Part shown: positions 1 through 64,000 of the stretch, in pieces
Layout: the number at the start of each line of letters is the position of its first letter
Position numbering within the stretch: the stretch's first letter is position 1
NCBI RefSeq assembly: GCF_044324785.1
Contig: NZ_CP172127.1
Strand: one strand, 5' to 3'
DNA from: Escherichia coli
Lineage (GTDB): Bacteria > Pseudomonadota > Gammaproteobacteria > Enterobacterales > Enterobacteriaceae
Length of the DNA stretch: 64,000 nt
Program-made: the position numbers and the translations under genes
The notes under the pieces: generated by a model
Database searches by the model: none
What the model was told of the DNA's origin: nothing
What the model saw: only the letters and a program-made list of their open reading frames with translations

Positions 1-1
1 C

Positions 2-196
2 GAAGGCATTTTGCCGGATCTGTTCCGTGAAGGGCAGGGCGTTGTGGTGCAGGGCGAACTGGAAAAAGGCAATCATATCCTCGCGAAAGAAGTGCTGGCG
101 AAACACGATGAAAACTACACGCCGCCAGAAGTTGAGAAAGCGATGGAAGCCAATCACCGTCGCCCGGCGAGTGTTTATAAGGACCCAGCATCATGA
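2..196 (+). CDS. ccmE: Cytochrome c-type biogenesis heme chaperone CcmE, C-terminal fragment (5' end lies outside the window)
   Basis: Open frame entering from the window edge; C-terminus matches recalled CcmE; stop overlaps the ccmF start (ATGA-type coupling). Confidence 0.85.
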
Positions 197-2136
197 TGCC
201 GGAAATTGGTAACGGACTGCTGTGTCTGGCGCTAGGAGTTGCGCTGCTGCTGTCCGTGTATCCGCTATGGGGCGTAGCGCGCGGAGATGCGCGCATGATG
301 GCGTCTTCCCGCTTGTTTGCCTGGCTGCTGTTTATGTCTGTGGCTGGCGCATTTCTGGTACTGGTCAATGCCTTCGTGGTCAACGACTTTACCGTCACCT
401 ATGTTGCCAGCAACTCCAATACCCAGCTCCCGGTGTGGTATCGCGTGGCGGCTACCTGGGGCGCGCATGAAGGCTCGCTCCTGCTGTGGGTGCTGCTGAT
501 GAGCGGCTGGACCTTTGCGGTAGCGATTTTTAGTCAGCGTATTCCGCTGGATATTGTGGCCCGTGTACTGGCGATAATGGGGATGGTCAGTGTCGGCTTT
601 TTGCTGTTCATTCTCTTTACCTCTAACCCGTTCTCACGCACGCTGCCGAATTTCCCGATTGAAGGGCGCGATCTTAACCCGCTGTTGCAGGATCCGGGGC
701 TGATCTTCCATCCGCCTCTGCTCTATATGGGGTACGTCGGTTTCTCGGTGGCGTTTGCTTTCGCCATTGCTTCTTTGTTGAGTGGGCGTCTGGACAGCAC
801 CTATGCGCGTTTTACCCGTCCGTGGACGCTGGCAGCGTGGATCTTCCTGACGCTCGGCATTGTGCTCGGTTCCGCATGGGCCTATTACGAACTCGGCTGG
901 GGTGGCTGGTGGTTCTGGGATCCGGTAGAAAACGCCTCGTTTATGCCGTGGCTGGTGGGGACTGCGCTGATGCACTCACTGGCGGTCACTGAACAACGCG
1001 CCAGCTTCAAAGCGTGGACATTACTGCTGGCAATCAGTGCCTTCTCGTTGTGTCTGTTGGGGACTTTCCTCGTGCGTTCCGGCGTGCTGGTATCGGTACA
1101 CGCGTTTGCCTCTGATCCGGCGCGCGGCATGTTTATCCTCGCCTTTATGGTGCTGGTGATTGGCGGTTCGCTGCTGCTGTTTGCCGCGCGTGGACACAAA
1201 GTTCGCTCACGCGTAAACAATGCGCTGTGGTCGCGAGAATCTCTGCTGTTAGCGAACAACGTTTTGCTGGTCGCCGCGATGCTGGTGGTGTTGCTGGGGA
1301 CGCTGCTGCCGCTGGTGCACAAGCAACTGGGACTGGGCAGTATTTCGATTGGCGAACCGTTCTTCAACACCATGTTTACCTGGCTGATGGTGCCGTTTGC
1401 GCTACTGCTGGGTGTCGGTCCTCTGGTGCGCTGGGGGCGCGATCGCCCACGTAAAATCCGCAATTTATTGATTATCGCCTTCATCTCAACGCTGGTGCTG
1501 TCGCTGCTGTTGCCGTGGCTGTTCGAAAGCAAAGTTGTGGCGATGACGGTGCTCGGCCTGGCAATGGCCTGCTGGATTGCGGTGCTGGCAATTGCGGAAG
1601 CTGCGCTGCGTATTTCACGCGGCACGAAAACCACCTTCAGTTATTGGGGAATGGTGGCGGCTCACCTGGGGCTGGCAGTGACAATTGTTGGTATTGCCTT
1701 TAGCCAGAACTATAGCGTTGAGCGTGATGTGCGCATGAAGTCCGGCGATAGCGTCGATATTCATGAATATCGCTTCACCTTCCGTGATGTCAAAGAGGTG
1801 ACTGGCCCGAACTGGCGTGGCGGTGTGGCGACTATCGGCGTAACGCGCGATGGCAAGCCGGAAACGGTGCTGTATGCGGAAAAACGTTATTACAACACTG
1901 CCGGGTCGATGATGACCGAAGCGGCGATTGACGGCGGCATCACGCGTGACCTGTACGCCGCGCTCGGTGAAGAGCTGGAAAACGGCGCGTGGGCCGTGCG
2001 TCTTTACTACAAACCGTTTGTTCGCTGGATTTGGGCGGGCGGGCTGATGATGGCATTGGGCGGGCTGCTGTGCCTGTTTGATCCTCGCTATCGTAAGCGC
2101 GTGAACCCGCAGAAAACTGCGCCGGAGGCTGTATGA
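193..2136 (+). CDS. ccmF: Cytochrome c heme lyase subunit CcmF
   Basis: 647-aa polytopic membrane protein, Trp-rich WWD-like segment; position between ccmE and ccmG. Confidence 0.95.
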
Positions 2137-2690
2137 AGCGCAAAGTATTGTTAATTCCTTTGATTATCTTCCTGGCGATTGCCGCGGCGCTGCTGTGGCA
2201 GCTGGCGCGTAATGCCGAAGGGGATGATCCGACCAATCTGGAATCGGCGCTCATTGGCAAGCCGGTGCCGAAGTTTCGCCTCGAATCACTGGACAATCCG
2301 GGGCAGTTTTATCAGGCGGATGTTCTGACTCAGGGCAAACCGGTGCTGCTTAACGTCTGGGCGACCTGGTGTCCGACCTGCCGTGCGGAACATCAATATC
2401 TGAATCAGCTTTCTGCGCAGGGCATCCGCGTGGTCGGCATGAACTATAAAGACGATCGCCAGAAGGCAATCAGCTGGCTGAAAGAGCTGGGCAATCCTTA
2501 CGCGCTAAGCCTGTTTGATGGCGATGGCATGTTAGGGCTGGATCTCGGTGTCTATGGCGCGCCAGAAACGTTCCTTATTGACGGCAACGGCATCATTCGC
2601 TATCGCCATGCGGGCGATCTCAATCCTCGCGTCTGGGAGGAAGAGATCAAGCCGCTGTGGGAGAAATACAGTAAGGAGGCCGCACAATGA
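2133..2690 (+). CDS. ccmG: Periplasmic thiol:disulfide oxidoreductase CcmG/DsbE
   Basis: 185 aa, N-terminal membrane anchor, thioredoxin-like WCPTC motif; 4-nt overlap with ccmF. Confidence 0.95.
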   Translation: MKRKVLLIPLIIFLAIAAALLWQLARNAEGDDPTNLESALIGKPVPKFRLESLDNPGQFYQADVLTQGKPVLLNVWATWCPTCRAEHQYLNQLSAQGIRVVGMNYKDDRQKAISWLKELGNPYALSLFDGDGMLGLDLGVYGAPETFLIDGNGIIRYRHAGDLNPRVWEEEIKPLWEKYSKEAAQ

Positions 2691-3739
2691 GGTTTTTATT
2701 GGGCGTGCTGATGCTGATGATCTCCGGCTCAGCGCTGGCGACCATCGACGTGTTGCAGTTTAAAGATGAAGCACAGGAACAACAGTTCCGTCAGCTCACT
2801 GAAGAACTGCGCTGCCCGAAATGCCAGAACAACAGCATTGCCGATTCCAACTCGATGATTGCTACCGACCTGCGCCAGAAAGTGTATGAACTGATGCAGG
2901 AAGGTAAAAGTAAGAAAGAGATTGTCGATTATATGGTGGCGCGTTACGGCAACTTCGTCACTTACGATCCGCCGTTAACGCCGCTGACCGTGCTGCTGTG
3001 GGTGCTTCCGGTAGTGGCTATTGGCATTGGCGGTTGGGTCATTTACGCCCGTTCGCGGCGTCGGGTACGCGTGGTGCCGGACGCGTTTCCTGAACAAAGC
3101 GTGCCGGAAGGTAAGCGTGCCGGATATGTTGTTTATCTGCCGGGTATTGTGGTGGCGTTAATTGTGGCTGGCGTCAGCTACTACCAGACGGGCAATTATC
3201 AGCAGGTGAAAATCTGGCAGCAGGCCACGGCACAGGCTCCGGCGTTACTGGACAGGGCGCTGGATCCGAAAGCCGATCCGCTCAACGAAGAAGAGATGTC
3301 GCGCCTTGCGCTGGGGATGCGTACTCAACTGCAAAAAAATCCGGGAGATATAGAAGGCTGGATTATGTTGGGCCGCGTTGGTATGGCGCTGGGTAACGCC
3401 AGTATCGCCACCGATGCATACGCCACTGCGTATCGCCTCGATCCGAAGAACAGCGATGCTGCACTGGGATACGCTGAAGCGTTGACACGTTCATCTGATC
3501 CCAACGACAACCGTCTCGGCGGCGAACTGCTACGTCAGCTGGTGAGAACGGACCATAGCAATATCCGTGTGTTAAGCATGTATGCGTTTAATGCCTTTGA
3601 GCAGCAGCGATTTGGCGAAGCCGTTGCCGCGTGGGAGATGATGTTGAAACTCTTACCTGCCAACGATACTCGCCGTGCGGTGATTGAACGTAGTATCGCG
3701 CAGGCGATGCAACATTTGTCGCCGCAGGAGAGTAAATAA
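2687..3739 (+). CDS. ccmH: Cytochrome c maturation protein CcmH (fused CcmH/CcmI type)
   Basis: 350 aa, signal peptide, LRCPKC motif, TPR-like C-terminal half; 4-nt overlap with ccmG. Confidence 0.95.
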   Translation: MRFLLGVLMLMISGSALATIDVLQFKDEAQEQQFRQLTEELRCPKCQNNSIADSNSMIATDLRQKVYELMQEGKSKKEIVDYMVARYGNFVTYDPPLTPLTVLLWVLPVVAIGIGGWVIYARSRRRVRVVPDAFPEQSVPEGKRAGYVVYLPGIVVALIVAGVSYYQTGNYQQVKIWQQATAQAPALLDRALDPKADPLNEEEMSRLALGMRTQLQKNPGDIEGWIMLGRVGMALGNASIATDAYATAYRLDPKNSDAALGYAEALTRSSDPNDNRLGGELLRQLVRTDHSNIRVLSMYAFNAFEQQRFGEAVAAWEMMLKLLPANDTRRAVIERSIAQAMQHLSPQESK

Positions 3740-3745
3740 AAAGAG

Positions 3746-3776
3746 GCCCGATGGTGATGCCATCGGGCTATTTTTA
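3746..3776. terminator. Bidirectional rho-independent terminator between convergent ccmH and narP
   Basis: 9-bp stem gcccgatgg/ccatcgggc with 5-nt loop, A-run upstream and T-run downstream. Confidence 0.7.
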
Positions 3777-4421
3777 TTGTGCCCCGCGTTGTTGCAGGAA
3801 CAGAATGGTGGCCGCCACGCGTGAGCGGACATTGAGTTTACGCAGCAGATTGCGAATGTGTACTTTTACTGTCTGCTCGGAAATATTCAACACCGAGGCA
3901 ATCTGTTTATTTGACAGCCCCTGTGCCAGCTCGTGCAGAACATCCAGTTCGCGCTCCGTCAGCACGCTGAAGGGATCTTCTTCCGCGCCAAACATTTCAC
4001 GTTCACGTAAGTACTGATTGACGCGTTCGCTAAAGACTTTGCTGCCTTTCGCTCCGGCACGAATCGCTTCCAGCAACACTTCCGGGTCGCTGTCTTTCAA
4101 CAGATAACCGTCTGCGCCTGCGTCTATCAGCGCAAAGACATCGCTGGAGGCATCGGATACGGTCAGGATAATAATTTGCGCGGTAACGCCATCCCTGCGC
4201 AAGGCATTGAGGGTATCCAGGCCACTCATACCTTTCATATTGAGATCCAGCAAGATCACGTCGATATCCAGTCTATTCGCCAGATCGATCGCGCTCGCGC
4301 CGTCGCCCGCTTCGGCGACCACTTCAAAGCCAGGATCAAGCTCCAGTAACTGACGAACACCGCGTCGCATAAGTGGATGATCATCCACAATCATCACCTG
4401 AAAAGGCGTTGCTTCAGGCAT
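3774..4421 (-). CDS. narP: Nitrate/nitrite response regulator NarP (LuxR/FixJ-type)
   Basis: Receiver domain (MIVDDHPL...) plus C-terminal LuxR-type HTH; start chosen at the internal Met (MPEATPF), not the longer ORF-track start. Confidence 0.9.
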   Translation of the reverse strand: MPEATPFQVMIVDDHPLMRRGVRQLLELDPGFEVVAEAGDGASAIDLANRLDIDVILLDLNMKGMSGLDTLNALRRDGVTAQIIILTVSDASSDVFALIDAGADGYLLKDSDPEVLLEAIRAGAKGSKVFSERVNQYLREREMFGAEEDPFSVLTERELDVLHELAQGLSNKQIASVLNISEQTVKVHIRNLLRKLNVRSRVAATILFLQQRGAQ

Positions 4422-4741
4422 AGTAGTCTCCTGAGGTTTTATTAGAATCATTATGTTTGAGCGTAGCGTTGGTAACGCTACCAGGCGCGTGAATGTTACC
4501 CCATTTTATGTATGGACATGTAGTGAAAACTACAACCTTGTCGTTCGCTTTGGCATCATTTTCATTATAAAGACGGAATTTTGCATCAGCTTCTCATCAA
4601 GAAAAACAACTAAAAAATCAATCACAATACTTGTGCATTTCTTTAAACAGTTTTTAAAAAACTGACTCCGGGTATGGAGCTATGGGTATTTTCTTTACCC
4701 AATGCTTTTAACAGCAATTAATTTCATAGGATGAAAGCTCA

Positions 4742-7333
4742 ATGCATCAATCTGGTTCTGTTTCTCTTTGTCGTTCCGCAATATCTGTTCTGGTGGCTAC
4801 AGCGTTATATTCACCCATAGCATTGGCATCAACTGTTGAGTATGGTGAGACAGTTGATGGTGTTGTCCTGGAAAAAGATATCCAGCTGGTTTATGGGACC
4901 GCCAATAATACGAAAATCAATCCTGGCGGAGAACAGCATATAAAAGAATTTGGTGTAAGTAGTAATACTGAAATTAACGGAGGGTATCAGTACATTGAAA
5001 TGAATGGCACCGCAGAATACTCAGTATTAAATGACGGTTATCAAATTGTTCAAATGGGTGGCGCGGCAAACCAGACTACCCTCAATAATGGTGTGCTACA
5101 GGTTTATGGCGCAGCGAATGATCCCACGATTAAAGGCGGGCGCTTAATCGTTGAAAAAGATGGGATTACCGTCCTTGCCGCTATCGAAAAGGGAGGATTA
5201 CTGGAGGTTAAAGAGGGGGGATTAGCGATTGCGGTAGATCAGAAAGCAGGCGGTGCGATTAAAGCAAGCACGCGGGTCATGGAGGTATTCGGAACAAACC
5301 GTCTCGGTCAGTTCGAAATCAAGAATGGTATTGCTAACAATATGCTGTTGGAAAACGGCGGAAGTTTGCGAGTTGAAGAAAATGACTTCGCTTATAATAC
5401 CACTGTGGATAGTGGCGGCTTACTGGAGGTTATGGATGGCGGGACTGCAACTGGCGTTGATAAAAAAGCAGGCGGAAAATTAATTGTCTCAACGAATGCG
5501 CTGGAAGTGAGTGGTACAAACAGTAAAGGCCAATTTAGTATAAAAGATGGTGTGTCAAAAAATTATGAACTGGATGATGGTTCCGGGCTCATTGTTATGG
5601 AGGACACGCAGGCCATTGACACTATCCTTGATGAGCATGCCACTATGCAATCGCTGGGAAAGGATACTGGGACGAGAGTGCAGGCAAATGCGGTATATGA
5701 TCTCGGTCGATCAGATCAGAATGGAAGTATCACGTATTCCTCAAAAGCCATCTCTGAAAATATGGTTATCAACAATGGCCGCGCTAACGTCTGGGCTGGC
5801 ACAATGGTTAACGTTTCAGTCAGAGGGAATGATGGCATTCTTGAAGTCATGAAGCCGCAAATAAATTATGCGCCCGCAATGTTGGTGGGTAAGGTAGTGG
5901 TTTCTGAGGGCGCTTCTTTTAGAACGCATGGTGCCGTGGATACCAGCAAAGCGGATGTTTCGCTCGAAAATAGCGCATGGACCATCATTGCCGATATCAC
6001 TACGACGAACCAAAACACCCGCCTCAATATAGCCAACCTTGCGATGTCTGGCGCAAATGTGATTATGATGGCTGAGCCAGTGACTCGTTCATCTGTGACG
6101 GCAAGTGCGGAAAATTTCATTACGTTGACCACTAATACCCTGTCGGGAAACGGCAATTTTTATATGCGTACCGATATGGCCAATCATCAGAGCGATCAGC
6201 TCAACGTGGCCGGACAGGCAACAGGTGATTTCAAAATATTCGTGACGGACACCGGTGCCAGCCCGGCAGCAGGAGATAGCCTTACACTGGTAACAACGGG
6301 CGGCGGTGATGCTGCATTTACGTTGGGCAATGCCGGAGGCGTTGTTGATATCGGTACGTATGAATATACCTTGCTGGATAATGGCAACCATAGCTGGAGT
6401 TTGGCAGAGAATCGCGCGCAAATTACCCCTTCAACCACTGATGTGCTGAATATGGCGGCCGCACAACCGCTGGTATTTGATGCAGAACTGGACACCGTGC
6501 GTGAGCGTCTTGGTAGCGTAAAAGGCGTTAATTACGATACGGCGATGTGGAGTTCGGCAATTAACACCCGCAACAACGTGACCACTGATGCGGGAGCTGG
6601 CTTTGAGCAAACATTGACGGGGCTGACGCTCGGTATCGATAGCCGTTTCTCCCGTGAAGAAAGCAGCACAATTCGCGGCTTGTTCTTTGGTTACTCTCAT
6701 TCTGATATTGGTTTTGATCGCGGCGGCAAAGGCAATATTGATAGCTACACCTTGGGGGCTTATGCCGGTTGGGAGCATCAGAACGGTGCCTATGTTGATG
6801 GGGTGGTGAAAGTTGACCGTTTTGCCAACACCATCCATGGCAAGATGAGTAATGGGGCAACAGCGTTTGGCGATTACAATAGTAACGGCGCGGGTGCTCA
6901 TGTCGAGAGCGGGTTCCGTTGGGTTGACGGATTGTGGAGTGTTAGACCCTATCTCGCCTTTACCGGCTTTACCACAGATGGTCAGGACTACACGTTATCA
7001 AACGGCATGCGCGCGGATGTGGGAAATACCCGGATATTACGCGCTGAAGCGGGAACGGCGGTAAGCTATCACATGGACCTGCAAAACGGTACGACGTTGG
7101 AACCCTGGCTGAAAGCCGCCGTGCGTCAGGAATACGCCGATTCTAACCAGGTGAAAGTTAATGACGATGGCAAATTTAATAATGATGTGGCTGGAACCCG
7201 TGGCGTTTATCAGGCTGGGATAAGGTCATCGTTTACCCCGACGTTAAGCGGTCATTTGTCTGTCAGCTATGGCAATGGCGCAGGGGTAGAATCACCGTGG
7301 AATACTCAGGCGGGTGTGGTCTGGTCGTTCTGA
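4742..7333 (+). CDS. yejO: Autotransporter (type Va) outer-membrane protein, adhesin-like
   Basis: 863 aa; N-terminal signal peptide, Gly/Asn/Thr-rich repetitive passenger, C-terminal beta-barrel region ending in aromatic residue (…VVWSF). Confidence 0.85.
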   Translation: MHQSGSVSLCRSAISVLVATALYSPIALASTVEYGETVDGVVLEKDIQLVYGTANNTKINPGGEQHIKEFGVSSNTEINGGYQYIEMNGTAEYSVLNDGYQIVQMGGAANQTTLNNGVLQVYGAANDPTIKGGRLIVEKDGITVLAAIEKGGLLEVKEGGLAIAVDQKAGGAIKASTRVMEVFGTNRLGQFEIKNGIANNMLLENGGSLRVEENDFAYNTTVDSGGLLEVMDGGTATGVDKKAGGKLIVSTNALEVSGTNSKGQFSIKDGVSKNYELDDGSGLIVMEDTQAIDTILDEHATMQSLGKDTGTRVQANAVYDLGRSDQNGSITYSSKAISENMVINNGRANVWAGTMVNVSVRGNDGILEVMKPQINYAPAMLVGKVVVSEGASFRTHGAVDTSKADVSLENSAWTIIADITTTNQNTRLNIANLAMSGANVIMMAEPVTRSSVTASAENFITLTTNTLSGNGNFYMRTDMANHQSDQLNVAGQATGDFKIFVTDTGASPAAGDSLTLVTTGGGDAAFTLGNAGGVVDIGTYEYTLLDNGNHSWSLAENRAQITPSTTDVLNMAAAQPLVFDAELDTVRERLGSVKGVNYDTAMWSSAINTRNNVTTDAGAGFEQTLTGLTLGIDSRFSREESSTIRGLFFGYSHSDIGFDRGGKGNIDSYTLGAYAGWEHQNGAYVDGVVKVDRFANTIHGKMSNGATAFGDYNSNGAGAHVESGFRWVDGLWSVRPYLAFTGFTTDGQDYTLSNGMRADVGNTRILRAEAGTAVSYHMDLQNGTTLEPWLKAAVRQEYADSNQVKVNDDGKFNNDVAGTRGVYQAGIRSSFTPTLSGHLSVSYGNGAGVESPWNTQAGVVWSF

Positions 7334-7394
7334 TAACAGACAATAAACAGGCCGTGATGTGTCGCGGTCTGTTTATCGAATTAAATGCAGATAT

Positions 7395-7427
7395 AAAAAA
7401 ACCAACCGTAAAGGTTGGTTTTTTTTT
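7395..7427. terminator. Bidirectional rho-independent terminator (serves yejO and tRNA-Pro)
   Basis: A-run, stem accaacc/ggttggt, then 8-T run; symmetric, so functional on both strands. Confidence 0.8.
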
Positions 7428-7435
7428 GGGATTTT

Positions 7436-7512
7436 TGGTCGGCACGAGAGGATTTGAACCTCCGACCCCCGACACCCCATGACGGTGCGCTACCAGGCTG
7501 CGCTACGTGCCG
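7436..7512 (-). tRNA. proL: tRNA-Pro
   Basis: 77-nt sequence with cloverleaf-compatible arms, T-loop GGTTCAAATCC and 3' CCA (reverse complement of the given strand); matches recalled proL. Confidence 0.9.
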
Positions 7513-7586
7513 ACTCGTGGCTGCTAATACTACCGTTTTCCACACCGATTGCAAGTAAGATATTTTGCTAACTGATTTATAATTAA

Positions 7587-9347
7587 TCAGTTAGCGATAA
7601 AACGCTTCTCGTCTGTCAGTACTTGCAATAACAAACTTAACTGTGGTTTTTCATCTTTCACTCTTTCACCACGTAAGTTGTAAGTACGGTATTTACCGTT
7701 ATTGTTCAGCACCAGCGTCTTTTTCGGGGTGGTAATTGCCAGCGTATCGTTATCCGCGGCGGTAACCCAGTAATGACGGCGTTGAGGGTTGAACAAATCC
7801 TGACCTTGCGAATATTCGCTGGCAGGTGTGCTGACATGTAGCAGGCGTTGCATCAGCGTCGTCATCAGATCGGTATGATCAGTCAGAGCATTAATACGCT
7901 GCGCCGGCGTGCCTGGCCAGTGAATCACTAATGGTACCTGCAGATGACCGTGAGACCAGTCAAAGGTTTCTTCCTCTTCGCTCAGCGGAATACCCCGACC
8001 GGCAGTGATAATCACCACCGTATTGTCCAGTTTGCCAGAATCACGCAGTGCATTGAGCACGCGGTTGATCTGGTCATCGACATTGCCTGCCGCCCGGCTA
8101 TATTTCCGTGAAAATGCCTGCTGATTGCTGTCGTCAATGTTAGTGCCATTGAAAGAGACCCACGAGAACCAGCGGTTATCTTCTTGTGCGTAGCGGCCCA
8201 GCCAGTTGATCCACTGCGTGGCGGTCTGCTCGTCGGATTGGGTACGTACGCTCGGCATCGAGAAATCTGACAACAATGCCTGGCGATACAGCGGGCTGGT
8301 AAAGCCATCCGACGAGAATAACCCCAGCTGATAGCCTTGCTGATTAAGCGCAGTAATTAACGCCGCAGGCGTACGAGTCGACAGAATGCCGTCCATATAG
8401 CTCGGCGAGATGCCATAGAACAGGCCAAAGATGCCGTTGTCTGTAGTGTTGCCGGAGCTCATATGGCGCGTGAACGAAATATTTTGCTCAGCAAAACCTG
8501 CCAGCGCAGGCATCTGCTTCTCGAAGCGTGAGTAGTTCAGGCCATCGACAGTAATCAACAGCACATTCTGCCCGGTGCCCATATCGCGATAGCGCAGTTC
8601 GCTTAACGGATACTGAACGGAAACGGCGTCTGGATTACCTTGCTCAATGAGACGGCGTTGATATTCCTGCGCATCCAGCAGACCATGCTTCTCAAGAAAA
8701 CGTCGCGCCGTCATCGGATACGAAAGCGGCAGGTTAGCGCGCTGCATGGTGATCGGGCGATAGAAGTTGGCATCGGCCCAGATATACACCACATGCGAGG
8801 CGATAAAGGCGATAAATAAGAATGCGGCCAGCGGGCGCGCGAAGCGTCGACGACGCGTCAGGCTTCGCAGCTTTTGCCAGCTCCACGTCGCAAACACCAG
8901 TTCAAGCAATAAAATAACCGGCACGCTGATGAACATCAGCTGCCAGTCGCGCGCCATCTCATTTTCGTCTGGGTTGATAATCAGCTGCCAGACGATGGGA
9001 TTAAGATGGAGATGGAAACGAGTAAAGACTTCGCTATCGATCAGTAATAGCGTCATTCCCGCCGTTGCCAGAATGACGGACAAAAACCTCATCAGCCTCT
9101 GGGAGCCGACGATAAAGGTCAGCGGGAAGAGGATCAGCAAGTAGGTGGCGAACACCAGGAAGCTGAAATGGCCGATAATGCTTACGTAGGAATAAATGCG
9201 ACCAGCAAGCGTTGTCGGCCAGTCGGCGATAAACAGGTAACGGCTGCCAATGACGAGCGAAAGCAGAATATTGAACAGTGCAAACCAGTGCCCCCAACTG
9301 ACCATCTGGGAGACTTTTTCACGGTAGCGCTGACGATGAGTTACCAT
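7587..9347 (-). CDS. yejM: Inner-membrane protein YejM (PbgA/LapC), LPS/cardiolipin homeostasis, sulfatase-like periplasmic domain
   Basis: 586 aa; N-terminal multi-TM region followed by large soluble domain. Confidence 0.9.
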   Translation of the reverse strand: MVTHRQRYREKVSQMVSWGHWFALFNILLSLVIGSRYLFIADWPTTLAGRIYSYVSIIGHFSFLVFATYLLILFPLTFIVGSQRLMRFLSVILATAGMTLLLIDSEVFTRFHLHLNPIVWQLIINPDENEMARDWQLMFISVPVILLLELVFATWSWQKLRSLTRRRRFARPLAAFLFIAFIASHVVYIWADANFYRPITMQRANLPLSYPMTARRFLEKHGLLDAQEYQRRLIEQGNPDAVSVQYPLSELRYRDMGTGQNVLLITVDGLNYSRFEKQMPALAGFAEQNISFTRHMSSGNTTDNGIFGLFYGISPSYMDGILSTRTPAALITALNQQGYQLGLFSSDGFTSPLYRQALLSDFSMPSVRTQSDEQTATQWINWLGRYAQEDNRWFSWVSFNGTNIDDSNQQAFSRKYSRAAGNVDDQINRVLNALRDSGKLDNTVVIITAGRGIPLSEEEETFDWSHGHLQVPLVIHWPGTPAQRINALTDHTDLMTTLMQRLLHVSTPASEYSQGQDLFNPQRRHYWVTAADNDTLAITTPKKTLVLNNNGKYRTYNLRGERVKDEKPQLSLLLQVLTDEKRFIAN

Positions 9348-9366
9348 AACCTGTTATCTGTTTCCC

Positions 9367-9594
9367 TTAGTGCGCTTTGTCTTCGTTGATAGAGGACTGT
9401 AAGGCGCGGGCAAAAGAGTTGGCAATTGCCTGGCGTTGGGCCGGGGCAATGCTGGTGTTGATAAGGTTAGTGACCATGTTGCCTAACACCATCAGGGAAA
9501 GGTCGGTCGGAGCCTTATGTTTTTCCAGTACGTTGAGCAGCTCTGCGAGCAATTGTTCAACCTGTTCATCACTGTAGCGGGAAATTTGTGGCAT
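9367..9594 (-). CDS. yejL: Small conserved protein YejL (UPF0352)
   Basis: 75-aa ORF immediately upstream of yejM on the same strand; conserved synteny. Confidence 0.8.
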
Positions 9595-9775
9595 AAATCG
9601 AAATCAGTTAGTTGATGAAAGGGCAACATATTACCGTAGCAACGGTTTTTTTTCTGCTTTTTTATGCGTTAAATCATTCTCGTTACGCCGCCTTCTGTAA
9701 AATGACCGCCATCTTTTATTGCGTCGCTTAACCGGCGGTGGTTGAATACCGCCCGGTCTTAAAGGAGAGTTTATC

Positions 9776-10783
9776 ATGAGTCTGGATATCAACCAGATTG
9801 CTCTGCACCAGCTTATCAAGCGTGATGAGCAGAACCTTGAGCTGGTGTTGCGCGATTCATTGCTGGAACCGACGGAAACCGTCGTTGAGATGGTGGCAGA
9901 ACTGCATCGGGTCTATAGCGCCAAAAATAAAGCTTACGGCTTGTTTAGCGAAGAGAGTGAACTGGCGCAGACGCTGCGCTTACAGCGTCAGGGCGAAGAG
10001 GACTTTCTGGCATTTAGCCGCGCGGCAACCGGTCGCCTGCGTGACGAATTAGCGAAATATCCTTTTGCTGACGGTGGATTCGCGCTGTTTTGCCACTATC
10101 GCTATCTGGCGGTGGAGTATTTGCTGGTGGCAGTTCTGAGCAATCTGAGCAGTATGCGCGTTAACGAAAATCTCGACATCAACCCAACTCATTATCTTGA
10201 TATCAATCATGCGGATATTGTTGCGCGTATCGATTTAACCGAATGGGAAACCAATCCAGAGTCGACCCGCTATCTCACTTTCCTGAAAGGGCGAGTGGGG
10301 CGCAAAGTGGCTGATTTCTTTATGGATTTCCTCGGTGCCAGCGAAGGGTTGAACGCGAAAGCGCAAAACCGTGGGCTGTTACAAGCGGTCGATGATTTCA
10401 CTGCCGAAGCACAACTGGATAAAGCAGAGCGACAGAACGTGCGCCAGCAGGTTTATAGCTACTGTAATGAGCAGCTGCAGGCAGGTGAAGAGATTGAACT
10501 GGAATCGCTGTCGAAAGAGCTGGCAGGCGTCAGCGAAGTGAGCTTCACGGAGTTTGCGGCTGAAAAAGGCTACGAACTGGAAGAGAGCTTCCCGGCAGAC
10601 CGTAGCACACTGCGTCAGTTGACGAAGTTTGCCGGTAGCGGCGGTGGCTTGACTATTAATTTTGATGCGATGCTGTTGGGCGAACGGATTTTCTGGGATC
10701 CGGCGACCGATACCCTGACTATTAAAGGCACGCCGCCGAATTTGCGCGACCAATTGCAGCGCCGGACGTCTGGCGGCAATTAA
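9776..10783 (+). CDS. yejK: Nucleoid-associated protein YejK (NdpA)
   Basis: 335 aa, acidic; divergent from yejL; GGAG-type RBS upstream. Confidence 0.9.
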
Positions 10784-10802
10784 TCGGTTTTGTGTTCTGA
10801 AT

Positions 10803-10832
10803 GCCAGATGCGGCGTGAACGCCTTATCTGGC
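10803..10832. repeat. REP (repetitive extragenic palindromic) element
   Basis: gccagatgcggcgtgaacgccttatctggc, near-exact match to the E. coli REP consensus. Confidence 0.8.
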
Positions 10833-10876
10833 CTGCGAAAAATAGCAATACCGTAATCAGGCATAATTTGCAGAGA

Positions 10877-10905
10877 CAAAAAACCCCGCCGGAGCGGGGT
10901 TTTTT
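10877..10905. terminator. Bidirectional rho-independent terminator between yejK and rplY
   Basis: A-run, GC-rich stem ccccgc/gcgggg, then T-run. Confidence 0.8.
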
Positions 10906-10921
10906 ACAACTTATTCAGCAA

Positions 10922-11314
<393 letters not shown>

Positions 11315-11330
11315 TCAATCAAAACTACCA

Positions 11331-13091
11331 TTAACCTCGTAATTCGTGCGCCCGACGAAAACGACCTTCGTAATCGAACACTTTTTCACGCACTTGCCAG
11401 TACTGACCTTTCATGCGGGCGACGACAAAATCCGGGTGTCGCAGTAAGGCTTGCTGGGCGAGGATATCGGCGGCGGTGATCCAGCGCAGAGGGATGCCCG
11501 GTGTGCGCGTATGCGGGCGGATAAAAAGCTGCTCGAAGGCGGTACGCTGGGCGGGCGTTTGCAGACGGAAACGCTCACTCACATCCGCGCCGTCTTCATC
11601 GTAATAGGTGATTTTCAACCATTCGCCTTTCTCGTCGTGCCCATGCTGCAAAGACATGCCGCTACAGCGTAATACCAGCGCGTCTTTCAGTCGTAGCGCC
11701 GCTTTTAACATATCATCCGGATCAACCAGTACGGTGTCACATTCGCGGCAGCGGCGGGCGGCAATATCATTTTCTGCGTTACATTGCGGGCAATTTTTAA
11801 AACGGAAACGGAAGTCACACTGTTCGCGATGACCGTCGTCATCTTCAAACCATCCCTGACAGCGGCGACCAAAGTGTTCAATCAATGTCCCGTCGGCGGT
11901 CGTTTTCCCCCAAAAGGTGTTGGCAAAACCGCAGGCAGGGCAGAAAACCTGTACCGGAACGTTGTCACTTTTGCCTTTCGGTGTACCAACTTCCGGCGCG
12001 TAGAGATCGTGAGGATTACCCGCATAATCAAGAATTAAGCAATCAGTCTTGCCAGGAGCGAGACGCAGACCGCGCCCGACAATTTGTTGGTAAAGACTCA
12101 CCGATTCGGTAGGGCGCAGAATAGCAATAAGATCGACGTGTGGGGCGTCAAATCCGGTGGTCAGTACCGCGACGTTGACCAGATAGCGAAAACGCTGGGC
12201 TTTAAAATCTTCAATTAACACATCGCGCTCAGCGCCGGGTGTGTCGCCAGTAATCAGTGCTGCATCTTCGGCAGGCAGCAGTCCCACTATCTCCTTGGCG
12301 TGTTCAACGGTGGCGGCGAAAATCATCACTCCTTTGCGCGTTGCGGCAAACTCCATGATCTGGCTGATGATGTGCGGGGTAATGCGTTGCTGTTTTTTCA
12401 GCTCGCGGTTGAGATCGGCTTCGCTGAAAAGCCCGTTACTCTGTGCCTGCAAGCGGCTGAAATCGTATTGCACTACCGGCATATCCAGCCGTTCTGGCGG
12501 CGTCAGATAGCCGTGTTTAATCATATAACGCAGCGGCAGCTCATAAATGCAGTCACGGAAAAGGGCTTTCTCATCCCCGCGTAACATGCCGTGATAATGG
12601 AACTGATAAATCCAGCCTTTGCCCAGTCGAAAAGGCGTGGCAGTCAGCCCCAGCAGGCGTAAGTGGGGATTCACTTTGGTCAGGTGAGTGAGGATTTGCT
12701 GATACTGGCTCTCTTCATCGTCACCAATACGGTGACATTCATCGACAATCAACAGCGAAAATTCTCCCTGAAAGGCATCAAGATTACGGGCGACCGACTG
12801 CACGCTGCCAAATACCACTTTACCGTGGCTCTCTTTGCGCTTTAGCCCGGCGGCAAAAATATCGGCTTCCAGCCCCAGCGCCTGATATTTTGCATGGTTT
12901 TGCGCCACCAGTTCTTTAACGTGTGCCAGCACCAGCACGCGACCACGAGCCAGCCGTGCCAGTTCCGCTATCACCAGGCTTTTACCTGCACCGGTGGGCA
13001 GCACGATAACGGCAGGGGTTTTATGACGACGAAAATGGTTGAGCGTGGCATCCACGGCTTCTTGCTGATATGGGCGGAGTGTAAAAATCAT
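11331..13091 (-). CDS. radD: Superfamily 2 ATP-dependent DNA helicase RadD (YejH)
   Basis: 586 aa; Walker A GAGKS, DExH box (DECH), C-terminal Cys-rich zinc-finger-like segment. Confidence 0.9.
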
Positions 13092-13240
13092 GGTCTCGCG
13101 TAGGTAGATTATTCTGCTAATAGTATGCCACGGATCTTTTTCCCTTGAGGGATGTTATTAGACCGCTATACTGGGCAGACAACAGTTCAGATTTTCGGGT
13201 CATTACCCGACCTCCGTTTTTTACAGGCAAAATCACACAC

Positions 13241-13936
13241 ATGCGACTTGATAAATTTATCGCACAGCAACTCGGCGTTAGCCGTGCTATTGCCGGGCGT
13301 GAAATCCGCGGCAATCGTGTCACCGTCGATGGCGAAATCGTCCGTAATGCAGCGTTCAAACTGCTCCCTGAACATGATGTCGCTTACGATGGCAACCCGC
13401 TGGCGCAGCAACACGGTCCACGTTACTTCATGCTCAATAAGCCTCAGGGCTATGTTTGCTCCACGGACGACCCGGATCACCCAACGGTGCTCTATTTTCT
13501 GGATGAACCGGTAGCGTGGAAACTGCACGCCGCAGGGCGTCTGGATATCGATACCACCGGTCTGGTGCTGATGACAGATGATGGTCAGTGGTCGCACCGC
13601 ATTACTTCTCCGCGCCATCATTGCGAGAAGACCTATCTGGTGACGCTGGAAACACCCGTAGCTGACGATACGGCAGAGCAATTTGCTAAAGGCGTGCAGC
13701 TGCATAACGAAAAAGATCTCACTAAGCCGGCGGTACTGGAAGTGATTACCCCAACGCAGGTTCGTCTGACCATCAGCGAAGGGCGTTATCATCAGGTGAA
13801 ACGCATGTTCGCCGCCGTGGGTAACCACGTGGTTGAGCTGCATCGTGAACGTATTGGCGGCATTACGCTGGATGCTGATTTAGCCCCCGGTGAATATCGT
13901 CCGTTAACTGAAGAAGAAATTGCCAGCGTCGTCTAA
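13241..13936 (+). CDS. rsuA: 16S rRNA pseudouridine(516) synthase RsuA
   Basis: 231 aa from internal Met (MRLDKF); S4 domain followed by pseudouridine synthase core. Confidence 0.9.
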
Positions 13937-13963
13937 CTTTTTAATGACTTTCAGGAGCCCGTT

Positions 13964-15154
13964 GTGACCACCCGACAGCATTCGTCGTTTGCTATTGTTT
14001 TTATCCTTGGCCTGCTGGCCATGTTGATGCCGCTGTCGATTGATATGTATCTGCCTGCGCTACCGGTAATTTCAGCGCAATTTGGTGTACCGGCGGGCAG
14101 TACGCAGATGACCCTGAGTACTTATATTCTGGGCTTTGCGTTGGGGCAGTTAATCTACGGGCCGATGGCAGACAGTTTCGGGCGTAAGCCGGTGGTTCTT
14201 GGCGGTACGCTGGTGTTTGCCGCCGCCGCGGTGGCGTGTGCGTTGGCAAACACCATCGATCAGCTGATTGTGATGCGTTTCTTCCACGGACTGGCGGCTG
14301 CTGCGGCCAGCGTGGTTATCAACGCTTTGATGCGTGATATCTACCCGAAAGAAGAGTTCTCGCGGATGATGTCGTTTGTCATGCTGGTGACGACCATTGC
14401 ACCGCTGATGGCACCGATAGTTGGCGGTTGGGTGCTGGTGTGGCTGAGCTGGCATTACATCTTCTGGATCCTCGCCGTGGCGGCGATTCTGGCTTCGGCA
14501 ATGATCTTCTTTCTGATCAAAGAAACCTTACCACCGGAGCGTCGCCAGCCTTTTCACATTCGTACCACTATTGGTAACTTTGCGGCGCTGTTCCGTCATA
14601 AGCGTGTCCTGAGTTATATGCTGGCCAGCGGTTTCAGCTTTGCCGGGATGTTCTCGTTCCTGAGCGCCGGACCGTTTGTCTATATTGAAATTAACCACGT
14701 CGCGCCGGAAAACTTTGGTTATTACTTTGCGCTAAACATTGTTTTCCTGTTCGTAATGACCATCTTTAACAGCCGCTTCGTCCGCCGAATTGGCGCGTTA
14801 AATATGTTCCGCTCGGGGTTGTGGATACAGTTTATTATGGCGGCGTGGATGGTCATCAGTGCGCTGCTGGGGCTGGGATTCTGGTCTCTGGTGGTTGGCG
14901 TTGCGGCGTTTGTGGGCTGCGTGTCGATGGTGTCATCCAATGCGATGGCGGTCATTCTTGATGAGTTTCCCCATATGGCGGGAACGGCATCTTCGCTGGC
15001 AGGAACCTTCCGTTTCGGCATAGGGGCAATTGTTGGCGCATTACTTTCTCTTGCGACCTTTAACTCTGCATGGCCGATGATTTGGTCAATTGCATTCTGC
15101 GCAACCAGCTCCATTCTCTTCTGTCTGTACGCCAGTCGGCCGAAAAAACGGTGA
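13964..15154 (+). CDS. bcr: MFS efflux pump Bcr (bicyclomycin/multidrug resistance)
   Basis: 396 aa, 12-TM MFS profile; apparent GTG start. Confidence 0.9.
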
Positions 15155-15168
15155 TCTATTGCACAACG

Positions 15169-15194
15169 AGGAAGCTAAAAGGCTTCCTTTGTTG
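15169..15194 (+). terminator. Rho-independent terminator downstream of bcr
   Basis: Stem ggaagc/gcttcc with short loop, followed by tttgtt. Confidence 0.6.
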
Positions 15195-15256
15195 ATGCAT
15201 GTCAACCACAAATCCATCATTCCCCCGATATATGTTTATTTTATGTAAAATCAATT

Positions 15257-15272
15257 TGTGTAAAAAGTCACA
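15257..15272. promoter_or_regulatory. Candidate CRP-like binding site in the bcr-yejG intergenic region
   Basis: tgtgtaaaaagtcaca, one mismatch to TGTGA-N6-TCACA; about 215 bp upstream of yejG. Confidence 0.3.
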
Positions 15273-15486
15273 TCATTGTAGTTAAAAAGGTTGAGTTAGA
15301 TCGCAGAAACGGGTACATATAGCCCCGCAAACGTGACCACGCCCGCAGATATTATTTAAATCAGAGCCATAGAGGCCACGCTGGCGAGGCATCAATCTTT
15401 ACGATCTGTATAAAGACGGATTGTTGATGATGCGTTAAAATTGATGTAAACAAATTGTGAAGTAAATGTGCTTCCGGGGAAAATAA

Positions 15487-15831
15487 GTGACTTCATTACA
15501 ACTCTCAATCGTCCATCGACTGCCGCAGAACTATCGCTGGTCTGCTGGTTTCGCAGGTTCGAAGGTTGAACCGATTCCGCAAAATGGACCGTGCGGTGAC
15601 AACAGCCTGGTGGCGCTTAAATTGCTTAGCCCGGATGGTGATAATGCATGGTCGGTGATGTACAAACTAAGCCAGGCGTTAAGCGACATCGAAGTTCCAT
15701 GTTCGGTGCTGGAGTGTGAAGGTGAGCCGTGCCTGTTTGTAAATCGCCAGGACGAGTTTGCTGCAACATGCCGATTGAAAAATTTTGGTGTGGCAATTGC
15801 CGAACCCTTTTCAAACTACAATCCTTTTTAA
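15487..15831 (+). CDS. yejG: Conserved protein YejG (function unknown)
   Basis: 114-aa ORF with apparent GTG start; conserved position next to yejF. Confidence 0.8.
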
Positions 15832-15834
15832 GCG

Positions 15835-17424
15835 TCAGCTCAACGCCAGTAGCTGACGCGTATACTCCTGCTGCGGTGCGGCAAACACGCGCGCGCACGG
15901 TCCTTGTTCCACTACTTCCCCTTGTCGCAGTACGATAACCTGATGACATAACGCGCGGACAACGTGCAAATCGTGACTGATAAACAAATAGGCCAATTGA
16001 TGCTTTTGTTGCAATGATTTCAATAGCGTCAATATTTGCGCCTGTACCGTTTTGTCGAGCGATGATGTTGGTTCATCAAGAATGATCAGCGAGGGCTTAA
16101 GAATTAACGCCCTGGCAATCGCAATACGTTGCCGCTGACCACCAGAGAACTCCGCCGGATAACGGTGGCGTGTTTCAGGATCTAATCCCACTTCATGCAT
16201 CACGGCTATCACTTGTTGTTCGCGTTGTGCGGCAGAAAGCGTCGGCTGGTGAACCCGTAAGCCTTCCTCAATAATCTGCAAAACGTTGAGTCGTGGGTTG
16301 AGCGAGGAGTTTGGATCCTGAAATACCACCTGAATGCGATGACGAATAGGTAACAGCTGGCGGCGATTTAAATCTTGCAGTGGCTGACCGTCAAAGATAA
16401 TACTGCCCTGAGAGGTAATCAGTCGCAGCAGCGCCAGTCCCGTCGTGCTTTTTCCGGAACCGGACTCGCCCACTAAACCCAGTGTTTCACCCGCCCGTAG
16501 CGTAAAACTGATGTTTTTCACCACCACATTATGATCCACAATGCGCTTCAAAATCCCTTTGCGAATGGGGAAGGCAACCTGCAGCTGTTCAACATCCAGC
16601 AACGTTGAGGCAGGTTCTGGCAATGGCACCGGGTCGCCTGACGGTTCACTGTTGAGTAGCTTTTGTGTGTAAGGATGAGTGGGTGAGGCAAATAGCGTAG
16701 CAGCGTTATTTTGCTCGACACAGCGACCGTTTTGCATTACCGCCACGCGGTGGGCCAGTTTTCTGACAATGCTGAGGTTATGAGTAATAAACAGCATGCC
16801 CATATTCAGCTCGCCTTGCAGTTCGCGCAACAGCTGTAAAATCTGCGCCTGGACAGAGACGTCCAGCGCGGTGGTTGGTTCATCGGCAATTAATAATTCC
16901 GGTCGCGTTAACAGCGCCATCGCAATCATCACCCGCTGGCGTTCGCCGCCGGAGAGCTGATGCGGATAATCTGTCAGCCGTTTTGCCGCCTGGCGGATAC
17001 CGACGCGATCAAGGCAGTTAAGAATTTCGCCACGAGCAGCTTCCCGACGCATCCCGCGGTGGAGTGAAAGCACTTCATAAAGCTGTTTTTCCAGGGTATG
17101 CAATGGATTTAATGACACCATCGGCTCCTGAAAAATCATGGCGATCTTATTACCGCGTACACCGCGCAACGTTTGATCGCTGGCATGAAGCAGCGATTCG
17201 CCATGAAAACGAATATCGCCGGAGAGATATTCAACCGGCGGGGAAGGGAGCAGGCGTAAAATTGACAGCGCGGTAACGCTCTTACCTGAACCAGACTCAC
17301 CCACCAGCGCCAGCGTTTCGCCAGCCTCAATCTGTAGTGAAACATCATTGACTACTGTGCGTACGGTTTGCTGATGGCGAAAACCCACCGACAAATTTTC
17401 AATCGCTAACAGAGTTTGCGTCAT
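15835..17424 (-). CDS. yejF: ABC transporter ATPase, two tandem nucleotide-binding domains (peptide/microcin C uptake system YejABEF)
   Basis: Two Walker A motifs (GESGSGKS twice) and two ABC signature LSGG motifs; start at internal Met (MTQTLLAI). Confidence 0.9.
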
Positions 17425-17425
17425 G

Positions 17426-18451
17426 CTACACCGCCTTATTAGGATCAAATGCGTCGCGGACGGCTTCACCAATAAAGATCAGCAAAGACAACAATATCGC
17501 CACCGACAAGAAGGCGGTGATCCCAAGCCACGGGGCCTGAAGGTTATTTTTCCCTTGTAACAGCAGTTCGCCGAGTGACGGTGAACCGAGCGGCAGACCG
17601 AAGCCGAGGAAATCGAGTGAGGTCAGGGTGGTTATCGAACTACATAAAATAAACGGTAAAAAGGTGAGGGTAGCGACCATGGCATTTGGCAACATATGAC
17701 GCAGGATGATACTGCGATCGCTGACGCCAAGCGCCTGCGCCGCGCGGATGTAGTCGAAATTACGGGTACGTAAAAACTCCGCCCGCACCACGCCGACCAG
17801 ACTCATCCAGCCAAACAAGACAGTAATTGCCAGCAGCCACCAGAAGTTAGGCTGTACGACGCTGGAAAGTAAAATAATCAAAAACAGCGTCGGCATCCCC
17901 GACCATACTTCAATAAAGCGTTGTCCCCAGAGATCGACTTTACCGCCGTAATAGCCTTGTAGCGCCCCCGCCAGCACGCCCATCACGCTGGAACAGAGAG
18001 TCAGCATCAGGCCAAACAGAACTGAGATCCGCGTGCCATAGAGAATGCGCGCCAGCACATCGCCGCCATTGGCATCCGTTCCCAGCCAGTTTTGCCGGGA
18101 GGGTGGGGAGGGGAAGGGCTTGTCAGTAGAAAAGTTGATACTGGTAGCGCCAAAGCGAATCGGTGCCCACAGTACCCAGCCTTTATCTTCCAACCGCTGT
18201 TTCAGCCACGGGTCCTGATAATCAGCCTGGCTTGCCAGCGGGCCGCCAAAATCGCTTTCGCTGTAGTTTTTCAACAACGGGAAATACCAACTGCCGTCAT
18301 AACGTACCAGCAACGGTTTATCGTTGGCGATCAGTTCAGAACACAAACTCAAACCAAACAAAACGAGGAAAATCCATAACGACCAGTAGCCGCGACGGTT
18401 ATGACGAAAACGCGCCCAACGGGCCTGATTGACGGGGCTGAGTCGCGACAT
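17426..18451 (-). CDS. yejE: ABC transporter permease (Opp/Dpp-like)
   Basis: 341-aa polytopic membrane protein; tight spacing with yejF and yejB. Confidence 0.9.
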   Translation of the reverse strand: MSRLSPVNQARWARFRHNRRGYWSLWIFLVLFGLSLCSELIANDKPLLVRYDGSWYFPLLKNYSESDFGGPLASQADYQDPWLKQRLEDKGWVLWAPIRFGATSINFSTDKPFPSPPSRQNWLGTDANGGDVLARILYGTRISVLFGLMLTLCSSVMGVLAGALQGYYGGKVDLWGQRFIEVWSGMPTLFLIILLSSVVQPNFWWLLAITVLFGWMSLVGVVRAEFLRTRNFDYIRAAQALGVSDRSIILRHMLPNAMVATLTFLPFILCSSITTLTSLDFLGFGLPLGSPSLGELLLQGKNNLQAPWLGITAFLSVAILLSLLIFIGEAVRDAFDPNKAV

Positions 18452-19545
18452 TAACGTCCCTCAAAATCTATACGCGGATCGACCAGCGTATAGCTGATAT
18501 CACTGACAATATTCAGCAGCAGGCCAATCAGGGTGAAAATATACAAGGTACCAAACATTACAGGATAATCGCGCGAGACGGTCGCTTCGTAGCCCAGTAA
18601 GCCAAGACCATTGAGTGAAAACATCACCTCAATCAGCAGCGAGCCGGTAAAAAACATGCTGATAAACGTCGCCGGAAAACCGGCAATCACCAGCAGCATG
18701 GCGTTGCGGAACACATGTTTCCAGAGAATATTTTTTTCACTTACCCCTTTCGCTCGGGCGGTCACCACGTATTGCTTACGCACTTCATCAAGGAATGAGT
18801 TTTTTGTCAGCATGGTCAGCGCCGCAAAGCCGCCAATCACTGTCGCCAGCACCGGCAGCGTGATATGCCACAGATAATCGGTGATTTTCTGATACCACGG
18901 CAGCGAATCAAAGTTAGCGGAAACCAGGCCGCGCAGAGGGAACAGGTCGAAATAGCTGCCGCCCGCGAAGAAGACAATCAGCAGGATGGCAAACAAAAAG
19001 GCCGGAATGGCGTAGCCGATGATGATAAATGCACTACTCCAGACGTCAAAGCGGCTACCATTATAAACAGCTTTGCGAATGCCTAACGGAATCGACACCA
19101 GATAGATAATCAGCGTGCTCCATAATCCGAGGGTGATGGAAACTGGCAGACTATCTTTAATCAGCGTCAGCACCGAGGCGCTGCGAAAAAGGCTGTCGCC
19201 AAAATCAAAGCGGATGTAGTCCCAGAGCATTTTGAAGTAACGTTCGTGGATCGGCTTATCGAAACCGTAGCGATGAGTGATCTCGGCGATCACTTCTGGA
19301 TCTAATCCGCGTCCACCACGGTAATTACTGTCGCTGATATTGCCGACGCCCGTTTGCGCATGGCTGGCGCGAACACCTTCACCGCTTGCGCCGGGTAATA
19401 CTCCGGCATTACCAAACTCAATGGCGGCGATAGCCTGGTCGACCGGACCGCCAGGCGCAATTTGCACTATGAAAAAGTTGATAGTGATAATCGCCCATAA
19501 CGTTGGGATCACCAGCAACAGACGGCGAATCAGATAAGCGCCCAT
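18451..19545 (-). CDS. yejB: ABC transporter permease (Opp/Dpp-like)
   Basis: 364-aa polytopic membrane protein; 1-nt overlap with yejE. Confidence 0.9.
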
Positions 19546-21366
19546 CTACTCTCCCTGTTGTCTGGCTGACGGCAGTTTGGCCGCTTTATTAACGTCATAC
19601 CACCAGGTATCGATACCCAGGCTGTAAACAGGGCGTACAGCGGGTTGGGAGAATTTATCCCACCAGGCGAGACGGTCTTCCGCCATATACCACATTGGCA
19701 GCATGTAATAATTCCACGTTAATACGCGATCCAGTGCTCGCCCCAACGGCAGTAATTTTTCTTTATTTCCCTGCGCGGCAATAATTTGATTGATCAGCGA
19801 GTCGATAACCGGGCTTTGCACGCCGGGGGCATTATAAGTGGAATTGATATATTCCGATGACCAGGAAATCTGTAAATCGGAACTGGGCCACGGCATCGCC
19901 CGCCATAGGCGCGGCATCATGTCATAGTCGCGACTGCGCATGCGGTTGGTGATTTGCGAGTTATCCACTTTGCGAATGTCCATGTTGATACCCAGCCGTT
20001 GCAGGCTGTGCTGGAACGGCAATACCCACTGACTATTGCTGCTTGCGGGAAGCAATAATTCAAAGCTGAGCGGCTGACCCGTTGTGGCATTAACGCGTTG
20101 CTGACCCTTCAGCACCCAGCCCGCTTCGTTGAGAAGTTTGTCGGCTTTTAACAGGTTGTCACGATCGTAACCATCGCCTTTGGATACCGGCGGCTGGTAG
20201 ATTTGCGTGAAGACTTCTGGCGGTAGATCTTTTTTCATTGGTGCCAGAAGCACCAGCTCCGCGGCGTCGGGGTAATTTCTGGCCGCGTATTCGGTATTCT
20301 GAAAATAACTGTTCGTGCGACTCCAGGCATTGTAAAACAACGCTTTGTTCATCCATTCAAAGTCAAAGGCGAGAGTGATCGCTTCCCGCACCCGGCGATC
20401 GCTGAATACCGGACGTTGGATATTAAACGCCAGCCAGCGCGTATCCTGGGCTGATTCGTTCTTTTGCTCATCTTTGATGATGTATTTCTTATCGAAATTT
20501 TTACCGGTATAGCGCGTGGCCCAGTTTTTGGCGTCGTTTTCCATACGCAAATCAAAGGCACCGGCTTTAAACGCTTCAAAGGCGACATTATCATCGAGGT
20601 AATAATCGTAGCGAATAGTGTCGAAATTCCAGCGTCCACGGTTTACCGGTAAGTTTGCTGCCCAGTAATCTTTCACGCGGGAATAGACAATATTTTGCCC
20701 CATTTTCCAGGACGTAATTCGGTACGGACCACTGGCAAGCGGAGGCGTGGCGAGCGGGTCGCTAAGTTTGTGATTCTTCCAGTACTTTTCTGGAAATACC
20801 GGCAGCGAAAACAGACTCAGCATATCTTCTTTGCCGGGTTTAGCTAACTCAATACGCACGGTTAATGGTGCAATGGCTTTGACGGTGGTGCCTTTGTAGA
20901 CCAGACGAAATTGCGGCACGCCTTCGGTCATAAATTTTTGAAAAGTAAACTCTACATCGCGGGCAGTAATGGGCGAACCATCATGAAAACGGGCGCGCGG
21001 ATTAATAGCGACCTCCACCCAGGAATAATCGTCAGCATAGCGTGCGCTTTCGGCAATCAGCGGGTAATAACTGCCTGGTTCGTCATCGGAAGTTGTAAAT
21101 AGCGTGTCGTACAGCTGCTCGGTGCGTGCGCCCGGGTTGCCGCGCAGTGCATAGCGGTTGAAATTATCGAAGGTGCCGAGGGCTGACAACGTTATCTGCC
21201 CCCCTTTTGGCGCGGCGGGGTTCACATAATCAAAATGGTTGAAATTAAACGCGTACCGGGGTTCGCCCAGCACGGCAAAGGCATAGCTTTCCTTGATAGC
21301 CTGCGCCTGCGCACCAAAGGTGAACAGAGCGATAAACAGCAGCAGTATGCGCACAATCATCTGCAA
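19546..21366 (-). CDS. yejA: Periplasmic substrate-binding protein of the YejABEF transporter
   Basis: 606 aa with N-terminal signal peptide; family-5 solute-binding protein features. Confidence 0.9.
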   Translation of the reverse strand: MQMIVRILLLFIALFTFGAQAQAIKESYAFAVLGEPRYAFNFNHFDYVNPAAPKGGQITLSALGTFDNFNRYALRGNPGARTEQLYDTLFTTSDDEPGSYYPLIAESARYADDYSWVEVAINPRARFHDGSPITARDVEFTFQKFMTEGVPQFRLVYKGTTVKAIAPLTVRIELAKPGKEDMLSLFSLPVFPEKYWKNHKLSDPLATPPLASGPYRITSWKMGQNIVYSRVKDYWAANLPVNRGRWNFDTIRYDYYLDDNVAFEAFKAGAFDLRMENDAKNWATRYTGKNFDKKYIIKDEQKNESAQDTRWLAFNIQRPVFSDRRVREAITLAFDFEWMNKALFYNAWSRTNSYFQNTEYAARNYPDAAELVLLAPMKKDLPPEVFTQIYQPPVSKGDGYDRDNLLKADKLLNEAGWVLKGQQRVNATTGQPLSFELLLPASSNSQWVLPFQHSLQRLGINMDIRKVDNSQITNRMRSRDYDMMPRLWRAMPWPSSDLQISWSSEYINSTYNAPGVQSPVIDSLINQIIAAQGNKEKLLPLGRALDRVLTWNYYMLPMWYMAEDRLAWWDKFSQPAVRPVYSLGIDTWWYDVNKAAKLPSARQQGE

Positions 21367-21441
21367 CGGATTTCCTTTTACTCATCATTAGCCGCAATCC
21401 GGCATGCTTTCACTATGAATAATAAGGGACGTAAGCACACC

Positions 21442-22998
21442 TTACCACTGCGGCGTATACGGTTTCTTCAGCCAGCGGACAAAATCGTCCAGCGGTAACG
21501 GGCGACTAATCCAGTAGCCTTGCATGAAATTAACGCCGCGTTCGCTTAGCCATCGCGCCTGTTCCGGCGTTTCGACCCCTTCAGCAACCGTCAGCATATT
21601 GAGACGTTTCGCCAGCGTCAGCACCGCATCAAGTACGGGTGAAGTGATCGTTTCCGTACCGATGGCGTTGATAAATCCACGGTCAATTTTCAGATAATCG
21701 AGCGTAAAACGCTCAAGGTAGATAAGCGCGCTGTGCCCGGTACCGAAGTCATCAATAGCAATTTCTACGCCGACCGAGTGTAGCCAGGCAAAGAGTTGCG
21801 TGGCTTCTTGCTCTTTCAGCATATCGCGCTCGGTAATTTCCAGCACAATCTGGAAATGGTGTGCGGGCAGGGAAGTGAGCAGTTTCTGGATATCTGCTTT
21901 AAAGCTTTCGCTGTGCAGATGGTCCGGCGCAATGTTAATGCCAAATTTGACGCCTACCGGCAGTACTTTTTCTAATTCTGCGGCATCGCGGGCAATCAAC
22001 TCAAACAGGTGCTGAGTCAGTGGCACAATCATCTTTTGCGATTCGGCAAAGTTAATGAAGGCATCCGGGGGTATTTCTCCCGCTACAGGATGCCGCCAGC
22101 GTAGCAGTACTTCCAGGCCCGTTACCCGCAAAGCTTGTGTATCCACCACCGGTTGATACGCCACGTAAAATTGTTCGCGCTTGATGGCGGTCATGATTTC
22201 TCTGCCGGGGCGCATACGTACGCTCATCAGGTAATAGCAAAGCAGGCCAACGACAGTTCCACTCATGCCGCCCAGTAAAAATGCGTACCACACATCGTTC
22301 CATGTCCAGTCATCCGCATAAAGCCGAACGGTCAGAGGAATGCCCGCAATTTTAGTTTCACGGACCGGCATGTCGGTTAATTCATTAACGTTCATCAAAC
22401 GTGAAGAAAAGGTAGATAGCGCAGTATTGCCAATAATGAGGGCGACGCCATCGTAATCTTCCTGCCGTGAACTATAAAAGAGAGAAGGCGTCAGATTGAG
22501 ATTCAGCGCGGCAAACACGCCGCTATTTTTCAGCAAAGGGTTGCGATACCAGATGACGATTGCGGGTTTGTTCGGCACCATCGGCGTGCCGGGTAAGATC
22601 GCCATATCGACGTTTTTATTAATGTCGAGCGCCGGAATCAATTCATTGAGTGGAATGTCCATCTCACCAGTCGCAGATGAACAGAATGTTTTTTTATCTT
22701 TTACCAGCACAAACGTACGGACATTCATGCTAAACGCCGCGCGGGCAGTCAGTTCGGGGTTAGCCTGCTGGCAGGTATCTAAGGTCAGCGGCTGGAGCCG
22801 GTCAGTAGTGGATTTCAGGTCGGCAAAATAGGTATCGAGATACTTTTGTACGTCGGTAATCAGTGTGTCGTATTTGACTTCGTGCTTATGCCAGGCCACT
22901 AAAAACTGAAGGCAGCTCACCAGTATCGCAATCATCACGCCTGCAACAATGCAGGTAAGCAGGAGCTTACGTCCAGAATTGGGAGCGCGTATGAACAT
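21442..22998 (-). CDS. pdeN: Membrane-anchored EAL-domain c-di-GMP phosphodiesterase (Rtn/PdeN)
   Basis: 518 aa; N-terminal TM and periplasmic sensor region, C-terminal EAL domain (ELLLRW, EITE motifs). Confidence 0.85.
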   Translation of the reverse strand: MFIRAPNSGRKLLLTCIVAGVMIAILVSCLQFLVAWHKHEVKYDTLITDVQKYLDTYFADLKSTTDRLQPLTLDTCQQANPELTARAAFSMNVRTFVLVKDKKTFCSSATGEMDIPLNELIPALDINKNVDMAILPGTPMVPNKPAIVIWYRNPLLKNSGVFAALNLNLTPSLFYSSRQEDYDGVALIIGNTALSTFSSRLMNVNELTDMPVRETKIAGIPLTVRLYADDWTWNDVWYAFLLGGMSGTVVGLLCYYLMSVRMRPGREIMTAIKREQFYVAYQPVVDTQALRVTGLEVLLRWRHPVAGEIPPDAFINFAESQKMIVPLTQHLFELIARDAAELEKVLPVGVKFGINIAPDHLHSESFKADIQKLLTSLPAHHFQIVLEITERDMLKEQEATQLFAWLHSVGVEIAIDDFGTGHSALIYLERFTLDYLKIDRGFINAIGTETITSPVLDAVLTLAKRLNMLTVAEGVETPEQARWLSERGVNFMQGYWISRPLPLDDFVRWLKKPYTPQW

Positions 22999-23178
22999 GA
23001 TTCCGTTAATTTCCTGAAATTACGACAACATTTAAAAGATAACAATGACCGGACTATAGCCTGGATCAAGACGCGGAAACATCATTTTCTCTGATGAATG
23101 AAAACAAAAAAGCACTGCCTAAGCAGTGCTTTCAGTTAACTCGTCAGGATAGCCAAGGGATTGCATCCAAACGGTTTA

Positions 23179-23745
23179 TTAGCTGCGGCTGAGAACCCGG
23201 CGTGCTTCGTTGTAACGCTTCTTCCAGTACGGTTCATTCATGCTGGAAATAATAACACCACTGCTGGTGGAAGCATGGACAAACTGATTGTTGCCGATAT
23301 AAATACCGACATGGCGTCCCGTTGAACCGGCACGGAACAGAACTAAATCACCCGTACGCAAATTACTGCGGGAAACAGATTTACCCATTTCCTGCTGTTC
23401 GTAAGTCGAACGCGGAAGTTCTAAGCCAAATTGCTCACGGAATGTACGCTGTACGAAACCAGAACAATCGATACCTTTTTTAGTGCTGCCGCCCAGACGA
23501 TAGCGTACGCCTTTCCAGTCAGCATACTGATCCATAATTCGCGATTTTACGTCGACATTACGAACCAGGTTTTCAAATTCATCCTGAGAAGCTTGCAGTG
23601 ATGATGTTTCACTACCCACTGCACGTGTCTCAGGATGCATATTCTTTGCGGTGTTATTTGCACTACATGCAGAAAGCAGAACCGCTACTGCAATCGCGGG
23701 AATCCCGCGCAAGATATATCTCAAAATCGGTTGAGATTTGACCAT
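23179..23745 (-). CDS. mepS: NlpC/P60 peptidoglycan DD-endopeptidase lipoprotein MepS (Spr)
   Basis: 188 aa, lipobox (LSAC), catalytic Cys in the DCSGF motif. Confidence 0.9.
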
Positions 23746-24156
23746 GTTGTTTGTTTTCCCTTGAAGTCCTTAACGACAAATATCGTTATAAAAAAATGCC
23801 AAGCGACATGAGACTAATTACCTGGGCATGTTGAAACAATTCCTTAAGGCCAAATCTGTGGACTAACGCACAAAATTATATGCTGTGAGGATAATCTACC
23901 GCCGAGGCAAAACGAGTTCGAGATTACCCGATTGGTGCGGTCTTGGCGAGCGGTTTTACATGATTTTTTATAAGAAAAAGTGATACAGAAAGTTAATAAA
24001 CGGGATTGGTCAATTAAAGTACGATTGAGTGAAACGCATGCAATCCATTCATTTACTTAGAGAATGATTTTTACGCGCGATGGATGAAAGCACGGTGCGC
24101 ATCATCAGGATTATCCTCACTATAAAAATAACCCTGATGATGTTAATTACTGTGAG

Positions 24157-24870
24157 TTATTTGTTTTGGAAATGTTTGTTTTTTCCCGGTAGTGATTTGT
24201 CAAAAAAGGTGATTAATCGATCACTTAATGGCGTCAGCAACACCCAGGGCAAACCGATCAATATCACGGTCATCGAACCGACAATGATGTCAGTAAACCA
24301 GTGTGCGCCAATCATTACTCTGGGAAACGCAAAAACCACAAAAATAATAAGGGCGATAAGGCCTGCAACTTTGCCGAAATAACGCCACATGAATGCCGAA
24401 AAAATAAGCAGCATCATACCGTGATCGCCGGGAAAGCTATCTCGTGAGGCATCTTTCGTGGGAACAGAGAGCAGTTCGCTGACGCGGTTAATATCGGTAA
24501 AAGTCAATGTTGGGCTGGCCCGTTTTACAGGAATTAATGCCTGACCCAGCTGGTTTAATACCACTGCAGTTAATAGCATGACCAGACCAATAATCACGAT
24601 ACGTCGTCTGCCTGGGGCGTTTTCTTTCAGCCAGAAACTCAGCATCAACATTCCCATCGCCAGCAGTGAACAACCGTCGAAAGCGCGATTGTTGGTCAAT
24701 GCAACCAGCCACAAAAAGGCCTTACTTTCGACCAGTTTCTGATTAAAGAAATAAAAAATATCCGCATCAATCGGCAACCAGAATCCATGATTAACGGGTA
24801 TATACCAGGAAAGAAACAGCGCGAGGCCGACAATATTCAACAACACTATTTGCGGCAAATTTTTAATCAT
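24157..24870 (-). CDS. lpxT: Lipid A 1-diphosphate synthase LpxT (PAP2 family)
   Basis: 237 aa from internal Met (MIKNLPQ); multi-TM PAP2-like. Confidence 0.85.
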   Translation of the reverse strand: MIKNLPQIVLLNIVGLALFLSWYIPVNHGFWLPIDADIFYFFNQKLVESKAFLWLVALTNNRAFDGCSLLAMGMLMLSFWLKENAPGRRRIVIIGLVMLLTAVVLNQLGQALIPVKRASPTLTFTDINRVSELLSVPTKDASRDSFPGDHGMMLLIFSAFMWRYFGKVAGLIALIIFVVFAFPRVMIGAHWFTDIIVGSMTVILIGLPWVLLTPLSDRLITFFDKSLPGKNKHFQNK

Positions 24871-24908
24871 ATTTTCTCTAATTATCTTACTGAAAAACGC
24901 AGGCAACC

Positions 24909-25895
24909 TTACGCGGTAGTCGCTAAACGAAGCTTCAACAGCGCGCTCTGCAAGGCATTCCAGTCAGCTTCGCTGCTGGAAATCAGCTCAATACGACTGT
25001 CCGGTGGCGCAACGTTTTGCGTTTCAATGTGCAGGTCATCGCCCTGACGGTTGATTCGCACCAGCCCTTCGGGAATACGCATCACGCCTTTGACGCGTTC
25101 CACCGGTGCAAGTCGCGCCCATTCCAGAATGCCGATGGTGTCGAATACCGTATCAGCGTCGAATATCCAGCCACAGGCCTGATGCCCTTGTCCGCTGTTC
25201 AGACTGCGACGCCAGCGTTGATGCTCTGGCAGGCTTAATGCTGCTAACCCTTTTTTCACGCTATGCTGATGAGAATGCGCGGCGCTGGCGGGCAACTCGG
25301 CTAAATTGCGACGCGGCAAATCCAGAAGATGACCGTCAATTTTCCCATGCTCGCTGTGAATTAATTGCCGATCGCCACCATTTTGCTGCCACCAGCGCTG
25401 TAGCGCTTGCTCACTTTCGGGCGTCGCACGGTCGGATTTATTGGCGACAATAATGTCTGCGGCAGCCAGCTGGTCACGGAAGTTTTCATTGCTGGCGCTT
25501 TTTTCGTCCAGCAGCAGGCGTGGATCGAGAATGCACAACGTGGCGCGCAGATCTATCCACGGTTCATACACGGGCGCGGTTAAGAGATCGAGGATCTGTT
25601 TCGGATGACCCAGCCCGGTCGGCTCTATCAACAAGCGGTCTGGTTTTCCCTGACGCAGTAAGGTATTCAACCCTACCTGCATGGGTAAACCATTAACGCA
25701 GCACATACAGCCGCCGGGGATCTCTTTCAGCAATGCGCCGCTATCGGCGAGCAAAGCACCATCAATTCCGACTTCCCCAAATTCATTAACCAGTACCGCC
25801 CATTTTTCGTTGGGATCTTTATGGGCTAACAGATGAAGAATCGACGTGGTTTTCCCGCTGCCGAGAAAACCGGTGATGAGGTTGGTCCTGGTCAC
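24909..25895 (-). CDS. yeiR: CobW/COG0523-family metal-binding GTPase YeiR
   Basis: 328 aa; P-loop GFLGSGKTT, CxCC motif (GCMCC), His-rich segment. Confidence 0.85.
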   Translation of the reverse strand: MTRTNLITGFLGSGKTTSILHLLAHKDPNEKWAVLVNEFGEVGIDGALLADSGALLKEIPGGCMCCVNGLPMQVGLNTLLRQGKPDRLLIEPTGLGHPKQILDLLTAPVYEPWIDLRATLCILDPRLLLDEKSASNENFRDQLAAADIIVANKSDRATPESEQALQRWWQQNGGDRQLIHSEHGKIDGHLLDLPRRNLAELPASAAHSHQHSVKKGLAALSLPEHQRWRRSLNSGQGHQACGWIFDADTVFDTIGILEWARLAPVERVKGVMRIPEGLVRINRQGDDLHIETQNVAPPDSRIELISSSEADWNALQSALLKLRLATTA

Positions 25896-26012
25896 AACGG
25901 CTCCGCAATACTCTTAAAAGTTAACTGAGCGTTAATCCTGGCTAAAAACGGCAGAAAAGAGAAGGGGAGAGCGGACGAAGGCGAGCTTCATCCGCTTTAA
26001 CCGCAGAAATCG

Positions 26013-27488
26013 TTAAATTTTGAGGGTGTTTAATAGCGCCTGATGCGCGCCGAATTGTGCGATTTGTTGCCAGGCTTGTTCGATGGTCTGCACAAAATGC
26101 GGGTTATCTGGCAGATCATCACCGAAAACTTCACGCAGGGAAAGCAGGGCGGTGACGCGTTGTTCACTGCTGCTGCCCGCAACAAGTTCGCGAATTTTAT
26201 CGCTAAGCGGATCGCGAACATCAATGGCATTTCCGGCATCATCAACGCCGCTGACGTAACGCATCCAGCCTGCAACGCCTAATGCCAGCATCGACCAGTC
26301 CGTTTCGCGCCCCAGATGTATGCGAATACCTGCCAGCATGCGTTGCGGTAATTTCTGGCTACCATCCATTGCGATTTGCCAGGTCTTATGTTTCAGCGCC
26401 GGATTAGCAAAACGTGCAATTAACTTATCCGCATATTGTGTTAAATCGACATCTTTAATTCGCAGTGTCGGCGCTTGCTCATCCAGCATTAATGCTCTGG
26501 CGGCATGGCGAAATGCGCGATCCTGCATGCAATCACTGATATGGGCGAATCCTGAAAGGTAACCCAGATAAGCGAGAAAAGAGTGGCTGCCATTAAGCAT
26601 ACGTAGTTTCATCTCTTCCCATGGCAGGACATCATTCACCATTTGTACACCTGCGACTTCCCAGGCAGGACGCCCAGCGACGAAGTTATCTTCCACCACC
26701 CACTGGATAAACGGTTCGCAGCTAATCGCGCAGGGATCATTCACCCCCAGATGCTGGCTGATTTCCGCCAGTGATTCGTCGGTTGCTGCCGGAACAATAC
26801 GGTCGACCATGGTTCCCGGAAAACTGACGTGTTCTTTTATCCACCCGGCGAGTTCTGGTGAACGTTTTTCCGCCATCCCCAGCACCGCGTTTTTCACCAC
26901 ATGGCCATTGTCGGGAATATTGTCGCAGGAGAGTACGGTAAACGGTGCAAGGCTGCGTTCACGGCGTCGTTTCAGTGCCTCGACGAGAATACCCGGCGCG
27001 GAGTGAGGTTCTTCAGGATTTTGAAGATCGTGAATAATCCGCAGATTGCTGGTGTCGAGTGCACCGGTGGCCGGGTCAATACAATAGCCTTTTTCGGTAA
27101 TCGTCAGGGAAACAATTGCCACCTGTGGCTCGCAAAATTTCTCAATAATTGCCGCTAAGGAATCCAGTTTTGCATTCAGGCATTCGTTAACGGCACCGAC
27201 AATTATCGCCTGATTGCCGTCCGCCCCTTTCTCCAGCACGGTATATAAATGGTTCTGTGCGCGGAGCTGGCTCATCAGTTGATCACCGCTGAACAAGCTG
27301 ATTTCACAGATCCCCCAGTCGCCGCCCTGGGCATTCAGCACACGATCGGTCAGTAACGCCTGATGTGCGCGGTGAAAGGCTCCAAAGCCAAAATGAACGA
27401 TACGTGATTGCAACTGCTGGCGATCGTAGCGTGGAGCGTGTACATGATGCGGGAGCGTAACGGAGGCGATTGTATTCATAGGAGTCAC
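26013..27488 (-). CDS. yeiQ: Mannitol dehydrogenase-family oxidoreductase YeiQ
   Basis: 491 aa; N-terminal Rossmann-type fold; conserved position. Confidence 0.85.
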   Translation of the reverse strand: MTPMNTIASVTLPHHVHAPRYDRQQLQSRIVHFGFGAFHRAHQALLTDRVLNAQGGDWGICEISLFSGDQLMSQLRAQNHLYTVLEKGADGNQAIIVGAVNECLNAKLDSLAAIIEKFCEPQVAIVSLTITEKGYCIDPATGALDTSNLRIIHDLQNPEEPHSAPGILVEALKRRRERSLAPFTVLSCDNIPDNGHVVKNAVLGMAEKRSPELAGWIKEHVSFPGTMVDRIVPAATDESLAEISQHLGVNDPCAISCEPFIQWVVEDNFVAGRPAWEVAGVQMVNDVLPWEEMKLRMLNGSHSFLAYLGYLSGFAHISDCMQDRAFRHAARALMLDEQAPTLRIKDVDLTQYADKLIARFANPALKHKTWQIAMDGSQKLPQRMLAGIRIHLGRETDWSMLALGVAGWMRYVSGVDDAGNAIDVRDPLSDKIRELVAGSSSEQRVTALLSLREVFGDDLPDNPHFVQTIEQAWQQIAQFGAHQALLNTLKI

Positions 27489-27701
27489 GTCTTAGTAACG
27501 ATTAATTAACAATGACAGTGTAAAGTTATATGACAGCAATTGAAATTGGTCTGGATTGTTAATGCGATGAAGTGTGAGGGCGATCAATCAACGAGTGAAA
27601 ATTGAGGACGTAAGGTGTTCAGGAAGCGCAAAATAGAAGATTGGTATAATAAATTAAAAAAGGGACAGCCTGAGCTATCCCTTTTCTGCATGCGGCTGAA
27701 G

Positions 27702-28274
27702 TTAGTCAGCACGCCCCATATAACGGCGTTCTTCGATATGGATACGAATTTTTTCGCCCGGGCTTAAGTATTCTGGTACCTGAATCACCAGACCAGTGCT
27801 CAATGTCGCCGGTTTGTTACGGGCGCTGGCAGATGCCCCTTTGATGCCTGGTGCGGTTTCAACGATTTCCAGATCAACGGTCTGCGGCAGCTCAAGCGCC
27901 AGCAGTTGACCGTCCCAGGTCAGCACCTGCATGTCCGGCATGCCGCCCTCAGGCATAAACAGCAACTCTTCTTCAATCTGATCTTTGGTGAAGGTATACG
28001 GGGTATAGTCTTCTTTATCCATAAAGACATATTCGTTGCCATCGACATAGGAGAAGTCAACGTAACGGCGGGTCAGCGTCACGGTGTCAACGATATCATC
28101 ACCTTTGAAACGCTCTTCTACTTTCAGCCCGGTACGGACATCAGAAAAACGCATTTTGTACAGCGTAGCGGCACCGCGGGCAGTGGGCGACTGAATATCA
28201 ATGTCCTTAACCAGCAGCAGTTTGCCGTTGTAATTCAGTACCATACCTTTTTTAATTTCGTTCGCTCTTGGCAT
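27702..28274 (-). CDS. yeiP: Elongation factor P paralog YeiP (EfpL)
   Basis: 190 aa starting [10 protein letters not shown]; EF-P fold signature; ORF-track call is over-extended. Confidence 0.9.
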
Positions 28275-28428
28275 CGAAAAATTCCTGTAGTCGAAAATGT
28301 CAAAAATATCGCGACAAAGTACTCGCGACGGGCCTTTCGGGCAAGTGGTATTCGCACTTTTGCTGGTGCAAAAAAGGTGGTACTGTGCGCGCTCATCAAT
28401 CCGGTGGTTAACCTTAAGAGAACAACGT

Positions 28429-28683
28429 ATGGAATGCCGTCCGGGTTGCGGGGCGTGTTGCACCGCCCCTTCAATTTCCAGCCCTATTCCCGGTATGCCA
28501 GATGGCAAGCCCGCCAATACGCCCTGCATTCAGCTTGATGAACAGCAACGCTGTAAAATTTTCACCTCGCCACTGCGACCGAAAGTTTGTGCGGGCTTAC
28601 AAGCCAGCGCTGAAATGTGCGGTAACTCGCGTCAGCAGGCAATGACCTGGCTTATCGATCTGGAAATGCTGACCGCGCCTTAA
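28429..28683 (+). CDS. yeiW: Small Cys-rich protein YeiW (UPF0153)
   Basis: 84 aa with CGACC cysteine cluster; 4-nt convergent overlap with setB. Confidence 0.7.
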
Positions 28684-29861
28684 ACATCTTTAATCCGCAG
28701 TAAGCAAAACAGAGTGGCGATAATCATCACCATCGCAAACCAGAACACAGCGTGATAATTCCAGATCTCGGCGACGATGCCCGCCACTGATCCTGCGATG
28801 ATCCAGCCTACGCGCGAAGTGTTGGTATAGAGCGTGGTGGCTGAACCTGCCTGACCGGGCATTAAATCCTGAAAATAGAGCATCCCAATGCCGCCCAGAA
28901 TGCCAATAAAAATAGCATTTAGCAGCTGCAAGCCCAACAGAATGGCAGGTGAATGCGCCATCAGCATTCCTGCGTAAAAACAGACGCCACCCACGGCAGC
29001 AACGCGCATTAAGAAGCGCTTGCCCAGACGTTTGGCGAAATATCCGGCAATCAACATGGTCGGAATTTCCAGCCCGGCGGCGGTCCCCATCATCACACCG
29101 GCCAGTTTCTCGGGAAGATGCAGTTCGTTGATAATAAATAGCGGCATGTTGATGATGTACAGGCTGTTCGAGCCCCACATCAATGTACAAATGACAAACA
29201 GCAGCAGTGTATCGCGACGGTTACGGCGCGGCGCTTCAACCGTGCCGGTCGCCAGCGGAAGTTCTTTTTGCATCGACGGTAAAAACAGCCACACCATCAC
29301 GCCGCAAACAATAAACGCTACCGCTGCGCTCAGATACATTACCGTAAAGCTGAAACCCATCGCTAAGGCATAAGCCAGCGGCGGGCCAATGACCCATGCC
29401 AGTGAAACCTGAGCGCGTAAAAAAGAGCTGAACATCACCGCTTCACGTCCGGTTTTGTCAGCATGTTCACGGGCAAGGGCAAACATTTGCGGGTTAGCGG
29501 TCGAGCCAAAGCTGCTAAGAAAGACGCCAACGAATAGCAAAACAAAGTAGTTGCGATTCCAGGCAAAAAGGGTGCAGGCCAGCACGCCTAACAGGCAGCA
29601 AAAGACAATCAGCGATTTGCGATCGCCGCGCTTATCAGAGCGCCCGGCGAGAAACTGACTGACCAGAATCCCAATGACAGCGCTGCCGGTAAAGAAGAAT
29701 CCCACCATCGCTGGACGGGCATGTACTTCATCGGTAAGAAAAATGCTGAGTGTCGGGGTTTGCAGAGCGCCCGCAATACCGGTGAGAAAGGCAACGATTA
29801 AAAACGCCGTCGAGGTCAGGTCAAACGATTTCGCGCTGGAGACTGCGGGGGAGTTATGCAT
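28680..29861 (-). CDS. setB: MFS sugar efflux transporter SetB
   Basis: 393 aa, 12-TM MFS profile. Confidence 0.9.
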
Positions 29862-30126
29862 GCTGGTCGATCACTGGAAGAGGAAGACGCGGAGTTTACG
29901 CTGCTTGTCAGAAAATAAACAGACAGCGAAATCAAAAGCGCCACGAATAATCAAAATGCCATTTCACTGTTGCTGATTGGCTGCTGACGCTGCTGAAATG
30001 AAATTGCTGATAACGGATTTTCCCATCAGCAATTAGGAAAAATGACAAAAAATTGTGCAGCACATCAAACTTTTGCTCATAACTTTACGGCTTTCCTTGC
30101 GTGCTGAAACAGAAGTATTATGCTTT

Positions 30127-30142
30127 CTTGAAACGTTTCAGC
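30127..30142. promoter_or_regulatory. Cra (FruR) operator, distal site of the fruBKA promoter
   Basis: cttgaaacgtttcagc, palindromic match to the Cra consensus (GC)TGAAWCGWTTCA(GC). Confidence 0.7.
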
Positions 30143-30193
30143 GCGATCTTGTCTTTAACCCTAAGCCAGGTTGGCGCTTTTTTTCTCATAGAA

Positions 30194-30214
30194 GCTGAAT
30201 CGTTTCAATTCAGC
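30194..30214. promoter_or_regulatory. Cra (FruR) operator, proximal site of the fruBKA promoter
   Basis: gctgaatcgtttcaattcagc, extended palindrome containing the Cra core; about 15 bp upstream of the fruB RBS. Confidence 0.7.
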
Positions 30215-30228
30215 AAGAGAGGAGAACT

Positions 30229-31359
30229 ATGTTCCAGTTATCCGTACAGGACATCCATCCGGGCGAAAAGGCCGGAGACAAAGAAGAGGCTATTCGCCAA
30301 GTCGCTGCGGCGCTGGTGCAGGCCGGTAATGTAGCTGAAGGCTACGTCAATGGCATGCTGGCGCGCGAACAGCAAACCTCTACGTTCCTCGGCAATGGTA
30401 TTGCTATTCCACACGGCACTACCGACACCCGCGATCAGGTGCTGAAAACCGGCGTTCAGGTATTTCAGTTCCCGGAAGGCGTCACCTGGGGTGACGGCCA
30501 GGTAGCGTACGTGGCGATCGGTATTGCTGCCAGCTCGGATGAACATTTGGGCCTGCTACGCCAGCTGACCCACGTACTGAGCGATGATTCCGTTGCTGAA
30601 CAACTGAAGTCAGCAACAACAGCAGAAGAACTTCGCGCATTGCTGATGGGCGAAAAGCAGAGTGAGCAGCTGAAGCTCGACAACGAAATGCTGACGCTGG
30701 ATATCGTCGCCAGCGATCTGCTGACTCTTCAGGCGCTGAACGCTGCTCGTCTGAAAGAGGCGGGGGCAGTTGACGCCACTTTCGTCACCAAAGCCATCAA
30801 TGAACAACCGCTGAACCTCGGACAGGGTATCTGGCTGAGCGATAGCGCCGAAGGCAATCTGCGTAGCGCGATTGCGGTAAGCCGTGCGGCAAATGCTTTT
30901 GATGTGGACGGCGAAACGGCAGCCATGCTGGTGAGTGTGGCGATGAATGACGATCAGCCCATTGCGGTTCTTAAGCGTCTCGCTGATTTGTTACTCGACA
31001 ATAAAGCTGACCGCTTGCTGAAAGCGGATGCGGCAACGTTGCTGGCGCTGCTGACCAGCGATGATGCGCCGACCGACGACGTGTTAAGCGCGGAGTTTGT
31101 GGTGCGCAATGAACACGGCCTGCATGCTCGTCCAGGTACCATGCTGGTCAATACCATTAAACAATTTAACAGTGATATTACCGTGACAAACCTTGATGGC
31201 ACCGGCAAACCGGCAAACGGACGTAGTCTGATGAAAGTTGTGGCACTTGGCGTTAAGAAAGGTCATCGCCTACGCTTTACCGCCCAGGGTGCAGATGCTG
31301 AACAGGCGCTGAAAGCCATTGGCGACGCTATCGCTGCTGGTCTTGGGGAGGGCGCATAA
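30229..31359 (+). CDS. fruB: Fructose PTS multiphosphoryl transfer protein FruB (EIIA-Fru / FPr)
   Basis: 376 aa; N-terminal EIIA domain, C-terminal HPr-like domain; strong RBS (gagaggag). Confidence 0.95.
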
Positions 31360-32297
31360 TGAGCAGACGTGTTGCTACTATCACCCTTAATCCGGCTTAT
31401 GACCTTGTTGGTTTCTGCCCGGAAATTGAACGCGGCGAAGTGAACCTGGTGAAAACCACCGGTCTGCATGCGGCGGGTAAAGGCATCAACGTGGCCAAAG
31501 TATTAAAAGACCTGGGAATTGATGTCACCGTTGGTGGCTTCCTCGGTAAAGACAATCAGGATGGTTTTCAGCAACTGTTCAGCGAGCTGGGCATTGCCAA
31601 CCGTTTCCAGGTTGTACAGGGGCGCACCCGAATTAACGTTAAGCTGACGGAAAAAGACGGCGAAGTGACCGACTTCAACTTCTCGGGTTTTGAAGTCACT
31701 CCCGCCGACTGGGAACGCTTTGTGACTGATTCTCTGAGCTGGCTCGGTCAGTTCGATATGGTCTGTGTCAGCGGAAGCTTACCGTCAGGCGTCAGCCCGG
31801 AAGCGTTCACCGACTGGATGACTCGCCTGCGTAGTCAGTGTCCTTGCATTATCTTTGATAGTAGCCGTGAAGCGTTAGTGGCAGGTTTGAAAGCGGCACC
31901 GTGGCTGGTGAAACCTAACCGCCGCGAGCTGGAAATCTGGGCAGGCCGTAAACTGCCTGAAATGAAAGATGTGATTGAAGCTGCGCATGCGCTGCGTGAA
32001 CAAGGTATCGCGCATGTCGTTATTTCACTGGGTGCCGAAGGCGCGCTTTGGGTTAATGCCTCCGGCGAATGGATCGCCAAACCACCGTCAGTCGATGTCG
32101 TAAGCACCGTTGGCGCAGGGGATTCTATGGTTGGTGGCCTGATTTATGGCTTGCTGATGCGTGAATCCAGTGAACACACACTGCGTCTGGCGACAGCTGT
32201 TGCAGCCCTGGCGGTAAGTCAAAGCAATGTGGGTATTACCGATCGTCCGCAGTTGGCCGCAATGATGGCGCGCGTCGACTTACAACCTTTTAACTGA
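31359..32297 (+). CDS. fruK: 1-phosphofructokinase FruK
   Basis: 312 aa PfkB-family kinase; 1-nt overlap with fruB. Confidence 0.95.
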   Translation: MSRRVATITLNPAYDLVGFCPEIERGEVNLVKTTGLHAAGKGINVAKVLKDLGIDVTVGGFLGKDNQDGFQQLFSELGIANRFQVVQGRTRINVKLTEKDGEVTDFNFSGFEVTPADWERFVTDSLSWLGQFDMVCVSGSLPSGVSPEAFTDWMTRLRSQCPCIIFDSSREALVAGLKAAPWLVKPNRRELEIWAGRKLPEMKDVIEAAHALREQGIAHVVISLGAEGALWVNASGEWIAKPPSVDVVSTVGAGDSMVGGLIYGLLMRESSEHTLRLATAVAALAVSQSNVGITDRPQLAAMMARVDLQPFN

Positions 32298-32313
32298 CAG
32301 CAGGAGAGGCATA

Positions 32314-34005
32314 ATGAAAACGCTGCTGATTATTGACGCTAATCTCGGTCAGGCACGCGCCTATATGGCGAAGACCCTGCTGGGCGCGGCGGCGCGAAAA
32401 GCAAAACTGGAAATCATCGACAATCCGAACGACGCTGAAATGGCGATTGTTCTCGGTGATTCCATCCCGAACGACAGCGCGCTGAACGGTAAAAATGTCT
32501 GGCTGGGCGATATTTCCCGGGCAGTTGCGCACCCTGAGCTGTTCCTGAGTGAAGCCAAAGGCCATGCGAAACCTTACACTGCGCCGGTCGCTGCGGCAGC
32601 ACCGGTTGCCGCCAGCGGTCCGAAACGCGTAGTTGCGGTGACTGCTTGCCCGACTGGCGTAGCACACACCTTTATGGCGGCTGAAGCCATTGAAACCGAA
32701 GCGAAAAAACGTGGCTGGTGGGTGAAAGTTGAAACCCGTGGTTCGGTTGGCGCGGGTAATGCAATCACCCCTGAAGAAGTAGCCGCAGCGGATCTGGTGA
32801 TTGTGGCGGCAGATATTGAAGTGGATCTGGCGAAATTTGCTGGTAAACCGATGTATCGCACCTCTACCGGTCTGGCGCTGAAGAAAACCGCGCAGGAGCT
32901 GGATAAAGCGGTTGCTGAAGCAACGCCGTATGAACCGGCGGGCAAAGCTCAAACGGCGACCACTGAAGGTAAGAAAGAGAGTGCAGGCGCTTATCGTCAC
33001 TTGCTGACGGGCGTTTCTTACATGCTGCCGATGGTCGTTGCAGGTGGTCTGTGTATCGCGCTTTCCTTTGCTTTTGGTATCGAAGCGTTTAAAGAGCCGG
33101 GTACGTTGGCAGCGGCGCTGATGCAGATTGGTGGTGGTTCAGCCTTTGCGCTGATGGTGCCGGTACTGGCAGGTTATATTGCCTTCTCCATTGCCGATCG
33201 TCCGGGTCTCACGCCGGGTCTGATTGGCGGTATGCTGGCGGTCAGCACTGGTTCTGGCTTCATTGGCGGTATTATTGCGGGCTTCCTGGCTGGTTACATT
33301 GCGAAGTTAATCAGTACGCAATTGAAACTGCCACAGAGTATGGAGGCGCTGAAACCGATTCTGATCATTCCGCTAATTTCCAGTCTGGTGGTCGGTCTGG
33401 CGATGATCTACCTGATCGGTAAACCGGTTGCTGGCATTCTCGAAGGGTTGACTCACTGGCTGCAGACCATGGGGACTGCGAATGCGGTTCTGCTGGGGGC
33501 GATCCTCGGTGGCATGATGTGTACTGACATGGGCGGTCCGGTAAACAAAGCAGCGTACGCGTTCGGTGTGGGTCTGCTGAGTACTCAAACCTATGGCCCG
33601 ATGGCGGCGATTATGGCGGCAGGTATGGTGCCACCGCTGGCAATGGGCCTGGCAACAATGGTGGCGCGTCGCAAATTCGACAAAGCGCAGCAGGAAGGGG
33701 GCAAAGCCGCTCTGGTATTGGGACTGTGCTTCATTTCGGAAGGTGCAATTCCGTTTGCTGCTCGTGATCCGATGCGTGTGCTGCCGTGCTGTATCGTGGG
33801 TGGGGCGCTGACTGGCGCAATCTCAATGGCGATTGGTGCGAAACTGATGGCACCGCACGGTGGTCTGTTTGTTCTGCTGATCCCTGGCGCGATTACGCCG
33901 GTATTGGGTTACCTGGTAGCCATTATTGCCGGTACGCTGGTGGCGGGTCTGGCCTATGCCTTCCTGAAACGTCCGGAAGTGGACGCAGTAGCGAAAGTAG
34001 CTTAA
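32314..34005 (+). CDS. fruA: Fructose PTS EIIB'BC component FruA
   Basis: 563 aa; duplicated N-terminal EIIB-type domains then polytopic EIIC. Confidence 0.95.
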   Translation: MKTLLIIDANLGQARAYMAKTLLGAAARKAKLEIIDNPNDAEMAIVLGDSIPNDSALNGKNVWLGDISRAVAHPELFLSEAKGHAKPYTAPVAAAAPVAASGPKRVVAVTACPTGVAHTFMAAEAIETEAKKRGWWVKVETRGSVGAGNAITPEEVAAADLVIVAADIEVDLAKFAGKPMYRTSTGLALKKTAQELDKAVAEATPYEPAGKAQTATTEGKKESAGAYRHLLTGVSYMLPMVVAGGLCIALSFAFGIEAFKEPGTLAAALMQIGGGSAFALMVPVLAGYIAFSIADRPGLTPGLIGGMLAVSTGSGFIGGIIAGFLAGYIAKLISTQLKLPQSMEALKPILIIPLISSLVVGLAMIYLIGKPVAGILEGLTHWLQTMGTANAVLLGAILGGMMCTDMGGPVNKAAYAFGVGLLSTQTYGPMAAIMAAGMVPPLAMGLATMVARRKFDKAQQEGGKAALVLGLCFISEGAIPFAARDPMRVLPCCIVGGALTGAISMAIGAKLMAPHGGLFVLLIPGAITPVLGYLVAIIAGTLVAGLAYAFLKRPEVDAVAKVA

Positions 34006-34018
34006 TAAAACGTGAACG

Positions 34019-34043
34019 ACAGGGCAGAAATTTCCTGCCCTGT
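34019..34043 (+). terminator. Hairpin immediately 3' of fruA (weak terminator, no strong T-run)
   Basis: 9-bp stem acagggcag/ctgccctgt with 7-nt loop. Confidence 0.45.
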
Positions 34044-34159
34044 ATCATTTGAAGATCGCAAGGTGACTGACTAGTTCTTGAGGGTAACTATATGAATTTT
34101 ATGTTTTTATCTTTAAGTTGAAACCAGAAATCTCATCAAACGTTAATGTTATTTCCTCA

Positions 34160-34187
34160 AGGGCAGATTATTTTCTGCCCTTTTTTA
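34160..34187 (+). terminator. Rho-independent terminator in the fruA-psuK spacer
   Basis: Stem agggcaga/tctgccct followed by a 6-T run; stem sequence nearly identical to the hairpin at 34019. Confidence 0.7.
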
Positions 34188-34326
34188 TTGTTCCTGTTCT
34201 GTGCATCCCGTCACAAATTCCCCGTTTTTATAATTCAGGCATTTAATCGCGTTTTGTGAGCCTGCTCAAATCTGCCCATTTTGCCTCTCTGGCGGTAATT
34301 TACTTTACGTAAAACATGCATACTAT

Positions 34327-34360
34327 GAGCACATGTTTAAATATGAACACATGTTTAAAC
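34327..34360. promoter_or_regulatory. Tandem direct repeats (candidate operator) upstream of psuK
   Basis: gagcacatgtttaaat and gaacacatgtttaaac, 18-bp period, each with palindromic cores (acatgt, tttaaa). Confidence 0.3.
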
Positions 34361-34426
34361 CGTCTTTGCAGTATCAATATTCTTGTGGATTGACAGGGTT
34401 GGTAATTTTTTACCAGAGGACGTGCT

Positions 34427-35368
34427 ATGCGCGAAAAGGATTATGTCGTAATTATAGGTTCGGCGAATATTGATGTCGCCGGATATTCACATGAATCATT
34501 AAATTATGCGGATTCAAATCCAGGTAAAATAAAATTTACGCCTGGTGGAGTCGGGCGCAATATTGCACAAAACCTGGCGTTGCTGGGGAACAAAGCCTGG
34601 CTACTGAGCGCCGTAGGCAGTGATTTTTATGGTCAATCGCTGCTAACGCAAACCAATCAATCTGGCGTTTATGTCGATAAATGCCTGATAGTGCCGGGAG
34701 AAAATACGTCAAGCTATTTATCATTACTCGATAATACCGGTGAAATGCTGGTTGCTATAAATGACATGAATATTAGCAACGCTATTACAGCTGAATATCT
34801 CGCACAGCACCGTGAATTTATTCAGAGGGCAAAGGTCATTGTCGCAGACTGTAATATCAGTGAAGAGGCACTGGCATGGATTCTGGATAATGCCGCCAAC
34901 GTACCTGTATTTGTCGATCCTGTTTCCGCGTGGAAATGTGTCAAAGTGCGCGACCGTCTAAATCAAATCCACACTCTCAAGCCAAACCGCCTTGAAGCGG
35001 AAACCCTGAGTGGGATTGCGCTGTCAGGGCGTGAAGATGTGGCAAAAGTTGCTGCCTGGTTCCATCAACATGGCCTGAACCGACTGGTATTGAGCATGGG
35101 CGGCGACGGCGTTTATTACAGCGATATCAGCGGTGAAAGTGGCTGGTCTGCGCCGATCAAAACCAATGTTATTAATGTTACCGGAGCGGGCGATGCCATG
35201 ATGGCGGGGCTTGCTTCGTGTTGGGTAGACGGAATGCCGTTTGCCGAATCTGTTCGTTTCGCACAGGGATGTTCGTCAATGGCGCTCTCCTGTGAATACA
35301 CCAATAACCCCGATTTATCGATTGCCAACGTTATATCGTTAGTGGAGAACGCAGAATGTCTGAATTAA
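34427..35368 (+). CDS. psuK: Pseudouridine kinase (PfkB family)
   Basis: 313 aa; PfkB motifs (GGVGRN; C-terminal GAGD). Confidence 0.9.
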   Translation: MREKDYVVIIGSANIDVAGYSHESLNYADSNPGKIKFTPGGVGRNIAQNLALLGNKAWLLSAVGSDFYGQSLLTQTNQSGVYVDKCLIVPGENTSSYLSLLDNTGEMLVAINDMNISNAITAEYLAQHREFIQRAKVIVADCNISEEALAWILDNAANVPVFVDPVSAWKCVKVRDRLNQIHTLKPNRLEAETLSGIALSGREDVAKVAAWFHQHGLNRLVLSMGGDGVYYSDISGESGWSAPIKTNVINVTGAGDAMMAGLASCWVDGMPFAESVRFAQGCSSMALSCEYTNNPDLSIANVISLVENAECLN

Positions 35369-36294
35369 AAATTTCCCCTGAATTATTACAAATTTCCCCA
35401 GAAGTGCAGGACGCTTTAAAAAACAAAAAACCGATCGTGGCGCTGGAATCGACCATTATTTCTCACGGGATGCCGTTCCCACAAAATGCCCAGACCGCAA
35501 TTGAAGTTGAAGAAACTATTCGTAAACAGGGCGCGGTACCTGCCACTATCGCCATTATTGGCGGCGTGATGAAAGTGGGTTTAAGCAAAGAAGAAATTGA
35601 ATTGCTGGGTCGTGAAGGGCATAACGTGACCAAAGTTAGTCGTCGCGATTTACCTTTTGTTGTTGCCGCAGGGAAAAATGGCGCAACCACCGTTGCTTCA
35701 ACGATGATTATTGCGGCGCTTGCCGGAATTAGAGTATTTGCCACCGGGGGAATTGGTGGTGTGCATCGCGGGGCGGAACATACCTTCGATATTTCTGCCG
35801 ATTTGCAAGAGCTGGCAAATACTAATGTCACCGTTGTTTGTGCCGGGGCGAAATCTATTCTCGATTTAGGATTAACCACTGAGTATTTAGAAACTTTCGG
35901 TGTACCGCTAATTGGCTATCAGACCAAAGCGCTGCCTGCGTTTTTCTGCCGTACCAGCCCGTTTGACGTCAGCATTCGTCTCGACAGCGCCAGTGAAATT
36001 GCCCGTGCAATGGCGGTGAAATGGCAAAGCGGGCTGAACGGTGGCCTCGTGGTAGCGAACCCGATCCCGGAACAGTTTGCGATGCCGGAGGAATCTATCA
36101 ATGCAGCCATAGATCAAGCCGTCGCCGAAGCCGAAGAGCAGGGCGTTATTGGTAAAGAAAGCACACCGTTCCTGCTGGCTCGTGTTGCTGAACTGACTGG
36201 CGGTGACAGCCTGAAATCCAACATCCAGCTGGTGTTCAACAACGCCATTCTGGCGAGCGAAATTGCCAAAGAATATCAGCGTCTCGCGGGTTAA
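35356..36294 (+). CDS. psuG: Pseudouridine-5'-phosphate glycosidase
   Basis: 312 aa; 13-nt overlap with psuK. Confidence 0.9.
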   Translation: MSELKISPELLQISPEVQDALKNKKPIVALESTIISHGMPFPQNAQTAIEVEETIRKQGAVPATIAIIGGVMKVGLSKEEIELLGREGHNVTKVSRRDLPFVVAAGKNGATTVASTMIIAALAGIRVFATGGIGGVHRGAEHTFDISADLQELANTNVTVVCAGAKSILDLGLTTEYLETFGVPLIGYQTKALPAFFCRTSPFDVSIRLDSASEIARAMAVKWQSGLNGGLVVANPIPEQFAMPEESINAAIDQAVAEAEEQGVIGKESTPFLLARVAELTGGDSLKSNIQLVFNNAILASEIAKEYQRLAG

Positions 36295-36321
36295 TTTCTG
36301 ACGGGCAGAAAGCCGTCGCCC
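36294..36321 (+). repeat. Conserved 28-nt leader element, copy 1 (upstream of psuT)
   Basis: atttctgacgggcagaaagccgtcgccc; near-identical copy at 39522..39549. Confidence 0.6.
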
Positions 36322-36387
36322 GTACTCATCAAGCATACCAAAACCTGGCGCTGACGCCGGGTTTACTGGCATGAAGGGAAAATCATT

Positions 36388-37638
36388 ATGGATATAATGA
36401 GAAGTGTTGTGGGGATGGTGGTGTTACTGGCAATAGCATTTCTGTTGTCAGTGAATAAAAAGAGCATCAGTTTGCGCACGGTTGGAGCCGCACTGCTGCT
36501 GCAAATTGCCATTGGTGGCATCATGCTCTATTTTCCGCCGGGAAAATGGGCAGTAGAACAGGCGGCATTAGGCGTTCATAAAGTGATGTCTTACAGTGAT
36601 GCCGGTAGCGCCTTCATTTTTGGTTCGCTGGTCGGGCCGAAAATGGATGTCCTCTTTGACGGTGCGGGTTTTATCTTTGCCTTTCGCGTACTCCCGGCGA
36701 TTATCTTCGTCACTGCGCTCATCAGCCTGCTGTACTACATTGGCGTGATGGGGCTGCTAATCCGCATTCTTGGCAGTATTTTTCAGAAAGCCCTCAACAT
36801 CAGCAAAATCGAATCTTTTGTTGCGGTTACTACTATTTTCCTCGGGCAAAATGAGATCCCGGCGATCGTAAAACCGTTTATCGATCGCATGAATCGCAAC
36901 GAGCTATTTACGGCAATTTGTAGCGGGATGGCGTCCATTGCCGGTTCGATGATGATTGGTTATGCCGGAATGGGCGTACCAATTGACTACCTGTTAGCGG
37001 CATCGCTGATGGCGATCCCTGGTGGTATTTTGTTTGCACGTATTCTTAGCCCAGCCACCGAGCCTTCGCAGGTGACATTTGAAAATCTGTCGTTCAGCGA
37101 AACGCCGCCAAAAAGCTTTATCGAAGCAGCGGCGAGCGGTGCGATGACCGGGTTGAAAATCGCCGCTGGTGTGGCGACGGTGGTAATGGCGTTTGTCGCA
37201 ATTATTGCGCTGATCAACGGTATTATCGGCGGAATTGGCGGCTGGTTTGGTTTTGCCAATGCCTCTCTGGAAAGTATTTTTGGCTATGTGCTGGCACCGC
37301 TGGCGTGGATCATGGGTGTGGACTGGAGTGATGCCAACCTGGCGGGTAGCCTGATTGGGCAGAAACTGGCGATTAACGAATTCGTCGCTTACCTGAGTTT
37401 CTCCCCATACCTGCAAACGGGCGGCACGCTGGAAGTGAAAACCATTGCGATTATCTCCTTTGCGCTTTGTGGTTTTGCTAACTTTGGTTCTATCGGTGTT
37501 GTCGTTGGCGCATTTTCGGCTATTTCGCCAAAACGCGCACCGGAAATCGCCCAGCTTGGTTTACGGGCGCTGGCAGCTGCCACGCTTTCCAACCTGATGA
37601 GCGCGACTATTGCCGGGTTCTTTATTGGTTTAGCTTGA
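36388..37638 (+). CDS. psuT: NupC-family (CNT) nucleoside transporter
   Basis: 416-aa polytopic membrane protein; highly similar along its length to the ORF at 39575..40825. Confidence 0.9.
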   Translation: MDIMRSVVGMVVLLAIAFLLSVNKKSISLRTVGAALLLQIAIGGIMLYFPPGKWAVEQAALGVHKVMSYSDAGSAFIFGSLVGPKMDVLFDGAGFIFAFRVLPAIIFVTALISLLYYIGVMGLLIRILGSIFQKALNISKIESFVAVTTIFLGQNEIPAIVKPFIDRMNRNELFTAICSGMASIAGSMMIGYAGMGVPIDYLLAASLMAIPGGILFARILSPATEPSQVTFENLSFSETPPKSFIEAAASGAMTGLKIAAGVATVVMAFVAIIALINGIIGGIGGWFGFANASLESIFGYVLAPLAWIMGVDWSDANLAGSLIGQKLAINEFVAYLSFSPYLQTGGTLEVKTIAIISFALCGFANFGSIGVVVGAFSAISPKRAPEIAQLGLRALAAATLSNLMSATIAGFFIGLA

Positions 37639-37644
37639 GTTTCA

Positions 37645-37684
37645 TTGCCGGAGGTACGCGCTTATTAAATGTTGCATCCGGCAA
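37645..37684. repeat. REP-like inverted repeat downstream of psuT
   Basis: 8-bp arms ttgccgga/tccggcaa with GC-rich interior resembling a REP half-unit. Confidence 0.4.
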
Positions 37685-37705
37685 TCGCGCTATTGCAAAT
37701 AATTT

Positions 37706-38365
37706 TTACTGCATCATCCCGGAGAATTTATTCTCCGGGTCCATCTCCAGTGCCAGTCCTGACAACTGCTTTCTGTTTTTAATTAGATACCCTTTCTTGC
37801 TTTTAATTAATAAACCGTCGTGAATGAATTGCGCGAGAACATATAAAAGATGTCGATAAGAAACGCCTAAATACTCTGCCGCTTGCGTATGCTTTTCGTG
37901 ATAAAGATCACCTTCCTGCGAGAGTAATATAAAAGCTGCCAGGCGATTCACTAATGGAAATGATTGATTCTGAGTTAAAGAAACAATATTACGATAATTT
38001 TTATGACTTAAGGTGACGCAGAGTTTTCGTAAAAATAGCGTGTCGTTTAATAACAGCGGGCGGTAATGTTTCATAGGGAGCGCAAGGCACCAACACTCTT
38101 CAATAGCCTGCACCGCACGCGGTTCATGGTCTTTGTCGATTAACTCAATCTCGCCAATAAAACAGGGGGCGGCAAAGAAATCGATCAGCGACACGCGACC
38201 ATTAGCTAGCGTGGCGTAAAGCCTGGCGCGGCCTCGCGTCAGGTAAAACAGCCAGGACGGCTGTTGCCCTTCCTGCACAATGTAGTCACGCGCTAAAAAA
38301 TGAAACAGCCGCGTATCGGCTGAAACATCCGTTGAAAAGCAATCCTTAAACGCGGATTCACTCAT
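37706..38365 (-). CDS. yeiL: CRP/FNR-family transcriptional regulator YeiL
   Basis: 219 aa from internal Met (MSESAF); N-terminal nucleotide-binding-like domain, C-terminal HTH; Cys residues. Confidence 0.8.
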
Positions 38366-38533
38366 CAATTGCTGCTTAAGATCATTATTGTGGATTTCTT
38401 TCACGATGTTTATCCGCTATGAGATTTCTCATATTTAGCATACGTACGCTGTTGTTAAGATTCAATCATCGGCCCGGTCGAATTTTCTTTGCTGTAGAAA
38501 AAATAACGCAACTGGAAACAGAGGAAATAAACA

Positions 38534-39475
38534 ATGGAAAAGAGAAAAATTATTCTGGATTGTGATCCGGGTCATGATGATGCTATTGCAATGATGATGG
38601 CAGCGAAACATCCGGCGATTGATTTATTAGGTATCACCATTGTAGCGGGTAATCAGACGCTTGATAAAACATTAATTAATGGCCTGAATGTTTGCCAGAA
38701 ACTGGAGATTAATGTTCCGGTTTATGCGGGGATGCCACAGCCCATTATGCGGCAACAAATTGTTGCCGATAATATTCACGGTGAAACCGGACTGGATGGC
38801 CCGGTATTCGAGCCGCTGACCCGCCAGGCAGAAAGCACTCATGCGGTGAAATATATCATCGATACCCTGATGGCAAGCGATGGCGATATCACTCTGGTGC
38901 CGGTTGGTCCGCTTTCAAATATCGCGGTGGCAATGCGTATGCAACCCGCGATCCTGCCCAAAATCCGTGAAATTGTGCTAATGGGCGGCGCTTACGGTAC
39001 AGGCAACTTCACCCCATCTGCCGAGTTCAACATCTTTGCCGACCCGGAAGCCGCACGCGTGGTGTTCACCTCCGGCGTTCCGTTGGTGATGATGGGCCTC
39101 GATCTCACCAACCAGACTGTTTGCACCCCGGACGTGATTGCCCGGATGGAAAGGGTAGGCGGCCCCGCCGGAGAGCTGTTCAGCGACATCATGAATTTCA
39201 CTCTAAAAACGCAGTTCGAAAACTACGGCCTGGCTGGCGGCCCGGTGCATGACGCCACCTGCATCGGTTATCTGATTAACCCTGATGGCATTAAAACCCA
39301 GGAGATGTACGTCGAAGTGGACGTTAACAGCGGCCCTTGCTACGGGCGTACGGTCTGCGACGAGCTGGGCGTTCTTGGCAAGCCCGCCAATACCAAAGTC
39401 GGCATCACTATTGATACCGACTGGTTCTGGGGATTAGTCGAAGAGTGCGTGCGCGGCTACATCAAAACCCATTAA
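38534..39475 (+). CDS. rihB: Pyrimidine-specific ribonucleoside hydrolase RihB
   Basis: 313 aa; N-terminal DxDxxxDD nucleoside-hydrolase motif (DCDPGHDD). Confidence 0.9.
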
Positions 39476-39521
39476 GTGTTGATAACAAGCCGGATCAGTG
39501 TCGCAAGATGCAGGCCCGGCT

Positions 39522-39549
39522 ATTTCTGATGGGCAGAAAGCCGTCGCCC
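39522..39549 (+). repeat. Conserved 28-nt leader element, copy 2 (upstream of nupX)
   Basis: atttctgatgggcagaaagccgtcgccc; one mismatch to copy 1. Confidence 0.6.
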
Positions 39550-39574
39550 AAAATGACATGAAGAGATAATAACT

Positions 39575-40825
39575 ATGGATGTCATGAGAAGTGTTCTGGG
39601 AATGGTGGTATTGCTGGCAATTGCGTTTTTGCTGTCAGTAAACAAGAAGAAGATCAGCCTGCGTACCGTTGGCGCGGCGTTAGTGTTACAGGTCGTGATT
39701 GGCGGCATTATGCTTTGGTTACCGCCAGGGCGTTGGGTCGCAGAAAAAGTCGCTTTTGGCGTGCATAAAGTGATGGCGTACAGCGACGCGGGTAGCGCAT
39801 TTATCTTTGGTTCTCTGGTCGGACCGAAAATGGACACCTTATTTGATGGCGCAGGATTTATCTTTGGCTTCAGGGTATTACCGGCAATTATCTTCGTTAC
39901 AGCACTGGTGAGTATTCTCTACTACATCGGTGTGATGGGGATCTTAATTCGAATTCTCGGCGGTATATTCCAGAAAGCATTGAATATCAGCAAGATCGAG
40001 TCATTCGTCGCGGTTACTACCATTTTCCTCGGGCAAAACGAAATTCCGGCAATCGTCAAACCCTTTATCGATCGTCTGAATCGCAATGAATTATTTACAG
40101 CGATTTGTAGTGGCATGGCCTCGATTGCTGGTTCGACAATGATTGGTTATGCCGCTCTGGGCGTGCCTGTGGAATATCTGCTGGCGGCATCGTTAATGGC
40201 GATCCCCGGCGGGATCTTGTTTGCCCGCCTGTTAAGCCCGGCTACCGAATCTTCGCAGGTTTCCTTTAATAACCTCTCTTTCACCGAAACACCGCCAAAA
40301 AGCATTATTGAAGCCGCCGCTACAGGGGCAATGACCGGGCTGAAAATCGCAGCAGGTGTGGCGACAGTGGTGATGGCATTTGTTGCCATCATTGCGTTGA
40401 TTAACGGAATTATCGGCGGCGTTGGCGGCTGGTTTGGTTTTGAACATGCCTCGCTGGAGTCAATTTTAGGTTATCTGTTGGCTCCACTGGCGTGGGTGAT
40501 GGGGGTTGACTGGAGTGATGCGAATCTTGCCGGGAGTTTGATTGGACAGAAACTGGCGATTAATGAATTTGTCGCTTACCTCAATTTCTCACCTTATCTG
40601 CAAACAGCTGGCACTCTGGATGCTAAAACCGTGGCGATTATTTCTTTCGCGTTGTGCGGTTTCGCTAACTTTGGTTCTATCGGGGTGGTGGTTGGCGCAT
40701 TTTCTGCGGTTGCGCCACACCGTGCACCGGAAATCGCCCAGCTTGGTTTACGCGCGCTGGCGGCGGCGACACTTTCTAACCTGATGAGTGCCACCATTGC
40801 AGGATTCTTTATTGGCTTAGCGTAG
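39575..40825 (+). CDS. nupX: NupC-family (CNT) nucleoside transporter
   Basis: 416 aa, paralog of psuT with long identical blocks. Confidence 0.9.
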   Translation: MDVMRSVLGMVVLLAIAFLLSVNKKKISLRTVGAALVLQVVIGGIMLWLPPGRWVAEKVAFGVHKVMAYSDAGSAFIFGSLVGPKMDTLFDGAGFIFGFRVLPAIIFVTALVSILYYIGVMGILIRILGGIFQKALNISKIESFVAVTTIFLGQNEIPAIVKPFIDRLNRNELFTAICSGMASIAGSTMIGYAALGVPVEYLLAASLMAIPGGILFARLLSPATESSQVSFNNLSFTETPPKSIIEAAATGAMTGLKIAAGVATVVMAFVAIIALINGIIGGVGGWFGFEHASLESILGYLLAPLAWVMGVDWSDANLAGSLIGQKLAINEFVAYLNFSPYLQTAGTLDAKTVAIISFALCGFANFGSIGVVVGAFSAVAPHRAPEIAQLGLRALAAATLSNLMSATIAGFFIGLA

Positions 40826-40839
40826 TGCGCGAGTTATGA

Positions 40840-40873
40840 GCCGGATAAGACGCGGTCAAGCGTCGAATCCGGC
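40840..40873. repeat. REP-like element downstream of nupX
   Basis: gccggataagacgcg…cgtcgaatccggc palindrome. Confidence 0.6.
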
Positions 40874-40880
40874 AACATTG

Positions 40881-41969
40881 TTACACCATCGGCACTAATG
40901 AAAGCGCGTTTTCGGCAGACAGGGTAGGGTTGTTTAAGCTGCCGCTGGCGCGTGAAATTGCCGCGCAGGCCATCGCAAAACGGGCGCTGTCACGGAAATT
41001 GTTTCCCTCCAGAAAGCTATATACCAGGCCCGCCATAAAACCATCGTCAGCACCAAAACTGTCTACTGTCGTATGCGCTGGCGCTGTCAGCAAAAATTGT
41101 TCTCCATCCTTTTCGCTGCAATAAACTGACTCATCGGGCAAATAAACAAACAGTTGCTGAACACCTTGCTGATGCAACGTATTCACTGCGGCATTACGGT
41201 CAGCATCGCTGGTGATCGCCTGTCCCCATAAAATTTCCAGCTCCGGTAAAGTGGGTTTCAGGGTGTGAATATGCGCCAGCCAGTGTTTGATTTTGCCCGC
41301 TTTGAATTCTGAAACGGTATCGACAAACACCGGGATTTCATCAGCGAGGGTAAAGACCCACTCCAGCGCCTCGGCTGTCAGGTTGCAATCAGCAAGTACC
41401 ACGCCCGCATGACGAAGTAAATCGCGCGACCCGTTCAGTAGTTGCGGTGTCAACTGATCCAGCAGATGGGTATCGTTAATCGCCAGCACGGTTTGATCGT
41501 CTCGATTGGCAATTGCCAGATACGTCGATGTGCTTTGACCATGTAAACGAACGCAGCCGGAGACATTCACGCCGGCGCGGCGCGTTTCTTCCAGGAGCAT
41601 TTCGCCATAAAAGTCATCGCCAATCACTGAAAGCAAATGGACGTCGCGGCCTAACAGCGCCAAATTGTGGGCGATATTGCGCCCCACGCCGCCCGCCGAG
41701 CAATGAATTGTACCGGGATGAGAAGCCGCTTGCGGGTAACGGATATCCGCCATCCCGCGAATATCCATATTGATTGTCCCCACCACTACGCAGTATTCCT
41801 GCTCGGTGAGAATGTAACCTTTGCCTTTAATTCGACCTTTGCGCATTAAATCCATAATATGCGCCGCAACGCGCGAACGGCTGATTTGCAGCATATCAGC
41901 AATTTCGTTCTGCTGAATCAGCGGGTTACGCCGTAAAATTGCAAGGATCTCCTTCTCCCGGTTGTTCAT
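40881..41969 (-). CDS. yeiI: HTH-domain fused to PfkB-family carbohydrate/nucleoside kinase (YeiI)
   Basis: 362 aa; N-terminal ~55-aa HTH, remainder clearly homologous to PsuK (shared GGVGRNIA-NLALLG block). Confidence 0.85.
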   Translation of the reverse strand: MNNREKEILAILRRNPLIQQNEIADMLQISRSRVAAHIMDLMRKGRIKGKGYILTEQEYCVVVGTINMDIRGMADIRYPQAASHPGTIHCSAGGVGRNIAHNLALLGRDVHLLSVIGDDFYGEMLLEETRRAGVNVSGCVRLHGQSTSTYLAIANRDDQTVLAINDTHLLDQLTPQLLNGSRDLLRHAGVVLADCNLTAEALEWVFTLADEIPVFVDTVSEFKAGKIKHWLAHIHTLKPTLPELEILWGQAITSDADRNAAVNTLHQQGVQQLFVYLPDESVYCSEKDGEQFLLTAPAHTTVDSFGADDGFMAGLVYSFLEGNNFRDSARFAMACAAISRASGSLNNPTLSAENALSLVPMV

Positions 41970-41971
41970 CT

Positions 41972-42829
41972 TCAGGCTACCGCTTTTTCAGTTTGTTGCG
42001 CTTTCAGCCAGGCGATCTCTTCTGCCCAGATATCCGGGTTGATGGTTTCAAGGATCAGCGGAATGCCGTCGAAACGGTCGTCCTGCATGATCCAGCGGAA
42101 CGCATCATGACCGATATTGCCTTCACCGAGGCTATGATGGCGGTCAACGCGGCTGCCAAAGGTGCTTTTCGCATCGTTAAGGTGCATCCCGCGCAGATAC
42201 TTAAAGCCGACAATACGGGCAAAATCAGCGAACGTTTTCTCGCATTCGGCTGGAGTACGCAAATCATACCCGGCAGCAAAAGCATGGCAGGTATCAATGC
42301 AGACGCCGACGCGGGATTTATCTTCCACGCCGTCGATAATCGCCGCGAGATGTTCGAATTTAAACCCTAAGTTACTGCCCTGACCGGCGGTGTTTTCAAT
42401 CACCGCTGTTACACCTTGAGTTTTATCCAGCGCAATGTTGATGGATTCAGCAATACGCGCAAGGCAATCCTCTTCTGAAATCTGCATCAGATGGCTGCCA
42501 GGGTGGAAGTTGAGCAAAGAAAGCCCCAGCTGTTCGCAACGCTGCATTTCATCTATAAACGCATCGCGCGATTTTTCCAGAGCTTCAGCGACCGGATGTC
42601 CGAGGTTAATCAGATAACTGTCGTGGGGAAGAATTTGCGCCGATGTGTAGTGATATTTTTCACAGGCGGCTTTGAATTCATCGATGGTTTGCGTCGTGAG
42701 CGGTGCGGCACGCCACTGACGTTGGTTTTTGGTGAACAAGGCAAACGCGGTTGCGTCGATTTCGGCGGCGCGAATTGCGGCATTTGCCAGACCGCCAGCA
42801 GCACTAACGTGCGCTCCAATGTATTTCAT
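41972..42829 (-). CDS. nfo: Endonuclease IV (AP endonuclease)
   Basis: 285 aa TIM-barrel AP endonuclease; 2-nt gap to yeiI downstream. Confidence 0.95.
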
Positions 42830-42902
42830 GCGAGGACTCCTGTTAAACCCGCTGGAGGAAAACGGTAATGATAGCGGGTTAACAGGAGCAAGATGTAGTG
42901 GT

Positions 42903-43952
42903 TTATGCGATGACGCTTTGAATCACATAGTTAATCGCACCACCACCAACAATCAGCCAGGCAAACAGTACCAGTGCCATCAGCAGAGGTTTCGCCCCGG
43001 CTTTTTTCAGCGCGCTGACGTGAGTGGTCAGACCCAGCGCCGCCATCGCCATTGCCAGCAGGAAGGTATCCAGCGTTACCAGCATGTTCACCACGCTCTG
43101 CGGTAACAGGTGGAACGAGTTAAAGATGGCAACTACGATGAACAAGATGGCAAACCACGGAATAGTGATTTTGCTTTTCTCGCCGCTGTTCGCCCCAGAC
43201 AGCTGTTTAACACGCGCCGCCAGCAGGATGAGGAACGGAGCCAGCATCATCACGCGCAGCATTTTGGAAATAACTGCTGCGTTTTCCGCATCCGGGCTGA
43301 TGGCATGACCTGCCGCCACCACCTGCGCCACTTCGTGCACAGTAGAACCAATGTAGATACCGAAAGTTTCCGGACTAAACCATTGAGACATCAGCGGATA
43401 TATCGCCGGGTAGAGGAAAATCGCCACGGTCCCGAAGATAACAACGGTTGCAACAGCCACGGTTACTTTACTGGCTTCCGCTTTCACTACCGGCTCAGTC
43501 GCCAGTACCGCGGCAGCACCACAGATACTGCTACCGGCACCGATCAACCAGCTGGTGTGCTTATCCAGACCAAACACTTTCTGCCCCAGGAAGCAAGCCA
43601 GCAGGAAGGTACTGGACAGCGTCAACACGTCAATAATGATCCCACTGATACCGACATCGGCAATTTGCGAGAACGTCAGACGGAAGCCATAAAGAATGAT
43701 ACCCAGACGTAATAAATATTGCTTGGCAAACAGCACACCACCGTCACAGCTTTTCCAGATGTGCGGATAGATGGTGTTGCCTAAAACCATCCCCAACAAA
43801 ATTGCGAGGGTGAGGGCACTAAACCCGGCACCCGCAACCGCGGGAATGGAACCACCCCACAGGGCGACCCCGGTGATAACTGCACTCAGGGCTAACCCCG
43901 GAATAAAATGCCACAGTGTACGATGTTGTTTCTGTAAGGTGATATTCGTCAT
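42903..43952 (-). CDS. yeiH: Inner-membrane protein YeiH (UPF0324)
   Basis: 349-aa polytopic membrane protein; divergent from the LysR regulator yeiE. Confidence 0.85.
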
Positions 43953-44050
43953 AACCCTCTCCTTTAACCGGGCATAAGGTTACGACTAACTGGTTTAAAA
44001 ATAAAATTGATTATATATTTATAATTAATCTTTATAAGTGGTAAGCGACT

Positions 44051-44932
44051 ATGCACATCACCCTCCGGCAGTTGGAAGTTTTTGCAGAAGTATTGAAAAG
44101 TGGATCAACCACCCAGGCGTCGGTGATGCTGGCGTTGTCGCAATCAGCAGTGAGCGCAGCCTTGACCGACCTGGAAGGGCAGCTTGGCGTGCAACTGTTT
44201 GATCGCGTGGGGAAAAGACTGGTTGTTAATGAACACGGGCGGCTGCTCTATCCGCGCGCGTTGGCACTGCTTGAACAGGCGGTTGAAATCGAACAACTGT
44301 TTCGCGAAGACAACGGCGCGATTCGTATCTATGCCAGTAGTACTATCGGTAACTACATTCTGCCTGCAGTCATTGCCCGTTATCGCCATGATTATCCGCA
44401 GTTGCCGATTGAACTTAGCGTTGGGAACAGCCAGGACGTGATGCAAGCGGTGCTGGATTTCCGCGTTGATATTGGCTTTATTGAAGGACCGTGCCACAGC
44501 ACTGAAATCATTTCTGAACCGTGGCTGGAAGACGAGCTGGTGGTTTTCGCCGCGCCGACTTCGCCATTGGCTCGTGGTCCGGTCACCTTAGAACAGCTGG
44601 CCGCTGCGCCGTGGATCCTTCGTGAACGCGGCTCCGGCACGCGGGAGATTGTCGATTATCTGTTGCTGTCACATTTACCGAAGTTTGAGATGGCGATGGA
44701 ATTAGGTAACTCCGAGGCAATCAAACATGCGGTGCGTCATGGGTTGGGAATTAGTTGCCTGTCGCGACGGGTGATTGAAGATCAATTGCAGGCAGGCACA
44801 TTAAGTGAAGTTGCGGTCCCTCTGCCGCGCCTGATGCGTACGTTGTGGCGTATACATCATCGGCAAAAACACCTTTCCAACGCGCTACGGCGCTTTCTGG
44901 ACTATTGCGATCCCGCGAATGTACCGCGTTAA
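44051..44932 (+). CDS. yeiE: LysR-type transcriptional regulator YeiE
   Basis: 293 aa; N-terminal wHTH, C-terminal substrate-binding domain. Confidence 0.85.
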
Positions 44933-45136
44933 GTTGCTGTACAAGAACATGCTGGTGCTGTGTCGATTTCGTGACGCAGCGCCCTCAGCATGCATTCGCC
45001 AGAAAAGAGATTGGCTGCTTTACTTATAATCCCTGGGCGATCATGAAGGTGTCTTATAACCGTGTATTTCTGCCGGAAGGATTGCCAATCGTCTGCTACA
45101 ATCGCGCCTCATTTTTAAGATGGATAGCATTTTTGT

Positions 45137-46606
45137 ATGGTTTCCGAAACTAAAACCACAGAAGCGCCGGGCTTACGCCGTGAATTAAAGGCGCGTCACC
45201 TGACGATGATTGCCATTGGCGGTTCCATCGGTACAGGTCTTTTTGTTGCCTCTGGCGCAACGATTTCTCAGGCAGGTCCGGGCGGGGCATTGCTCTCGTA
45301 TATGTTGATTGGCCTGATGGTTTACTTCCTGATGACCAGTCTCGGTGAACTGGCTGCATATATGCCGGTTTCCGGTTCGTTTGCCACTTATGGTCAGAAC
45401 TATGTTGAAGAAGGCTTTGGCTTCGCGCTGGGCTGGAACTACTGGTACAACTGGGCGGTGACTATCGCCGTTGACCTGGTTGCAGCTCAGCTGGTCATGA
45501 GCTGGTGGTTCCCGGATACACCGGGCTGGATCTGGAGTGCGCTGTTCCTCGGCGTTATCTTCCTGCTGAACTACATCTCAGTTCGTGGCTTTGGTGAAGC
45601 GGAATACTGGTTCTCACTGATCAAAGTCACGACAGTTATTGTCTTTATCATCGTTGGCGTGCTGATGATTATCGGTATCTTCAAAGGCGCGCAGCCTGCG
45701 GGCTGGAGCAACTGGACAATCGGCGAAGCGCCGTTTGCTGGTGGTTTTGCGGCGATGATCGGCGTAGCTATGATTGTCGGCTTCTCTTTCCAGGGAACCG
45801 AGCTGATCGGTATTGCTGCAGGCGAGTCCGAAGATCCGGCGAAAAACATTCCACGCGCGGTACGTCAGGTGTTCTGGCGAATCCTGTTGTTCTATGTGTT
45901 CGCGATCCTGATTATCAGCCTGATTATTCCGTACACCGATCCGAGCCTGCTGCGTAACGATGTTAAAGACATCAGCGTCAGTCCGTTCACCCTGGTGTTC
46001 CAGCACGCGGGTCTGCTCTCTGCGGCGGCGGTGATGAACGCAGTTATTCTGACGGCGGTGCTGTCAGCGGGTAACTCCGGGATGTATGCGTCTACTCGTA
46101 TGCTGTACACCCTGGCGTGTGACGGTAAAGCGCCGCGCATTTTTGCTAAACTGTCGCGTGGTGGCGTGCCGCGTAATGCGCTGTATGCGACGACGGTGAT
46201 TGCCGGTCTGTGCTTCCTGACCTCCATGTTTGGCAACCAGACGGTATATCTGTGGCTGCTGAACACCTCCGGGATGACGGGTTTTATCGCCTGGCTGGGG
46301 ATTGCCATTAGCCACTATCGCTTCCGTCGCGGTTACGTATTGCAGGGACACGACATTAACGATCTGCCGTACCGTTCAGGTTTCTTCCCATTGGGGCCGA
46401 TCTTCGCATTCATTCTGTGTCTGATTATCACTTTGGGCCAGAACTACGAAGCGTTCCTGAAAGATACCATTGACTGGGGCGGCGTAGCGGCAACGTATAT
46501 TGGTATCCCGCTGTTCCTGATTATTTGGTTCGGCTACAAGCTGATTAAAGGAACCCACTTCGTACGCTACAGCGAAATGAAGTTCCCGCAGAACGATAAG
46601 AAATAA
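45137..46606 (+). CDS. lysP: Lysine-specific permease LysP (APC family)
   Basis: 489 aa, 12-TM amino-acid permease. Confidence 0.95.
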   Translation: MVSETKTTEAPGLRRELKARHLTMIAIGGSIGTGLFVASGATISQAGPGGALLSYMLIGLMVYFLMTSLGELAAYMPVSGSFATYGQNYVEEGFGFALGWNYWYNWAVTIAVDLVAAQLVMSWWFPDTPGWIWSALFLGVIFLLNYISVRGFGEAEYWFSLIKVTTVIVFIIVGVLMIIGIFKGAQPAGWSNWTIGEAPFAGGFAAMIGVAMIVGFSFQGTELIGIAAGESEDPAKNIPRAVRQVFWRILLFYVFAILIISLIIPYTDPSLLRNDVKDISVSPFTLVFQHAGLLSAAAVMNAVILTAVLSAGNSGMYASTRMLYTLACDGKAPRIFAKLSRGGVPRNALYATTVIAGLCFLTSMFGNQTVYLWLLNTSGMTGFIAWLGIAISHYRFRRGYVLQGHDINDLPYRSGFFPLGPIFAFILCLIITLGQNYEAFLKDTIDWGGVAATYIGIPLFLIIWFGYKLIKGTHFVRYSEMKFPQNDKK

Positions 46607-46625
46607 GTTTCTCCCTTCCTTGCTA

Positions 46626-46651
46626 AGCCCTCTCAACCGAGAGGGCTTTTT
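46626..46651 (+). terminator. Rho-independent terminator downstream of lysP
   Basis: Stem agccctctc/gagagggct, 4-nt loop, then 5-T run. Confidence 0.75.
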
Positions 46652-46703
46652 CAATTCCATTTCCCTGACAAATCATGCGGATATAAAATTTAACATTTGG
46701 ATT

Positions 46704-46728
46704 GATAATTGTTATCGTTTGCATTATC
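46704..46728. promoter_or_regulatory. Fur box upstream of cirA
   Basis: gataattgttatcgtttgcattatc; palindromic GATAAT-type hexamers resembling the Fur consensus. Confidence 0.5.
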
Positions 46729-46897
46729 GTTACGCCGCAATCAAAAAAGGCTGACAAATCAGAGGCTGTTCCGGCTTTCTGGGATGATCACCTGCATACA
46801 AATAAGTCCACCGCGATGCTGCCGTACGCAAGGGGACATGAAGAAGATGTGAGCGATAACCCATTTTATTTTCGTAGTTACCTCATGGAGATATGGA

Positions 46898-48889
46898 ATG
46901 TTTAGGTTGAACCCTTTCGTACGGGTCGGGCTGTGTTTGTCCGCTATTTCTTGTGCATGGCCTGTGTTAGCGGTCGATGATGATGGCGAAACGATGGTTG
47001 TCACTGCATCTTCCGTTGAGCAAAACCTTAAAGATGCACCCGCTAGTATCAGCGTCATTACCCAGGAAGACCTGCAGCGAAAACCGGTACAGAATCTGAA
47101 GGATGTCCTCAAAGAAGTGCCTGGCGTACAACTGACGAACGAAGGGGATAACCGTAAGGGCGTTAGTATTCGTGGTCTGGACAGCAGCTACACCCTGATT
47201 CTCGTCGACGGTAAACGCGTTAACTCCCGCAATGCCGTCTTCCGCCACAATGATTTCGATCTGAACTGGATCCCGGTCGATTCCATCGAACGTATTGAAG
47301 TGGTCCGTGGCCCGATGTCGTCGCTGTACGGTTCCGATGCGCTCGGCGGTGTAGTGAATATCATCACCAAAAAAATCGGTCAGAAATGGTCGGGTACCGT
47401 TACTGTCGATACCACCATTCAGGAACATCGCGATCGCGGTGATACCTATAACGGTCAGTTCTTTACCAGCGGACCATTAATTGACGGTGTGCTGGGAATG
47501 AAAGCTTACGGCAGCCTGGCAAAACGTGAAAAGGATGACCCGCAAAACTCAACGACCACCGATACCGGAGAAACGCCGCGTATTGAAGGATTCTCCAGCC
47601 GCGACGGCAATGTGGAATTTGCCTGGACACCGAATCAAAATCACGATTTTACTGCCGGATACGGTTTCGACCGTCAGGATCGTGATTCCGACTCGCTGGA
47701 CAAAAACCGCCTGGAACGCCAGAACTACTCCGTCAGCCATAATGGGCGTTGGGATTACGGCACCAGCGAACTGAAATACTACGGTGAGAAAGTCGAGAAC
47801 AAAAACCCTGGCAACAGCAGCCCGATAACTTCCGAAAGCAATACGGTCGACGGAAAATACACGTTGCCGCTGACGGCGATTAATCAGTTTCTCACGGTTG
47901 GCGGTGAATGGCGTCACGACAAACTTAGCGATGCGGTGAACCTGACCGGGGGAACCAGCTCCAAAACGTCTGCCAGCCAGTACGCGCTGTTTGTGGAAGA
48001 TGAATGGCGGATCTTCGAGCCGCTGGCGCTGACGACCGGCGTACGTATGGACGATCATGAAACCTACGGTGAACACTGGAGTCCGCGTGCCTACCTGGTT
48101 TATAACGCCACCGACACCGTAACGGTGAAAGGGGGCTGGGCGACGGCATTTAAAGCACCTTCTCTGTTGCAACTTAGCCCTGACTGGACGAGCAATTCCT
48201 GCCGTGGCGCATGTAAGATTGTGGGTAGCCCGGATCTGAAACCAGAAACCAGCGAAAGTTGGGAGCTGGGGCTTTACTACATGGGTGAAGAAGGCTGGCT
48301 GGAAGGGGTTGAATCCAGCGTGACAGTTTTCCGTAACGATGTGAAAGATCGTATCAGCATCAGCCGTACGTCTGACGTCAACGCTGCACCGGGCTACCAA
48401 AACTTTGTCGGTTTTGAGACGGGCGCTAACGGACGGCGCATACCGGTATTTAGCTACTACAACGTTAACAAAGCACGTATTCAGGGCGTGGAAACCGAAC
48501 TGAAAATTCCGTTCAACGATGAATGGAAACTGTCGATCAACTACACCTACAACGATGGTCGTGATGTCAGCAACGGCGAAAATAAACCGCTATCCGATCT
48601 GCCGTTCCATACCGCTAACGGTACGCTGGACTGGAAACCGCTGGCGCTGGAAGACTGGTCATTCTATGTTTCCGGACACTATACCGGGCAGAAACGCGCC
48701 GACAGCGCGACGGCTAAAACACCGGGCGGTTATACCATCTGGAATACCGGCGCGGCCTGGCAGGTGACTAAAGACGTCAAACTGCGCGCAGGCGTGCTGA
48801 ACCTTGGCGACAAGGATCTCAGTCGTGACGACTACAGCTATAACGAAGACGGACGTCGTTACTTTATGGCAGTGGATTATCGCTTCTGA
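46898..48889 (+). CDS. cirA: TonB-dependent outer-membrane receptor CirA (catecholate siderophore / colicin I receptor)
   Basis: 663 aa; signal peptide, TonB box (ETMVVTA), plug and beta-barrel, C-terminal aromatic residue. Confidence 0.95.
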
Positions 48890-48920
48890 TGAGAAGATGC
48901 CCGGCGAACCGGGCGGACTT

Positions 48921-49790
<870 letters not shown>

Positions 49791-50014
49791 TCATCATACC
49801 GTTTATTCAATGTGCTGTGAGTAACTTTCACTTCCGTATTTGCATAACGATGTTTTAACATCTGCTGATGAAAGGCAGCGGCAATTACAATAATTATCGC
49901 TGTGAATACTGGATTATGTGCGCCGCCTCACGCACAATAATCAGGCTGTAAATCAGCTTAATAACTTTGCCCCCACGCAGGGCGGAGGCGTCACACCTGC
50001 AGGAGAAATCATAA

Positions 50015-50683
50015 ATGCCATCACTCAGTAAAGAAGCGGCCCTGGTTCATGAAGCGTTAGTTGCGCGAGGACTGGAAACACCGCTGCGCCCGCCCGTGCA
50101 TGAAATGGATAACGAAACGCGCAAAAGCCTTATTGCTGGTCATATGACCGAAATCATGCAGCTGCTGAATCTCGACCTGGCTGATGACAGTTTGATGGAA
50201 ACGCCGCATCGCATCGCTAAAATGTATGTCGATGAAATTTTCTCCGGTCTGGATTACGCCAACTTCCCGAAAATCACCCTCATTGAAAACAAAATGAAGG
50301 TCGATGAAATGGTCACCGTGCGCGATATCACCCTGACCAGCACCTGTGAACACCATTTTGTTACCATCGATGGCAAAGCGACGGTGGCTTATATCCCGAA
50401 AGATTCGGTGATCGGTCTGTCAAAAATTAACCGTATCGTGCAGTTCTTTGCCCAGCGTCCGCAGGTACAGGAACGTCTGACGCAGCAAATTCTCATTGCG
50501 CTACAAACGCTGCTGGGCACCAATAATGTGGCTGTCTCTATCGACGCGGTGCATTACTGCGTGAAGGCGCGTGGCATCCGCGATGCAACCAGTGCCACGA
50601 CAACGACCTCTCTTGGTGGGTTGTTCAAATCCAGTCAAAATACGCGCCATGAGTTTCTGCGCGCTGTGCGTCATCACAACTGA
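50015..50683 (+). CDS. folE: GTP cyclohydrolase I
   Basis: 222 aa; conserved CEHH zinc-binding segment. Confidence 0.95.
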
Positions 50684-50699
50684 TTAAAAGGCAGGAGCC

Positions 50700-51857
50700 A
50701 TGGAGCGCAACGTCACGCTCGATTTTGTTCGCGGCGTCGCCATTCTGGGGATCCTGCTATTAAACATCAGCGCCTTTGGGCTACCAAAGGCGGCTTATCT
50801 CAATCCCGCCTGGTACGGCGCTATTACGCCGCAGGATGCATGGACTTGGGCATTTCTCGATCTCATCGGCCAGGTGAAATTCCTCACGCTTTTTGCGCTG
50901 CTGTTTGGTGCGGGCCTGCAAATGTTGCTGCCCCGTGGCAGACGCTGGATCCAGTCGCGGTTAACGCTGTTAGTCTTGCTGGGCTTTATTCACGGTTTAT
51001 TATTCTGGGACGGCGATATTCTGCTGGCTTACGGGCTGGTGGGCTTAATCTGCTGGCGGCTGGTGCGCGATGCGCCATCGGTAAAAAGCCTGTTTAATAC
51101 CGGCGTCATGCTTTATCTGGTGGGGCTTGGCGTTTTGCTGTTATTGGGGTTGATTTCCGACAGCCAGACCAGCCGCGCCTGGACGCCGGATGCATCGGCT
51201 ATTTTGTATGAAAAATACTGGAAGCTTCACGGCGGCGTTGAAGCGATCGGTAATCGTGCCGATGGTGTTGGAAACAGTTTACTGGCACTGGGCGCACAGT
51301 ATGGCTGGCAACTGGCAGGGATGATGCTCATTGGTGCGGCGCTGATGCGCAGCGGCTGGCTGAAAGGGCAGTTCAGCTTACGTCACTATCGTCGTACTGG
51401 TTTTGTGCTGGTGGCGATTGGGGTGACCATTAACCTTCCTGCCATCGCCCTGCAATGGCGACTGGACTGGGCGTATCGTTGGTGCGCCTTCTTACTTCAG
51501 ATGCCGCGGGAACTGAGTGCGCCGTTTCAGGCGATTGGCTATGCGTCGCTGTTTTATGGCTTCTGGCCGCAATTGAGCCGCTTTAAGCTGGTGCTGGCAA
51601 TCGCCTGCGTCGGACGGATGGCACTGACCAACTATCTATTGCAAACGCTGATTTGTACCACGCTTTTTTACCACCTCGGTTTGTTTATGCTGTTTGACCG
51701 CCTGGAGCTGCTGGCGTTTGTTATTCCGGTATGGCTGGCGAATATCCTCTTCTCTGTTATCTGGCTGCGTTACTTCCGCCAGGGGCCGGTGGAATGGCTC
51801 TGGCGTCAGTTAACTTTGCGTGCTGCCGGACCGGCAATATCTAAAACATCAAGATAA
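50700..51857 (+). CDS. yeiB: Inner-membrane protein YeiB (DUF418)
   Basis: 385-aa polytopic membrane protein; 16-nt spacing after folE. Confidence 0.85.
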   Translation: MERNVTLDFVRGVAILGILLLNISAFGLPKAAYLNPAWYGAITPQDAWTWAFLDLIGQVKFLTLFALLFGAGLQMLLPRGRRWIQSRLTLLVLLGFIHGLLFWDGDILLAYGLVGLICWRLVRDAPSVKSLFNTGVMLYLVGLGVLLLLGLISDSQTSRAWTPDASAILYEKYWKLHGGVEAIGNRADGVGNSLLALGAQYGWQLAGMMLIGAALMRSGWLKGQFSLRHYRRTGFVLVAIGVTINLPAIALQWRLDWAYRWCAFLLQMPRELSAPFQAIGYASLFYGFWPQLSRFKLVLAIACVGRMALTNYLLQTLICTTLFYHLGLFMLFDRLELLAFVIPVWLANILFSVIWLRYFRQGPVEWLWRQLTLRAAGPAISKTSR

Positions 51858-51998
51858 CGATCTGGATCACATTCGTTAACAAAACGGCTGTAACCGTTTC
51901 CATTGCTGTGACTCGATTCACGAAGTCCTGTATTCAGTGCTGACAAAATAGCCGCCAGCAAGCAGTCATTTACTGCAATCTCATAACAGGTAGTGAAT

Positions 51999-53039
51999 AT
52001 GATCACCATTCGTGATGTAGCGCGTCAGGCTGGCGTCTCTGTGGCAACGGTTTCCCGGGTGCTCAATAACAGCACGCTGGTCAGTGCCGACACGCGTGAA
52101 GCAGTAATGAAAGCCGTGAGTGAGCTGGATTATCGGCCAAACGCCAATGCCCAGGCGCTGGCAACTCAGGTTAGCGATACCATTGGCGTGGTGGTGATGG
52201 ACGTTTCTGATGCGTTTTTTGGTGCGCTGGTAAAAGCGGTGGATTTGGTCGCCCAGCAGCATCAGAAATACGTGCTAATAGGCAATAGCTATCATGAAGC
52301 GGAAAAAGAGCGTCACGCCATTGAGGTGTTAATTCGCCAGCGTTGTAATGCGTTGATTGTTCACTCAAAAGCATTGAGTGATGATGAACTGGCACAATTT
52401 ATGGATAACATTCCCGGTATGGTGTTAATCAACCGCGTTGTACCGGGGTACGCCCATCGTTGCGTTTGCCTGGATAATCTCAGCGGTGCCCGAATGGCAA
52501 CGCGCATGTTGCTGAATAACGGTCATCAACGTATTGGTTATCTTTCTTCCAGTCACGGCATTGAAGATGACGCCATGCGTAAAGCAGGCTGGATGAGTGC
52601 GTTGAAAGAGCAGGATATTATTCCGCCGGAAAGCTGGATTGGCACTGGTACGCCGGACATGCCGGGCGGTGAGGCGGCGATGGTTGAACTGCTGGGGCGC
52701 AATCTTCAACTTACCGCTGTATTTGCTTATAACGACAATATGGCCGCTGGCGCACTGACAGCATTAAAAGATAATGGCATTGCGATTCCGTTACATCTCT
52801 CCATCATCGGTTTCGATGATATTCCCATCGCCCGTTACACCGACCCGCAATTAACGACCGTGCGTTATCCCATTGCTTCAATGGCGAAATTAGCCACCGA
52901 ACTGGCCTTGCAGGGGGCAGCTGGCAATATTGATCCTCGTGCCAGCCACTGTTTTATGCCGACGTTAGTGCGTCGCCATTCTGTCGCAACACGCCAGAAT
53001 GCGGCGGCGATCACTAACTCAACAAATCAGGTGATGTAA
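51999..53039 (+). CDS. galS: LacI/GalR-family repressor GalS (mgl/gal isorepressor)
   Basis: N-terminal HTH ([23 protein letters not shown]), periplasmic-binding-protein-like core. Confidence 0.9.
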
Positions 53040-53051
53040 CCGCTTTCAATC

Positions 53052-53067
53052 TGTGAGTGATTTCACA
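53052..53067. promoter_or_regulatory. CRP binding site in the galS-mglB intergenic region
   Basis: tgtgagtgatttcaca, perfect TGTGA-N6-TCACA. Nearby candidate GalR/GalS-type operators (around 53034..53049 and 53129..53146) are weaker matches and not called separately. Confidence 0.6.
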
Positions 53068-53318
53068 GTATCTTAACAATGTGATAGCTATGATTGCACC
53101 GTTTTAACGTTGTAACCCGTATGTAACAGTGAATAATCACTTTCACCGAGGTAATAGCGTCATAACAACAATTAAAGCCGTTTTCTGGAGCGTTACCGGG
53201 CATGGAAGAACGAATTTTAAAAAGTGAGCTTCGGCGTTCAGTAACACTTCATTAACTCTACTGCCCCGCCGAGCATTTATCTCAAGCACTACCCTGCATA
53301 AGAAAAACCGGAGATACC

Positions 53319-54317
53319 ATGAATAAGAAGGTGTTAACCCTATCTGCTGTGATGGCCAGCATGTTATTCGGTGCCGCTGCACACGCTGCTGATACTCGCA
53401 TTGGTGTAACAATCTATAAGTACGACGATAACTTTATGTCTGTAGTGCGCAAGGCTATTGAGCAAGATGCGAAAGCCGCGCCAGATGTTCAGCTGCTGAT
53501 GAATGATTCTCAGAATGACCAGTCCAAGCAGAACGATCAGATCGACGTATTGCTGGCGAAAGGGGTGAAGGCACTGGCAATCAACCTGGTTGACCCGGCA
53601 GCTGCGGGTACGGTGATTGAGAAAGCGCGTGGGCAAAACGTGCCGGTGGTTTTCTTCAACAAAGAACCGTCTCGTAAGGCGCTGGATAGCTACGACAAAG
53701 CCTACTACGTTGGCACTGACTCCAAAGAGTCCGGCATTATTCAGGGCGATTTGATTGCTAAACACTGGGCGGCGAATCAGGGTTGGGATCTGAACAAAGA
53801 CGGTCAGATTCAATTCGTACTGCTGAAAGGTGAGCCGGGGCATCCGGATGCAGAAGCACGTACCACTTACGTGATTAAAGAATTGAACGACAAAGGCATT
53901 AAAACTGAACAGTTACAGTTAGATACCGCTATGTGGGATACCGCTCAGGCGAAAGATAAGATGGACGCCTGGCTGTCTGGCCCGAACGCCAACAAAATCG
54001 AAGTGGTTATCGCCAACAACGATGCGATGGCAATGGGCGCGGTAGAAGCACTGAAAGCACACAACAAGTCCAGCATTCCGGTGTTTGGCGTCGATGCGCT
54101 GCCAGAAGCGCTGGCGCTGGTGAAATCCGGTGCACTGGCGGGCACCGTACTGAACGATGCCAACAACCAGGCGAAAGCGACCTTTGATTTGGCGAAAAAC
54201 CTGGCCGATGGCAAAGGTGCGGCTGATGGCACCAACTGGAAAATCGACAACAAAGTGGTCCGCGTACCTTATGTTGGCGTAGATAAAGACAACCTGGCTG
54301 AATTCAGCAAGAAATAA
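53319..54317 (+). CDS. mglB: Periplasmic galactose/glucose-binding protein MglB
   Basis: 332 aa with signal peptide. Confidence 0.95.
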
Positions 54318-54325
54318 GACTGATT

Positions 54326-54350
54326 GGGCGCAGTCGTTTACTGCGCCCTT
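54326..54350 (+). terminator. Intercistronic hairpin between mglB and mglA (partial terminator or mRNA stabiliser)
   Basis: Stem gggcgcag/ctgcgccc with 8-nt loop, followed by ttatt. Confidence 0.5.
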
Positions 54351-54377
54351 ATTGTATGGCCAACAAGGTAAAATTAT

Positions 54378-55898
54378 ATGGTCAGCTCAACGACTCCGTC
54401 TTCCGGGGAATACTTGTTGGAAATGAGCGGTATCAACAAGTCTTTTCCTGGTGTTAAGGCACTTGATAACGTTAATTTAAAAGTCCGGCCACATTCTATC
54501 CATGCATTAATGGGGGAAAACGGCGCAGGAAAATCAACATTATTAAAATGCCTGTTTGGTATTTATCAAAAAGACTCCGGCACCATTTTATTCCAGGGTA
54601 AAGAGATCGATTTCCATTCTGCCAAAGAAGCGCTGGAAAATGGTATTTCGATGGTACACCAGGAGTTAAACCTGGTATTACAACGTTCGGTGATGGATAA
54701 CATGTGGCTGGGGCGATATCCCACCAAAGGCATGTTTGTCGATCAGGACAAAATGTACCGCGAAACCAAAGCGATTTTTGATGAACTGGATATTGATATC
54801 GATCCGCGTGCGCGCGTCGGCACATTATCCGTTTCGCAAATGCAGATGATCGAAATCGCCAAAGCGTTTTCCTATAACGCGAAAATTGTGATTATGGATG
54901 AACCGACTTCTTCGTTAACCGAAAAAGAGGTCAATCATCTGTTCACTATTATTCGTAAATTAAAAGAGCGCGGCTGCGGTATTGTTTATATCTCACATAA
55001 AATGGAAGAAATCTTCCAGTTATGTGATGAAGTTACCGTATTGCGCGACGGTCAGTGGATCGCCACTGAACCGCTGGCAGGACTGACGATGGACAAGATC
55101 ATCGCCATGATGGTTGGGCGTTCTCTTAACCAGCGTTTCCCTGACAAAGAAAACAAGCCGGGCGAAGTGATTCTTGAAGTGCGTAACCTGACGTCGCTGC
55201 GCCAGCCGTCGATTCGCGATGTCTCGTTTGATCTGCATAAAGGGGAGATCCTCGGTATTGCCGGTCTGGTGGGGGCGAAACGTACCGATATTGTTGAGAC
55301 GTTATTTGGTATTCGCGAGAAATCGGCTGGCACCATTACGTTGCACGGCAAAAAGATCAATAACCATAATGCCAACGAAGCCATAAACCACGGATTTGCA
55401 CTGGTAACTGAAGAGCGCCGCTCAACGGGAATTTATGCCTATCTGGATATCGGTTTTAACTCGTTAATTTCCAATATTCGCAACTACAAAAATAAAGTTG
55501 GTTTACTGGATAACTCGCGGATGAAAAGCGATACCCAGTGGGTGATTGATTCGATGCGGGTAAAAACACCGGGGCATCGGACGCAAATTGGTTCGCTCTC
55601 CGGTGGTAATCAGCAAAAGGTGATTATTGGTCGCTGGCTACTAACGCAACCAGAAATATTAATGCTCGATGAACCGACGCGCGGTATTGATGTCGGGGCG
55701 AAGTTTGAGATCTATCAGTTAATTGCCGAACTGGCGAAGAAAGGCAAGGGGATTATTATTATCTCCTCTGAAATGCCTGAGTTGTTAGGGATAACAGACC
55801 GTATTCTGGTCATGAGCAATGGTCTTGTTTCCGGAATTGTCGATACAAAAACAACAACGCAAAACGAAATTCTGCGTCTTGCGTCTTTGCACCTTTAA
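54378..55898 (+). CDS. mglA: Galactose/methyl-galactoside ABC transporter ATPase MglA
   Basis: 506 aa; two nucleotide-binding domains with Walker [10 protein letters not shown]. Confidence 0.95.
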
Positions 55899-55913
55899 GA
55901 TTAGGGGCTTCCC

Positions 55914-56924
55914 ATGAGTGCGTTAAATAAGAAAAGTTTTCTTACTTACCTGAAAGAGGGCGGTATTTACGTCGTTCTTTTAGTTTTGCTGGCAATTATT
56001 ATTTTCCAGGACCCAACATTTTTAAGTCTGTTGAACTTAAGTAATATTCTCACCCAGTCATCGGTGCGTATTATTATCGCGCTCGGTGTGGCAGGGTTAA
56101 TTGTCACCCAGGGGACCGACCTTTCTGCAGGTCGCCAGGTGGGGCTGGCGGCAGTGGTGGCAGCGACGTTATTGCAGTCCATGGATAACGCCAACAAAGT
56201 GTTCCCGGAAATGGCGACGATGCCGATTGCGCTGGTTATTCTGATTGTCTGTGCCATTGGTGCGGTGATCGGTTTGATCAACGGTCTGATTATCGCCTAT
56301 CTCAACGTGACGCCGTTCATTACCACGCTCGGCACGATGATCATCGTCTATGGCATCAACTCGCTCTATTACGACTTTGTCGGGGCGTCGCCAATTTCTG
56401 GTTTTGACAGTGGCTTCTCTACCTTTGCTCAGGGCTTTGTCGCGCTGGGGAGTTTCCGTCTCTCTTACATCACCTTCTACGCGTTGATTGCGGTGGCGTT
56501 CGTCTGGGTGTTGTGGAACAAAACCCGCTTCGGTAAGAACATTTTTGCCATTGGCGGTAACCCGGAAGCGGCAAAAGTATCTGGTGTCAACGTCGGCCTG
56601 AACCTGCTGATGATCTACGCGTTGTCTGGCGTGTTCTATGCCTTTGGTGGGATGTTAGAAGCCGGACGTATCGGCTCTGCCACCAACAACCTTGGCTTTA
56701 TGTATGAGCTGGATGCTATCGCGGCGTGTGTGGTGGGCGGTGTATCGTTCAGCGGTGGTGTAGGGACGGTGATTGGCGTGGTGACCGGGGTGATTATTTT
56801 TACCGTCATCAACTATGGCCTGACGTACATCGGCGTAAACCCATACTGGCAGTACATCATCAAAGGGGCGATTATTATCTTCGCCGTAGCGCTGGATTCA
56901 CTGAAATACGCGCGTAAGAAATGA
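55914..56924 (+). CDS. mglC: Galactose/methyl-galactoside ABC transporter permease MglC
   Basis: 336-aa polytopic membrane protein. Confidence 0.95.
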   Translation: MSALNKKSFLTYLKEGGIYVVLLVLLAIIIFQDPTFLSLLNLSNILTQSSVRIIIALGVAGLIVTQGTDLSAGRQVGLAAVVAATLLQSMDNANKVFPEMATMPIALVILIVCAIGAVIGLINGLIIAYLNVTPFITTLGTMIIVYGINSLYYDFVGASPISGFDSGFSTFAQGFVALGSFRLSYITFYALIAVAFVWVLWNKTRFGKNIFAIGGNPEAAKVSGVNVGLNLLMIYALSGVFYAFGGMLEAGRIGSATNNLGFMYELDAIAACVVGGVSFSGGVGTVIGVVTGVIIFTVINYGLTYIGVNPYWQYIIKGAIIIFAVALDSLKYARKK

Positions 56925-56938
56925 TGTGAATGTGGGTA

Positions 56939-56987
56939 TTGCCGGATGCGCTGCATCCGGCAATCGGTGCCAAATGCCGGATGCGTC
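56939..56987. repeat. REP-like palindromic cluster between mglC and preA
   Basis: ttgccggatgcgctgcatccggcaa (11-bp arms) followed by a further gccggatgcg half-unit. Confidence 0.6.
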
Positions 56988-56994
56988 TCTGATT

Positions 56995-58230
56995 TTACAA
57001 CGTTACCGGGTGTTCTTTCTCTCCCTTCTTAAACTTCACTTCTCCGAGATCAATACAACCCACCGGGCAGACGTGACCACAAAGCAGGCAACCAACACAT
57101 TTCTCGGTATTACAATGCGGTGTACGGGTTTTCTCGCTCCATTCCATCGCCTGGTGACCGCCGTCGTAACAGGAAATATAACAGCGTCCACAGCCAACAC
57201 ATTTATCAAGATTGATACGGGGATAGACAATGTAACTGCGGTCTAAATCTTCCGCCGGGACAATATTGTTATTCGCCAGACCCACCATCTCCTGCAACGA
57301 ATCAAATCCCTGATCGGCGAGATAATGCGACAACCCGCTCGCCATATCTTCTACGATGCGATAGCCGTACTGCATAATGCCGGTGGTGACCTGTAACGTT
57401 GCTGCGCCGAGCAATAAAAACTCCGCCGCATCTTCCCAGGTTTCAATACCGCCGATACCGCTGATCGGGAAATCGCGCAGCTCTGGATGGGTACGCATTT
57501 GCTGAATGAAGCGCAGGGCGATCGGTTTTACCGCTTTACCGGAATATCCGGAAATACTCGATTTACCGTTAACGATCGGCATACCGATTTTCTGATTAAG
57601 ATCGATATTGGTGATGGATTTAACGGTGTTAATCGCCGCAATGCCATCTGCGCCGCCGCGCTTCGCCGCCAGCGCCACTTCGCACATATCACCGATATTC
57701 GGCGTCATCTTCGCCAGCATTGGCAGCGTGGAACCCCGTTTCACTGCCCGACAATATTTTTCTACCAGCTCCGGGCTTTGCCCGACATCGCTCCCCATCG
57801 CATGAGAAGTCATTTGCGGACAGGAGAAGTTACACTCGATCATATCGGCGCCTGCTTTTTGCACCAGATGCGCCAGATCTTCCCATTGCTGCTCATTTTC
57901 GCCCATGATCGAAGCGATAAGCACTTTGTCCGGGTAATCTTCTTTCAACCGACGCAGGGCGGCCAGATTCTCCTCCAGCGGATGCTCGGCAATCTGCTCC
58001 ATATTTTTGAAGCCGATAAAACCGGTATCTTCTTTCACCAGATGATCAAAACGCGGAGAGACTTCGTTGGCGATAAAAAAGCCGATCGTTTTAAACACCA
58101 CACCGCCCCAACCAGTGTCGTAGGCTTTGGCACACATCTCATAGCAGTTGCCTACCGGCGAAGAAGAAAGGCAGAACGGGTTGGGAAACTTCACGCCGCA
58201 AAAGGTAATCGAAAGATCTTTCGTTAACAT
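56995..58230 (-). CDS. preA: NAD-dependent dihydropyrimidine dehydrogenase subunit PreA
   Basis: 411 aa; DHODH-like TIM barrel plus C-terminal 4Fe-4S ferredoxin cysteine clusters; 7-nt overlap with preT. Confidence 0.9.
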
Positions 58231-59462
58231 GAGCAAGCTCCCTCTAAATAGTGATGAATCGCCCCGGCGGCTTCTTTCCCGGTTTTCACGGCATAGACCA
58301 CGGTTTTGTCACCCTCAACAATATCGCCAGCAGCAAAGACTTGCGGATCGCGGGTCTGATAATTTTGTGTTTTGATGGTGTTACGCTGCGGCTCTAACTC
58401 CGCAAAGGCATCCAGTCTGGCATGCTGACCGACGGCGAGAATAATTTTATCTGCCGCCATCGTCAGTTCGCCCGGTAACCGTACATGCTTAAACGTGACT
58501 TTATTGCCTTCCACGGCTACTGGCGTGAATCCATCGATGATCGAAACGCCCAGCTCCCGGGCGCTGGCAAACTCTTTTTCGCTTGCCGGAAACTCATCTA
58601 ACTCTTCACGCGCTACGCAAGTTACTGCCTGACAGCCGAGAACTTTCAGCGTGCTGGCTACGTCCATCGCGACATCACCGCCGCCGATAATTAATGCGTT
58701 TTGTGGAATGCTGATATCGCCTTGCGCCTGTCGTGCACGTTGCAAGAAGTCGACGGCAATCTCAACGTCGCTATGCTCAAACAGTGGTAGCCCGGAACCG
58801 CTAGATAACCCCACGGTGACCAGTACCGCGCGGTTTTCCGCTTTCAGCTGCTCCAGGGTGAGTGTTTTACCGATTTCATTATTGCACTTAATGGTCACGC
58901 CCATTTTTTCAATACGGACGATTTCTGCATCCAGTACTGATTGCGGTAACCGGAATTGCGGAATGCCGTTACGCAACCAGCCACCGGGTTGTGCTTCTTT
59001 CTCATAGATCGTGACGTCATAACCCTGGTTTGTCAGCGTCACACTGGCCTGCAATCCCGCAGGACCTGCGCCAATAATCGCGACTTTGCCGAGCGTTTTA
59101 GTACCGGGCTGATAAATTTCCATCCCGGTTTGTTGTTCAAAATCAGTAACAAAACGCTGTAAGCGGCCGATATCAATGGGAGCATCAACACCGGCACGGG
59201 TACAACCGCTTTGGCATAATTTCTCCGTCGGGCACACTCTGGCACAAACGGCACCGAGGGCATTATTTTCGCGAATTGTCTCGGCAGCGCCTTTAAAATT
59301 ACGAAAGTAGATTGAGCGAATAAATTTACCCGGATCGGTCTGTGCCGGGCAAGCCTGACTACAGGGAGCGTCATGACATAATAAACAGCGAGAGGCTTCT
59401 TTAATCGCCAGTAAAGGCGTAAAAGCCGGAGTGAGTTCATCCAGATAATTTTGTTGCGGCAT
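58224..59462 (-). CDS. preT: NAD-dependent dihydropyrimidine dehydrogenase subunit PreT
   Basis: 412 aa; Fe-S cysteines at N-terminus, dinucleotide-binding GAGPAG motif. Confidence 0.9.
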
Positions 59463-59655
59463 GTGATCTTCCTTAATGCTATGAGTAATTAAGGCGAACG
59501 CTAAATAAATATTGCGTGCTGATATTAAGGCTATGCGCGTGGGGAAATTTAAACTGTGAAAGGATTCACAAATAGCTGCGGTTCAGAATGTTATATCCGC
59601 AGCTTATTGAGTGAAGTAATAATTATTCTCAATAATTAACAGAAAAGAGAAAATA

Positions 59656-61651
<1,996 letters not shown>

Positions 61652-61780
61652 GGCGTTGCCTCATAATCATGTAATGGGATAACAGTTTACGAACCCGTTA
61701 TGGCTTTATATGTGATCTGAATCTCATTAATTATGCAACGCGTGAAACTTACATCAAAAATGCGCGACGCATCGCAAATT

Positions 61781-62907
<1,127 letters not shown>

Positions 62908-63001
62908 TTAATTCGTAAAACGTGCTACCGATCACATTAAGAATTCTCAGCATAGTTGAATTTTAGGGACGTAACCTCGGGCGAGCGCCCAGTTCAGCAC
63001 A

Positions 63002-63910
63002 CTAATTCTGCTGTAAAAAGTGCAGAAACTGACTTAAAGCATAAGAAGGCGTTTCGTTATTGCGCCAGAACACACCGACGCTGCCTTTCTGTTCTATCTT
63101 TGGCAGGTTGAGGATCACCAGTTGTCCCTGGCTGGCATAACGTTGCGCCAGGCGTAATGACAAAATAGAGATCATATCGCTGCTTTGTAACAGGTTGGTA
63201 CTGACGTTCATCGACGCCGACTCAATCGTGTTTTCTGGCAGCATCACGCCGTGGTCTACCAGCGCATTATCAATACTGATGCGAATGGGGGTACCTGTCG
63301 GCCAGACTATCCACCGCCAGTTAGCAAGATCATTCCAGCTGAGGGTGGCGTATTTCGCCAGTGGATGCTCAGCACGGGCGACAAAACACACCGGCTCGGT
63401 GTAGAGCACCTTATAATTCAGTGGCAGCTGCAAGGCGCGACCGCCAATTCGCCCAACGACCACGTCGACAGAACCTGCCAATAGATCTTGCAGCAATGGG
63501 GTCATAACCTTCTCTTCAATATTCAGGTGTAGAGTTGGCATCTCCTTGAGCAAATGCAAAATCGCCTGGGATACGCAGTCAGTGGCGACGGGAGAACAGC
63601 CAATTTTCAGACTGCCGACCAGCCCACCTTGTTTAAAACGGGCCAGTTCATGTTGCGAGCGCTCCATGTCATTGATTAACCGCTGGGCATGTTGCAATAA
63701 CAATCTACCGCCTTCGGTAGGGCGTAACCCTTTGCTGTGCCGCTCAAAGAGTGTGAGGCCGATCTCATCTTCGAGTTGTGACAACCATTTCGACAGCGCA
63801 GGCTGGGTGATATTCATCATCCGCGCGACATGGGTCAGATTGCCCTGTTCACCCAGCGCCACCAGCATTTGCAGGTGATGAAGCTTTAGTTTCTGCGCCC
63901 AGTTTGCCAT
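63002..63910 (-). CDS. LysR-type transcriptional regulator (LTTR), unnamed
   Basis: N-terminal wHTH (LTHVARMMNITQPALSKWLSQLEDEIGLTLFER), C-terminal effector domain; start placed at Met with GGAGG 9 nt upstream (longer alternative start at 63958). Confidence 0.8.
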   Translation of the reverse strand: MANWAQKLKLHHLQMLVALGEQGNLTHVARMMNITQPALSKWLSQLEDEIGLTLFERHSKGLRPTEGGRLLLQHAQRLINDMERSQHELARFKQGGLVGSLKIGCSPVATDCVSQAILHLLKEMPTLHLNIEEKVMTPLLQDLLAGSVDVVVGRIGGRALQLPLNYKVLYTEPVCFVARAEHPLAKYATLSWNDLANWRWIVWPTGTPIRISIDNALVDHGVMLPENTIESASMNVSTNLLQSSDMISILSLRLAQRYASQGQLVILNLPKIEQKGSVGVFWRNNETPSYALSQFLHFLQQN

Positions 63911-64000
63911 TTGCCATAACCTCCAGGTTATCTCTCTGCCCGAAATGCCATTGTACATTTCATCTCTTTAATCACAATATCGCAACATACATAAAACAAA

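Follow-up and report, generated by a model that had tools for sequence, protein, structure and literature searches.

Results

Organization of the narP-yejO-proL region

In the window analysed here, a stretch of 64,000 nucleotides of Escherichia coli DNA, the autotransporter gene yejO lies between narP and the tRNA gene proL, with the core gene yejM on the far side of the latter. The features referred to throughout are given below by position in the window.

3774 to 4421, minus strand: narP, nitrate/nitrite response regulator, 215 aa from the annotated start
4422 to 4535, no strand assigned: narP upstream block, conserved across genera, ending in ...GTAGTGAAAACT, the left junction of the yejO islet
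4536 to 7386, plus strand: yejO islet, about 2.8-2.85 kb, missing from empty sites, left end sharp
4536 to 4741, plus strand: AT-rich region upstream of yejO, presumed to bear its promoter, intergenic GC 36%
4742 to 7333, plus strand: yejO coding sequence, predicted type Va autotransporter, intact, 863 aa
4742 to 4828, plus strand: predicted N-terminal signal-peptide codons (MHQSGSVSLCRSAISVLVATALYSPIALA, then S), read from the translation
4805 to 4808, plus strand: TTAT, the 4-bp IS5K target duplicated in K-12, located by aligning the window to the K-12-type locus L001
5000 to 6406, plus strand: predicted passenger region, AIDA strand-loop-strand repeats and Pertactin domain, about aa 87-555 (Pfam)
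6545 to 7264, plus strand: predicted beta-barrel translocator domain, aa 602-841 (PF03797, TIGR01414)
7343 to 7376, plus strand: hairpin ATAAACAGGCCGTGA/TCGCGGTCTGTTTAT right after the yejO stop (inverted repeat I5)
7395 to 7425, no strand assigned: perfect 13-bp hairpin with A-run and T-run, AAAAAAACCAACC/GGTTGGTTTTTTT, the proL terminator (inverted repeat I6)
7436 to 7512, minus strand: proL, tRNA-Pro(GGG) (ARAGORN and Rfam RF00005)
7587 to 9347, minus strand: yejM, flanking core gene

The uninterrupted 863-aa frame at 4742-7333 on the plus strand of the ORF list is yejO. Its product is 98% identical, with 100% coverage, to an 863-aa cluster named YejO that comprises 16,859 member sequences, and the RefSeq features underlying the matches, in thousands of genomes, are yejO, narP, tRNA-Pro and yejM, in the order found in the window. 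The same gene, at the same locus, is known in E. coli as b2190, 'adhesin-like autotransporter YejO'. The closest genome is that of strain N3 (99.9%), whose yejO is annotated as frameshifted.

On the left side, narP is annotated from a start at 4421 that is served by an AGGAG ribosome-binding site; the ATG at 4451 merely opens the longest ORF, of 225 aa. The NarP protein shows 100% identity to NarP of E. coli E69 and 88-92% identity to the Citrobacter and Salmonella proteins. The earlier note had described an uninterrupted narP-yejO intergenic region of 290 bp. The region is indeed uninterrupted, holding no insertion element and aligning colinearly with other E. coli genomes, but its length is 320 bp when the annotated narP start at 4421 is used. 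The conserved block next to narP was delimited by alignments with empty sites (L007, L098 and Citrobacter loci) and with Escherichia albertii. A scan of the intergenic segment 4422-4741 for the sigma-70 consensus gave no match, and the tRNA was the sole match in an Rfam scan.

On the right side, the hairpin that follows the yejO stop is likely the yejO terminator; alignment assigns it to the islet, and E. albertii has it too. The second hairpin, the proL terminator, is ancestral and is found by alignment in all empty sites. The 3' end of proL (7436) faces the yejO stop (7333) across 102 bp, so that yejO does sit at the tRNA-Pro 3' end, as had been stated.

The YejO protein

YejO begins with MHQSGSVSLCRSAISVLVATALYSPIALA followed by STVEY, a start in which a hydrophobic core and an A-L-A motif can be made out by eye from the translation. 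The passenger region matches the Pfam families AIDA (PF16168, 2.4e-51, in two stretches) and Pertactin (PF03212, 1.3e-45), and its sequence matches in the PDB are Ag43, the AIDA-I family, TibA and pertactin, all of which point to the beta-helical passenger of type Va autotransporters. The C-terminal part matches PF03797 (6.2e-46) and TIGR01414 (4.8e-111) as well as BrkA (3qq2) and Vag8 in the PDB, suggesting a 12-stranded beta-barrel, and the protein ends with a terminal aromatic motif (...AGVVWSF). Judged by its sequence, YejO would be a classical type Va autotransporter made of a Sec signal peptide, an AIDA-repeat/pertactin-like passenger and a C-terminal barrel, and this barrel would carry the passenger across the outer membrane.

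YejO has AIDA repeats, a pertactin-like domain and an autotransporter barrel in common with Ag43, AIDA-I and TibA, and matches the solved passengers of Ag43, AIDA-I-family proteins and TibA with E values of 1e-25 to 1e-37. By analogy with these proteins, YejO probably acts at the cell surface as an adhesin or an aggregation factor. However, YejO scores only 130.5 bits against the NCBIfam equivalog for Ag43 (NF033177) and 70.2 bits against that for AIDA-I (NF033176), the cut-off being 1200 in both cases, and therefore falls into a separate subfamily. Its passenger is shorter than those of Ag43/AIDA-I-type adhesins, and adhesion and self-association are putative in its case; no functional study of intact YejO addressing adhesion, aggregation or biofilm formation was found in the literature searched.

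IS5 and other disruptions of yejO in E. coli

K-12 b2190 is a pseudogene split by an insertion element named IS5K/insH8 in the MG1655 annotation, whereas the allele of the window is free of IS5, frameshift or deletion. The 1195-bp element lies 64 nt inside the yejO frame, among the signal-peptide codons (at about codon 22), and is bounded by duplicated TTAT; the window reads straight through 4805-4808 and thus does not carry the K-12-type allele. Alignment to K-12 bears out the earlier statement that K-12 has an IS5 copy at this locus, but the copy is inside the yejO ORF rather than in the narP-yejO intergenic region where it had been placed. Disruption of yejO by IS5 in K-12 agrees with published reports (PMC11005336, PMC11677980). 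Once IS5 is removed, the MG1655 gene and that of the window are 97.6% identical in DNA sequence over the full length.

Of 5426 complete E. coli genomes, 357 had the K-12-type IS5 junction. Since yejO is free of this IS5 in ~93% of complete genomes, its absence from the window is not notable; K-12 is the unusual strain and the uninterrupted gene the ordinary form. Sequence of yejO, at least as a remnant, occurs in all but five of these genomes (5421/5426), and an empty junction was found in none of the 5426. Among the observations that the earlier note had set against an acquired origin was universal presence of yejO at this locus. This holds nearly without exception within E. coli, but not within the genus (see below).

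Knockouts of yejO have arisen independently across lineages. Besides IS5K in K-12, they involve other insertion elements or phage, frameshifts, and large deletions in phylogroup B2/ST131; yejO has been reported missing from ST131 (PMC5654935). In K-12, yejO is among the least-expressed annotated genes (PMC10392735), the allele measured being the disrupted one. The gene appears to be dispensable and poorly expressed.

Base composition and codon usage

The 500-bp segment with the lowest GC content of the whole 64 kb (37.0% GC, 0.2 percentile) starts at position 4501. The 51 ORFs of the window have a mean GC3 of 0.565 (sd 0.053); yejO, at 0.473, ranks third lowest among them, and it does so again in codon-usage log-likelihood. 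Both deviations are moderate (GC3 about -1.7 sd, codon usage about -2.1 sd), and GC3 varies along the gene, from 0.30 in the first 300 nt through 0.41-0.46 in the following 900 nt to average values (0.48-0.58) in the barrel-coding 3' part. The description of yejO as more AT-rich than its flanks accordingly stands, after sliding-window GC and codon-usage analyses, for the DNA upstream of yejO and for roughly the first 1.5 kb of its frame but not for the 3' half, which is average. The islet differs in composition from the host genome, to a moderate degree and in its 5' half. The ccm operon to the left is itself GC-rich (54-58% GC) and inflates the contrast with yejO.

One could argue that the AT-richness is uninformative as to origin, being the product of the amino-acid composition of a repeat-rich passenger and of relaxed codon selection at low expression. 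The climb of GC to the genome average across the barrel-coding part fits such an explanation, and so do the very weak expression of yejO in K-12 (PMC10392735) and the equally low GC3 of other genes in the window, for example those at 23179-23745 and 34427-35368. However, the first 1.2 kb of yejO has a GC3 of 0.30-0.46, and this measure is independent of the amino acids encoded. In addition, the non-coding upstream part of the islet makes up the most AT-rich 500 bp of the window. Independently, the empty sites described in the next section show an insertion whatever its composition. We consider an origin of the bias in composition and expression alone quite improbable.

Empty sites in Citrobacter and in other Escherichia lineages

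In several Citrobacter species and in two diverged Escherichia lineages, narP and proL are only ~185-210 bp apart and are separated by a homologous spacer, without yejO. The proL to narP distance is ~207 bp in four Citrobacter loci (L015, L016, L022, L029). In the Escherichia SCPM-O-B-8794 lineage (L007, L091-L094), the order is yejM-proL-narP without yejO in all 24 contigs read, and the alignment of L007 shows ~25 bp in place of window positions 4532-7386. The same arrangement is seen in the E69 lineage in four of the five loci listed (L098, L099, L101, L102); the fifth, L100, is also without yejO and has an island at proL. The record of E69 itself (L006), incomplete at the locus, has the same empty-type spacer. 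The spacers of the two empty Escherichia lineages are homologous to each other and collinear with the Citrobacter spacer.

The empty narP-proL sites in Citrobacter and in two Escherichia lineages therefore identify yejO as an insertion. The gene makes up one insertion together with the AT-rich segment upstream of it and a terminator of its own, located in the short spacer that separates the narP upstream block from the proL terminator hairpin. The right end falls within 7334-7386, between the yejO stop and position 7386. A possible homology of the Citrobacter spacer to the yejO terminator region was considered as a marker of this right boundary and was too weak to serve.

E. albertii and E. 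coli align through both yejO junctions, and because these are identical on both sides in the two species, a single insertion event is indicated. The identical junctions in E. albertii, together with essential fixation in E. coli, sustain the earlier view that any acquisition would be old. Citrobacter and no fewer than two further Escherichia lineages retain the ancestral empty site. Taken as one, the two propositions that the window holds the standard E. coli narP-yejO-proL-yejM locus with an intact yejO allele, and that yejO came to it by an old insertion, are in our view highly probable.

The history of the insertion within the genus is less straightforward. In trees of the flanking genes (ccmF-ccmH, narP and yejM), which carry little weight as single-locus trees in a recombining genus, the yejO-bearing E. 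albertii branches outside both empty lineages; simple vertical inheritance would therefore require losses or a transfer. Losses would suffice if the ancestor common to the whole genus Escherichia had carried yejO and the gene later disappeared from the E69-like and SCPM-O-B-8794-like lineages, whose empty sites would then be derived. Such a scenario accommodates the occurrence of yejO at the same junctions in E. albertii, a species that each of the three flanking-gene trees places outside the empty lineages. It also accommodates the identity between the E. albertii and E. coli genes in the barrel-coding part (85-91%), which compares with ~90% for the flanks and fits co-divergence with the species, as well as the proneness of yejO to deletion in E. 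coli. However, the two empty lineages, which are not sisters in the flank trees, have in common a homologous spacer of ~24 nt that was not found in yejO-bearing genomes and whose position between the conserved blocks on either side matches that of the Citrobacter spacer. Such a spacer would not be recreated by two independent deletions. Furthermore, the deletions observed in E. coli leave remnants, not clean empty sites. Derived empty sites thus seem unlikely to us. The mosaic strain L086 was considered as proof that an SCPM-like lineage once had yejO and was rejected, its recombination breakpoint lying in ccmH, upstream of narP.

With yejO taken as an insertion into an ancestrally empty site, its patchy distribution in the genus reflects either ancestral polymorphism or interspecies transfer via recombination in the flanking genes.

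The proL hotspot and the route of acquisition

The 3' side of tRNA-Pro had been called a typical place for acquired islets, and it is indeed a hotspot, where relatives carry islands and varied cargo. Integrase-bearing islands are found there in some E. coli strains and in the type strain of E. albertii; in three loci (L004, L005, L008) they lie between yejO and proL, and copies of the tRNA 3' end, which serves as their attachment site, flank them as direct repeats. The corresponding interval of Citrobacter contains gtrA/gtrB/gtr genes, a colicin-like bacteriocin, a umuC-like gene or an integrase remnant. In Salmonella, SPI-12 adjoins proL (PMC7143636), and in Shigella flexneri 1c a gtrIC prophage remnant lies between tRNA-Pro and yejO (PMC4924310).

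The yejO islet occupies the same variable interval on the proL 3' side as SPI-12, the gtrIC remnant and the satellite-like or mobilizable islands of E. coli and E. albertii. Like these, it is atypical in composition and missing from relatives with an empty site. In contrast to these, it has neither an integrase nor a tRNA 3'-end repeat, has the ancestral terminator hairpin between itself and the tRNA, and consists of a single gene that is species-fixed rather than strain-specific.

The searches for traces of a mobile element gave concordant results with the earlier inspection of the sequence. No integrase gene is present, yejO being the only long ORF in 4536-7386. A search for a degenerate tRNA 3' end found no copy in 4452-4741 or around it, the best local alignment in that segment scoring 7 against a shuffle mean of 7.9 (457 of 500 shuffles did at least as well). 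The search for terminal direct or inverted repeats bounding the islet yielded nothing beyond short chance matches and the two terminator hairpins. Among YejO homologues on plasmids and phages, none was close enough to suggest a mobile donor, the best genuine matches being at most 46% identical; the matches at or above 95% were discarded, as they came from chromosomes or chromosome fragments filed as plasmids and from a 44-codon host flank ending a Mu record.

The insertion point of the islet is not inside the tRNA 3' end, as the proL terminator hairpin (7395-7425) intervenes. With this hairpin between tRNA and islet, and with modern islands lying instead between yejO and proL, tRNA-targeted integration is no more than a possible route of acquisition. 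Our best guess is that yejO would be the surviving cargo of an element that integrated at proL and has since lost its other genes to decay.

A precise form of this scenario would have yejO arrive as cargo of a phage or island integrated at the proL 3' end via a tyrosine integrase, followed by deletion of the rest of the element and of the distal att repeat. The site is used in this manner today in six of the loci compared (L004, L005, L008, L010, L018, L100; see also PMC4924310). In Citrobacter, locus L021 has a bare gtrABC cluster in precisely the interval that yejO fills in E. coli, and its hairpin remains beside the tRNA. Clusters of gtrABC genes are typical prophage cargo. The location of yejO outside the hairpin could itself be explained by a hairpin supplied by the element, since the island of L010 has hairpin-plus-tRNA copies on both sides. 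However, the proL hairpin of the window is collinear with that of the empty sites. A relic of the tRNA 3' end is missing from 4452-4741, the islet has neither phage or integrase gene fragments nor terminal repeats, and sequenced phages and plasmids yielded no near homologue of YejO. Delivery by such an integrase-borne element is, on balance, a serious possibility that falls somewhat short of being probable.

Discussion

The yejO gene, its disruption by IS5 in K-12 and the proL hotspot are all already known, and the significance of the present findings beyond annotation is small. The yejO of the window is potentially functional, in contrast to the inactivated gene of K-12 and ST131, and the K-12 IS5 is now placed correctly, within yejO and not at the intergenic junction. 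A gene that is near-ubiquitous in E. coli is still an old insertion in a proL-linked hotspot, with empty sites in sister Escherichia lineages. These properties make yejO a tidy example, for teaching or for pangenome studies, of how a 'core' gene can originate.

It is tempting to speculate further that homologous recombination in narP and yejM may have carried yejO across the species boundary between E. coli and E. albertii, with intermediate lineages keeping the ancestral empty allele, and that across the Enterobacteriaceae the short proL-narP spacer may repeatedly have taken up integrase-free cargo, namely yejO in Escherichia and gtrABC, a bacteriocin gene or umuC in Citrobacter. We put this forward as a tentative and rather doubtful idea. 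Should it be true, a surface-protein gene that is 'core' throughout the species E. coli would be an introgressed allele.

Organization of the narP-yejO-proL locus

Gene order in the window, read from the list of open reading frames (ORFs), a tRNA scan and a comparison with 5426 complete E. coli genomes, follows the standard E. coli arrangement. The closest of these genomes, and the only near-identical one, is that of strain N3 (99.9% identity); most others fall at 97.5-98.5%. The features around yejO are listed below (proL from the tRNA scan, the others from the ORF list and genome comparison).

2687-3739, + strand, ccmH
3774-4421, - strand, narP
4742-7333, + strand, yejO
7436-7512, - strand, proL, tRNA-Pro(GGG)
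7587-9347, - strand, yejM

The narP-yejO intergenic region measures 320 bp, rather than the 290 bp of the earlier note, because narP is annotated to begin at 4421 (215 aa, AGGAG upstream). A 70-aa ATG ORF (4453-4665, +) covers the block upstream of narP and the start of the yejO islet; it is almost certainly not a gene, since the insertion junction runs through it. On the other side of narP, the ccmH-narP spacer (3740-3773) consists of 34 bp with one terminator hairpin. In K-12 and many other strains this spacer is about 175 bp longer (compare 1041-1250 of the K-12-type locus, L001); the additional sequence consists of two REP-like palindromes (a BIME-like element) with duplicated hairpin halves on either side.

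As the earlier note had it, yejO is complete: its frame runs uninterrupted for 863 aa (4742-7333). The protein combines AIDA repeats, a Pertactin domain and an autotransporter barrel, with a match to TIGR01414; its translation has a plausible signal peptide at the N-terminus and WSF as its last residues. Over the full length it shares 98% identity with an 863-aa cluster named YejO (16,859 member sequences). YejO matches solved chains of Ag43, AIDA-I-family proteins, TibA, pertactin, BrkA and Vag8. It scores far under the equivalog cut-offs of both Ag43 and AIDA-I and is therefore a subfamily distinct from these two.

IS5 and other disruptions of yejO

The earlier note placed an IS5 copy of K-12 between narP and yejO. 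Alignment of the window with L001 confirms the element but places it inside yejO, not in the intergenic region: the 1195-bp IS5 (ends GGAAGGTGCGAA...TTCGCACCTTCC) is flanked by a duplicated TTAT (window 4805-4808), at nt 64-67 of the coding sequence and within the signal-peptide codons. The MG1655 annotation has IS5K/insH8 here and yejO in two fragments. A 100-nt probe spanning the K-12 junction was fully matched in just 357 of the 5426 genomes; the absence of IS5 at this locus, correctly reported, is therefore the usual state.

Sequence of yejO occurs in 5421 of the 5426 genomes, every time on the chromosome, and in 4281 of the 5421 at least 80% of its length is found in one place. An empty narP-proL junction was found in none of the 5426. 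Sampled entries yielded the following disrupted forms.

K-12: IS5
H45: IS50
STEC388 (L096, from 4231): Mu-like prophage (Mor, Gp27) after nt 231
N3 (L002, 2043-4633): annotated frameshift, a single-base indel relative to the window
20KM2762: internal stop
AR24.2b: in-frame 222-bp deletion
JJ1886 and ST131-type strains: 923-bp remnant without the barrel

The N3 indel might be a genuine inactivation of recent date, or else an error in the assembly. The barrel-less remnant is in line with the report that yejO is missing from ST131 (PMC5654935), and the disrupted gene of K-12 is among the least expressed in RNA-seq compendia of that strain (PMC10392735). A phage record, LR595867.1 ("Escherichia virus Mu_3F6"), starts inside yejO, of which it has 44 codons (97.7% identical); these are probably host DNA that flanked another Mu insertion in the gene.

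Base composition

That yejO is more AT-rich than its flanks was confirmed, but the difference is moderate, affects half the gene only and is concentrated at the 5' end. The 500-bp segment from 4501 has the lowest GC content of the 64 kb (37.0%, 0.2 percentile); the whole gene has 48.6%. Both GC3 (0.473 vs 0.565 ± 0.053) and codon-usage log-likelihood (0.027 vs 0.143 ± 0.055) are third lowest relative to the 51 ORFs of the window. Along the gene, GC3 goes from 0.30 in the first 300 nt through 0.41-0.46 in the next 900 nt to 0.48-0.58 in the barrel-coding part. The visual contrast is heightened by the ccm operon to the left, which is unusually GC-rich (54-58%). Other strongly AT-rich 500-bp segments (37.6-41.6% GC) occur at about 34001-34500, 23501-24250 and 59251-59750; with the low-GC3 ORFs nearby (23179-23745, 24157-24870, 34427-35368 and 37706-38365) they are candidates for further acquired genes.

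Empty sites and a single insertion

With NarP as anchor, 80 loci from a one-genome-per-species collection were searched for YejO, YejM, CcmH and tRNAs. Only in E. albertii did a YejO homologue lie beside narP (77% identity overall; passenger 67%, barrel 94%). In four Citrobacter loci (L015, L016, L022, L029), about 207 bp separate proL from narP; the two keep the same orientation and nothing intervenes. A similar empty site is found in SCPM-O-B-8794 (L007), labelled E. coli, whose flanking genes differ by about 8%: proL and narP are 183 bp apart, and about 25 bp stand in place of window 4532-7386. When this lineage was widened by exact-protein look-ups, all 24 contigs read that encode the same YejM carried yejM-proL-narP without yejO. 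A second lineage, typified by E. coli E69 and 4-7% diverged in the flanks, also lacks yejO; narP lies directly beside yejM, about 330 bp away, in four of the five loci shown, and the fifth (L100) has a proL island. Presence of yejO, near-universal in E. coli, does not extend to these two Escherichia lineages.

The spacers of the SCPM and E69 lineages are homologous to one another and, like those of Citrobacter, lie between the same narP upstream block, ending ...GTAGT(G/A)AAAAC(C)TG, and the proL terminator hairpin, AAAAAAACCAACC...GGTTGG. E. coli and E. albertii can be aligned through both islet junctions and have in common a small hairpin after the yejO stop; their yejO genes therefore descend from one insertion event. 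The empty sites and the composition support the proposal of an old, horizontally acquired islet.

The narP upstream block (4455-4535) is conserved from Escherichia to Salmonella, with motifs TTACCCCA...TGG(G/A)(C/T)A and a hairpin (GCGTAGCGTT/AACGCTAC) whose Citrobacter counterpart differs in sequence and is still palindromic (CAGCACAT...ATGTGCTG). These elements may serve narP as a regulatory site or a leader structure; in the ancestral arrangement, narP follows immediately downstream of proL, both being on one strand.

Gain, loss or transfer

Neighbour-joining trees rooted on Citrobacter and built for ccmF-ccmH, narP and yejM all gave (((E. coli, E69 lineage), SCPM lineage), E. albertii), a topology that has the taxa with yejO at its two ends. 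We take the empty allele to be ancestral, because two independent clean deletions would not recreate a shared spacer collinear with that of Citrobacter. The patchy distribution would then have one of two causes: an ancestral polymorphism was sorted among the lineages, or the insertion passed from species to species through recombination in the flanks. Trees of a single locus are weak evidence in Escherichia. One genome, L086 (GCA_032210145.1; aligned to window 239-2900 and 4859-6047), is a mosaic: its ccmC-ccmH genes are 99-100% identical to the SCPM lineage, its yejM resembles that of E. coli, and in the yejO passenger it has an allele just 83-86% identical to that of the window. It shows that interspecies recombination does occur at the locus and that the passenger harbors deep allelic diversity.

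proL as an integration site

The earlier note saw in the tRNA-Pro location a typical site of acquisition. Islands do use the proL 3' end elsewhere, but yejO shows no signature of tRNA-directed integration. As noted from the sequence, the ORF list contains no integrase and no tRNA 3'-end repeat is apparent; the best match to that 3' end in 4452-4741 fell under shuffle expectation, and no direct or inverted repeats bounding yejO were found.

In E. coli 2012C-4221 (L004, 23737-34062), an island of about 10 kb at the proL 3' end has two integrase genes, a gene for a PerC-family regulator and satellite-phage-like genes (RepA-family helicase, Icd-like protein, ClpP-like prohead protease/major capsid fusion). 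A 19-nt repeat of the tRNA 3' end delimits the 19-kb proL island of 20KM2762 (L005, 23755-42884), which encodes three integrases, a relaxase, an AlpA regulator and an annotated ABC-three-component system (defence-type). In each island the integrase end adjoins the tRNA, which is intact, and the end towards yejO bears part of the tRNA's 3' end as a second copy (TGGTCGGCACGAGAGGATT in 20KM2762, GCACGAGAG in 2012C-4221). The junction of 2012C-4221, GGCACGAGAG|TAGTTTAATTGAG, recurs in the E. albertii type strain (L008, reverse complement, from 13643), and L100 of the yejO-less E69 lineage has a related proL island (9000-15053; PerC, ProQ, SSB, DUF927). The integrase-bearing islands lie between yejO and proL, which leaves yejO outside the attachment site in use today. 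The gtrIC prophage remnant of Shigella flexneri 1c, bounded by tRNA-Pro and yejO, matches this position (PMC4924310).

An integrase remnant in the proL-narP interval of Citrobacter L010, flanked by hairpin-plus-tRNA copies, shows that an integrating element can bring its own hairpin-plus-tRNA end; the position of yejO outside the hairpin is thus compatible with its being cargo of a proL-integrating element. As to positive signs of such an origin, the islet contains neither an att relic nor a phage gene fragment, and no close YejO homologue was found on true plasmids or phages (best at most 46% identity).

A hotspot between proL and narP

The proL-narP interval is a general hotspot. In other Citrobacter genomes it holds varied cargo of low GC content, 40-50% vs 53-55% for the locus.

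L009, 7904-9322: colicin-like pore-forming bacteriocin (472 aa; Cloacin and Colicin pore-forming domains)
L021, 6983-9833: gtrA/gtrB/gtr (DUF6056) glucosylation cluster
L023, 5172-6443: umuC-like polymerase gene and gtr remnant

Among the NarP-anchored loci, those of Salmonella have no tRNA within 10 kb of narP, consistent with SPI-12 adjoining proL in that genus (PMC7143636). Several of the Citrobacter cargos start directly after the same conserved narP block. In the simplest reading, selection on the narP upstream region and the proL terminator would set the limits of the replaceable segment. The observations made on the window stand with three corrections of detail. Since yejO, its disruption in K-12 and the proL hotspot have all been described, the yejO locus itself is an ordinary, known one.

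Follow-up and report, generated by a model that had tools for sequence, protein, structure and literature searches.

A candidate CRP-binding site overlapping an ArcA operator upstream of yejG promoter P2 in Escherichia coli

Introduction

The spacer between bcr and yejG in Escherichia coli contains a 16-mer that resembles the binding site of the cAMP receptor protein (CRP). The question raised by this locus is whether the 16-mer acts as a CRP site and places yejG, a gene of unknown function, under catabolite control. That CRP controls yejG was suggested in 2011 on the basis of in vitro selection, and ArcA and Cra are the documented regulators of the gene. A candidate CRP box 5' of a gene that is already listed by SELEX as a CRP target is routine in itself. 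What is new here is the specific box at -62.5 of promoter P2, its allele structure and its overlap with an ArcA operator. If CRP acts at the 16-mer, a third global input (cAMP) would converge on yejG, a small gene whose function is unknown and which ArcA and Cra already control tightly, and the allele difference would be a natural test of how one transition retunes overlapping operators. The promoter architecture is conserved across the Enterobacteriaceae, which hints at a role of YejG in aerobic carbon metabolism.

Sequences and methods

The window is the whole stretch of E. coli DNA that was analyzed (64,000 nucleotides of contig NZ_CP172127.1), and all positions are window positions unless a genome coordinate is given. 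Published coordinates (c) were converted to window positions (w) by w = 15487 - (c - 2276259). The conversion was verified on the operator sequences printed by Park 2013 and, in U00096.3, on the GalR paper (PMC5110547). Position weight matrices (PWMs) for CRP and ArcA were derived from 148 published SELEX boxes (yejG boxes excluded) and 114 published boxes, respectively. The comparative set consisted of 80 loci from species representatives of the Enterobacteriaceae, and per-base figures refer to 57 unique sequences. Promoter and terminator calls rest on published primer extension and RNA folding; a consensus promoter/terminator scan missed P1, P2 and the bcr terminator.

Organization of the bcr-yejG spacer

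The gene names bcr and yejG were confirmed by the RefSeq annotation of matching E. coli genomes, and the 451 bp around the 16-mer found a match in 5,425 of the 5,426 complete E. coli genomes (95-99.8% identity). The bcr gene (396 aa) ends at 15154 and yejG begins with a GTG codon at 15487, leaving a spacer of 332 bp (15155-15486) with 38.9% G+C. The earlier note had described an AT-rich spacer of about 330 bp and a yejG gene convergent with the yej operon. Both descriptions hold: the spacer is 61% A+T, and yejG (+ strand) ends at 15831 facing the end of yejF (- strand) at 15835.

15487-15831, + strand: yejG coding sequence, 114 aa, YejG family (PF13989), function unknown
15160-15199, + strand: bcr intrinsic terminator hairpin, core GGAAGC/GCTTCC at 15170-15187, then TTTGTT
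15192-15205, no strand: FNR-like box TTGATGCATGTCAA, one mismatch versus TTGAT-N4-ATCAA

The bcr terminator folds with -21.6 kcal/mol (z = -5.6), and its stem is retained in other genera via compensatory changes. The 3' arm and U-tract of this hairpin form the left half of the FNR-like palindrome at 15192-15205, which is conserved and matches the consensus perfectly in Citrobacter; the overlap with the terminator may account for part of this conservation. The FNR motif was reported at 2276541 (14.1 bits) by Myers 2013 as unbound by FNR in ChIP, with a Fis ChIP-seq peak overlapping it, so the motif is present at this place and the FNR ChIP peak is absent. A scan of 14900-16000 against Rfam at E <= 1 found no known RNA element; a lncRNA match (E = 0.42, 18.8 bits versus a gathering score of 80) was rejected as spurious.

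Sequence and score of the CRP-like 16-mer

15257-15272, no strand: CRP-like 16-mer TGTGTAAAAAGTCACA (tgtgtaaaaagtcaca), centre 15264.5, called from sequence, pattern match, PWM and geometry relative to the transcription start

The 16-mer consists of a left half TGTGT, a 6-bp spacer AAAAAG and a perfect right half TCACA. Its lone mismatch versus TGTGA-N6-TCACA is at position 5 in the left half (A to T), and the earlier note was correct in both the coordinates and the single mismatch. CRP contacts both G:C pairs of each TGTGA half-site, and the contacted G positions are present in both halves of the 16-mer in this window. The PWM score is 11.34 bits, close to the median of the 148 training boxes (11.18).

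Matches to the consensus with at most one mismatch occur nine times in the 64-kb window versus 1.96 +/- 1.39 times in shuffled sequences, and 16 window positions reach 11.34 bits or more versus 3.9 +/- 2.2 in shuffles. This score is attained by a dinucleotide-shuffled spacer in 2.1% of trials. The 16-mer is a genuine match to the CRP consensus, modestly above chance.

One alternative, that the 16-mer is a chance resemblance in A+T-rich DNA without regulatory consequence, is very improbable. In a shuffled window this score is reached about four times, and most E. coli carry a form of the 16-mer (7.64 bits) that is at chance level, being equalled by 21% of shuffled spacers. However, the block that contains the 16-mer is among the best conserved non-coding parts of the locus and is nearly invariant from Escherichia to Mangrovibacter, so the DNA itself must be under constraint whatever binds there.

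The window as a whole is rich in CRP-type boxes (at 30054, 34200, 34255, 37897, 51907, 51992, 53052, 59555, 61711 and 62921). Several of the other eight matches with at most one mismatch are published CRP boxes (cdd, mglB, galS, yeiT and fruA-psuK), and the top PWM matches are the genomic SELEX boxes of fruB/setB, fruA-psuK, rihB/yeiL, galS, mglB, yeiT, cdd and dusC/yohJ. Other CRP-type boxes with high scores are AGTGATATTTTTCACA (42649-42664, 14.2 bits), AGTGAATATCATCACC (47353-47368, 12.5 bits), TGTGAGGCCGATCTCA (63752-63767, 12.1 bits) and TGTGATCCGGGTCATG (38561-38576, 11.5 bits).

Promoters of yejG and position of the 16-mer

Two sigma-70 starts of yejG have been mapped in MG1655 by primer extension, P1 at 2,276,299 and P2 at 2,276,419 (U00096.2; PMC3798280). 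They convert to about 15447 and about 15327, respectively.

15291-15327, + strand: yejG P2 core, -35 TTGAGT at 15291-15296, 17-bp spacer, -10 TACATA at 15314-15319, G+C-rich discriminator, start at about 15327
15284-15289, + strand: A-tract AAAAAG, -43 to -38 of P2, beside the -35 element, 98-100% conserved in the 57 unique sequences
15436-15441, + strand: -10 TAAAAT of yejG P1, start at about 15447 (PMC3798280)

The 16-mer is centred at -62.5 relative to the P2 start, 1 bp off the Class I position -61.5; Class I sites are centred at -61.5, -71.5, -82.5 or -92.5 from the mapped start. The P2 hexamers are invariant across the Enterobacteriaceae and recognizable across the Enterobacterales. By analogy with the way UP elements and Class I promoters are known to be built, the A-tract between the 16-mer and the -35 element is a candidate docking place for the polymerase alpha C-terminal domain. 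The RNA used for mapping came from mid-log cells in glucose MOPS medium, and high cAMP is therefore not required for P2.

Control by ArcA and Cra

15232-15262, + strand: ArcA operator yejG2, ATGTTTATTTTATGTAAAATCAATTTATGTA, three direct repeats at -95 to -65 of P2; 2276484-2276514 in U00096.2 (Park 2013)
15421-15464, + strand: ArcA operator yejG1, four direct repeats over P1; 2276282-2276325, -26 to +18 (Park 2013)
15565-15580, + strand: Cra/GalR-type operator GTTGAACCGATTCCGC inside yejG; predicted LacI-family operator 2278144-2278159 (PMC5110547)

ArcA binding and ArcA-dependent expression are both established for yejG in the K-12 literature. An ArcA ChIP-seq peak was located at 2276488, over yejG2, and yejG was derepressed 11.9-fold without ArcA (Park 2013, PMC3798270). 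In Salmonella the derepression of yejG was 5.8-fold, and sigma-70 occupancy at yejG was 1461 under aerobic versus 56 under anaerobic conditions.

Repeats 1 and 2 of yejG2 (15232-15249) score 17.5 bits with the ArcA PWM and fit the 11-bp direct-repeat spacing. The third repeat is weak, with just 1.4 bits in the 11-bp register (Park 2013, PMC3798270), and it extends over the left half of the 16-mer, including base 15258. A further 7-mer resembling an ArcA repeat starts at 15258. Its common form, ATGTAAA, equals ArcA repeat 2 and scores 8.4-8.7 bits, and the form in this window, GTGTAAA, scores 5.7-7.1 bits. This 7-mer is 15 bp from repeat 2 rather than 11 bp, so that the ArcA spacing is not found inside the 16-mer.

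These data bring in a second reading, in which the conserved block serves ArcA and/or another factor together with polymerase alpha, and CRP has no role at the 16-mer. Its left half would then be an ArcA-type repeat, the CRP resemblance (TGT plus TCACA) would be accidental, and G at 15258 would be a nearly neutral transition in a weak repeat. We regard this reading as a serious contender, only slightly less probable than the composite element proposed below. The ArcA peak, the three-repeat operator overlapping the 16-mer, the score of the K-12 7-mer and the strong ArcA control in both E. coli and Salmonella, with the large difference in sigma-70 occupancy, all argue for it. The 15-bp offset of the 15258 repeat and the 1.4 bits of the third repeat argue against it, and ArcA does not explain GTCAC at 15267-15271, which is 100% conserved.

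Cra has been linked to yejG by a ChIP-exo site within the gene, to which GTTGAACCGATTCCGC corresponds, and by EMSA. In a carbon-source transcriptome study, yejG was classed as Cra-repressed, not as Crp-controlled, and its expression was low in acetate and succinate (high cAMP). The operator GTTGAACCGATTCCGC is about 80 nt past the yejG start codon, and it is unusual for a gene of 114 codons to have a repressor site within it.

Published evidence for CRP at yejG

The yejG<bcr spacer was recovered in cAMP-CRP genomic SELEX of K-12 (two clones and a SELEX-chip peak), and yejG was listed among 119 new CRP targets (Shimada 2011, PMC3105977). That study credited the binding to two other boxes, here called A and C, and did not name the 16-mer at 15257-15272.

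15150-15165, - strand: CRP-like box A, TGTGCAATAGATCACC, overlapping the bcr stop codon; Table S3 of PMC3105977; PWM 11.65 bits
15290-15305, - strand: CRP-like box C, TGCGATCTAACTCAAC, over the P2 -35 element; PMC3105977; PWM 9.97 bits

The SELEX fragments were about 300 bp in length and do not resolve the three boxes, and K-12 carries the weaker allele of the 16-mer. In vitro binding of CRP somewhere in the K-12 spacer counts against the reading without CRP. In vivo occupancy by CRP or CRP-dependent expression of yejG was not found in the literature examined, and the carbon-source study among it reports none, which favours the reading without CRP. The gene is missing among 111 CRP ChIP-seq sites of ETEC H10407; this is a weak negative because mglB is also missing there. 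In O157 Sakai grown in glucose minimal medium, yejG was up 2.9-fold at the exit from exponential growth, which is weak support for CRP and is compatible with other causes.

A third reading is that CRP regulates yejG via boxes A and C, with the 16-mer as a bystander. Box A could act at about -71 from a third, upstream promoter (TTGATG-17-TATCAT in K-12, -35 at 15193-15198) that was predicted as a sigma-70 'constitutive promoter' by RNA polymerase SELEX, and box C could be a repressor site over the P2 -35 element. Both boxes were named for the K-12 SELEX peak, and box A has the best PWM score of the K-12 spacer and is kept in Escherichia and Citrobacter. On the other hand, just two sigma-70 binding events and two starts (P1 and P2) have been found in vivo, the putative third-promoter -10 in this window is CATCAT, and Salmonella, Kluyvera, Klebsiella and Enterobacter lack box A. 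Box A also shares bases with the bcr stop codon and with the 5' arm of the terminator hairpin, so that its conservation is in part due to other causes. This reading is unlikely.

The earlier note had suggested that the 16-mer may indicate catabolite control of yejG. The suggestion stands in so far as such control is documented via Cra, and CRP binds the spacer in vitro and has a candidate site at -62.5. Its extension to CRP control in vivo is qualified by the assignment of the SELEX binding to other boxes, by the low frequency of the one-mismatch form of the 16-mer and by the activity of P2 in glucose. Via CRP, catabolite control of yejG is documented only as in vitro binding.

Polymorphism at base 15258

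15258, no strand: polymorphic base with G in this window and A in K-12 and about 97% of E. coli; the left half reads TGTGT instead of TATGT

Alignment with MG1655 gave the 16-mer TATGTAAAAAGTCACA, with A at 15258, so that the first G of the left half, one of the bases contacted by CRP, is A in K-12 and in about 97% of E. coli. Exact matches to a 64-mer spanning the 16-mer were found for its G form in 59 and for its A form (TATGT) in 5,249 of 5,426 complete E. coli genomes. The G carriers include O145:H28, porcine O139:H1 and ETEC strains, one O157:H7 and scattered human isolates. Among the E. coli genomes compared (L090-L097), G is found in at least three different local haplotypes, and within O157:H7 it is present in TR01 and absent from PV15-279. 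These two observations suggest recurrent mutation or recombination at base 15258. The base at this position also flips between G and A within Escherichia, Salmonella, Enterobacter, Kluyvera, Kosakonia and Superficieibacter.

Compared with the common allele, the G form of 15258 scores 3.7 bits higher as a CRP site and 1.6 to 2.7 bits lower as an ArcA repeat, so whatever input CRP may have is expected to be greater in this lineage than in K-12. A bolder extension is that A/G at 15258 is a natural toggle that turns the ArcA-type repeat ATGTAAA into a working CRP half-site, TGTGT, in the Class I location of P2. Lineages (O145:H28, porcine O139:H1/ETEC, this strain and, repeatedly, other species of Enterobacteriaceae) would thereby switch between mainly redox control and added catabolite control. 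We consider this extension quite improbable.

Among the differences from K-12, two more lie in regulatory elements. At 15433, T to C changes the ArcA repeat TGTTAA to CGTTAA, and this T is also part of the TGn extended -10 of P1. At 15215, T to C changes the -10 TATCAT of the SELEX-predicted 'constitutive' promoter to CATCAT.

Conservation across the Enterobacterales

The block 15233-15323 comprises about 95 bp on the 5' side of the P2 start. It hardly varies among some 75 species of Enterobacteriaceae, from Escherichia to Mangrovibacter and Franconibacter, whereas its flanks diverge and the rest of the spacer drifts freely. The block includes the invariant GTCACATCATTGTAG. The conservation of the 16-mer in the 57 unique sequences is as follows.

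Position 1: T, 74%
Position 2: G 37%, A 58%, the least conserved base of the block
Position 3: T, 95%
Position 4: G, 93%
Position 5: T, 95%; the CRP preference is A
Positions 6-11: AAAAAG, 91-100%; not read by CRP
Positions 12-15: TCAC, 100%
Position 16: A, 89%

As judged from this alignment, the right half and G at position 4 are conserved as expected of a CRP site, and G at position 2 is not. The block is clearly functional DNA, under a constraint that resembles that of a CRP site only in part. The conservation of T at position 5 and of AAAAAG, although CRP does not read them, together with the variability of a G that CRP needs, favours the reading in which the block serves ArcA or another factor. 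None of the other known motifs tried by eye fits the block, which counts against that reading. TyrR (TGTAAA-N6-TTTACA) was rejected for its missing second half, and CpxR (GTAAA-N5-GTAAA) because the pentamers are 10 nt apart, not 5. For PhoP (TGTTTA-N5-TGTTTA), the second half is TGTAAA and the place is the ChIP-proven ArcA site. MarA/SoxS/Rob was rejected because GCAC is missing, IHF because the TTR is missing and a core column is variable, and Fis because its G-N13-C match is merely partial. A PurR half-site at 15325-15333 was rejected as unconserved.

Serratia, Yersinia, Dickeya, Pectobacterium, Erwinia, Photorhabdus and Xenorhabdus retain the bcr-yejG-yejF synteny, the P2 core and the ATGTAAA repeat, and the CRP-like box at -62.5 is absent from the loci of these genera that were compared. 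The P2 core GTTGAG-17/18-TAYATATA with its G+C-rich discriminator is recognizable in Serratia, Yersinia, Dickeya, Photorhabdus and Xenorhabdus.

Distant Enterobacterales (L079, at 1307-1322 of that locus; L080, L082, L083, L084, L087, L088 and L089) have a 5-6-5 palindrome just 3' of a P2-like -10, which is not at that place in the E. coli group. The third arm base of this palindrome co-varies (TGCGA/TCGCA, TGGGA/TCCCA, TGAGA/TCTCA and TGTGT/TCACA). The palindrome could be a small hairpin at the mRNA 5' end or the operator of a CRP/FNR-type protein with shifting specificity. A CRP-type box of Serratia sp. DD3 (15.2 bits), first taken for the Class I site of a GATAAT promoter, is another element, a palindrome just 3' of the conserved P2 -10. 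It was reassigned by comparison with other Serratia, Yersinia, Erwinia, Photorhabdus and Xenorhabdus, and it gives no support for the 16-mer.

Box A and G at position 2 show an apparent inverse association across species. This association is confounded by phylogeny, as all 22 Citrobacter are alike, and no claim is made from it.

Proposed role of the 16-mer

The preferred reading, held tentatively and at somewhat less than even confidence, is a composite element in which a weak-to-medium Class I CRP site on the edge of the ArcA operator gives P2 a modest cAMP boost, stronger in G-allele strains and secondary to ArcA and Cra. The 16-mer would form the promoter-distal end of the deeply conserved control block upstream of P2 and would be, in this strain, a medium-affinity site for cAMP-CRP. 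Class I activation is the likeliest mechanism. A CRP dimer centred at -62.5 would touch the polymerase alpha C-terminal domain, which would dock on the A-tract at -43 to -38 and modestly increase P2 activity at high cAMP. Since the third ArcA repeat extends into the left half of the 16-mer, CRP would be in competition with phosphorylated ArcA. The effect of CRP would probably stay secondary to repression by ArcA (in anaerobiosis) and by Cra.

The PWM score and its rarity in shuffled spacers, the position at -62.5 and the binding of cAMP-CRP to the K-12 spacer speak for the composite element. The fully conserved TCAC, the 93-95% conservation of T and G at positions 3 and 4 and the invariant A-tract between the 16-mer and the -35 element are consistent with the composite element. 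The variable G at position 2, the conservation of T at position 5 and of AAAAAG, and the score of only 7.6 bits in about 97% of E. coli argue against it, as does the absence of the 16-mer from Serratia, Yersinia, Dickeya and Pectobacterium though the P2 core is kept. The location of the SELEX boxes elsewhere, with box A scoring higher in K-12, the activity of P2 in glucose and the classification of yejG under Cra rather than Crp point in the same direction. The last two of these indirect data argue against a strong crp/cya dependence of P2 in K-12. Taken as a candidate from its sequence, the 16-mer is a plausible weak Class I CRP site, and this assignment is partly supported.

Comparison with known systems

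The yejG P2 region resembles Class I promoters of the lac P1 type (CRP at -61.5) in its 16-bp TGTGA-N6-TCACA-type dyad, located 1 bp off, in its imperfect -35 (TTGAGT) and -10 (TACATA) and in the A-rich stretch before the -35. It differs from lac P1 in that P2 is glucose-active, CRP binding at the 16-mer is a candidate from sequence, and the left half of the yejG site, TGTGT in this window, is TATGT in most E. coli, with a critical G that is variable in orthologues.

The proposal of cAMP-CRP control by Shimada 2011 (PMC3105977) concerns the same spacer and the same gene. Unlike the present window, K-12 is without the one-mismatch allele, and the SELEX peak was given to 15150-15165 and 15290-15305.

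As in the multi-repeat operators of ArcA (Park 2013, PMC3798270), the left half of the 16-mer is inside yejG2 and includes an ArcA-like 7-mer, and experiments support ArcA as the main regulator of yejG. Unlike in those operators, the repeat in the 16-mer does not keep the 11-bp spacing, and the ArcA site does not extend to the invariant GTCACA. Finally, yejG resembles promoters co-regulated by CRP and ArcA or Cra: it has a Cra operator, two ArcA operators and CRP-type boxes, as do many genes of carbon oxidation.

Follow-up and report, generated by a model that had tools for sequence, protein, structure and literature searches.

What is the inverted repeat that lies between lpxT and mepS in Escherichia coli, and to which of the two genes does it belong? 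The original prediction for the 64,000-nucleotide stretch of E. coli DNA analyzed here (the window) described a 10-bp inverted repeat with a 23-nt spacer just 3' of lpxT, in a noncoding interval of roughly 400 bp. RefSeq, in its annotation of identical E. coli DNA, places both neighboring genes on the minus strand, with mepS at 23179-23745 and lpxT, which encodes Kdo2-lipid A phosphotransferase, at 24157-24870. The interval between them is 411 bp long (23746-24156), close to the length first given. The arms proved exact: catcatcagg (24100-24109) and cctgatgatg (24133-24142) are complementary at 10 of 10 positions and enclose 23 nt (24110-24132). A repeat search widened the arms to 15 nt (24100-24114 and 24128-24142), with 93% complementarity (one mismatch) and 13 nt between them. 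In the lpxT sense, the repeat starts 14 nt after the stop codon. This gap (CUCACAGUAAUUAA; 24143-24156, minus strand) contains an AAUUAA(C) motif that is kept in many genera (conservation of 0.7 to 0.8 over AATTAAC in the alignment described below).

The element is present throughout the species and has no existing annotation in E. coli. A 501-bp query across the site matched 5425 of 5426 complete E. coli genomes at 95 to 100% identity, and the median number of places per genome was one (5425 genomes). An origin in a repeat family or a mobile element was ruled out, as the element is single copy. An Rfam scan of the region at a permissive threshold gave only chance-level matches to eukaryotic families (E ≥ 0.18), and the same kind of scan on six homologous loci found no family. 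The exact pattern of the two arms occurred once in the window, against 0.01 occurrences expected per shuffled window. Perfect inverted repeats in general (10-nt arms and a 3- to 30-nt spacer) were also in excess, with 11 observed and about 1.9 expected per 64 kb, so the inverted repeat on its own is suggestive at most. A chance repeat is an unlikely candidate, and chance origin was ruled out by the fold z-scores, the covariation, and the mapped RNA 3' end reported below. The ten further perfect inverted repeats in the window (arms of at least 10 nt and spacers of 3 to 30 nt) are centered at 4843, 7410, 7581, 10891, 14233, 23120, 30018, 46636, 56951, and 56968. Of these, the repeat at 23120 corresponds to the mepS terminator.

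Folded as RNA in the lpxT sense, the repeat becomes a much longer structure. The minus-strand RNA of 43 nt (CAUCAUCAGGGUUAUUUUUAUAGUGAGGAUAAUCCUGAUGAUG; 24100-24142), delimited by the fold, the repeat search, and a covariance model, forms 20 uninterrupted pairs, four of them G·U, around a 3-nt loop (24120-24122). Its predicted free energy is -23.7 kcal/mol (z-score of -7.3 for the 43-mer and -4.8 for 76 nt). The plus-strand fold is weaker (-14.2 kcal/mol) and consists only of the outer 10 bp and a 4-bp segment; the inner stem of E. coli pairs as RNA on one strand only. The repeat that was first noticed is the outer 10 bp of this 20-bp stem. As DNA, the 10-bp arms stand as described, but as minus-strand RNA, the element is a 20-bp stem with a 3-nt loop and not a 10-bp stem with a 23-nt loop.

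In one respect, the hairpin is placed as in a canonical intrinsic terminator, as a stable stem-loop shortly past a stop codon (14 nt after that of lpxT). The 7- to 8-nt U-rich tract that should follow directly 3' of such a stem was not found. The tail 3' of the stem (CGCACCGTG) has one T in 9 nt, with a maximum of three T's per 8-nt window; the CGCACCGUG tail of the E. coli stem is G+C rich with no U-tract, and a terminator scan of the window region called nothing at the hairpin site. The original prediction had judged the repeat not to be a clear intrinsic terminator for want of a T-run, and this judgment is borne out by the tail and by the scan. The 8 nt past the stem (CGCACCGU) would give a strong RNA:DNA hybrid, which would be unfavorable to intrinsic release, and the G+C-rich tail argues against efficient release of this kind.

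Mapping of the lpxT 3' end had been proposed as a check, and a published Term-seq data set provides it. In MG1655, where the hairpin is identical, an RNA 3' end was reported at 2269627 (plus strand) in LB at an optical density (OD) of 0.4, with an average read count of 1323 and the class "orphan" (Adams et al. 2021 eLife, PMC7815308, supplementary file 1). The end was detected in one of three conditions, being absent from the LB OD 2.0 and M63 lists (PMC7815308). The flank printed for it is ATTAACATCATCAGGG...CCTGATGATGCGC|ACCGTGCTTT (PMC7815308). With the end of lpxT at 2269567 in MG1655, the position converts to 24097 (minus strand) in the window, which is 3 nt beyond the stem base on the lpxT sense strand (...GAUGAUG-CGC-3'). 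The end was classed as an orphan solely because it is 60 nt from the lpxT stop codon. The transcript ending at the hairpin is that of lpxT, and in E. coli, it is the hairpin that sets where this RNA ends at steady state, 3 nt past the base of the stem. A 3' end inside a U-tract some 7 to 9 nt past the stem, as expected of a canonical intrinsic terminator, was not seen at this position (+3, in CGC). What was seen, a precise steady-state 3' end directly after a stable U-less stem-loop, is the defining property of the class described by Dar and Sorek (2018, PMC6061677).

The same data set contains other ends nearby, all on the minus strand of the window (PMC7815308). One lies 4 to 6 nt before the mepS ATG (23749/23751; MG1655 2269975/2269973) and was scored as not Rho dependent. 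Another is inside mepS (23588; MG1655 2270136), and a further one is at the canonical mepS terminator, ...GCACTGCTTAGGCAGTGCTTTTTTG (23104; MG1655 2270620).

Could the hairpin still be working as a noncanonical intrinsic terminator? The 20-bp hairpin alone, perhaps with NusA or NusG, would then release RNA polymerase, and the +3 end would be the primary product, either as released or after the loss of a few nucleotides. A weak rU:dA hybrid is a requirement in established models of intrinsic termination, and primary products normally end in the U-tract, 7 to 9 nt past the stem and not at +3. The tail described above, with its single T in 9 nt and its G+C-rich tract, and the silence of the terminator scan fit poorly with such models. 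In favor of this reading are the precision of the 3' end and its closeness to the stem, and canonical terminators occur as orthologues in other genera (see below). The published table of Rho termination regions also has no entry for the lpxT-mepS spacer (MG1655 2,269,4xx-2,269,9xx), a list whose power is limited here by the low expression of lpxT (PMC7815308, supplementary file 2). Some U-poor cases are perhaps inefficient intrinsic terminators that are backed by Rho (Dar & Sorek, PMC6061677). We regard continued intrinsic termination as unlikely, although it deserves serious consideration.

We then compared 80 species-representative Enterobacteriaceae loci (L003 to L082) that were fetched through MepS. 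In 79 of the 80 loci, lpxT was found upstream of mepS by tblastn, and the spacer between them had a near-constant length of about 411 to 416 bp. The sole locus without a tblastn LpxT match upstream of mepS was a Pluralibacter metagenome-assembled genome (L077), the spacer of which aligns, hairpin included; this exception may reflect lpxT loss, divergence, or an assembly problem. In the alignment, a hairpin occupies the same position 3' of lpxT in nearly all 80 loci. Its typical form is CATCAGGGATCG-TTTT-CGATCCCTGATG, and the outer stem CATCATCAGG/CCTGATGATG is common to Citrobacter and E. coli (CATCATCAGGG...CCCTGATGATG). In the MAFFT register, 79 to 80% of cells in the 12-pair core were paired, compared to at most 50% when the partners were slid. 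Compensatory double changes were present at all 12 core pairs of the MAFFT alignment, amounting to 101 cells versus 34 ± 5 in shuffles (87 versus 29 ± 4 without Escherichia). The 62 well-aligned loci had 51 distinct stem sequences. In Salmonella arizonae, Kluyvera, Siccibacter, and Atlantibacter, the arms switch together to unrelated sequences with their complementarity kept. Conservation of the interval had been named as a second check on the repeat, and the hairpin is indeed kept, with compensatory changes, across the Enterobacteriaceae.

Structure prediction on the alignment gave a consistent picture once one sequence was removed. RNAalifold predicted no structure from the raw 81-row alignment because of one grossly misaligned row (L053), and it recovered the stem after this row was dropped. 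A covariance model built from 76 non-Escherichia sequences had its only match in the window at 24079-24150 (minus strand). The match was full length, at 20.2 bits and an E value of about 0.09 (marginal, and from a rough calibration), with all 12 modeled pairs standard and a 12-nt loop insertion. By syntenic position and by the covariance model, the sequence at 24100-24142 belongs to a conserved lpxT 3' hairpin of the Enterobacteriaceae. Wobble asymmetry across genera was uninformative (57 G·U versus 52 A·C pairs in the stem). With no excess of G·U over A·C pairs, the strand was assigned from the Term-seq end, from the side that carries the T-runs, and from the fold asymmetry specific to E. coli.

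The pattern of substitutions bears directly on whether the repeat acts as DNA. A dyad-symmetric operator, bound by a regulator of lpxT or mepS, would account for a DNA dyad that is perfect over 10 bp and lies upstream of mepS, and the left arm (CATCAGGG) is widely conserved. An operator should conserve its half-site sequence over its complementarity, and this was not observed, given the double changes at 12 of 12 pairs. Instead, the arms change in concert with complementarity kept, the spacer from arm to arm ranges from 3 to 23 nt, and in E. coli, only one strand, as RNA, can pair in the inner stem. The site also has a mapped RNA 3' end and is 186 nt from the start of the distal mepS promoter (see below). 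We therefore find an operator highly improbable. The original prediction had left the choice between an RNA processing or stability element and a protein-binding site; the Term-seq end and the covariation favor the former, and the preservation of complementarity rather than of half-sites speaks against the latter.

Variation within Escherichia was concentrated in the inner part of the stem. Every Escherichia sampled retains the outer 10 bp, and among sampled E. coli, these pairs are invariant apart from one C-to-U change that preserves a G·U pair. The inner stem varies: position 11 is polymorphic in E. coli (G, T, or C) and is an A in E. albertii. This variation is relevant to a possible role as an RNase III processing site, in which the duplex would be cleaved for lpxT mRNA stability or to part lpxT RNA from read-through RNA running on into mepS. 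A helix of about 20 bp is close to the minimal RNase III substrate, and the K-12 helix, with 20 contiguous pairs or about two helical turns, is unusually long for a terminator stem. Against this role, many E. coli strains are mismatched at stem position 11, the E. albertii loop is 9 nt, and the homologous stems of other genera are only 10 to 13 bp. The mapped 3' end also lies outside the stem. Taken with the helix length in its favor, these observations make an RNase III site very unlikely in our view.

The comparison also covered the presence of a U-tract after the stem. We defined a T-run as at least 6 T's in the 8 nt after the stem (a register-based count), and 19 of the 80 loci had one. 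Among the bearers, which belong for the most part to genera further from E. coli, were Kluyvera (...GCCCTCTGAATGTTTTTTTT), Klebsiella, Siccibacter, Atlantibacter, Buttiauxella, and Cedecea. Among the 80 loci, no T-run followed the hairpin in Escherichia, Salmonella, or Citrobacter, and it was absent from most Enterobacter. When the loci were divided by MepS identity to E. coli, a T-run was present in 3 of 42 loci at 89% identity or above and in 16 of 38 below. The terminator scan called canonical terminators at the hairpin position in L062 and in Klebsiella pneumoniae (L069). Canonical T-run terminators of other genera are thus homologous in position to the E. coli element. The U-tract was probably lost rather than gained in the E. 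coli group, as far as a crude ranking by identity, rather than a tree, can indicate. A change of this type was anticipated by Dar and Sorek, who predicted that terminators switch class by changing their U content (Dar & Sorek 2018, PMC6061677).

To which gene the hairpin belongs depends on where mepS transcription starts. The gene has two promoters, and the OxyS binding site is at G37-G47 in the short mRNA and at G146-G156 in the long one (Elgrably-Weiss et al. 2024, PMC10798246). With this numbering mapped to -24 to -14, and with conservation taken into account, the start sites are most likely at -60 (P1, ~23805) and -169 (P2, ~23914). By the same reasoning, the distal promoter P2 (23914-23949, minus strand) would have its -35 element, TCGCCA, at 23949-23944 and its -10 element, TAATCT, at 23926-23921. 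The hairpin is 186 nt upstream of this probable P2 start and for this reason belongs to the lpxT 3' untranslated region (UTR); it would be outside every known mepS transcript. The repeat had been placed in the long mepS upstream region, and while its position in the interval is correct, its assignment changes to lpxT. The interval had also been considered unusually long for a gene-dense region, and its length is explained by the two promoters of mepS (leaders of 60 and 169 nt) together with a strongly conserved upstream region.

The hairpin sequence itself has an embedded resemblance to a promoter. A sigma-70 promoter, TTAACA N16 TATAGT, would match 10 of 12 consensus positions at 24146-24119 (minus strand), overlapping the hairpin, and would give mepS a leader of ~365 nt. 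This is one match where 2.7 are expected in shuffles of the region, and neither E. albertii nor other genera keep the -10 element. The published mepS promoters are only two, with starts that we place at -169 and -60 from the numbering of Elgrably-Weiss et al. (PMC10798246). We give this promoter next to no credence.

Past the hairpin, the spacer differs in conservation along its length. The ~40 nt directly past the hairpin are the most variable part of the spacer, even among E. coli strains, and the distal two-thirds are mostly strongly conserved. The ratio of C to G downstream of the stem is mild over the first 100 nt (1.2 to 1.6) and reaches 2.6 to 3.0 at 65 to 165 nt. The C-over-G stretch at 23937-24036 (minus strand; 26% C and 10% G), a weak feature defined by composition only, may suit a Rho-loading (rut) site, and it coincides with the conserved DNA that precedes mepS P2. 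A block in this part of the spacer, AACTTTCTGTATCAC-N5-TTCTTATAAAAAATC (23962-23995, minus strand), is nearly invariant across the 80 Enterobacteriaceae species. It is at about -48 to -81 relative to the probable P2 start, ~215 to 250 nt upstream of mepS in L003 to L082, and is followed by the conserved -35 (TCGCCA) and -10 (TAATCT) elements. The block looks like an UP element plus a putative regulator site. We also considered a 12-codon open reading frame, MNGLHAFHSIVL (24050-24012, minus strand), which starts within the conserved patch AAATGAATGGATTGCATG. Salmonella, Citrobacter, and Phytobacter do not keep its frame or its stop codon, and it is probably not a gene.

Overall, we think it probable that the inverted repeat is the 3'-terminal stem-loop of the lpxT (yeiR-lpxT) RNA, a former intrinsic terminator that is without its U-tract and now fixes and protects the mRNA end. 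The ancestral element would have been a canonical intrinsic terminator, with the U-tract left intact in more distant Enterobacteriaceae; in the group of Escherichia, Salmonella, Citrobacter, and Enterobacter, the U-tract would have gone and the hairpin been retained. In E. coli, transcription would stop downstream in the untranslated spacer, either through Rho or through inefficient hairpin-assisted release. By analogy with the transcripts of Dar and Sorek (2018), 3'-to-5' exonucleases (PNPase and RNase II) would then trim the RNA back to the stable stem, which would in turn shield the lpxT mRNA. As a by-product, the stem would help to keep upstream transcription out of the mepS promoter region. 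Weighing against the model are the small size of the Term-seq peak, its listing in a single condition of three, the mild C-over-G skew directly past the stem, and the lack of an entry for this spacer in the published table of Rho termination regions.

This model draws on E. coli Rho-dependent transcripts whose precise ends directly follow stable U-less stem-loops, which are barriers to PNPase and RNase II (PMC6061677). Such transcripts terminate diffusely further downstream of the stem-loop (Dar & Sorek 2018, PMC6061677). The lpxT element shares with them a stable stem-loop directly before a precise 3' end, the lack of both a U-tract and an upstream A-tract, and an untranslated stretch past a poorly expressed gene with some C-over-G bias after it. 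It differs from the stem-loops of that study in that Rho dependence and exonuclease trimming are assigned to lpxT by analogy. The lpxT stem is also longer than typical (20 bp) with an AU- and GU-rich inner half, and the lpxT data additionally include canonical-terminator orthologues in other genera. The E. coli element resembles a canonical intrinsic terminator in having a hairpin and in its placement 14 nt past the stop codon, and its homologues in Kluyvera, Klebsiella, Atlantibacter, Siccibacter, Buttiauxella, and Cedecea are true terminators, but it has no U-tract and its 3' end is at +3 in CGC. REP elements and BIMEs are likewise extragenic palindromes at mRNA 3' ends that can block exonucleases; in contrast to these, the lpxT element is single copy, has no REP consensus, and is conserved in position across genera.

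A more elaborate role would follow if the hairpin were a tunable gate, that is, a duplex sensitive to RNase III or to another factor that sets the amount of yeiR-lpxT read-through into the mepS regulatory region and that selection kept after the U-tract was lost. We consider this very doubtful. If true, it would couple lipid A modification (LpxT) to the expression of a peptidoglycan endopeptidase (MepS), and the strict synteny of lpxT and mepS and their ~411-bp spacing would reflect that coupling.

The lpxT 3'-end hairpin is an ordinary element of a known type that had previously gone unannotated, and it would not surprise a specialist. Its recognition assigns an "orphan" Term-seq end to lpxT and supplies the absent annotation of a hairpin in the lpxT 3' UTR. 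When the lpxT-mepS spacer is engineered or deleted, positions 24097-24142 should be assigned to lpxT rather than to the mepS promoter region. For the family as a whole, the orthologues form a series, from a U-tract terminator in some Enterobacteriaceae to a 3'-end hairpin lacking a U-tract in E. coli and closely related species, that is a clean example of the class switching proposed by Dar and Sorek.

Follow-up and report, generated by a model that had tools for sequence, protein, structure and literature searches.

Twin hairpins between fruA and psuK of Escherichia are probably two copies of one ancestral terminator hairpin

Why should the spacer behind an operon carry the same hairpin twice? 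This question is raised by the fruA-psuK spacer in a window of Escherichia coli DNA (the whole stretch analysed, 64,000 nucleotides; contig NZ_CP172127.1). Two hairpins with a common stem follow each other after the stop codon of fruA, and a very short open reading frame with a Shine-Dalgarno (SD) sequence lies between them. The arrangement could be taken for a leader peptide, for a small RNA, for a pair of terminators or for the trace of a duplication. The six genes fruB, fruK, fruA, psuK, psuG and psuT lie in this order on the + strand of the window. The features which matter for the discussion are the following.

32314..34005, + strand: fruA coding sequence, last gene of fruBKA, with its TAA stop codon at 34003-34005 (from the ORF list and the RefSeq annotation of orthologous E. 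coli loci)
34006..34018, + strand: linker of 13 nt between the stop codon and HP1
34019..34043, + strand: HP1, probable copy of the fruBKA terminator hairpin without a U-tract; 9-bp stem, 7-nt loop
34044..34158, + strand: spacer of 115 nt, AT-rich, probably an inserted segment; single-copy and fast-evolving
34092..34121, + strand: 9-codon ORF MNFMFLSLS, ATG at 34092 and TGA at 34121; judged to be a chance ORF
34159..34188, + strand: HP2 with T6, predicted Rho-independent terminator of fruBKA and probably the ancestral copy
34427..35368, + strand: psuK coding sequence, the next gene, on the same strand as fruA

HP1 consists of ACAGGGCAG/aaatttc/CTGCCCTGT, and its tail in the window, AUCAUUUG, has no T-run. 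HP2 is formed by AAGGGCAGA/ttattt/TCTGCCCTT at 34159-34182. Its stem has nine pairs, five of them GC, and closes a loop of 6 nt, as expected for the GC-rich stem of an intrinsic terminator (at least 5 bp with a loop of 3-8 nt). Directly 3′ of the stem TTTTTTATTGTT provides a U-tract, with T6 at 34183-34188. No U-tract follows HP1, neither in the window (where the tail is also given as ATCATTTGAAG) nor in the B2-type allele described below (tail CAAACGCAAA). A terminator scan called HP2 as the sole intrinsic terminator between fruA and psuK and left HP1 uncalled. Of the two hairpins HP1 is still the stabler one in each of the three allele classes, with folding energies of -17.9 kcal/mol in the window, -21.3 kcal/mol in K-12 and -29.5 kcal/mol in the B2 allele vs -15.5 kcal/mol for HP2. 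Each allele class lengthens the stem of HP1 with flanking bases of its own, and the stem-loop starts 7-14 nt after the fruA stop codon. The C-terminus of FruA, ...KRPEVDAVAKVA*, is intact, as it is in 80 relatives.

All elements on which the first-pass annotation had built are present in the DNA. These are the twin hairpins with their common stem, the T-run behind the second hairpin, the ORF with GAGGG (34080-34084) placed 7 nt upstream, and a perfect complementarity between cttgagg (34077-34083) and cctcaag (34155-34161). We compared them with chance expectation. Matches to the pattern GGGCAG-N3-12-CTGCCC number two in the 64-kb window, with 0.09 expected, and both lie at this locus. In about 535 kb, that is, in the window and the fetched loci together, no other locus has twin hairpins with 7-bp stems of identical sequence at a distance of 50-320 nt. 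The twin hairpins are beyond chance and the pair is kept across Escherichia. The 7-nt complementarity and the combination of SD and ORF are within chance. In the 501 nt around the site there are 19 inverted repeats of at least 7 nt, and an ATG with an SD-like core and at least nine codons is met in the window about once per 1.7 kb per strand.

The DNA 3′ of fruA was fetched from 80 species, and 75 of the loci are non-Escherichia. A single GGGCAG...CTGCCC hairpin with a T-run follows fruA at 32 of these 75 loci, the 32 belonging to Enterobacteriaceae; two hairpins were found at none of the 75. The single hairpin typically reads AGGGCAGAGATTTCTCTGCCC, then comes the T-run, and it is located 15-28 nt after the stop codon in 31 of the 32 cases and 44 nt after it in the remaining one. 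In Escherichia the GGGCAG core of HP1 lies at +16 from the stop codon, which is the ancestral distance, and is not followed by a T-run; the second hairpin lies at +156 (as in the window) or +188 and has the T-run. The linker ATTTCCTCA just before HP2 matches the linker between stop codon and hairpin of Citrobacter sedlakii, in which GAATTTCCTCA directly precedes the single hairpin. The 3′ end of the spacer (about 34150-34158, tATTTCCTCA) thus corresponds to the ancestral linker between stop codon and terminator. HP2 is orthologous to the single hairpin with T-run of Citrobacter, Klebsiella, Enterobacter and Buttiauxella, and in these genera the DNA downstream of the hairpin continues into the psuK upstream region. 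In Citrobacter amalonaticus, where psuK also follows, the T-run leads straight into the homologue of the psuK upstream region of the window. As far as sequence comparison can tell, it is shown by these other genera that the layout in Escherichia is a duplicated one.

We suggest that HP1 and HP2 are probably two copies of one ancestral terminator hairpin and the footprint of an insertion with a target duplication of hairpin length, HP2 being the terminator and HP1 a stem-loop in the 3′ UTR. The event could have proceeded in these steps. The ancestor would have had one intrinsic-terminator hairpin with a T-run after fruA. Then, in the Escherichia lineage, about 115 nt would have been inserted between the 3′ foot of the hairpin and the T-tract, and a second copy of the hairpin would have arisen beyond the insert. 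The outcome would be the present order of stop codon, HP1 without a T-run, insert, and HP2 with the original T-run. All Escherichia lineages examined have the split layout; one of them has lost HP2 later by deletion.

The window carries its own version of the region. None of 5,426 complete E. coli genomes has the same 211 nt, the best match being 85%. For the genes on either side the identity to E. coli is about 98%. The spacer is closest to that of the cryptic-clade Escherichia E1V33 (89%). Constraint was measured as the share of invariant columns across five lineages, and the four-fold sites of fruA, 57% of which are invariant, served as neutral reference. Only 48% of the spacer columns are invariant vs 78% in the arms of HP1 (14 of 18 columns) and 89-100% in the arms of HP2; the T-tract is invariant throughout (100%), and stem and T-tract of HP2 together have 23 of 24 columns invariant. 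The regulatory block of psuK at 34301-34360 reaches 98%. By this measure the hairpins are under constraint and the spacer, including the ORF, is unconstrained and changes no more slowly than neutral sites. Gene conversion between HP1 and HP2 (concerted evolution) could mimic purifying selection.

A second allele class is found in other lineages. About 1,190 E. coli genomes (B2-type, e.g., ATCC 25922) depart from the window sequence 27 nt upstream of the stop codon of fruA, and their psuKGT genes are just 87% identical to those of the window. B2-type E. coli and E. albertii likewise have two hairpins that go back to the one ancestral hairpin. These are separated by 147-148 nt, and this interval is exactly one complete REP mosaic of the BIME-1/RIP type, which abuts both hairpins directly. 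BIME-1 elements, also known as RIP (RIB), are mosaics of REP, IHF site and REP and are located at the 3′ ends of E. coli transcription units, as described by Gilson and Hofnung, by Boccard and Prentki and by Oppenheim. The 98-nt core of the B2-allele element is present at at least 18-50 places per E. coli genome, and the end motifs flanking this core recur at paralogous copies.

Twin hairpins around a BIME-1 are not restricted to fruA. Among six BIME-1 paralogs taken from E. coli genomes, the one behind fbaA has a copy of the fbaA terminator on either side. A scan of metagenomes for the central motif of BIME-1 yielded 26 unique loci. With mismatched loci as null, direct repeats from flank to flank are at or above the 99th percentile at four of the 26 loci, where 0.26 would be expected, and two further loci are visibly decayed cases. 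At each such locus the repeat is a hairpin specific for that locus. The left copy usually has no T-run and the right copy has kept it in several instances, which is the layout of HP1 and HP2. Natural empty sites exist for two of the loci. Between fbaA and mscS some E. coli strains have one terminator, whereas K-12 has terminator, BIME-1 and terminator and is 167 nt longer. Between metE and ysgA E. coli K-12 has one hairpin with a T-run, and an Escherichia contig of 93-94% identity has hairpin, BIME-1 and hairpin with T-run. In principle, the empty site at fbaA could be derived, by a deletion between the two repeats, and not ancestral. In all, the pattern is seen at fruA in two allele classes, at fbaA-mscS, at metE-ysgA and at several other BIME-1 sites. 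The other REPs of the window provided no further example of twin hairpins. In a Pluralibacter genome fruA is followed by this arrangement as well, built from another hairpin sequence.

Since the layout in the window matches that at the BIME-1 sites, its twin hairpins are best read as a hairpin-length target duplication from such an insertion. A more general proposal would be that BIME-1 inserts between the 3′ foot of a terminator hairpin and the T-tract and thereby duplicates the whole hairpin, that is, 20-37 nt, and that the twins at fruA, including the REP-less version of the window, are footprints of this process. We put this forward tentatively and with more doubt than confidence. If it is true, twin terminator hairpins would be a readable signature of REP/BIME mobility, and they would suggest that an extruded hairpin or cruciform is cut at its feet. 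A target duplication which has the length of a structure would then be a concrete and testable clue to the spread of REP and BIME. It would also explain why some operons have a stem-loop without U-tract after the stop codon together with a long 3′ UTR.

Whether the spacer of the window is itself a decayed BIME-1 appears to us evenly balanced. Unlike BIME-1, it carries no REP palindrome or REP motif (GCC(G/T)GATG head) at 34044-34158, it is not matched by a BIME-1 profile HMM, and it occurs at a median of one place per E. coli genome where the B2-allele element occurs at at least 18-50. The collinear similarity to BIME-1 is weak. By eye TGTAATTTTATGAATTT of K-12 agrees with the central L motif (the IHF site) TGCAATATATTGAATTT at 13 of 17 positions and TGATGAGCGC resembles a REP head. 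The REP-less spacers are 115-118 nt long and the BIME-1 interval 147 nt. Low-identity local alignment to the paralog consensus gave p values of 0.004-0.007 for locus L006, 0.012-0.08 for K-12 and 0.09-0.33 for the remaining lineages. When the spacer was tested strictly against BIME-1, locally and globally, the outcome was nonsignificant or marginal. With cores trimmed post hoc at matching ends p was 0.002-0.02, which is a biased estimate, and with fixed ends 0.03-0.34. In addition, most alleles contain an 8-nt inverted repeat, TTTGATGA/TCATCAAA.

Other sources of the spacer were considered and rejected. An element derived from a MITE or an IS does not fit, because the spacer is single-copy and the flanking repeat is a whole hairpin of 21-22 nt and not a short target duplication of fixed length. 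The spacer was also rejected as a mobile or repeated element, being single-copy in E. coli and without a match to phages. The five matches to records labelled as plasmids are to sequences of 0.37-4.9 Mb which contain the same segment and are apparently mislabelled chromosomes. Nor does the region belong to a known RNA family at the Rfam threshold, the best match being DapZ on the opposite strand with 21.2 bits vs a gathering score of 56 (E = 0.7); the sub-threshold DapZ-like matches on the hairpins have 17-21 bits.

The first-pass annotation had proposed a small transcript or leader peptide with a structure that sequesters the ribosome binding site. In the form of a switch, a ribosome, either one translating the 9-codon ORF or one positioned at the stop codon of fruA, would select between alternative pairings and so control read-through into psuKGT. 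Such a switch would resemble the leader-peptide attenuators of the trp, his and pheA type in that a short ORF lies between two hairpins of which the second is a terminator, and the means for it seem to be at hand in the window: GAGGG lies 7 nt upstream of the ORF, cttgagg can pair with cctcaag beside HP2, and the 3′ arm of HP1 is able to pair with the 5′ arm of HP2. However, ORF, SD and cttgagg are all unconserved. In the relatives the reading frame, the length, the start and the stop of the ORF vary. The E. coli version is changed by a 1-nt indel to MNLNGFIF or MNLNGFIFQ and has no SD (GAATG), in E. whittamii the stop codon is lost, and the ATG is missing from locus L006. GAGGG exists only in the window, where relatives read GAATG, GAAGA or AATGG. 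Likewise, cttgagg is specific for the window (TTGTGAA, ATTGAAG or CTTAATG in relatives), whereas its partner in the ancestral linker never varies; thus there is no covariation, and the proposed sequestering is not supported. In the minimum free energy fold of the region the ORF and its SD are within a local stem at 34077-34117 and are unpaired with 34155-34161. The antiterminator model, in which a ribosome masks the 5′ arm of HP1 and the 3′ arm pairs with the 5′ arm of HP2, is thermodynamically disfavoured, since with the 5′ arm of HP1 masked the terminator conformer has -36.0 kcal/mol vs -31.1 kcal/mol for the antiterminator, a gap of 4.9 kcal/mol. The consensus fold (RNAalifold) keeps HP1 and HP2 with a covariation term between them of merely -0.34 kcal/mol and few compensatory pairs, and a conserved RNA structure in the spacer was rejected on this ground. 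We found neither a conserved in-frame ORF with a ribosome binding site nor conserved and mutually exclusive terminator and antiterminator pairings. Moreover, unlike an attenuator, the element follows an operon instead of preceding one, and downstream of HP2, outside the twin-hairpin feature, psuK is served by a promoter and a strongly conserved regulatory region (34299-34360) of its own. A leader switch is therefore extremely improbable, and from its sequence the 9-codon ORF is judged to be a chance feature. This removes a false candidate for a small ORF or leader.

A small RNA might alternatively be formed by the spacer and HP2, either processed from the 3′ UTR or transcribed independently, with HP2 as an Hfq-type terminator and the conserved blocks UCAUCAAAC and UUUCCUCA as seed. 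It would share with the Hfq-dependent RNAs CpxQ, SdhX and DapZ a long 3′ UTR which ends in a U-tailed terminator, and a U-rich stretch precedes HP2 in addition to the U6 behind it. The two short blocks before HP2 are indeed conserved, but they belong to the ancestral linker and are also found in the genera with a single terminator. No conserved unstructured seed is seen beyond the linker, and the greater part of the spacer shows no constraint. In Hfq RIL-seq of K-12 without fructose induction, RNA from between fruA and psuK was recovered (node fruA.psuK.IGR, 42 chimeras with one partner; PMC8175672, Table S1). With an sRNA score of 0.001 and an SIC of -1 this node behaves as a low-count, target-like RNA, which may equally be the 5′ UTR of psuK; the second position in the chimera and the many partners of an sRNA were not observed under these conditions. 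The promoter scan called no promoter on the + strand, and the lack of an Rfam family distinguishes the region further from the known 3′-UTR-derived sRNAs. The supplements of Adams 2021 (Term-seq), TERMITe and Stringer 2021 (small ORFs) yielded no entries for fruA/psuK. We consider the sRNA very improbable; neither a leader peptide nor an sRNA is supported.

Two explanations remain which take the hairpins themselves as the essential feature. Both hairpins could stop fruBKA transcription, HP1 partially and HP2 as backstop. They are stable, GC-rich and downstream of the operon, the tail of HP1 in the window has four U in 8 nt, and in K-12 UUUG comes right after the extended stem. Against this stands the outcome of the terminator scan, which found HP1 without a U-tract. 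The tail CAAACGCAAA behind HP1 in B2-type E. coli and E. albertii contains not a single U, and what is conserved is thus not a U-tract; the left copy in the BIME-1 twins usually has no T-run either. We regard such a pair of terminators as unlikely. The tandem terminators of the first-pass annotation are closer to the mark but not exact: HP2 does have its U-tract, and HP1 appears to be a copy of the hairpin which was parted from the T-run by the insertion. In refined form there would be a duplicated terminator hairpin around an insertion, with the distal copy alone acting as terminator. The other explanation dispenses with a mobile element and assumes a local tandem duplication of the 3′ end of fruA with its terminator, the spacer being the decayed last ~100 nt of fruA. 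A first hairpin without T-run would be expected here as well. At locus L006 the direct repeat extends beyond the hairpins by 25-38 nt on their upstream side, into the region of the fruA stop codon (p = 0.002-0.0075), and in every allele the alignment of TAATAAAAC with TCATCAAAC keeps the same register. Yet the extended repeat is confined to L006, and a spacer profile searched against the whole (masked) window does not single out the 3′ end of fruA and has no match there. Pairwise local alignments of the spacer to the fruA 3′ end and to the downstream spacer are not above those of shuffled sequences, which led us to reject the spacer as a relic of either. Also, other lineages have a BIME-1 between the hairpins at this very locus. 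A tandem duplication is thus quite unlikely.

We return to the reading of HP1 and HP2 as copies of one terminator hairpin around an insertion and ask what each of them might do. The sequence of HP2 shows every part of a Rho-independent terminator and orthology to the terminator of the outgroups. It is GC-rich, carries U6 and comes after the last gene of the operon like other intrinsic terminators, and differs from them in having a copy of its own hairpin without U-tract 140 nt upstream. Because of its anatomy and orthology HP2 is expected to end the fruBKA transcripts. HP1 should be unable to terminate efficiently because it has no U-tract. Its conservation and stability suggest that it is probably retained by selection as a very stable stem-loop of the 3′ UTR. 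Stem-loops of the REP type at 3′ ends reportedly stabilise the upstream mRNA or, at less than about 15 nt from the stop codon, affect translation termination (Newbury and Higgins 1987; Liang, Rudd and Deutscher 2015). HP1 is like them very stable (-18 to -30 kcal/mol), lies close behind the fruA stop codon (start at 7-14 nt) and is structurally conserved; unlike them it has no REP sequence. By this analogy HP1 would most plausibly be a barrier to 3′-to-5′ exonucleases once the AU-rich spacer is cut, and it might possibly also affect the events at the termination codon. The spacer, the 9-codon ORF and the 7-nt complementarity would have no function of their own. The feature of the window would then be an ordinary one, a working terminator with a relic copy of its hairpin, and neither a hidden gene nor a riboswitch.

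The fruA-psuK spacer is also known as an adaptive hotspot of evolution in the mouse gut, where a recurrent SNP has been described as lying in the psuK promoter (PMC9509342, PMC7518454). By coordinate conversion this SNP maps about 126 nt upstream of psuK, outside the twin-hairpin feature.

At several other loci, two copies of the locus-specific terminator hairpin flank BIME-1, the RIP-type REP element that occupies the interval between the twin hairpins HP1 and HP2 in E. albertii and B2-type E. coli. We found this arrangement between fbaA and mscS (comparison loci L096, L104 and L219), between metE and ysgA (L105) and in the loci L109, L102, L126 and L110. The flanking hairpin repeats are 20-37 nt long and a T-run follows the right copy only. 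For two of the loci natural empty sites exist. Within E. coli, fbaA-mscS occurs with a single hairpin (L218) as well as in the occupied form (L096/L104/L219), and at metE-ysgA the K-12 site is empty with one hairpin whereas that of another Escherichia is occupied (L105 vs L220). When the flank repeats were compared with a mismatched-locus null, 4 of the 26 unique BIME-1 loci lay above the 99th percentile.

In Pluralibacter sp. UBA7423 (L067, about 3125-3280), the DNA 3′ of fruA carries the terminator AAAGGGCCGATTTCGGCCCTTTTT, next a BIME and after it AAAGGGTCGACACGGTCGGCCCTTTTT. The Pluralibacter arrangement is an independent instance in a different genus.

The spacer allele of the window (33998-34150) was absent from all 5,426 complete E. 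coli genomes, with a best match of 85% over 211 nt, and its nearest relative is found in the cryptic-clade Escherichia sp. E1V33 (89%). The genes flanking the spacer are about 98% E. coli-like. Compared with the window, B2-type E. coli is 98.6% identical in fruBKA and only about 87% identical in the spacer and psuKGT; the B2-type spacer is similar to that of E. albertii. A recombination breakpoint is located 27 nt 5′ of the fruA stop codon (window 33979 onward; L004, L005). Downstream of the spacer, the 10 kb from 36000 to 46000 have E. coli matches of at most 98.4%. The divergent spacer, its E. coli-like flanking genes and this downstream stretch together suggest a mosaic or an unusual lineage.

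Upstream of psuK, 59 of the 60 columns of the block 34301-34360 are invariant in five Escherichia lineages, which is far above neutral. At 34324-34359 lies an 18-nt direct repeat in tandem, TATGAGCACATGTTTAAA and TATGAACACATGTTTAAA, which contains palindromes. The block with its repeats is probably an operator of a regulator. A recurrent adaptive SNP (A>C) in the psuK/fruA spacer, at K-12 v2 position 2257444, was reported for E. coli during evolution in the mouse gut (PMC7518454, PMC9509342). By coordinate conversion this SNP would correspond to window position 34301, within TTTACT (about 34299-34304), and would turn this hexamer into TTGACT, a better -35 hexamer located 16 nt 5′ of TACTAT.

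RNA from the spacer also appears in the Hfq RIL-seq data of stationary-phase E. coli K-12. The entry fruA.psuK.IGR, which could be fruA 3′ UTR or psuK 5′ UTR, forms 42 chimeras with one well-connected sRNA and is the first, target-like partner in every one of them.

Further rearrangements were seen around the fruA terminator. An IS200/IS605-family element lies directly 3′ of the terminator T-tract in E. coli GTEN_97 (L003, about 761 onward), and two Phytobacter species (L068, L078) carry 3′ of the terminator an element sharing its left-end sequence. In Escherichia sp. MOD1-EC7003 (L007, 3106-4300) a 1.35-kb deletion from mid-spacer (window-equivalent 34125) into psuG (35478) takes out HP2, psuK and the psuG start; another gap, about 1 kb long, extends from just 3′ of psuG into psuT (36404 to 37432). 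The fruA gene of this strain thus retains HP1 only and provides a natural test of HP1 alone. For the laboratory strain E. coli ER1709 (H15, NZ_CP030240.1) the query matches only over its last 84 nt, with psuK as well as fruB annotated beneath the match; this pattern suggests that a deletion joined fruB to psuK.

Follow-up and report, generated by a model that had tools for sequence, protein, structure and literature searches.

The DNA analysed here, called the window throughout, is a segment of an Escherichia chromosome with a length of 64 kb. It carries the presumed regulated operon psuK-psuG-psuT (34427..37638) in the following gene neighbourhood:

30229-34005, plus strand: fruBKA
34427-35368, plus strand: psuK, first gene of the presumed regulated operon
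35356-36294, plus strand: psuG
36388-37638, plus strand: psuT
37706-38404, minus strand: yeiL
38534-39475, plus strand: rihB
39575-40825, plus strand: nupX
40881-41969, minus strand: yeiI, candidate repressor with a wHTH (residues 1-48) and a PfkB pseudouridine-kinase-like domain carrying GADD
41972-42829, minus strand: nfo

These genes were assigned from the open reading frames and the RefSeq annotation of homologous E. coli loci. When the proteins of the window were used as tblastn queries, psuK-psuG-psuT was found to be followed directly by convergent yeiI-nfo in E. albertii, Citrobacter, Buttiauxella and a Raoultella MAG. These loci are devoid of yeiL-rihB-nupX, yet fully keep the operator described below. 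The yeiL-rihB-nupX block is a recent insertion, and its nupX is a copy of psuT with 88% identity.

The spacer between fruA and psuK comprises 421 nt and contains a pair of repeats as well as a predicted promoter, with the following elements:

34200..34215, plus strand: distal CRP-like box TGTGCatcccgTCACA, TGTGC-N6-TCACA, centred at about -125.5 from the predicted start
34255..34270, plus strand: proximal CRP-like box TGTGAgcctgcTCAAA, TGTGA-N6-TCAAA, centred at about -70.5, a class I-type position
34299..34304, plus strand: predicted -35 element TTTACT, with TTTAC invariant in 11 species
34312..34318, plus strand: AAACATG, a possible extra half-site, an inverted CATGTTT arm within the promoter spacer
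34321..34326, plus strand: predicted -10 element TACTAT, 16 nt from the -35 element, with TAnnAT invariant in the 11-species alignment
34324..34359, plus strand: tandem repeat of two 18-nt units, containing O1 and O2
34327..34338, no strand: putative operator O1, GAGCA-CA-TGTTT, at about -6 to +6
34345..34356, no strand: putative operator O2, GAACA-CA-TGTTT, at about +13 to +24, its centre 18 bp from that of O1

The original prediction described two 16-bp direct repeats upstream of psuK, and these are indeed present as gagcacatgtttaaat (34327-34342) and gaacacatgtttaaac (34345-34360), 18 bp apart from start to start and 67-100 nt from the ATG at 34427. A repeat search extended the unit to an exactly tandem pair of 18-nt units, TATGAGCACATGTTTAAA at 34324-34341 and TATGAACACATGTTTAAA at 34342-34359, which are identical at 17 of 18 positions (94%). 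The whole window has no other tandem unit with a period between 12 and 30 and no more than one mismatch, and a tandem of period 18 or more did not occur in any of 60 dinucleotide shuffles. The window contains no second copy of the 16-mer with fewer than three mismatches, and exact 12-mers were found at 18709 and 44291, both within open reading frames. The palindromic core extends beyond ACATGT, to a 12-bp inverted repeat of the form RAACA-NN-TGTTY. The inverted half-site aaacatg proposed to precede the repeats was also located (34312-34318), in opposite orientation to the two CATGTTT arms. Read as a 12-mer it matches the consensus at 6 of 10 positions and lies 15 bp, not 18 bp, from O1; the surrounding AAAACAnGC is conserved in the 11-species alignment, and the element possibly serves as an extra half-site.

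The alignment rests on psuK loci from one genome per species, i.e., the upstream 270 nt of 11 species of Escherichia, Citrobacter, Buttiauxella and the Raoultella MAG. Invariant blocks comprise TTTAC(T/A) as -35 and TA(C/T)(T/C)AT as -10 element, and CTTTACT is seen again in Yersinia, Serratia, Photorhabdus and Xenorhabdus. From the geometry of these two elements, we place the predicted transcription start near 34333. On the minus strand of K-12 (NC_000913.3), this start falls at about 2,259,390 (plus or minus 2), with O1 at 2259396-2259385 and O2 at 2259378-2259367. A generic promoter scanner did not call the psuK promoter, since TTTACT/TACTAT falls below its 9/12 rule. A change of TTTACT to TTGACT is a textbook up-mutation. 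In long-term stationary-phase cultures, a recurrent SNP, which reads A to C in the top strand, was reported in the psuK/fruA intergenic region at -126 relative to psuK, recorded in three of four populations (PMC7858067). Mapped via K-12 (position 2259422), it falls at 34301 of the window, the third base of the -35 element; this T becomes a G in the sense strand, giving TTGACT in place of TTTACT, which supports the -35 assignment. As the position is also given among the parental differences in the same study (PMC7858067), the independence of the three occurrences is uncertain.

Both CRP-like boxes are likewise conserved. The distal box matches TGTGA-N6-TCACA at 9 of 10 positions, and its TGTGn-N6-TCnCA is kept in the 11-species alignment, as is the invariant TTGTGA...TTCAtATCT of the proximal box. 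Matches of the quality of the distal box were observed nine times in the window against 2.0 expected, a number reached in none of 100 shuffles, and TGTGA-N6 was also among the inverted repeats recurring in 15 psu upstream regions. We thus predict, on the basis of these motifs, that CRP could bind and activate at both boxes. Neither psuK nor its synonym yeiC is named in the texts on CRP genomic SELEX and Footprint-seq.

Within Escherichia and its close relatives, the two palindromes rather than the direct repeat turned out to be the conserved feature. Outside Escherichia the second repeat, equivalent to O2, reads GAACATGTGCTC, which is still palindromic; the direct repeat is therefore not conserved. 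What is kept in the 11-species alignment are two 12-bp inverted repeats, RAACA-NN-TGYTY. At both sites AACA and TGTT never change, in contrast to the flanks and to the central dinucleotide, which alternates among CA, TG, CG and TA. Such fixed arms around a drifting centre are the signature of a site for a symmetric dimer. In about 1000 E. coli genomes, we found a divergent, E. albertii-like promoter allele, which retains both palindromes (GAACATGTGTTT and GAACACGTGCTC) next to a -10 element TATTAT and a -35 element TTTACA. Two sampled E. coli SNPs lie outside the 12-bp cores, one in the spacer between the sites and one just after O2. Hence, the direct repeats of the original prediction are real in the window, but the conserved and presumably functional unit is the palindrome pair, the direct repeat being confined to the common Escherichia allele. 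This confinement of a near-perfect 18-nt direct repeat is what could be expected of a local tandem duplication without function. We regard such an origin as highly implausible: there is no length change relative to the other genera, so that the sequence is not an insertion, and the palindromic form of the two sites persists from Escherichia through to Shewanella. Moreover, of the 4376 E. coli genomes having the region, 3274 show an identity of at least 99% over the 70 bp around the repeats, whereas the first 150 nt of the fruA-psuK spacer are clearly more variable.

The conservation of the pair extends well beyond this group. Without choosing a motif beforehand, we enumerated every inverted repeat of the form 5-N(0-8)-5 with at most one mismatch in 15 psu upstream regions, and AAACA-N2-TGTTT ranked first, occurring in 13 of them, while any pattern reached at most 8 in 500 shuffled sets. 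The 15 regions are partly kin (an Escherichia/Citrobacter/Buttiauxella group and a Yersinia/Serratia/Photorhabdus group), which brings the count of independent cases closer to 8 than to 15. Twelve of the 15 loci, covering Enterobacterales, Pasteurellaceae, Vibrionaceae, Shewanella and Ferrimonas, have a pair of dyad-symmetric RAACA-NN-TGTTY palindromes with a defined spacing of 18-19 bp at their psu operon promoter. The spacing is 18 bp in Pasteurella and Chelonobacter (AAACAAAAGTTG and AAACAGGTGTTG), in Yersinia (AGACACATGTTT and AAACAAGTGTCC), in Photorhabdus, and in Affinibrenneria and the locus L026, and 19 bp in Shewanella, Aliivibrio and Ferrimonas. The proximal pair is only weak in Xenorhabdus, and the locus L025 has one clear site, AAGCATGTGCTT, located 1 base 3' of a TTGACT-17-TATAAT promoter. 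A further, solitary site lies distally in Yersinia, Serratia, Photorhabdus and Xenorhabdus, and is perfect in Yersinia (AACCAAACA-CT-TGTTTGGTT).

A scan for pairs (18-19 bp, score of at least 16/20, both strands) over the 243 kb of the 15 loci resulted in 13 matches, 12 of which are psu promoters while the 13th maps to position 44273 within the coding sequence of yeiE; the O1 and O2 pair of the window scores 17/20. Symmetrising 28 sites gives the consensus YRAACANNTGTTYR, in which C4 and G9 do not vary; its information content is inflated because the sites were chosen by similarity. Based on these comparisons, we describe the conserved unit as two palindromes of 12-14 bp, YRAACA-NN-TGTTYR, whose centres are separated by 18 bp. 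The arrangement relative to the promoter is also shared: O1 begins directly after the conserved -10 element in E. coli as well as in Yersinia, Serratia, Photorhabdus and L025, and the order of the Yersinia group (-35 TTTACT, 17 nt, -10, O1) is that of E. coli. Altogether, the phylogenetic footprint, the overlap with the predicted start and the recurrence at psu operons of distant genera strongly support, at the level of sequence comparison, the interpretation as a multi-site operator that had been proposed for the repeats.

An alternative option could be an action of the palindromes in the mRNA, where a hairpin in the psuK 5' leader would affect stability, termination or translation. With a start near 34333, most of the element would be transcribed; an 11-bp hairpin is predicted in E. 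coli (34335-45 with 34350-60), a consensus hairpin between the two sites can be drawn in seven species, and O2 abuts the start codon in the loci where the first operon gene encodes a fused wHTH-PfkB protein (see below). However, the fold is unexceptional (z = -1.8, with 8 of 200 shuffles folding as well), the covariation term is unfavourable (+0.47) with most pairs invariable, and two similar palindromes are complementary by construction. An Rfam search of 33500-35000 gave only an insignificant match to DapZ (E = 0.75). Further features are difficult to reconcile with an RNA element: the predicted start lies inside O1, the solitary palindromes of the Yersinia group are located upstream of the -35 element, and the inversion of the centre between CA and TG among species makes no difference to a symmetric dimer, whereas it would to an RNA. 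We therefore deem a leader hairpin improbable and return to the operator.

Which protein could bind to it? Apart from the operator itself, all motif-bearing loci have in common that they encode a wHTH-PfkB protein, homologous to YeiI, beside psuG. A database search yielded 778 YeiI homologues, for twelve of which the genomic context was fetched, and the wHTH-PfkB gene adjoins psuG in all 20 distinct loci examined outside E. coli strains. It opens the operon in ten loci (Yersinia, Serratia, Photorhabdus, Xenorhabdus, Pasteurella, Chelonobacter, Shewanella, Aliivibrio, Ferrimonas and L025); these fused-type loci continue with psuG and, in most cases, a gene for a CNT nucleoside transporter, and lack a separate kinase without HTH. 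The split arrangement known from E. coli was encountered in Affinibrenneria and L026. Consequently, the earlier statement that no regulator is encoded within the psu operon is right for the Escherichia/Citrobacter type, but does not hold for most other taxa, in which the first gene carries an HTH. Motif and wHTH-PfkB gene occur together across four orders, and no other regulator gene was common to the motif-bearing loci among those examined. Being the only DNA-binding protein that co-occurs with the motif, YeiI, one of the two binders suggested originally, is the best candidate and the one favoured by the comparison of loci.

An unlinked transcription factor, e.g., a regulator of nucleoside metabolism or a global regulator, might nevertheless occupy the palindromes in place of YeiI, whose assignment itself derives from sequence comparison. 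The deoP2, cdd, udp and nupG promoters of the CytR/DeoR regulon are CRP-dependent nucleoside promoters. The psuK promoter resembles them in that it serves a nucleoside-scavenging operon, has two CRP-like boxes 55 bp, or about five helical turns, apart as in the nucleoside-catabolic CytR/CRP promoters, and appears to be under the control of a specific repressor. Furthermore, TGTTTAAATATGAACA, lying between the two centres, agrees at 11 of 16 positions with the DeoR operator. It differs from them, however, in having neither CytR octamers nor a DeoR operator: no CytR octamer (GTTGCATT-like, at most one mismatch) was found in 34006-34426 and no DeoR operator (at most three mismatches) within the window. 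In addition, the repressor sites are located downstream of the -10 element and not between the CRP boxes, at which CRP binding is itself a prediction. The solitary distal sites and the single L025 site indicate that the unit is an N2-centred palindrome, and therefore disfavour the N8-centred, DeoR-like reading, while the tracking of the motif with the wHTH-PfkB gene over four orders again speaks against a factor encoded elsewhere. Taken together, on the basis of the loci examined, we find an unlinked regulator unlikely, and YeiI remains the favoured binder.

The second binder suggested originally was YeiL of the CRP/FNR family. CRP sites consist of 5-bp arms separated by N6, and FNR sites by N4. 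The operator is thus at odds with this family in its 5-N2-5 geometry, with an arm separation of 2 bp instead of 4 or 6 bp. The yeiL gene lies only 3.3 kb downstream of the repeats and encodes a cNMP-binding domain with a Crp-type HTH, and a role in stationary phase or nitrogen starvation was proposed for YeiL according to a work cited in PMC3590769. However, the block containing yeiL is missing from the loci of E. albertii, Citrobacter, Buttiauxella and the Raoultella MAG, which keep both palindromes, as well as from all fused-type loci, and the yeiL-rihB region has no related site. Because the operator is conserved in loci without yeiL, the phyletic distribution comes close to refuting YeiL as the conserved binder, and we consider its binding to the repeats very improbable.

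The further idea that the repeat is shared with rihB and nupX was rejected. No operator-like sites were found upstream of rihB, nupX, yeiL, yeiI or nfo, and the scan of the spacers psuG-psuT, psuT-yeiL, yeiL-rihB, rihB-nupX, nupX-yeiI, nfo-yeiH and yeiH-yeiE gave only one weak match (7/10), located in yeiH-yeiE. Given the lack of an operator upstream of yeiI or nfo, YeiI would not be autoregulated in E. coli, a point that weighs against its proposed role.

At the protein level, YeiI combines a Pfam HTH_24 domain (1.2e-10, 41.2 bits against a cut-off of 21.9) with a PfkB domain (5.5e-68), and is 38-40% identical to PsuK. In the AF2 model (pLDDT 90.4), a wHTH is joined to a PsuK-like fold with a TM of 0.96 to 7vtd; residues 3-54 form three helices and a beta wing with a block-mean pLDDT of about 71-93. 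The model thus indicates that the wHTH domain is intact, and its residues R4, E5, L9, P16, Q20, R31, S32, A35, I38, K44 and G45 as well as GKGY are invariant in 46 sequences. The PDB contains no solved structure with both wHTH and PfkB.

The kinase-like part of YeiI, in turn, appears to have retained the substrate pocket and lost catalysis. In the crystal structure of PsuK, pseudouridine is contacted by N14, D16, G41, V42, N45, Y97, N143, V166, S167 and K170 together with S30' of the partner subunit (PMC9247573); the enzyme is a homodimer, with the pocket situated under a beta-thumb at the dimer interface. YeiI retains 11 of 12 contacts (N14, D16, S30, G41, V42, N45, Y97, N143, V166, S167 and K170), the exception being M114, which is changed to T. 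The canonical GAGD anion-hole/catalytic-base motif is absent, and YeiI scores 257.9 against the cut-off of 540 of the NCBIfam pseudouridine-kinase model. Comparison of this motif over 94 full-length homologues revealed a clear division: all of the approximately 42 YeiI orthologues with at least 65% identity have a degenerate motif, which is GADD except for one ASDD, while homologues with at most 57% identity have GAGD, or GCGD in four cases whose loci were not fetched, with Affinibrenneria (GADE) and L026 (GIDN) as exceptions. Among the loci checked, 5 of 5 YeiI-type proteins with a degenerate motif (GADD in E. coli) belong to the split arrangement, and 10 of 10 fused proteins carry GAGD, as does PsuK. 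The fused operon-first proteins, which keep this motif, are 41-60% identical to E. coli PsuK, with 57-60% for the forms of Enterobacterales and Pasteurella and 41-45% for Shewanella and Aliivibrio. These patterns suggest that YeiI has lost kinase activity. A psuK mutant is unable to use pseudouridine, as cited in PMC12506659, and YeiI therefore does not replace the kinase.

Based on these findings, we propose as the probable scenario that the palindromes form an operator pair at the psuKGT promoter, to which YeiI dimers bind, that YeiI represses the operon, and that pseudouridine acts as inducer. The promoter of psuK-psuG-psuT would be of the CRP-assisted sigma-70 type: its -35 element is weak, and cAMP-CRP would aid RNA polymerase there. 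O1 and O2 would cover the start and early transcribed region of this promoter. PfkB folds dimerise. Each palindrome would most probably be bound by one YeiI dimer, and two dimers on O1 and O2 would block RNA polymerase. Since a distance of 18 bp between the centres would seat these dimers on different sides of the helix, cooperativity between them is not obvious. Upon availability of pseudouridine, this compound or its phosphate might enter the kinase-like pocket under the lid at the dimer interface; closure of the lid would shift the relative position of the two wHTHs, YeiI would come off the DNA, and induction of the operon would follow.

In species of the fused type (Yersinia, Serratia, Photorhabdus, Xenorhabdus, Pasteurellaceae, Shewanella, Aliivibrio and Ferrimonas), the kinase of the operon and its presumed autorepressor would be the same polypeptide. 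These roles might have been divided by a duplication in the Escherichia/Citrobacter lineage: PsuK would have lost the HTH and kept GAGD, whereas YeiI would have kept the HTH and the pseudouridine-contact residues, with GAGD changed to GADD. An HTH-coding remnant upstream of psuK was not detectable by tblastn. We thus infer that YeiI is a pseudouridine-binding sensor-repressor derived from a bifunctional kinase-repressor. In its broader form, this would mean that Gammaproteobacteria have a hitherto undescribed class of one-component regulators, in which a working pseudouridine kinase represses its own operon with its own wHTH via YRAACA-NN-TGTTYR, and that such a protein was duplicated in the Escherichia/Citrobacter lineage and subfunctionalised into the pure enzyme PsuK and the pseudo-kinase YeiI; for this wider proposal, we see the arguments as evenly balanced.

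Enzyme-repressor fusions have precedents in E. coli, namely BirA (wHTH and biotin-protein ligase) and NadR (HTH and NMN adenylyltransferase/ribosylnicotinamide kinase). As in these proteins, the N-terminus carries a (w)HTH joined to an enzyme from the pathway under its presumed control, and by analogy a dimer would sit on a palindromic operator overlapping the promoter and read the metabolic state via the catalytic pocket. The operon-first fused wHTH-PsuK of Yersinia, Pasteurella and Shewanella would be the direct analogue. The psu system differs in its catalytic domain, a PfkB ribokinase-fold kinase, in having two 12-14-bp sites 18 bp apart instead of one long operator, and in the distribution of enzyme and regulator over the separate paralogues PsuK and YeiI in E. 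coli. Regulators built on an enzyme fold without catalysis are likewise known, e.g., NagC and Mlc of the ROK family on a kinase fold, or PurR of B. subtilis on a phosphoribosyltransferase fold. YeiI resembles them as a wHTH on an enzyme fold with a retained pocket and an altered catalytic motif. Here, however, the fold is PfkB and not ROK/ASKHA or PRT, the catalytic loss is deduced from the motif, and intact fused relatives persist in sister lineages. The psu regulator is consequently not a member of the BirA, NadR, NagC/Mlc or PurR families.

In the searchable literature, YeiI appears only as an uncharacterised protein or hypothetical transcription factor. The same literature, which does not include RegulonDB, EcoCyc and RegPrecise, describes no regulator of the pseudouridine pathway and contains no account of the operator, of a YeiI function or of a transcription factor with PfkB fold.

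Among modified nucleosides, pseudouridine ranks first in abundance, and urine is rich in it. In a urinary isolate, psuK and psuG were found to be up-regulated after colonisation of the human bladder (PMC2928814). With the present analysis, an orphan pathway gains a concrete operator, a promoter model and a candidate repressor, and YeiI, a conserved E. coli protein of uncharacterised function, gains a function that can be tested. As a further use, the operator and YeiI together could provide a switch that responds to pseudouridine in strains engineered to provide pseudouridine for mRNA production. If the derivation from a bifunctional ancestor is true, the orphan gene yeiI would receive its function, and the locus looks like a clear-cut example from nature in which a fusion of enzyme and repressor was split into an enzyme and a sensor.

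The promoter of psuK exists in two allele classes that coexist within E. coli, as about 1000 of 5426 complete genomes of the species carry a strongly divergent allele resembling that of E. albertii. An example is found in E. coli CAVP776 (L028:7300-7562, set against window 34180-34426), and the E. albertii-like elements (-35 TTTACA, -10 TATTAT) lie nearer to the consensus. In E. coli EC291 (L029:3001-3800), an IS1 element is located directly after the -35 region and takes the place of psuK together with a 5' portion of psuG, and this locus is a natural knockout of the pseudouridine pathway.

Upstream of the promoter, the 421-nt spacer between fruA and psuK contains two hairpins (window 34021-34190), which have GGGCAGA...TCTGCCC in common:

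34021-34043, hairpin 1, directly 3' of fruA
34159-34182, hairpin 2, followed by a T-run

Nowhere in the spacer do E. coli strains differ more than in the ~115 nt between these hairpins. Neither a K-12 annotation nor an Rfam family was found for the region 34021-34190, which could encode a small transcript or constitute a duplicated terminator.

In Yersinia (L015:8001) and Serratia (L016:8001), the called starts of the wHTH-kinase genes (MFKNKQVS...) fall within O1 (CACATGTTTAAAA), one of the two proposed palindromic operators. Alignment of homologues suggests that the true start is situated nine codons downstream (MTSREK), and both operators would then be part of the leader.

Besides the psu promoters, the sole operator-like pair in the 243 kb scanned (15 psu loci, both strands) is GAACAGGCGGTT and GAACAACTGTTT (44273-44302; 18 bp apart, score 16/20). 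It is located in the coding sequence of yeiE (44051-44932) and probably reflects chance. The gene of the candidate repressor, yeiI, itself lacks an operator-like site and is arranged as follows:

40881-42829, minus strand, nfo and yeiI, 2 nt apart

This short gap and the close pairing of both genes also in Citrobacter and Buttiauxella argue that yeiI is probably co-transcribed with nfo, encoding endonuclease IV.

Between psuT and yeiI, a yeiL-rihB-nupX block is inserted (window 37706-40825), which, among the loci compared, was seen only in E. coli, E. whittamii and Escherichia sp. E1V33 and is missing from those of E. albertii, Citrobacter and Buttiauxella. The identity of 88% between NupX and PsuT marks NupX as a recent duplicate of PsuT.

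Follow-up and report, generated by a model that had tools for sequence, protein, structure and literature searches.

In E. coli K-12, pseudouridine is used through the psuK-psuG-psuT (yeiC-yeiN-yeiM) operon, whose published functions are pseudouridine import (PsuT), phosphorylation (PsuK) and cleavage of the C-glycoside (PsuG). The E. coli RihB (YeiK), YeiL and NupX proteins, together with the CNT family (NupC), are the other close comparison, with IU_nuc_hydro, CRP/FNR and CNT domain sets matching those found here. Pseudouridine kinases joining a helix-turn-helix (HTH) domain to a PfkB fold are encoded in Serratia, Hafnia, Yersinia, Photorhabdus, Xenorhabdus, Pasteurella and Shewanella; they are uncharacterised and annotated as pseudouridine kinase or PfkB kinase. 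In the PfkB family, the NxxE motif forms the Mg/phosphate site, and the GAGD motif provides the anion hole and the catalytic Asp. A functional analogy is offered by the ROK-family repressors Mlc and NagC and the bifunctional BirA and NadR proteins, which combine an enzyme-type ligand domain with an HTH and let a metabolite control the genes of its own pathway. The fold of Mlc and NagC is ROK, whereas that of the protein compared with them below, YeiI, is PfkB, and its regulatory role is predicted.

The block at positions 34427-41969 of the 64,000-nucleotide window (the whole stretch of DNA analysed) corresponds to a locus already known in E. coli for pseudouridine and pyrimidine nucleosides, flanked by fruBKA on one side and nfo on the other, and both the coordinates and the gene content given in the initial annotation are confirmed (Table 1). 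Identical gene names appear in the RefSeq annotation of 5,373 E. coli genomes, with ribosylpyrimidine nucleosidase as the RefSeq product name of rihB. The psu genes agree with those of K-12 in identity, order and products, with no difference in the three genes, and solved structures of E. coli PsuK (7vkp and related entries) match the PsuK protein. The psuK and psuG reading frames overlap by 13 nt, and yeiI starts 2 nt past the nfo stop. Because the locus and both of its paralogies are already in the literature and annotation, the finding as initially stated is an ordinary one. Relative to the K-12 psu operon as known, the analysis adds a fourth member (yeiI), a candidate operator and two allele classes that lie deep within the species; relative to RihB, YeiL and NupX as known, it shows the three genes behaving as a single portable unit whose divergent promoter contains a conserved palindrome.

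Table 1. Features of the fruA-nfo interval (positions in the window)
Feature	Position	Strand	Basis or remark
fruA intrinsic terminator	34159..34189	+	Stem-loop, then T-run; left boundary of the block
Putative CRP-like site TGTGAGCCTGCTCAAA, upstream of psuK	34255..34270	+	Read from sequence
Putative sigma-70 promoter of psuK (TTTACT, 16 nt, TACTAT)	34299..34326	+	Read from sequence
Tandem 12-bp palindromes GAGCACATGTTT and GAACACATGTTT, 18 bp start to start	34327..34356	+	Candidate YeiI-type HTH operator
psuK, pseudouridine kinase	34427..35368	+	PfkB fold, without HTH; canonical NxxE and GAGD
psuG, pseudouridine-5'-phosphate glycosidase	35356..36294	+	Pfam Indigoidine_A, E 1.7e-132
Leader hairpin CGGGC-AGAAAGCCGTC-GCCCG, psuG-psuT spacer	36302..36322	+	
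psuT, CNT-family nucleoside transporter, pseudouridine operon	36388..37638	+	ORF, alignment, Pfam
yeiL, CRP/FNR-family regulator of rihB cassette	37706..38404	-	Pfam cNMP_binding and HTH_Crp_2
Palindrome TATGAGATTTCTCATA, yeiL-rihB divergent region	38418..38433	.	Candidate YeiL box
rihB, pyrimidine ribonucleoside hydrolase	38534..39475	+	Pfam IU_nuc_hydro, E 4.4e-98
Leader hairpin, second copy TGGGC-AGAAAGCCGTC-GCCCA, upstream of nupX	39530..39550	+	
nupX, CNT transporter, psuT paralogue	39575..40825	+	Alignment, Pfam
REP-like palindromic element, nupX-yeiI spacer	40840..40873	.	Alignment with E. albertii psuT-yeiI spacer; weak naRNA4 match below threshold
yeiI, winged-HTH and PfkB paralogue of PsuK; predicted pseudouridine-sensing regulator	40881..41969	-	

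The block probably combines two independent modules for nucleoside catabolism, one of them nested inside the other, rather than being a duplicated module pair. The pseudouridine module would comprise psuK-psuG-psuT and the convergent yeiI; the second module, yeiL-rihB-nupX, would lie between psuT and yeiI and supply a regulator with a palindromic box, a hydrolase and a uridine/cytidine transporter. The initial annotation had instead grouped yeiI with rihB and nupX as the paralogue of psuK-psuG-psuT, a grouping that is contradicted by a comparison of ~20 loci from other bacteria, taken from among the matches listed. Among these matches, yeiI accompanies psuKGT in every locus having either, is absent from all four cassette-only loci and never occurs with rihB-nupX alone, so that yeiI and rihB-nupX do not travel as a unit. 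The psuKGT and yeiI genes are found without the cassette in E. albertii, three Citrobacter, Enterobacter and [Enterobacter] lignolyticus, while S. arizonae and Buttiauxella have the cassette at the fruA-nfo site, and Superficieibacter and Hafnia alvei have it at other chromosomal positions, in each case without yeiI; both modules are together in E. coli, the divergent Escherichia lineage L004 and C. amalonaticus. As a four-gene unit, psuKGT-yeiI is also carried by one E. coli plasmid record of 65 kb, where its neighbours are genes of the AlpA and inovirus Gp2 families, and 386 E. coli genomes (7%) have an extra copy of the unit, the copies other than the plasmid record being chromosomal. Counting against membership of yeiI in the pseudouridine module is its translational coupling to nfo and not to the psu genes.

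The PsuT and NupX transporters had been described as equal in length with long identical stretches, and pairwise alignment bears this out: the two proteins, of 416 aa each, align without gaps and are identical at 368 of 416 residues (88%), 37 aa being the longest unbroken stretch of identity. All three Pfam domains (Nucleos_tra2_N, Gate and Nucleos_tra2_C) are found in both, and the genes are 78.9% identical in DNA sequence and 52.8% at third codon positions. Trees here are neighbour-joining with bootstrap only, with taxa from among the matches listed in the genome scan. They place the PsuT and NupX proteins of Enterobacteriaceae in one clade (100% bootstrap) with the psu-linked transporters of Serratia and Hafnia outside it, which upholds an old duplication of the transporter pair; inside the clade, bootstrap support is weak (57-76%) and gene conversion blurs the branching. 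Judged by alignment and tree, the transporter pair is a duplication within the Enterobacteriaceae, with nupX apparently coming from a psuT duplicate, leader hairpin included. The psuT/nupX homology reaches into this hairpin upstream of both genes, and its core, GGGCAG-N6-GTCGCCC, has only two occurrences in the window. The hairpin is kept upstream of 17 psuT or nupX genes, its stem is predicted by RNA folding, and its closing pair is C-G in 8, U-A in 6 and U-G in 3; since this is the sole varying pair and tracks paralogue identity, the evidence for RNA structure from covariation is modest. The hairpin is not a known RNA family, as an Rfam scan of 33900-42100 with E up to 1 gave a single weak, sub-threshold match, to naRNA4/REP. 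In terms of function, NupX shows weak uridine and cytidine transport, and transport of uridine, cytidine and xanthosine by PsuT was not detected (PMC11241209).

As direct repeats, psuT and nupX may now serve as recombination substrates and undergo gene conversion. Conversion tracts occur elsewhere, with nucleotide identities of 0.90-0.99 in C. amalonaticus and 0.92-0.99 in L004; recent conversion in this window was rejected on the basis of a fairly even identity of 0.69-0.84 and a longest identical run of 29 nt. A psuT-nupX chimera was likewise rejected for the psuT genes of E. albertii and Citrobacter, which are psuT-like throughout, with the nupX match confined to the stop codon and downstream sequence. 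The sequence 3' of the nupX stop is that found 3' of the psuT stop in E. albertii, and the REP-like element of the nupX-yeiI spacer has the same sequence 3' of psuT in cassette-less genomes. Gain or loss of the cassette would have its junction at the last codons of the transporter, and this junction is symmetrical under insertion and under loss from a nested ancestor.

From its distribution and arrangement, yeiL-rihB-nupX is a separate, apparently portable cassette. In the loci compared, yeiL is always divergent from a rihB-type hydrolase, including in Enterococcus, where the pair stands with a different (ABC) transporter and not with NupX. The candidate YeiL box, TATGAGATTTCTCATA, is invariant in six enterobacterial cassettes and unique in the window, and its Enterococcus counterpart is TGTGAGAATTCTCATA. 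The identity of YeiL is 88% for C. amalonaticus against Buttiauxella and 76% for C. amalonaticus against E. coli, whereas the corresponding values for Nfo are 82.5% and 93%.

Homology of the YeiI kinase domain to PsuK, the other paralogy initially proposed, is evident from an alignment in which 122 of 307 residues (~40%) are identical (E 7e-78), with 38-40% identity in the kinase domains. YeiI has a PfkB fold (PF00294, E 5.5e-68, residues 58-348), for which PsuK structures are the best PDB match, and an extra N-terminal HTH_24 domain (E 1.2e-10, residues 1-48) that is 65-89% identical across the YeiI family, above the kinase domain. Relative to Serratia and Yersinia, the HTH of YeiI is 70-72% identical and its kinase domain 47-48%. 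The two-domain architecture is that of the HTH-PfkB pseudouridine kinases named above, which are 65-72% identical in the HTH, have the same contact residues and are preceded by the same type of tandem palindrome upstream of the operon. These kinases carry NxxE and GAGD and take the place of psuK, which in Serratia, Pasteurella and Shewanella is immediately 5' of psuG, whereas yeiI is convergent, stands beside an HTH-less PsuK, and encodes T-x-x-E and G-A-D-D in place of the NxxE and GAGD of PfkB kinases, with the final Asp kept. In a motif survey of 97 full-length cluster representatives split by identity to YeiI, the canonical motifs are absent from the 47 that are at least 56% identical (43 with TxxE/GADD, three near variants and two apparently decayed, P0178 and P0217), and NxxE with GAGD or GCGD is kept in the 50 that are at most 53% identical, except for the degenerate P0223. 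The residues named as pseudouridine contacts in EcPsuK (PMC9247573), N14, D16, S30, Y97, N143 and K170, are kept in both identity groups, YeiI included, and the base-pocket M114 is T throughout the YeiI clade.

The kinase phylogeny confirms that PsuK and YeiI are paralogues, but YeiI falls outside the group (100%) that PsuK forms with the HTH-bearing pseudouridine kinases of other orders; since a neighbour-joining tree may put the long branch of YeiI in the wrong place, the age of the split relative to other events is uncertain. By these comparisons the kinase pair has an origin separate from that of the transporter pair. We infer that an ancestral HTH pseudouridine kinase, a single protein of the kind that Serratia, Yersinia, Pasteurella and Shewanella still have, was duplicated and split into PsuK, which would have lost the HTH and remained an enzyme, and YeiI, which would have kept the HTH and the pseudouridine pocket while its phosphoryl-transfer motifs were altered from NxxE to TxxE and from GAGD to GADD. 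YeiI is listed as uncharacterised in the literature (PMC9061257, PMC12506659) and was mislabelled by machine-learning annotators as a second pseudouridine kinase (PMC12506659); literature searches on regulation of the psu operon and on YeiI function yielded no description of either. A report of YeiI as a LysR-type regulator (PMC6698644) was set aside, as YeiI is not LysR-type and the name is probably a slip for the neighbouring yeiE.

From its domains and its gene neighbourhood, YeiI looks like a regulator of the pseudouridine operon. The tandem palindrome pair upstream of psuK is the only one in the 64-kb window (shuffle P ~0.002 for the spacer), and among 17 tandem RARC-N4-GYTY matches in 1.88 Mb of loci, 14 are directly upstream of psuK or HTH-psuK and 3 are elsewhere. 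This type of palindrome is kept as far as Pasteurella and Shewanella, and in the window no tandem RARC-N4-GYTY lies upstream of rihB, nupX, yeiL or yeiI. It is likely the YeiI operator, its assignment to a YeiI-type HTH being by co-occurrence only. YeiI would probably bind the palindromes, which overlap the psuK transcription start, and be released upon binding pseudouridine. The TGTGA-N6-TCA motif of the putative CRP-like site has the same position in the psuK promoters of Citrobacter, Enterobacter and E. albertii; the putative sigma-70 promoter was not reported by a consensus promoter scan. A tentative proposal, with something approaching an even chance, is that YeiI is a pseudouridine-sensing repressor that came out of the HTH-kinase split as the catalytically crippled partner of PsuK, acting at GAAC-N4-GTTC palindromes, with psuK and yeiI also subject to a long-lived, possibly trans-species polymorphism.

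The initial interpretation, a single ancient segmental duplication of a kinase and transporter module followed by divergence to pseudouridine versus ribonucleoside use, would explain why two pairs of true paralogues lie within 7.5 kb and why PsuT and NupX are closest to each other at the family level, but it is very improbable and largely refuted, as gene content, order, strand and ages all mismatch. Since PsuG and RihB show no homology (best E 2.5), paralogy is confined to two of the three gene pairs, and yeiL is without a counterpart in psuK-psuG-psuT. One supposed copy reads kinase-glycosidase-transporter (+,+,+) and the other hydrolase-transporter (+,+) followed by an opposite-strand kinase. 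The E. coli-Serratia orthologue distance lies between the two pairs (88% and 40% identity), the transporters exceeding their orthologues (73%) and the kinases, at 38-40%, falling below theirs (60%), although rate acceleration in YeiI could also lower the latter; the transporter duplication would thus be younger and the kinase split older than the E. coli-Serratia divergence, the kinase age being uncertain. The predicted HTH operator at the psuK promoter only, and the presence of yeiI in every cassette-less psuKGT locus and in 0 of 4 cassette-only loci among the matches listed, also argue against such a duplication. What endures of the initial interpretation is the paralogies and the old transporter duplication, and not the duplication of a module pair. 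A different history for the same two modules, less likely than not but a serious possibility, is that the nested state is ancestral in the Escherichia-Citrobacter-Salmonella group, with nupX arising there as a tandem psuT duplicate and single-module loci by deletion, the cassette being lost via psuT x nupX recombination. In its favour, the ancestor of NupX was an enterobacterial PsuT-like gene, which places the birth of nupX in a genome that carried psuT; the cassette-only loci of S. arizonae and Buttiauxella are at exactly the same fruA-nfo site, a direct-repeat crossover would leave psuT followed by nupX downstream sequence, as in E. albertii, and cassette deletions do occur, such as the internal nupX deletion in EC958. 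This history would, however, need independent losses in E. albertii, the C. freundii complex, Enterobacter and [E.] lignolyticus and double deletions in Salmonella and Buttiauxella, and the S. arizonae spacers contain no psuT or yeiI remnants, only 10-11-nt chance matches. Because E. albertii psuT is psuT-like over its whole length, the crossover would have to fall in its last ~5 nt, and the distances of cassette and flank (YeiL and Nfo, above) conflict.

For YeiI itself, the alternative is an active kinase for another substrate (a modified pseudouridine or other nucleoside), with the HTH serving autoregulation and no dedicated role in psuKGT control. YeiI could still be a kinase because the catalytic Asp of GAGD is retained, as is the E of TxxE; the M114 change across the clade fits another substrate, and the HTH-PsuK relatives are evidently enzyme and HTH protein at once. 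This is nevertheless unlikely, given that TxxE and GADD are near-invariant in the YeiI clade at motifs otherwise invariant in PsuK-type proteins, and that the pseudouridine-contact residues are unchanged. A psuK mutant is unable to use pseudouridine (Preumont et al. 2008, as cited in PMC12506659), and therefore YeiI, on that account, does not replace PsuK.

The block had also been described as AT-rich relative to its flanks, which was taken to suggest a distinct evolutionary origin. Its GC content is 0.496 compared with 0.509 for the window, and AT-richness holds for psuK (0.470, z -1.7) and yeiL (0.448, z -2.5), the only low-GC genes against 49 gene proxies in the window, and for the fruA-psuK (0.375) and yeiL-rihB (0.372) spacers, but not for the other genes. 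Four of the seven genes (psuT, rihB, nupX and yeiI) are at most 0.6 sd from the window mean, the GC content of yeiI (0.518) equals that of nfo (0.520), and the contrast with the fru genes is due mostly to their own above-average GC content. The uniform deviation of GC and GC3 expected of a horizontal island recognised by composition is not seen across the block, and AT-richness, being limited to psuK, yeiL and two spacers, was rejected as a sign of foreign origin. The initial observation is thus sustained in its coordinates, genes and two paralogies and not in block-wide AT-richness, and a distinct evolutionary origin has some support from allele dimorphism and gene-tree incongruence and none from base composition. 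Within E. coli, psuK and yeiI each have two allele classes with dS >1, one of which diverges from E. albertii to the same extent as the flanking genes, while the other shows flank-level divergence from a separate divergent Escherichia lineage. The nupX gene is absent from ~977 of 5,426 E. coli genomes (~18%).

Taken together, yeiI, a K-12 gene of unknown function, gains a concrete and cheaply testable predicted function and a candidate operator, and PsuK and YeiI would represent a clean natural case of a bifunctional enzyme-regulator split into two genes. A stretch of the "core" genome is highly polymorphic in E. coli, with two deep allele classes, frequent nupX loss and an extra mobile module in some genomes, a polymorphism of consequence when pan-genomes are clustered or when nucleoside use is studied in strains of the gut and urinary tract.

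The seven open reading frames of the block have the same limits as in the initial annotation and bear the RefSeq names psuK, psuG, psuT, yeiL, rihB, nupX and yeiI; fruBKA is their left neighbour, and to the right are nfo, yeiH and yeiE. The locus is already known and well annotated, and the window is E. coli chromosome, its flank at 26000-34000 matching complete E. coli genomes at 95-99% or more identity in all 5,425 that match. The block had been described as AT-rich, which holds for psuK (GC 0.470), yeiL (0.448) and two spacers (0.37) and fails for psuT, rihB, nupX and yeiI, which are at the window mean; yeiI has the GC content of nfo, and the fru genes are GC-richer than average. Other window genes at 23179-24870 and 54378-55898 (GC 0.44-0.47, z -1.7 to -2.8) are at least as AT-rich as psuK and yeiL.

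Features of the nucleoside block and related loci (window coordinates unless a locus is named)
Feature	Position	Strand	Remark
palindrome GAGCACATGTTT	34327-34338		12 bp, upstream of psuK
palindrome GAACACATGTTT	34345-34356		12 bp, upstream of psuK
psuK	34427-35368	+	PfkB (Pfam)
psuG	35356-36294	+	Indigoidine_A (Pfam)
psuT leader hairpin	36302-36322		core 36303-36321
second psuT leader hairpin	36344-36361		GC-rich
psuT	36388-37638	+	three CNT domains (Pfam)
yeiL	37706-38404	-	cNMP_binding + HTH_Crp_2 (Pfam)
palindrome TATGAGATTTCTCATA	38418-38433		perfect, 16 bp, 14 nt upstream of yeiL start
rihB	38534-39475	+	IU_nuc_hydro (Pfam)
nupX leader hairpin	39530-39550		core 39531-39549
nupX	39575-40825	+	three CNT domains (Pfam)
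nupX deletion of EC958	39642-40776		8300-8385 in L001 (EC958 locus)
yeiI	40881-41969	-	HTH_24 + PfkB (Pfam)
yeiI-nfo junction	41967-41974
compact unit	L003 7962-12272		E. coli plasmid record
S. arizonae nupX	L085 6460-7711		frameshifted

When the window proteins are mapped onto related loci from other genomes, three gene-content states are found at one fruA...nfo site among the matches listed. The pseudouridine operon psuK-psuG-psuT (psuKGT) followed by an inverted yeiI is present in E. albertii, Citrobacter FP75, Cu233 and werkmanii, an Enterobacter and [Enterobacter] lignolyticus; the inverted yeiL with rihB and nupX (the cassette) stands by itself in Salmonella enterica arizonae and Buttiauxella; and both modules, nested as in the window, occur in E. 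coli, the divergent Escherichia lineage L004 and Citrobacter amalonaticus. Superficieibacter and Hafnia alvei carry the cassette at different chromosomal sites. Among these matches yeiI always accompanies psuKGT and never the cassette alone, so the second module proposed initially, "yeiI / rihB-nupX", is no natural unit, and gene co-occurrence places yeiI with psuKGT. A compact psuK-psuG-CNT unit with an inverted yeiI-like gene, sharing about 77% DNA identity with the resident genes, adjoins AlpA-family and inovirus Gp2-family genes in one E. coli plasmid record (NZ_CP173464); of 5,426 E. coli genomes, 386 have it as an additional copy (coverage at least 80%), 377 genomes match it at 99% identity or more, and apart from that record the copies are chromosomal. 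In S. arizonae a frameshift divides nupX into ORFs of 350 and 64 aa, and the rihB-yeiL spacer has an insertion of ~120 bp relative to other genera.

The similarity of the two transporters is borne out in full, PsuT and NupX being 416 aa each and aligning without gaps, with the same residue at 368 positions and stretches of unbroken identity as long as 37 aa. In Enterobacteriaceae the two fall into a single clade (100% support), sister to psu-linked transporters of Serratia and Hafnia, with weakly resolved branching inside the clade. In the window psuT and nupX are 78.9% identical in DNA and only 52.8% at third positions, fairly evenly along the gene, which marks the duplication as old and without recent homogenisation here. 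The homology reaches upstream through the ribosome-binding region to a leader hairpin, YGGGC-AGnnnGnnGTC-GCCCR, whose core has only these two occurrences in the window. This hairpin precedes 17 of the 17 psuT and nupX genes examined, with a closing pair of C-G in 8, U-A in 6 and U-G in 3; its conservation exceeds that of the coding sequence, Rfam has no match for it, and processing, stability or attenuation are possible roles. An additional 47-nt insert, with a second hairpin, is present in the psuT leader. The single clade and the shared leader argue that nupX descends from a psuT-like gene, most simply via local duplication. NupX transports uridine and cytidine weakly, and PsuT transports none of uridine, cytidine and xanthosine (PMC11241209), which fits a division of function between the modules.

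Recombination between these paralogues is seen in other lineages. Two of them have gene-conversion tracts: in C. amalonaticus the 3′ halves of psuT and nupX share 0.90-0.99 nucleotide identity, and in the divergent Escherichia lineage the final ~200 nt share 0.92-0.99, against 0.69-0.84 in the window. The nupX stop region consists of GCGTAG and then a REP-like element, and the same sequence comes after psuT in E. albertii, while the window psuT ends in GCTTGA with unrelated sequence downstream, and C. amalonaticus repeats this stop-codon pattern. The match of the E. albertii psuT end to the window nupX end puts the cassette boundaries in the last codons of both transporter genes, as expected under paralogue recombination either inserting or deleting the cassette. 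Arguments exist both for an ancestral nested state and for lateral spread; counting for the latter, YeiL of C. amalonaticus is 88% identical to that of Buttiauxella and 76% to that of E. coli, in conflict with Nfo (82.5% and 93%, respectively).

The second module also possesses a candidate control element of its own. The TATGAGATTTCTCATA palindrome, with CRP-like 5-N6-5 spacing, is invariant in six enterobacterial cassettes from six genera, has a recognisable counterpart in Enterococcus, TGTGAGAATTCTCATA, and is a candidate YeiL box. Enterococcus YeiL homologues (E. malodoratus L087; proteins P0111-P0120) are 58-60% identical to E. coli YeiL, and their gene is divergent from a rihB-type hydrolase gene; nearby are a ribokinase-like gene and, in place of a CNT, a Bmp/ABC nucleoside transporter. 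This pairing suggests cross-phylum transfer of the regulator and hydrolase genes together.

Complete E. coli genomes vary much more in the 8-kb block than in its flank. Identity to the window is bimodal for psuK (4,211 genomes at 95% or more, 1,202 at about 81%) and yeiI (3,360 at 95% or more, 2,061 at about 80%) across 5,426 genomes, the two allele classes sharing about 80% DNA identity with almost no intermediates. The yeiL-rihB segment between them is unimodal, at 95% identity or more in 5,423 of 5,424 records, and like the flanks shows normal within-species diversity. At synonymous sites the classes diverge by 1.38 (psuK) and 1.04 (yeiI), whereas flank values are 0.03-0.11. Divergence is only 0.34-0.37 between the EC958 class and E. 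albertii, and 0.32-0.38 between the window class and the divergent Escherichia lineage, each the flank level for that pair. One class is E. albertii-like and the other is shared with the divergent lineage, a distribution that suggests old polymorphism or early introgression. About 977 of the 5,426 genomes have no true nupX. In EC958 (phylogroup B2) an internal deletion of 1,135 bp at a TAA(C) microhomology leaves both gene ends, and ATCC 25922 (Seattle 1946), which has no annotated nupX, gives the same match pattern.

The proposed kinase homology is confirmed, PsuK aligning with YeiI residues 54-359 at 40% identity (E 7e-78). YeiI-like proteins (HTH + PfkB, about 360 aa) occur widely across Gammaproteobacteria, and outside Enterobacteriaceae their genes hold the psuK position directly 5′ of psuG, as in Serratia proteamaculans, Pasteurella testudinis and Shewanella; the Serratia/Hafnia "psuK" ORFs (L009-L012) also have the N-terminal extension. 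All of these pseudouridine kinases with an HTH (HTH-PsuK) outside Enterobacteriaceae retain LKPNxxE and GAGD, the canonical PfkB motifs. Both motifs, but no HTH, are found in enterobacterial PsuK, and the YeiI clade keeps the HTH with motifs changed to LKP-T-xxE and G-A-D-D. In a census of 97 full-length cluster representatives sorted by identity to YeiI, canonical motifs are absent at 56% or more (n=47; TxxE/GADD in 43, near variants in 3, apparent decay in 2, P0178 and P0217), and those at 53% or less (n=50) have NxxE with GAGD or GCGD, except the degenerate P0223. Residues N14, S30, Y97, N143 and K170, which contact pseudouridine in E. coli PsuK crystal structures (PMC9247573), are kept in both groups. 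Relative to Serratia and Yersinia, YeiI is 70-72% identical in the HTH and only 47-48% in the kinase domain. A FruK-rooted neighbour-joining tree unites PsuK and the HTH-PsuK proteins (100%), with the YeiI clade (97%) as their sister (85%), the long YeiI branch making the exact depth of the split uncertain. An ancestral bifunctional HTH-PsuK may be pictured as having duplicated, with one copy losing the HTH and staying an enzyme (PsuK) and the other keeping HTH and ligand pocket while its catalysis relaxed (YeiI).

The segmental duplication suggested initially is only partly supported: the PsuT/NupX duplication stands, and the module pairing and single-event history do not. PsuG and RihB show no homology. 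Measured against E. coli-Serratia orthologues, the transporters duplicated more recently (88% vs 73%) and the kinases separated earlier (38% vs 60%). The two pairs lie on opposite sides of the orthologue distance, and joint copying would require extremely fast evolution of YeiI.

Upstream of psuK, the palindromes GAGCACATGTTT and GAACACATGTTT, spaced by 18 bp, form a candidate operator directly 3′ of a -10-like TACTAT, with a CRP-like TGTGA-N6-TCAAA site further upstream; the pair occurs once in the 64-kb window (spacer shuffle P about 0.002). Tandem RARC-N4-GYTY was found at 17 places in 95 sequences (1.88 Mb, both strands), 14 of them directly upstream of psuK or HTH-psuK, with a spacing of 18 bp in Pasteurella and 19 bp in Shewanella, so that motif and HTH domain go together across orders. 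In Serratia and Hafnia a full site is accompanied by a degenerate one, 33 nt ahead of the start codon, and the motif scan gave no tandem palindrome upstream of rihB, nupX, yeiL or nfo-yeiI. The sole carrier of this HTH domain in Enterobacteriaceae is YeiI, treated as uncharacterised in the literature (PMC9061257, PMC12506659), and it is predicted to be the HTH regulator of the pseudouridine operon. The nfo stop is followed after 2 nt by the start codon of yeiI, with equally close spacing in Citrobacter, Enterobacter and [E.] lignolyticus, and this arrangement indicates that yeiI is probably co-transcribed with nfo (endonuclease IV) rather than from its own promoter. A literature search found no description of psu operon regulation, and the most useful outcome of the analysis is a specific, testable role proposed for yeiI, together with a predicted operator.
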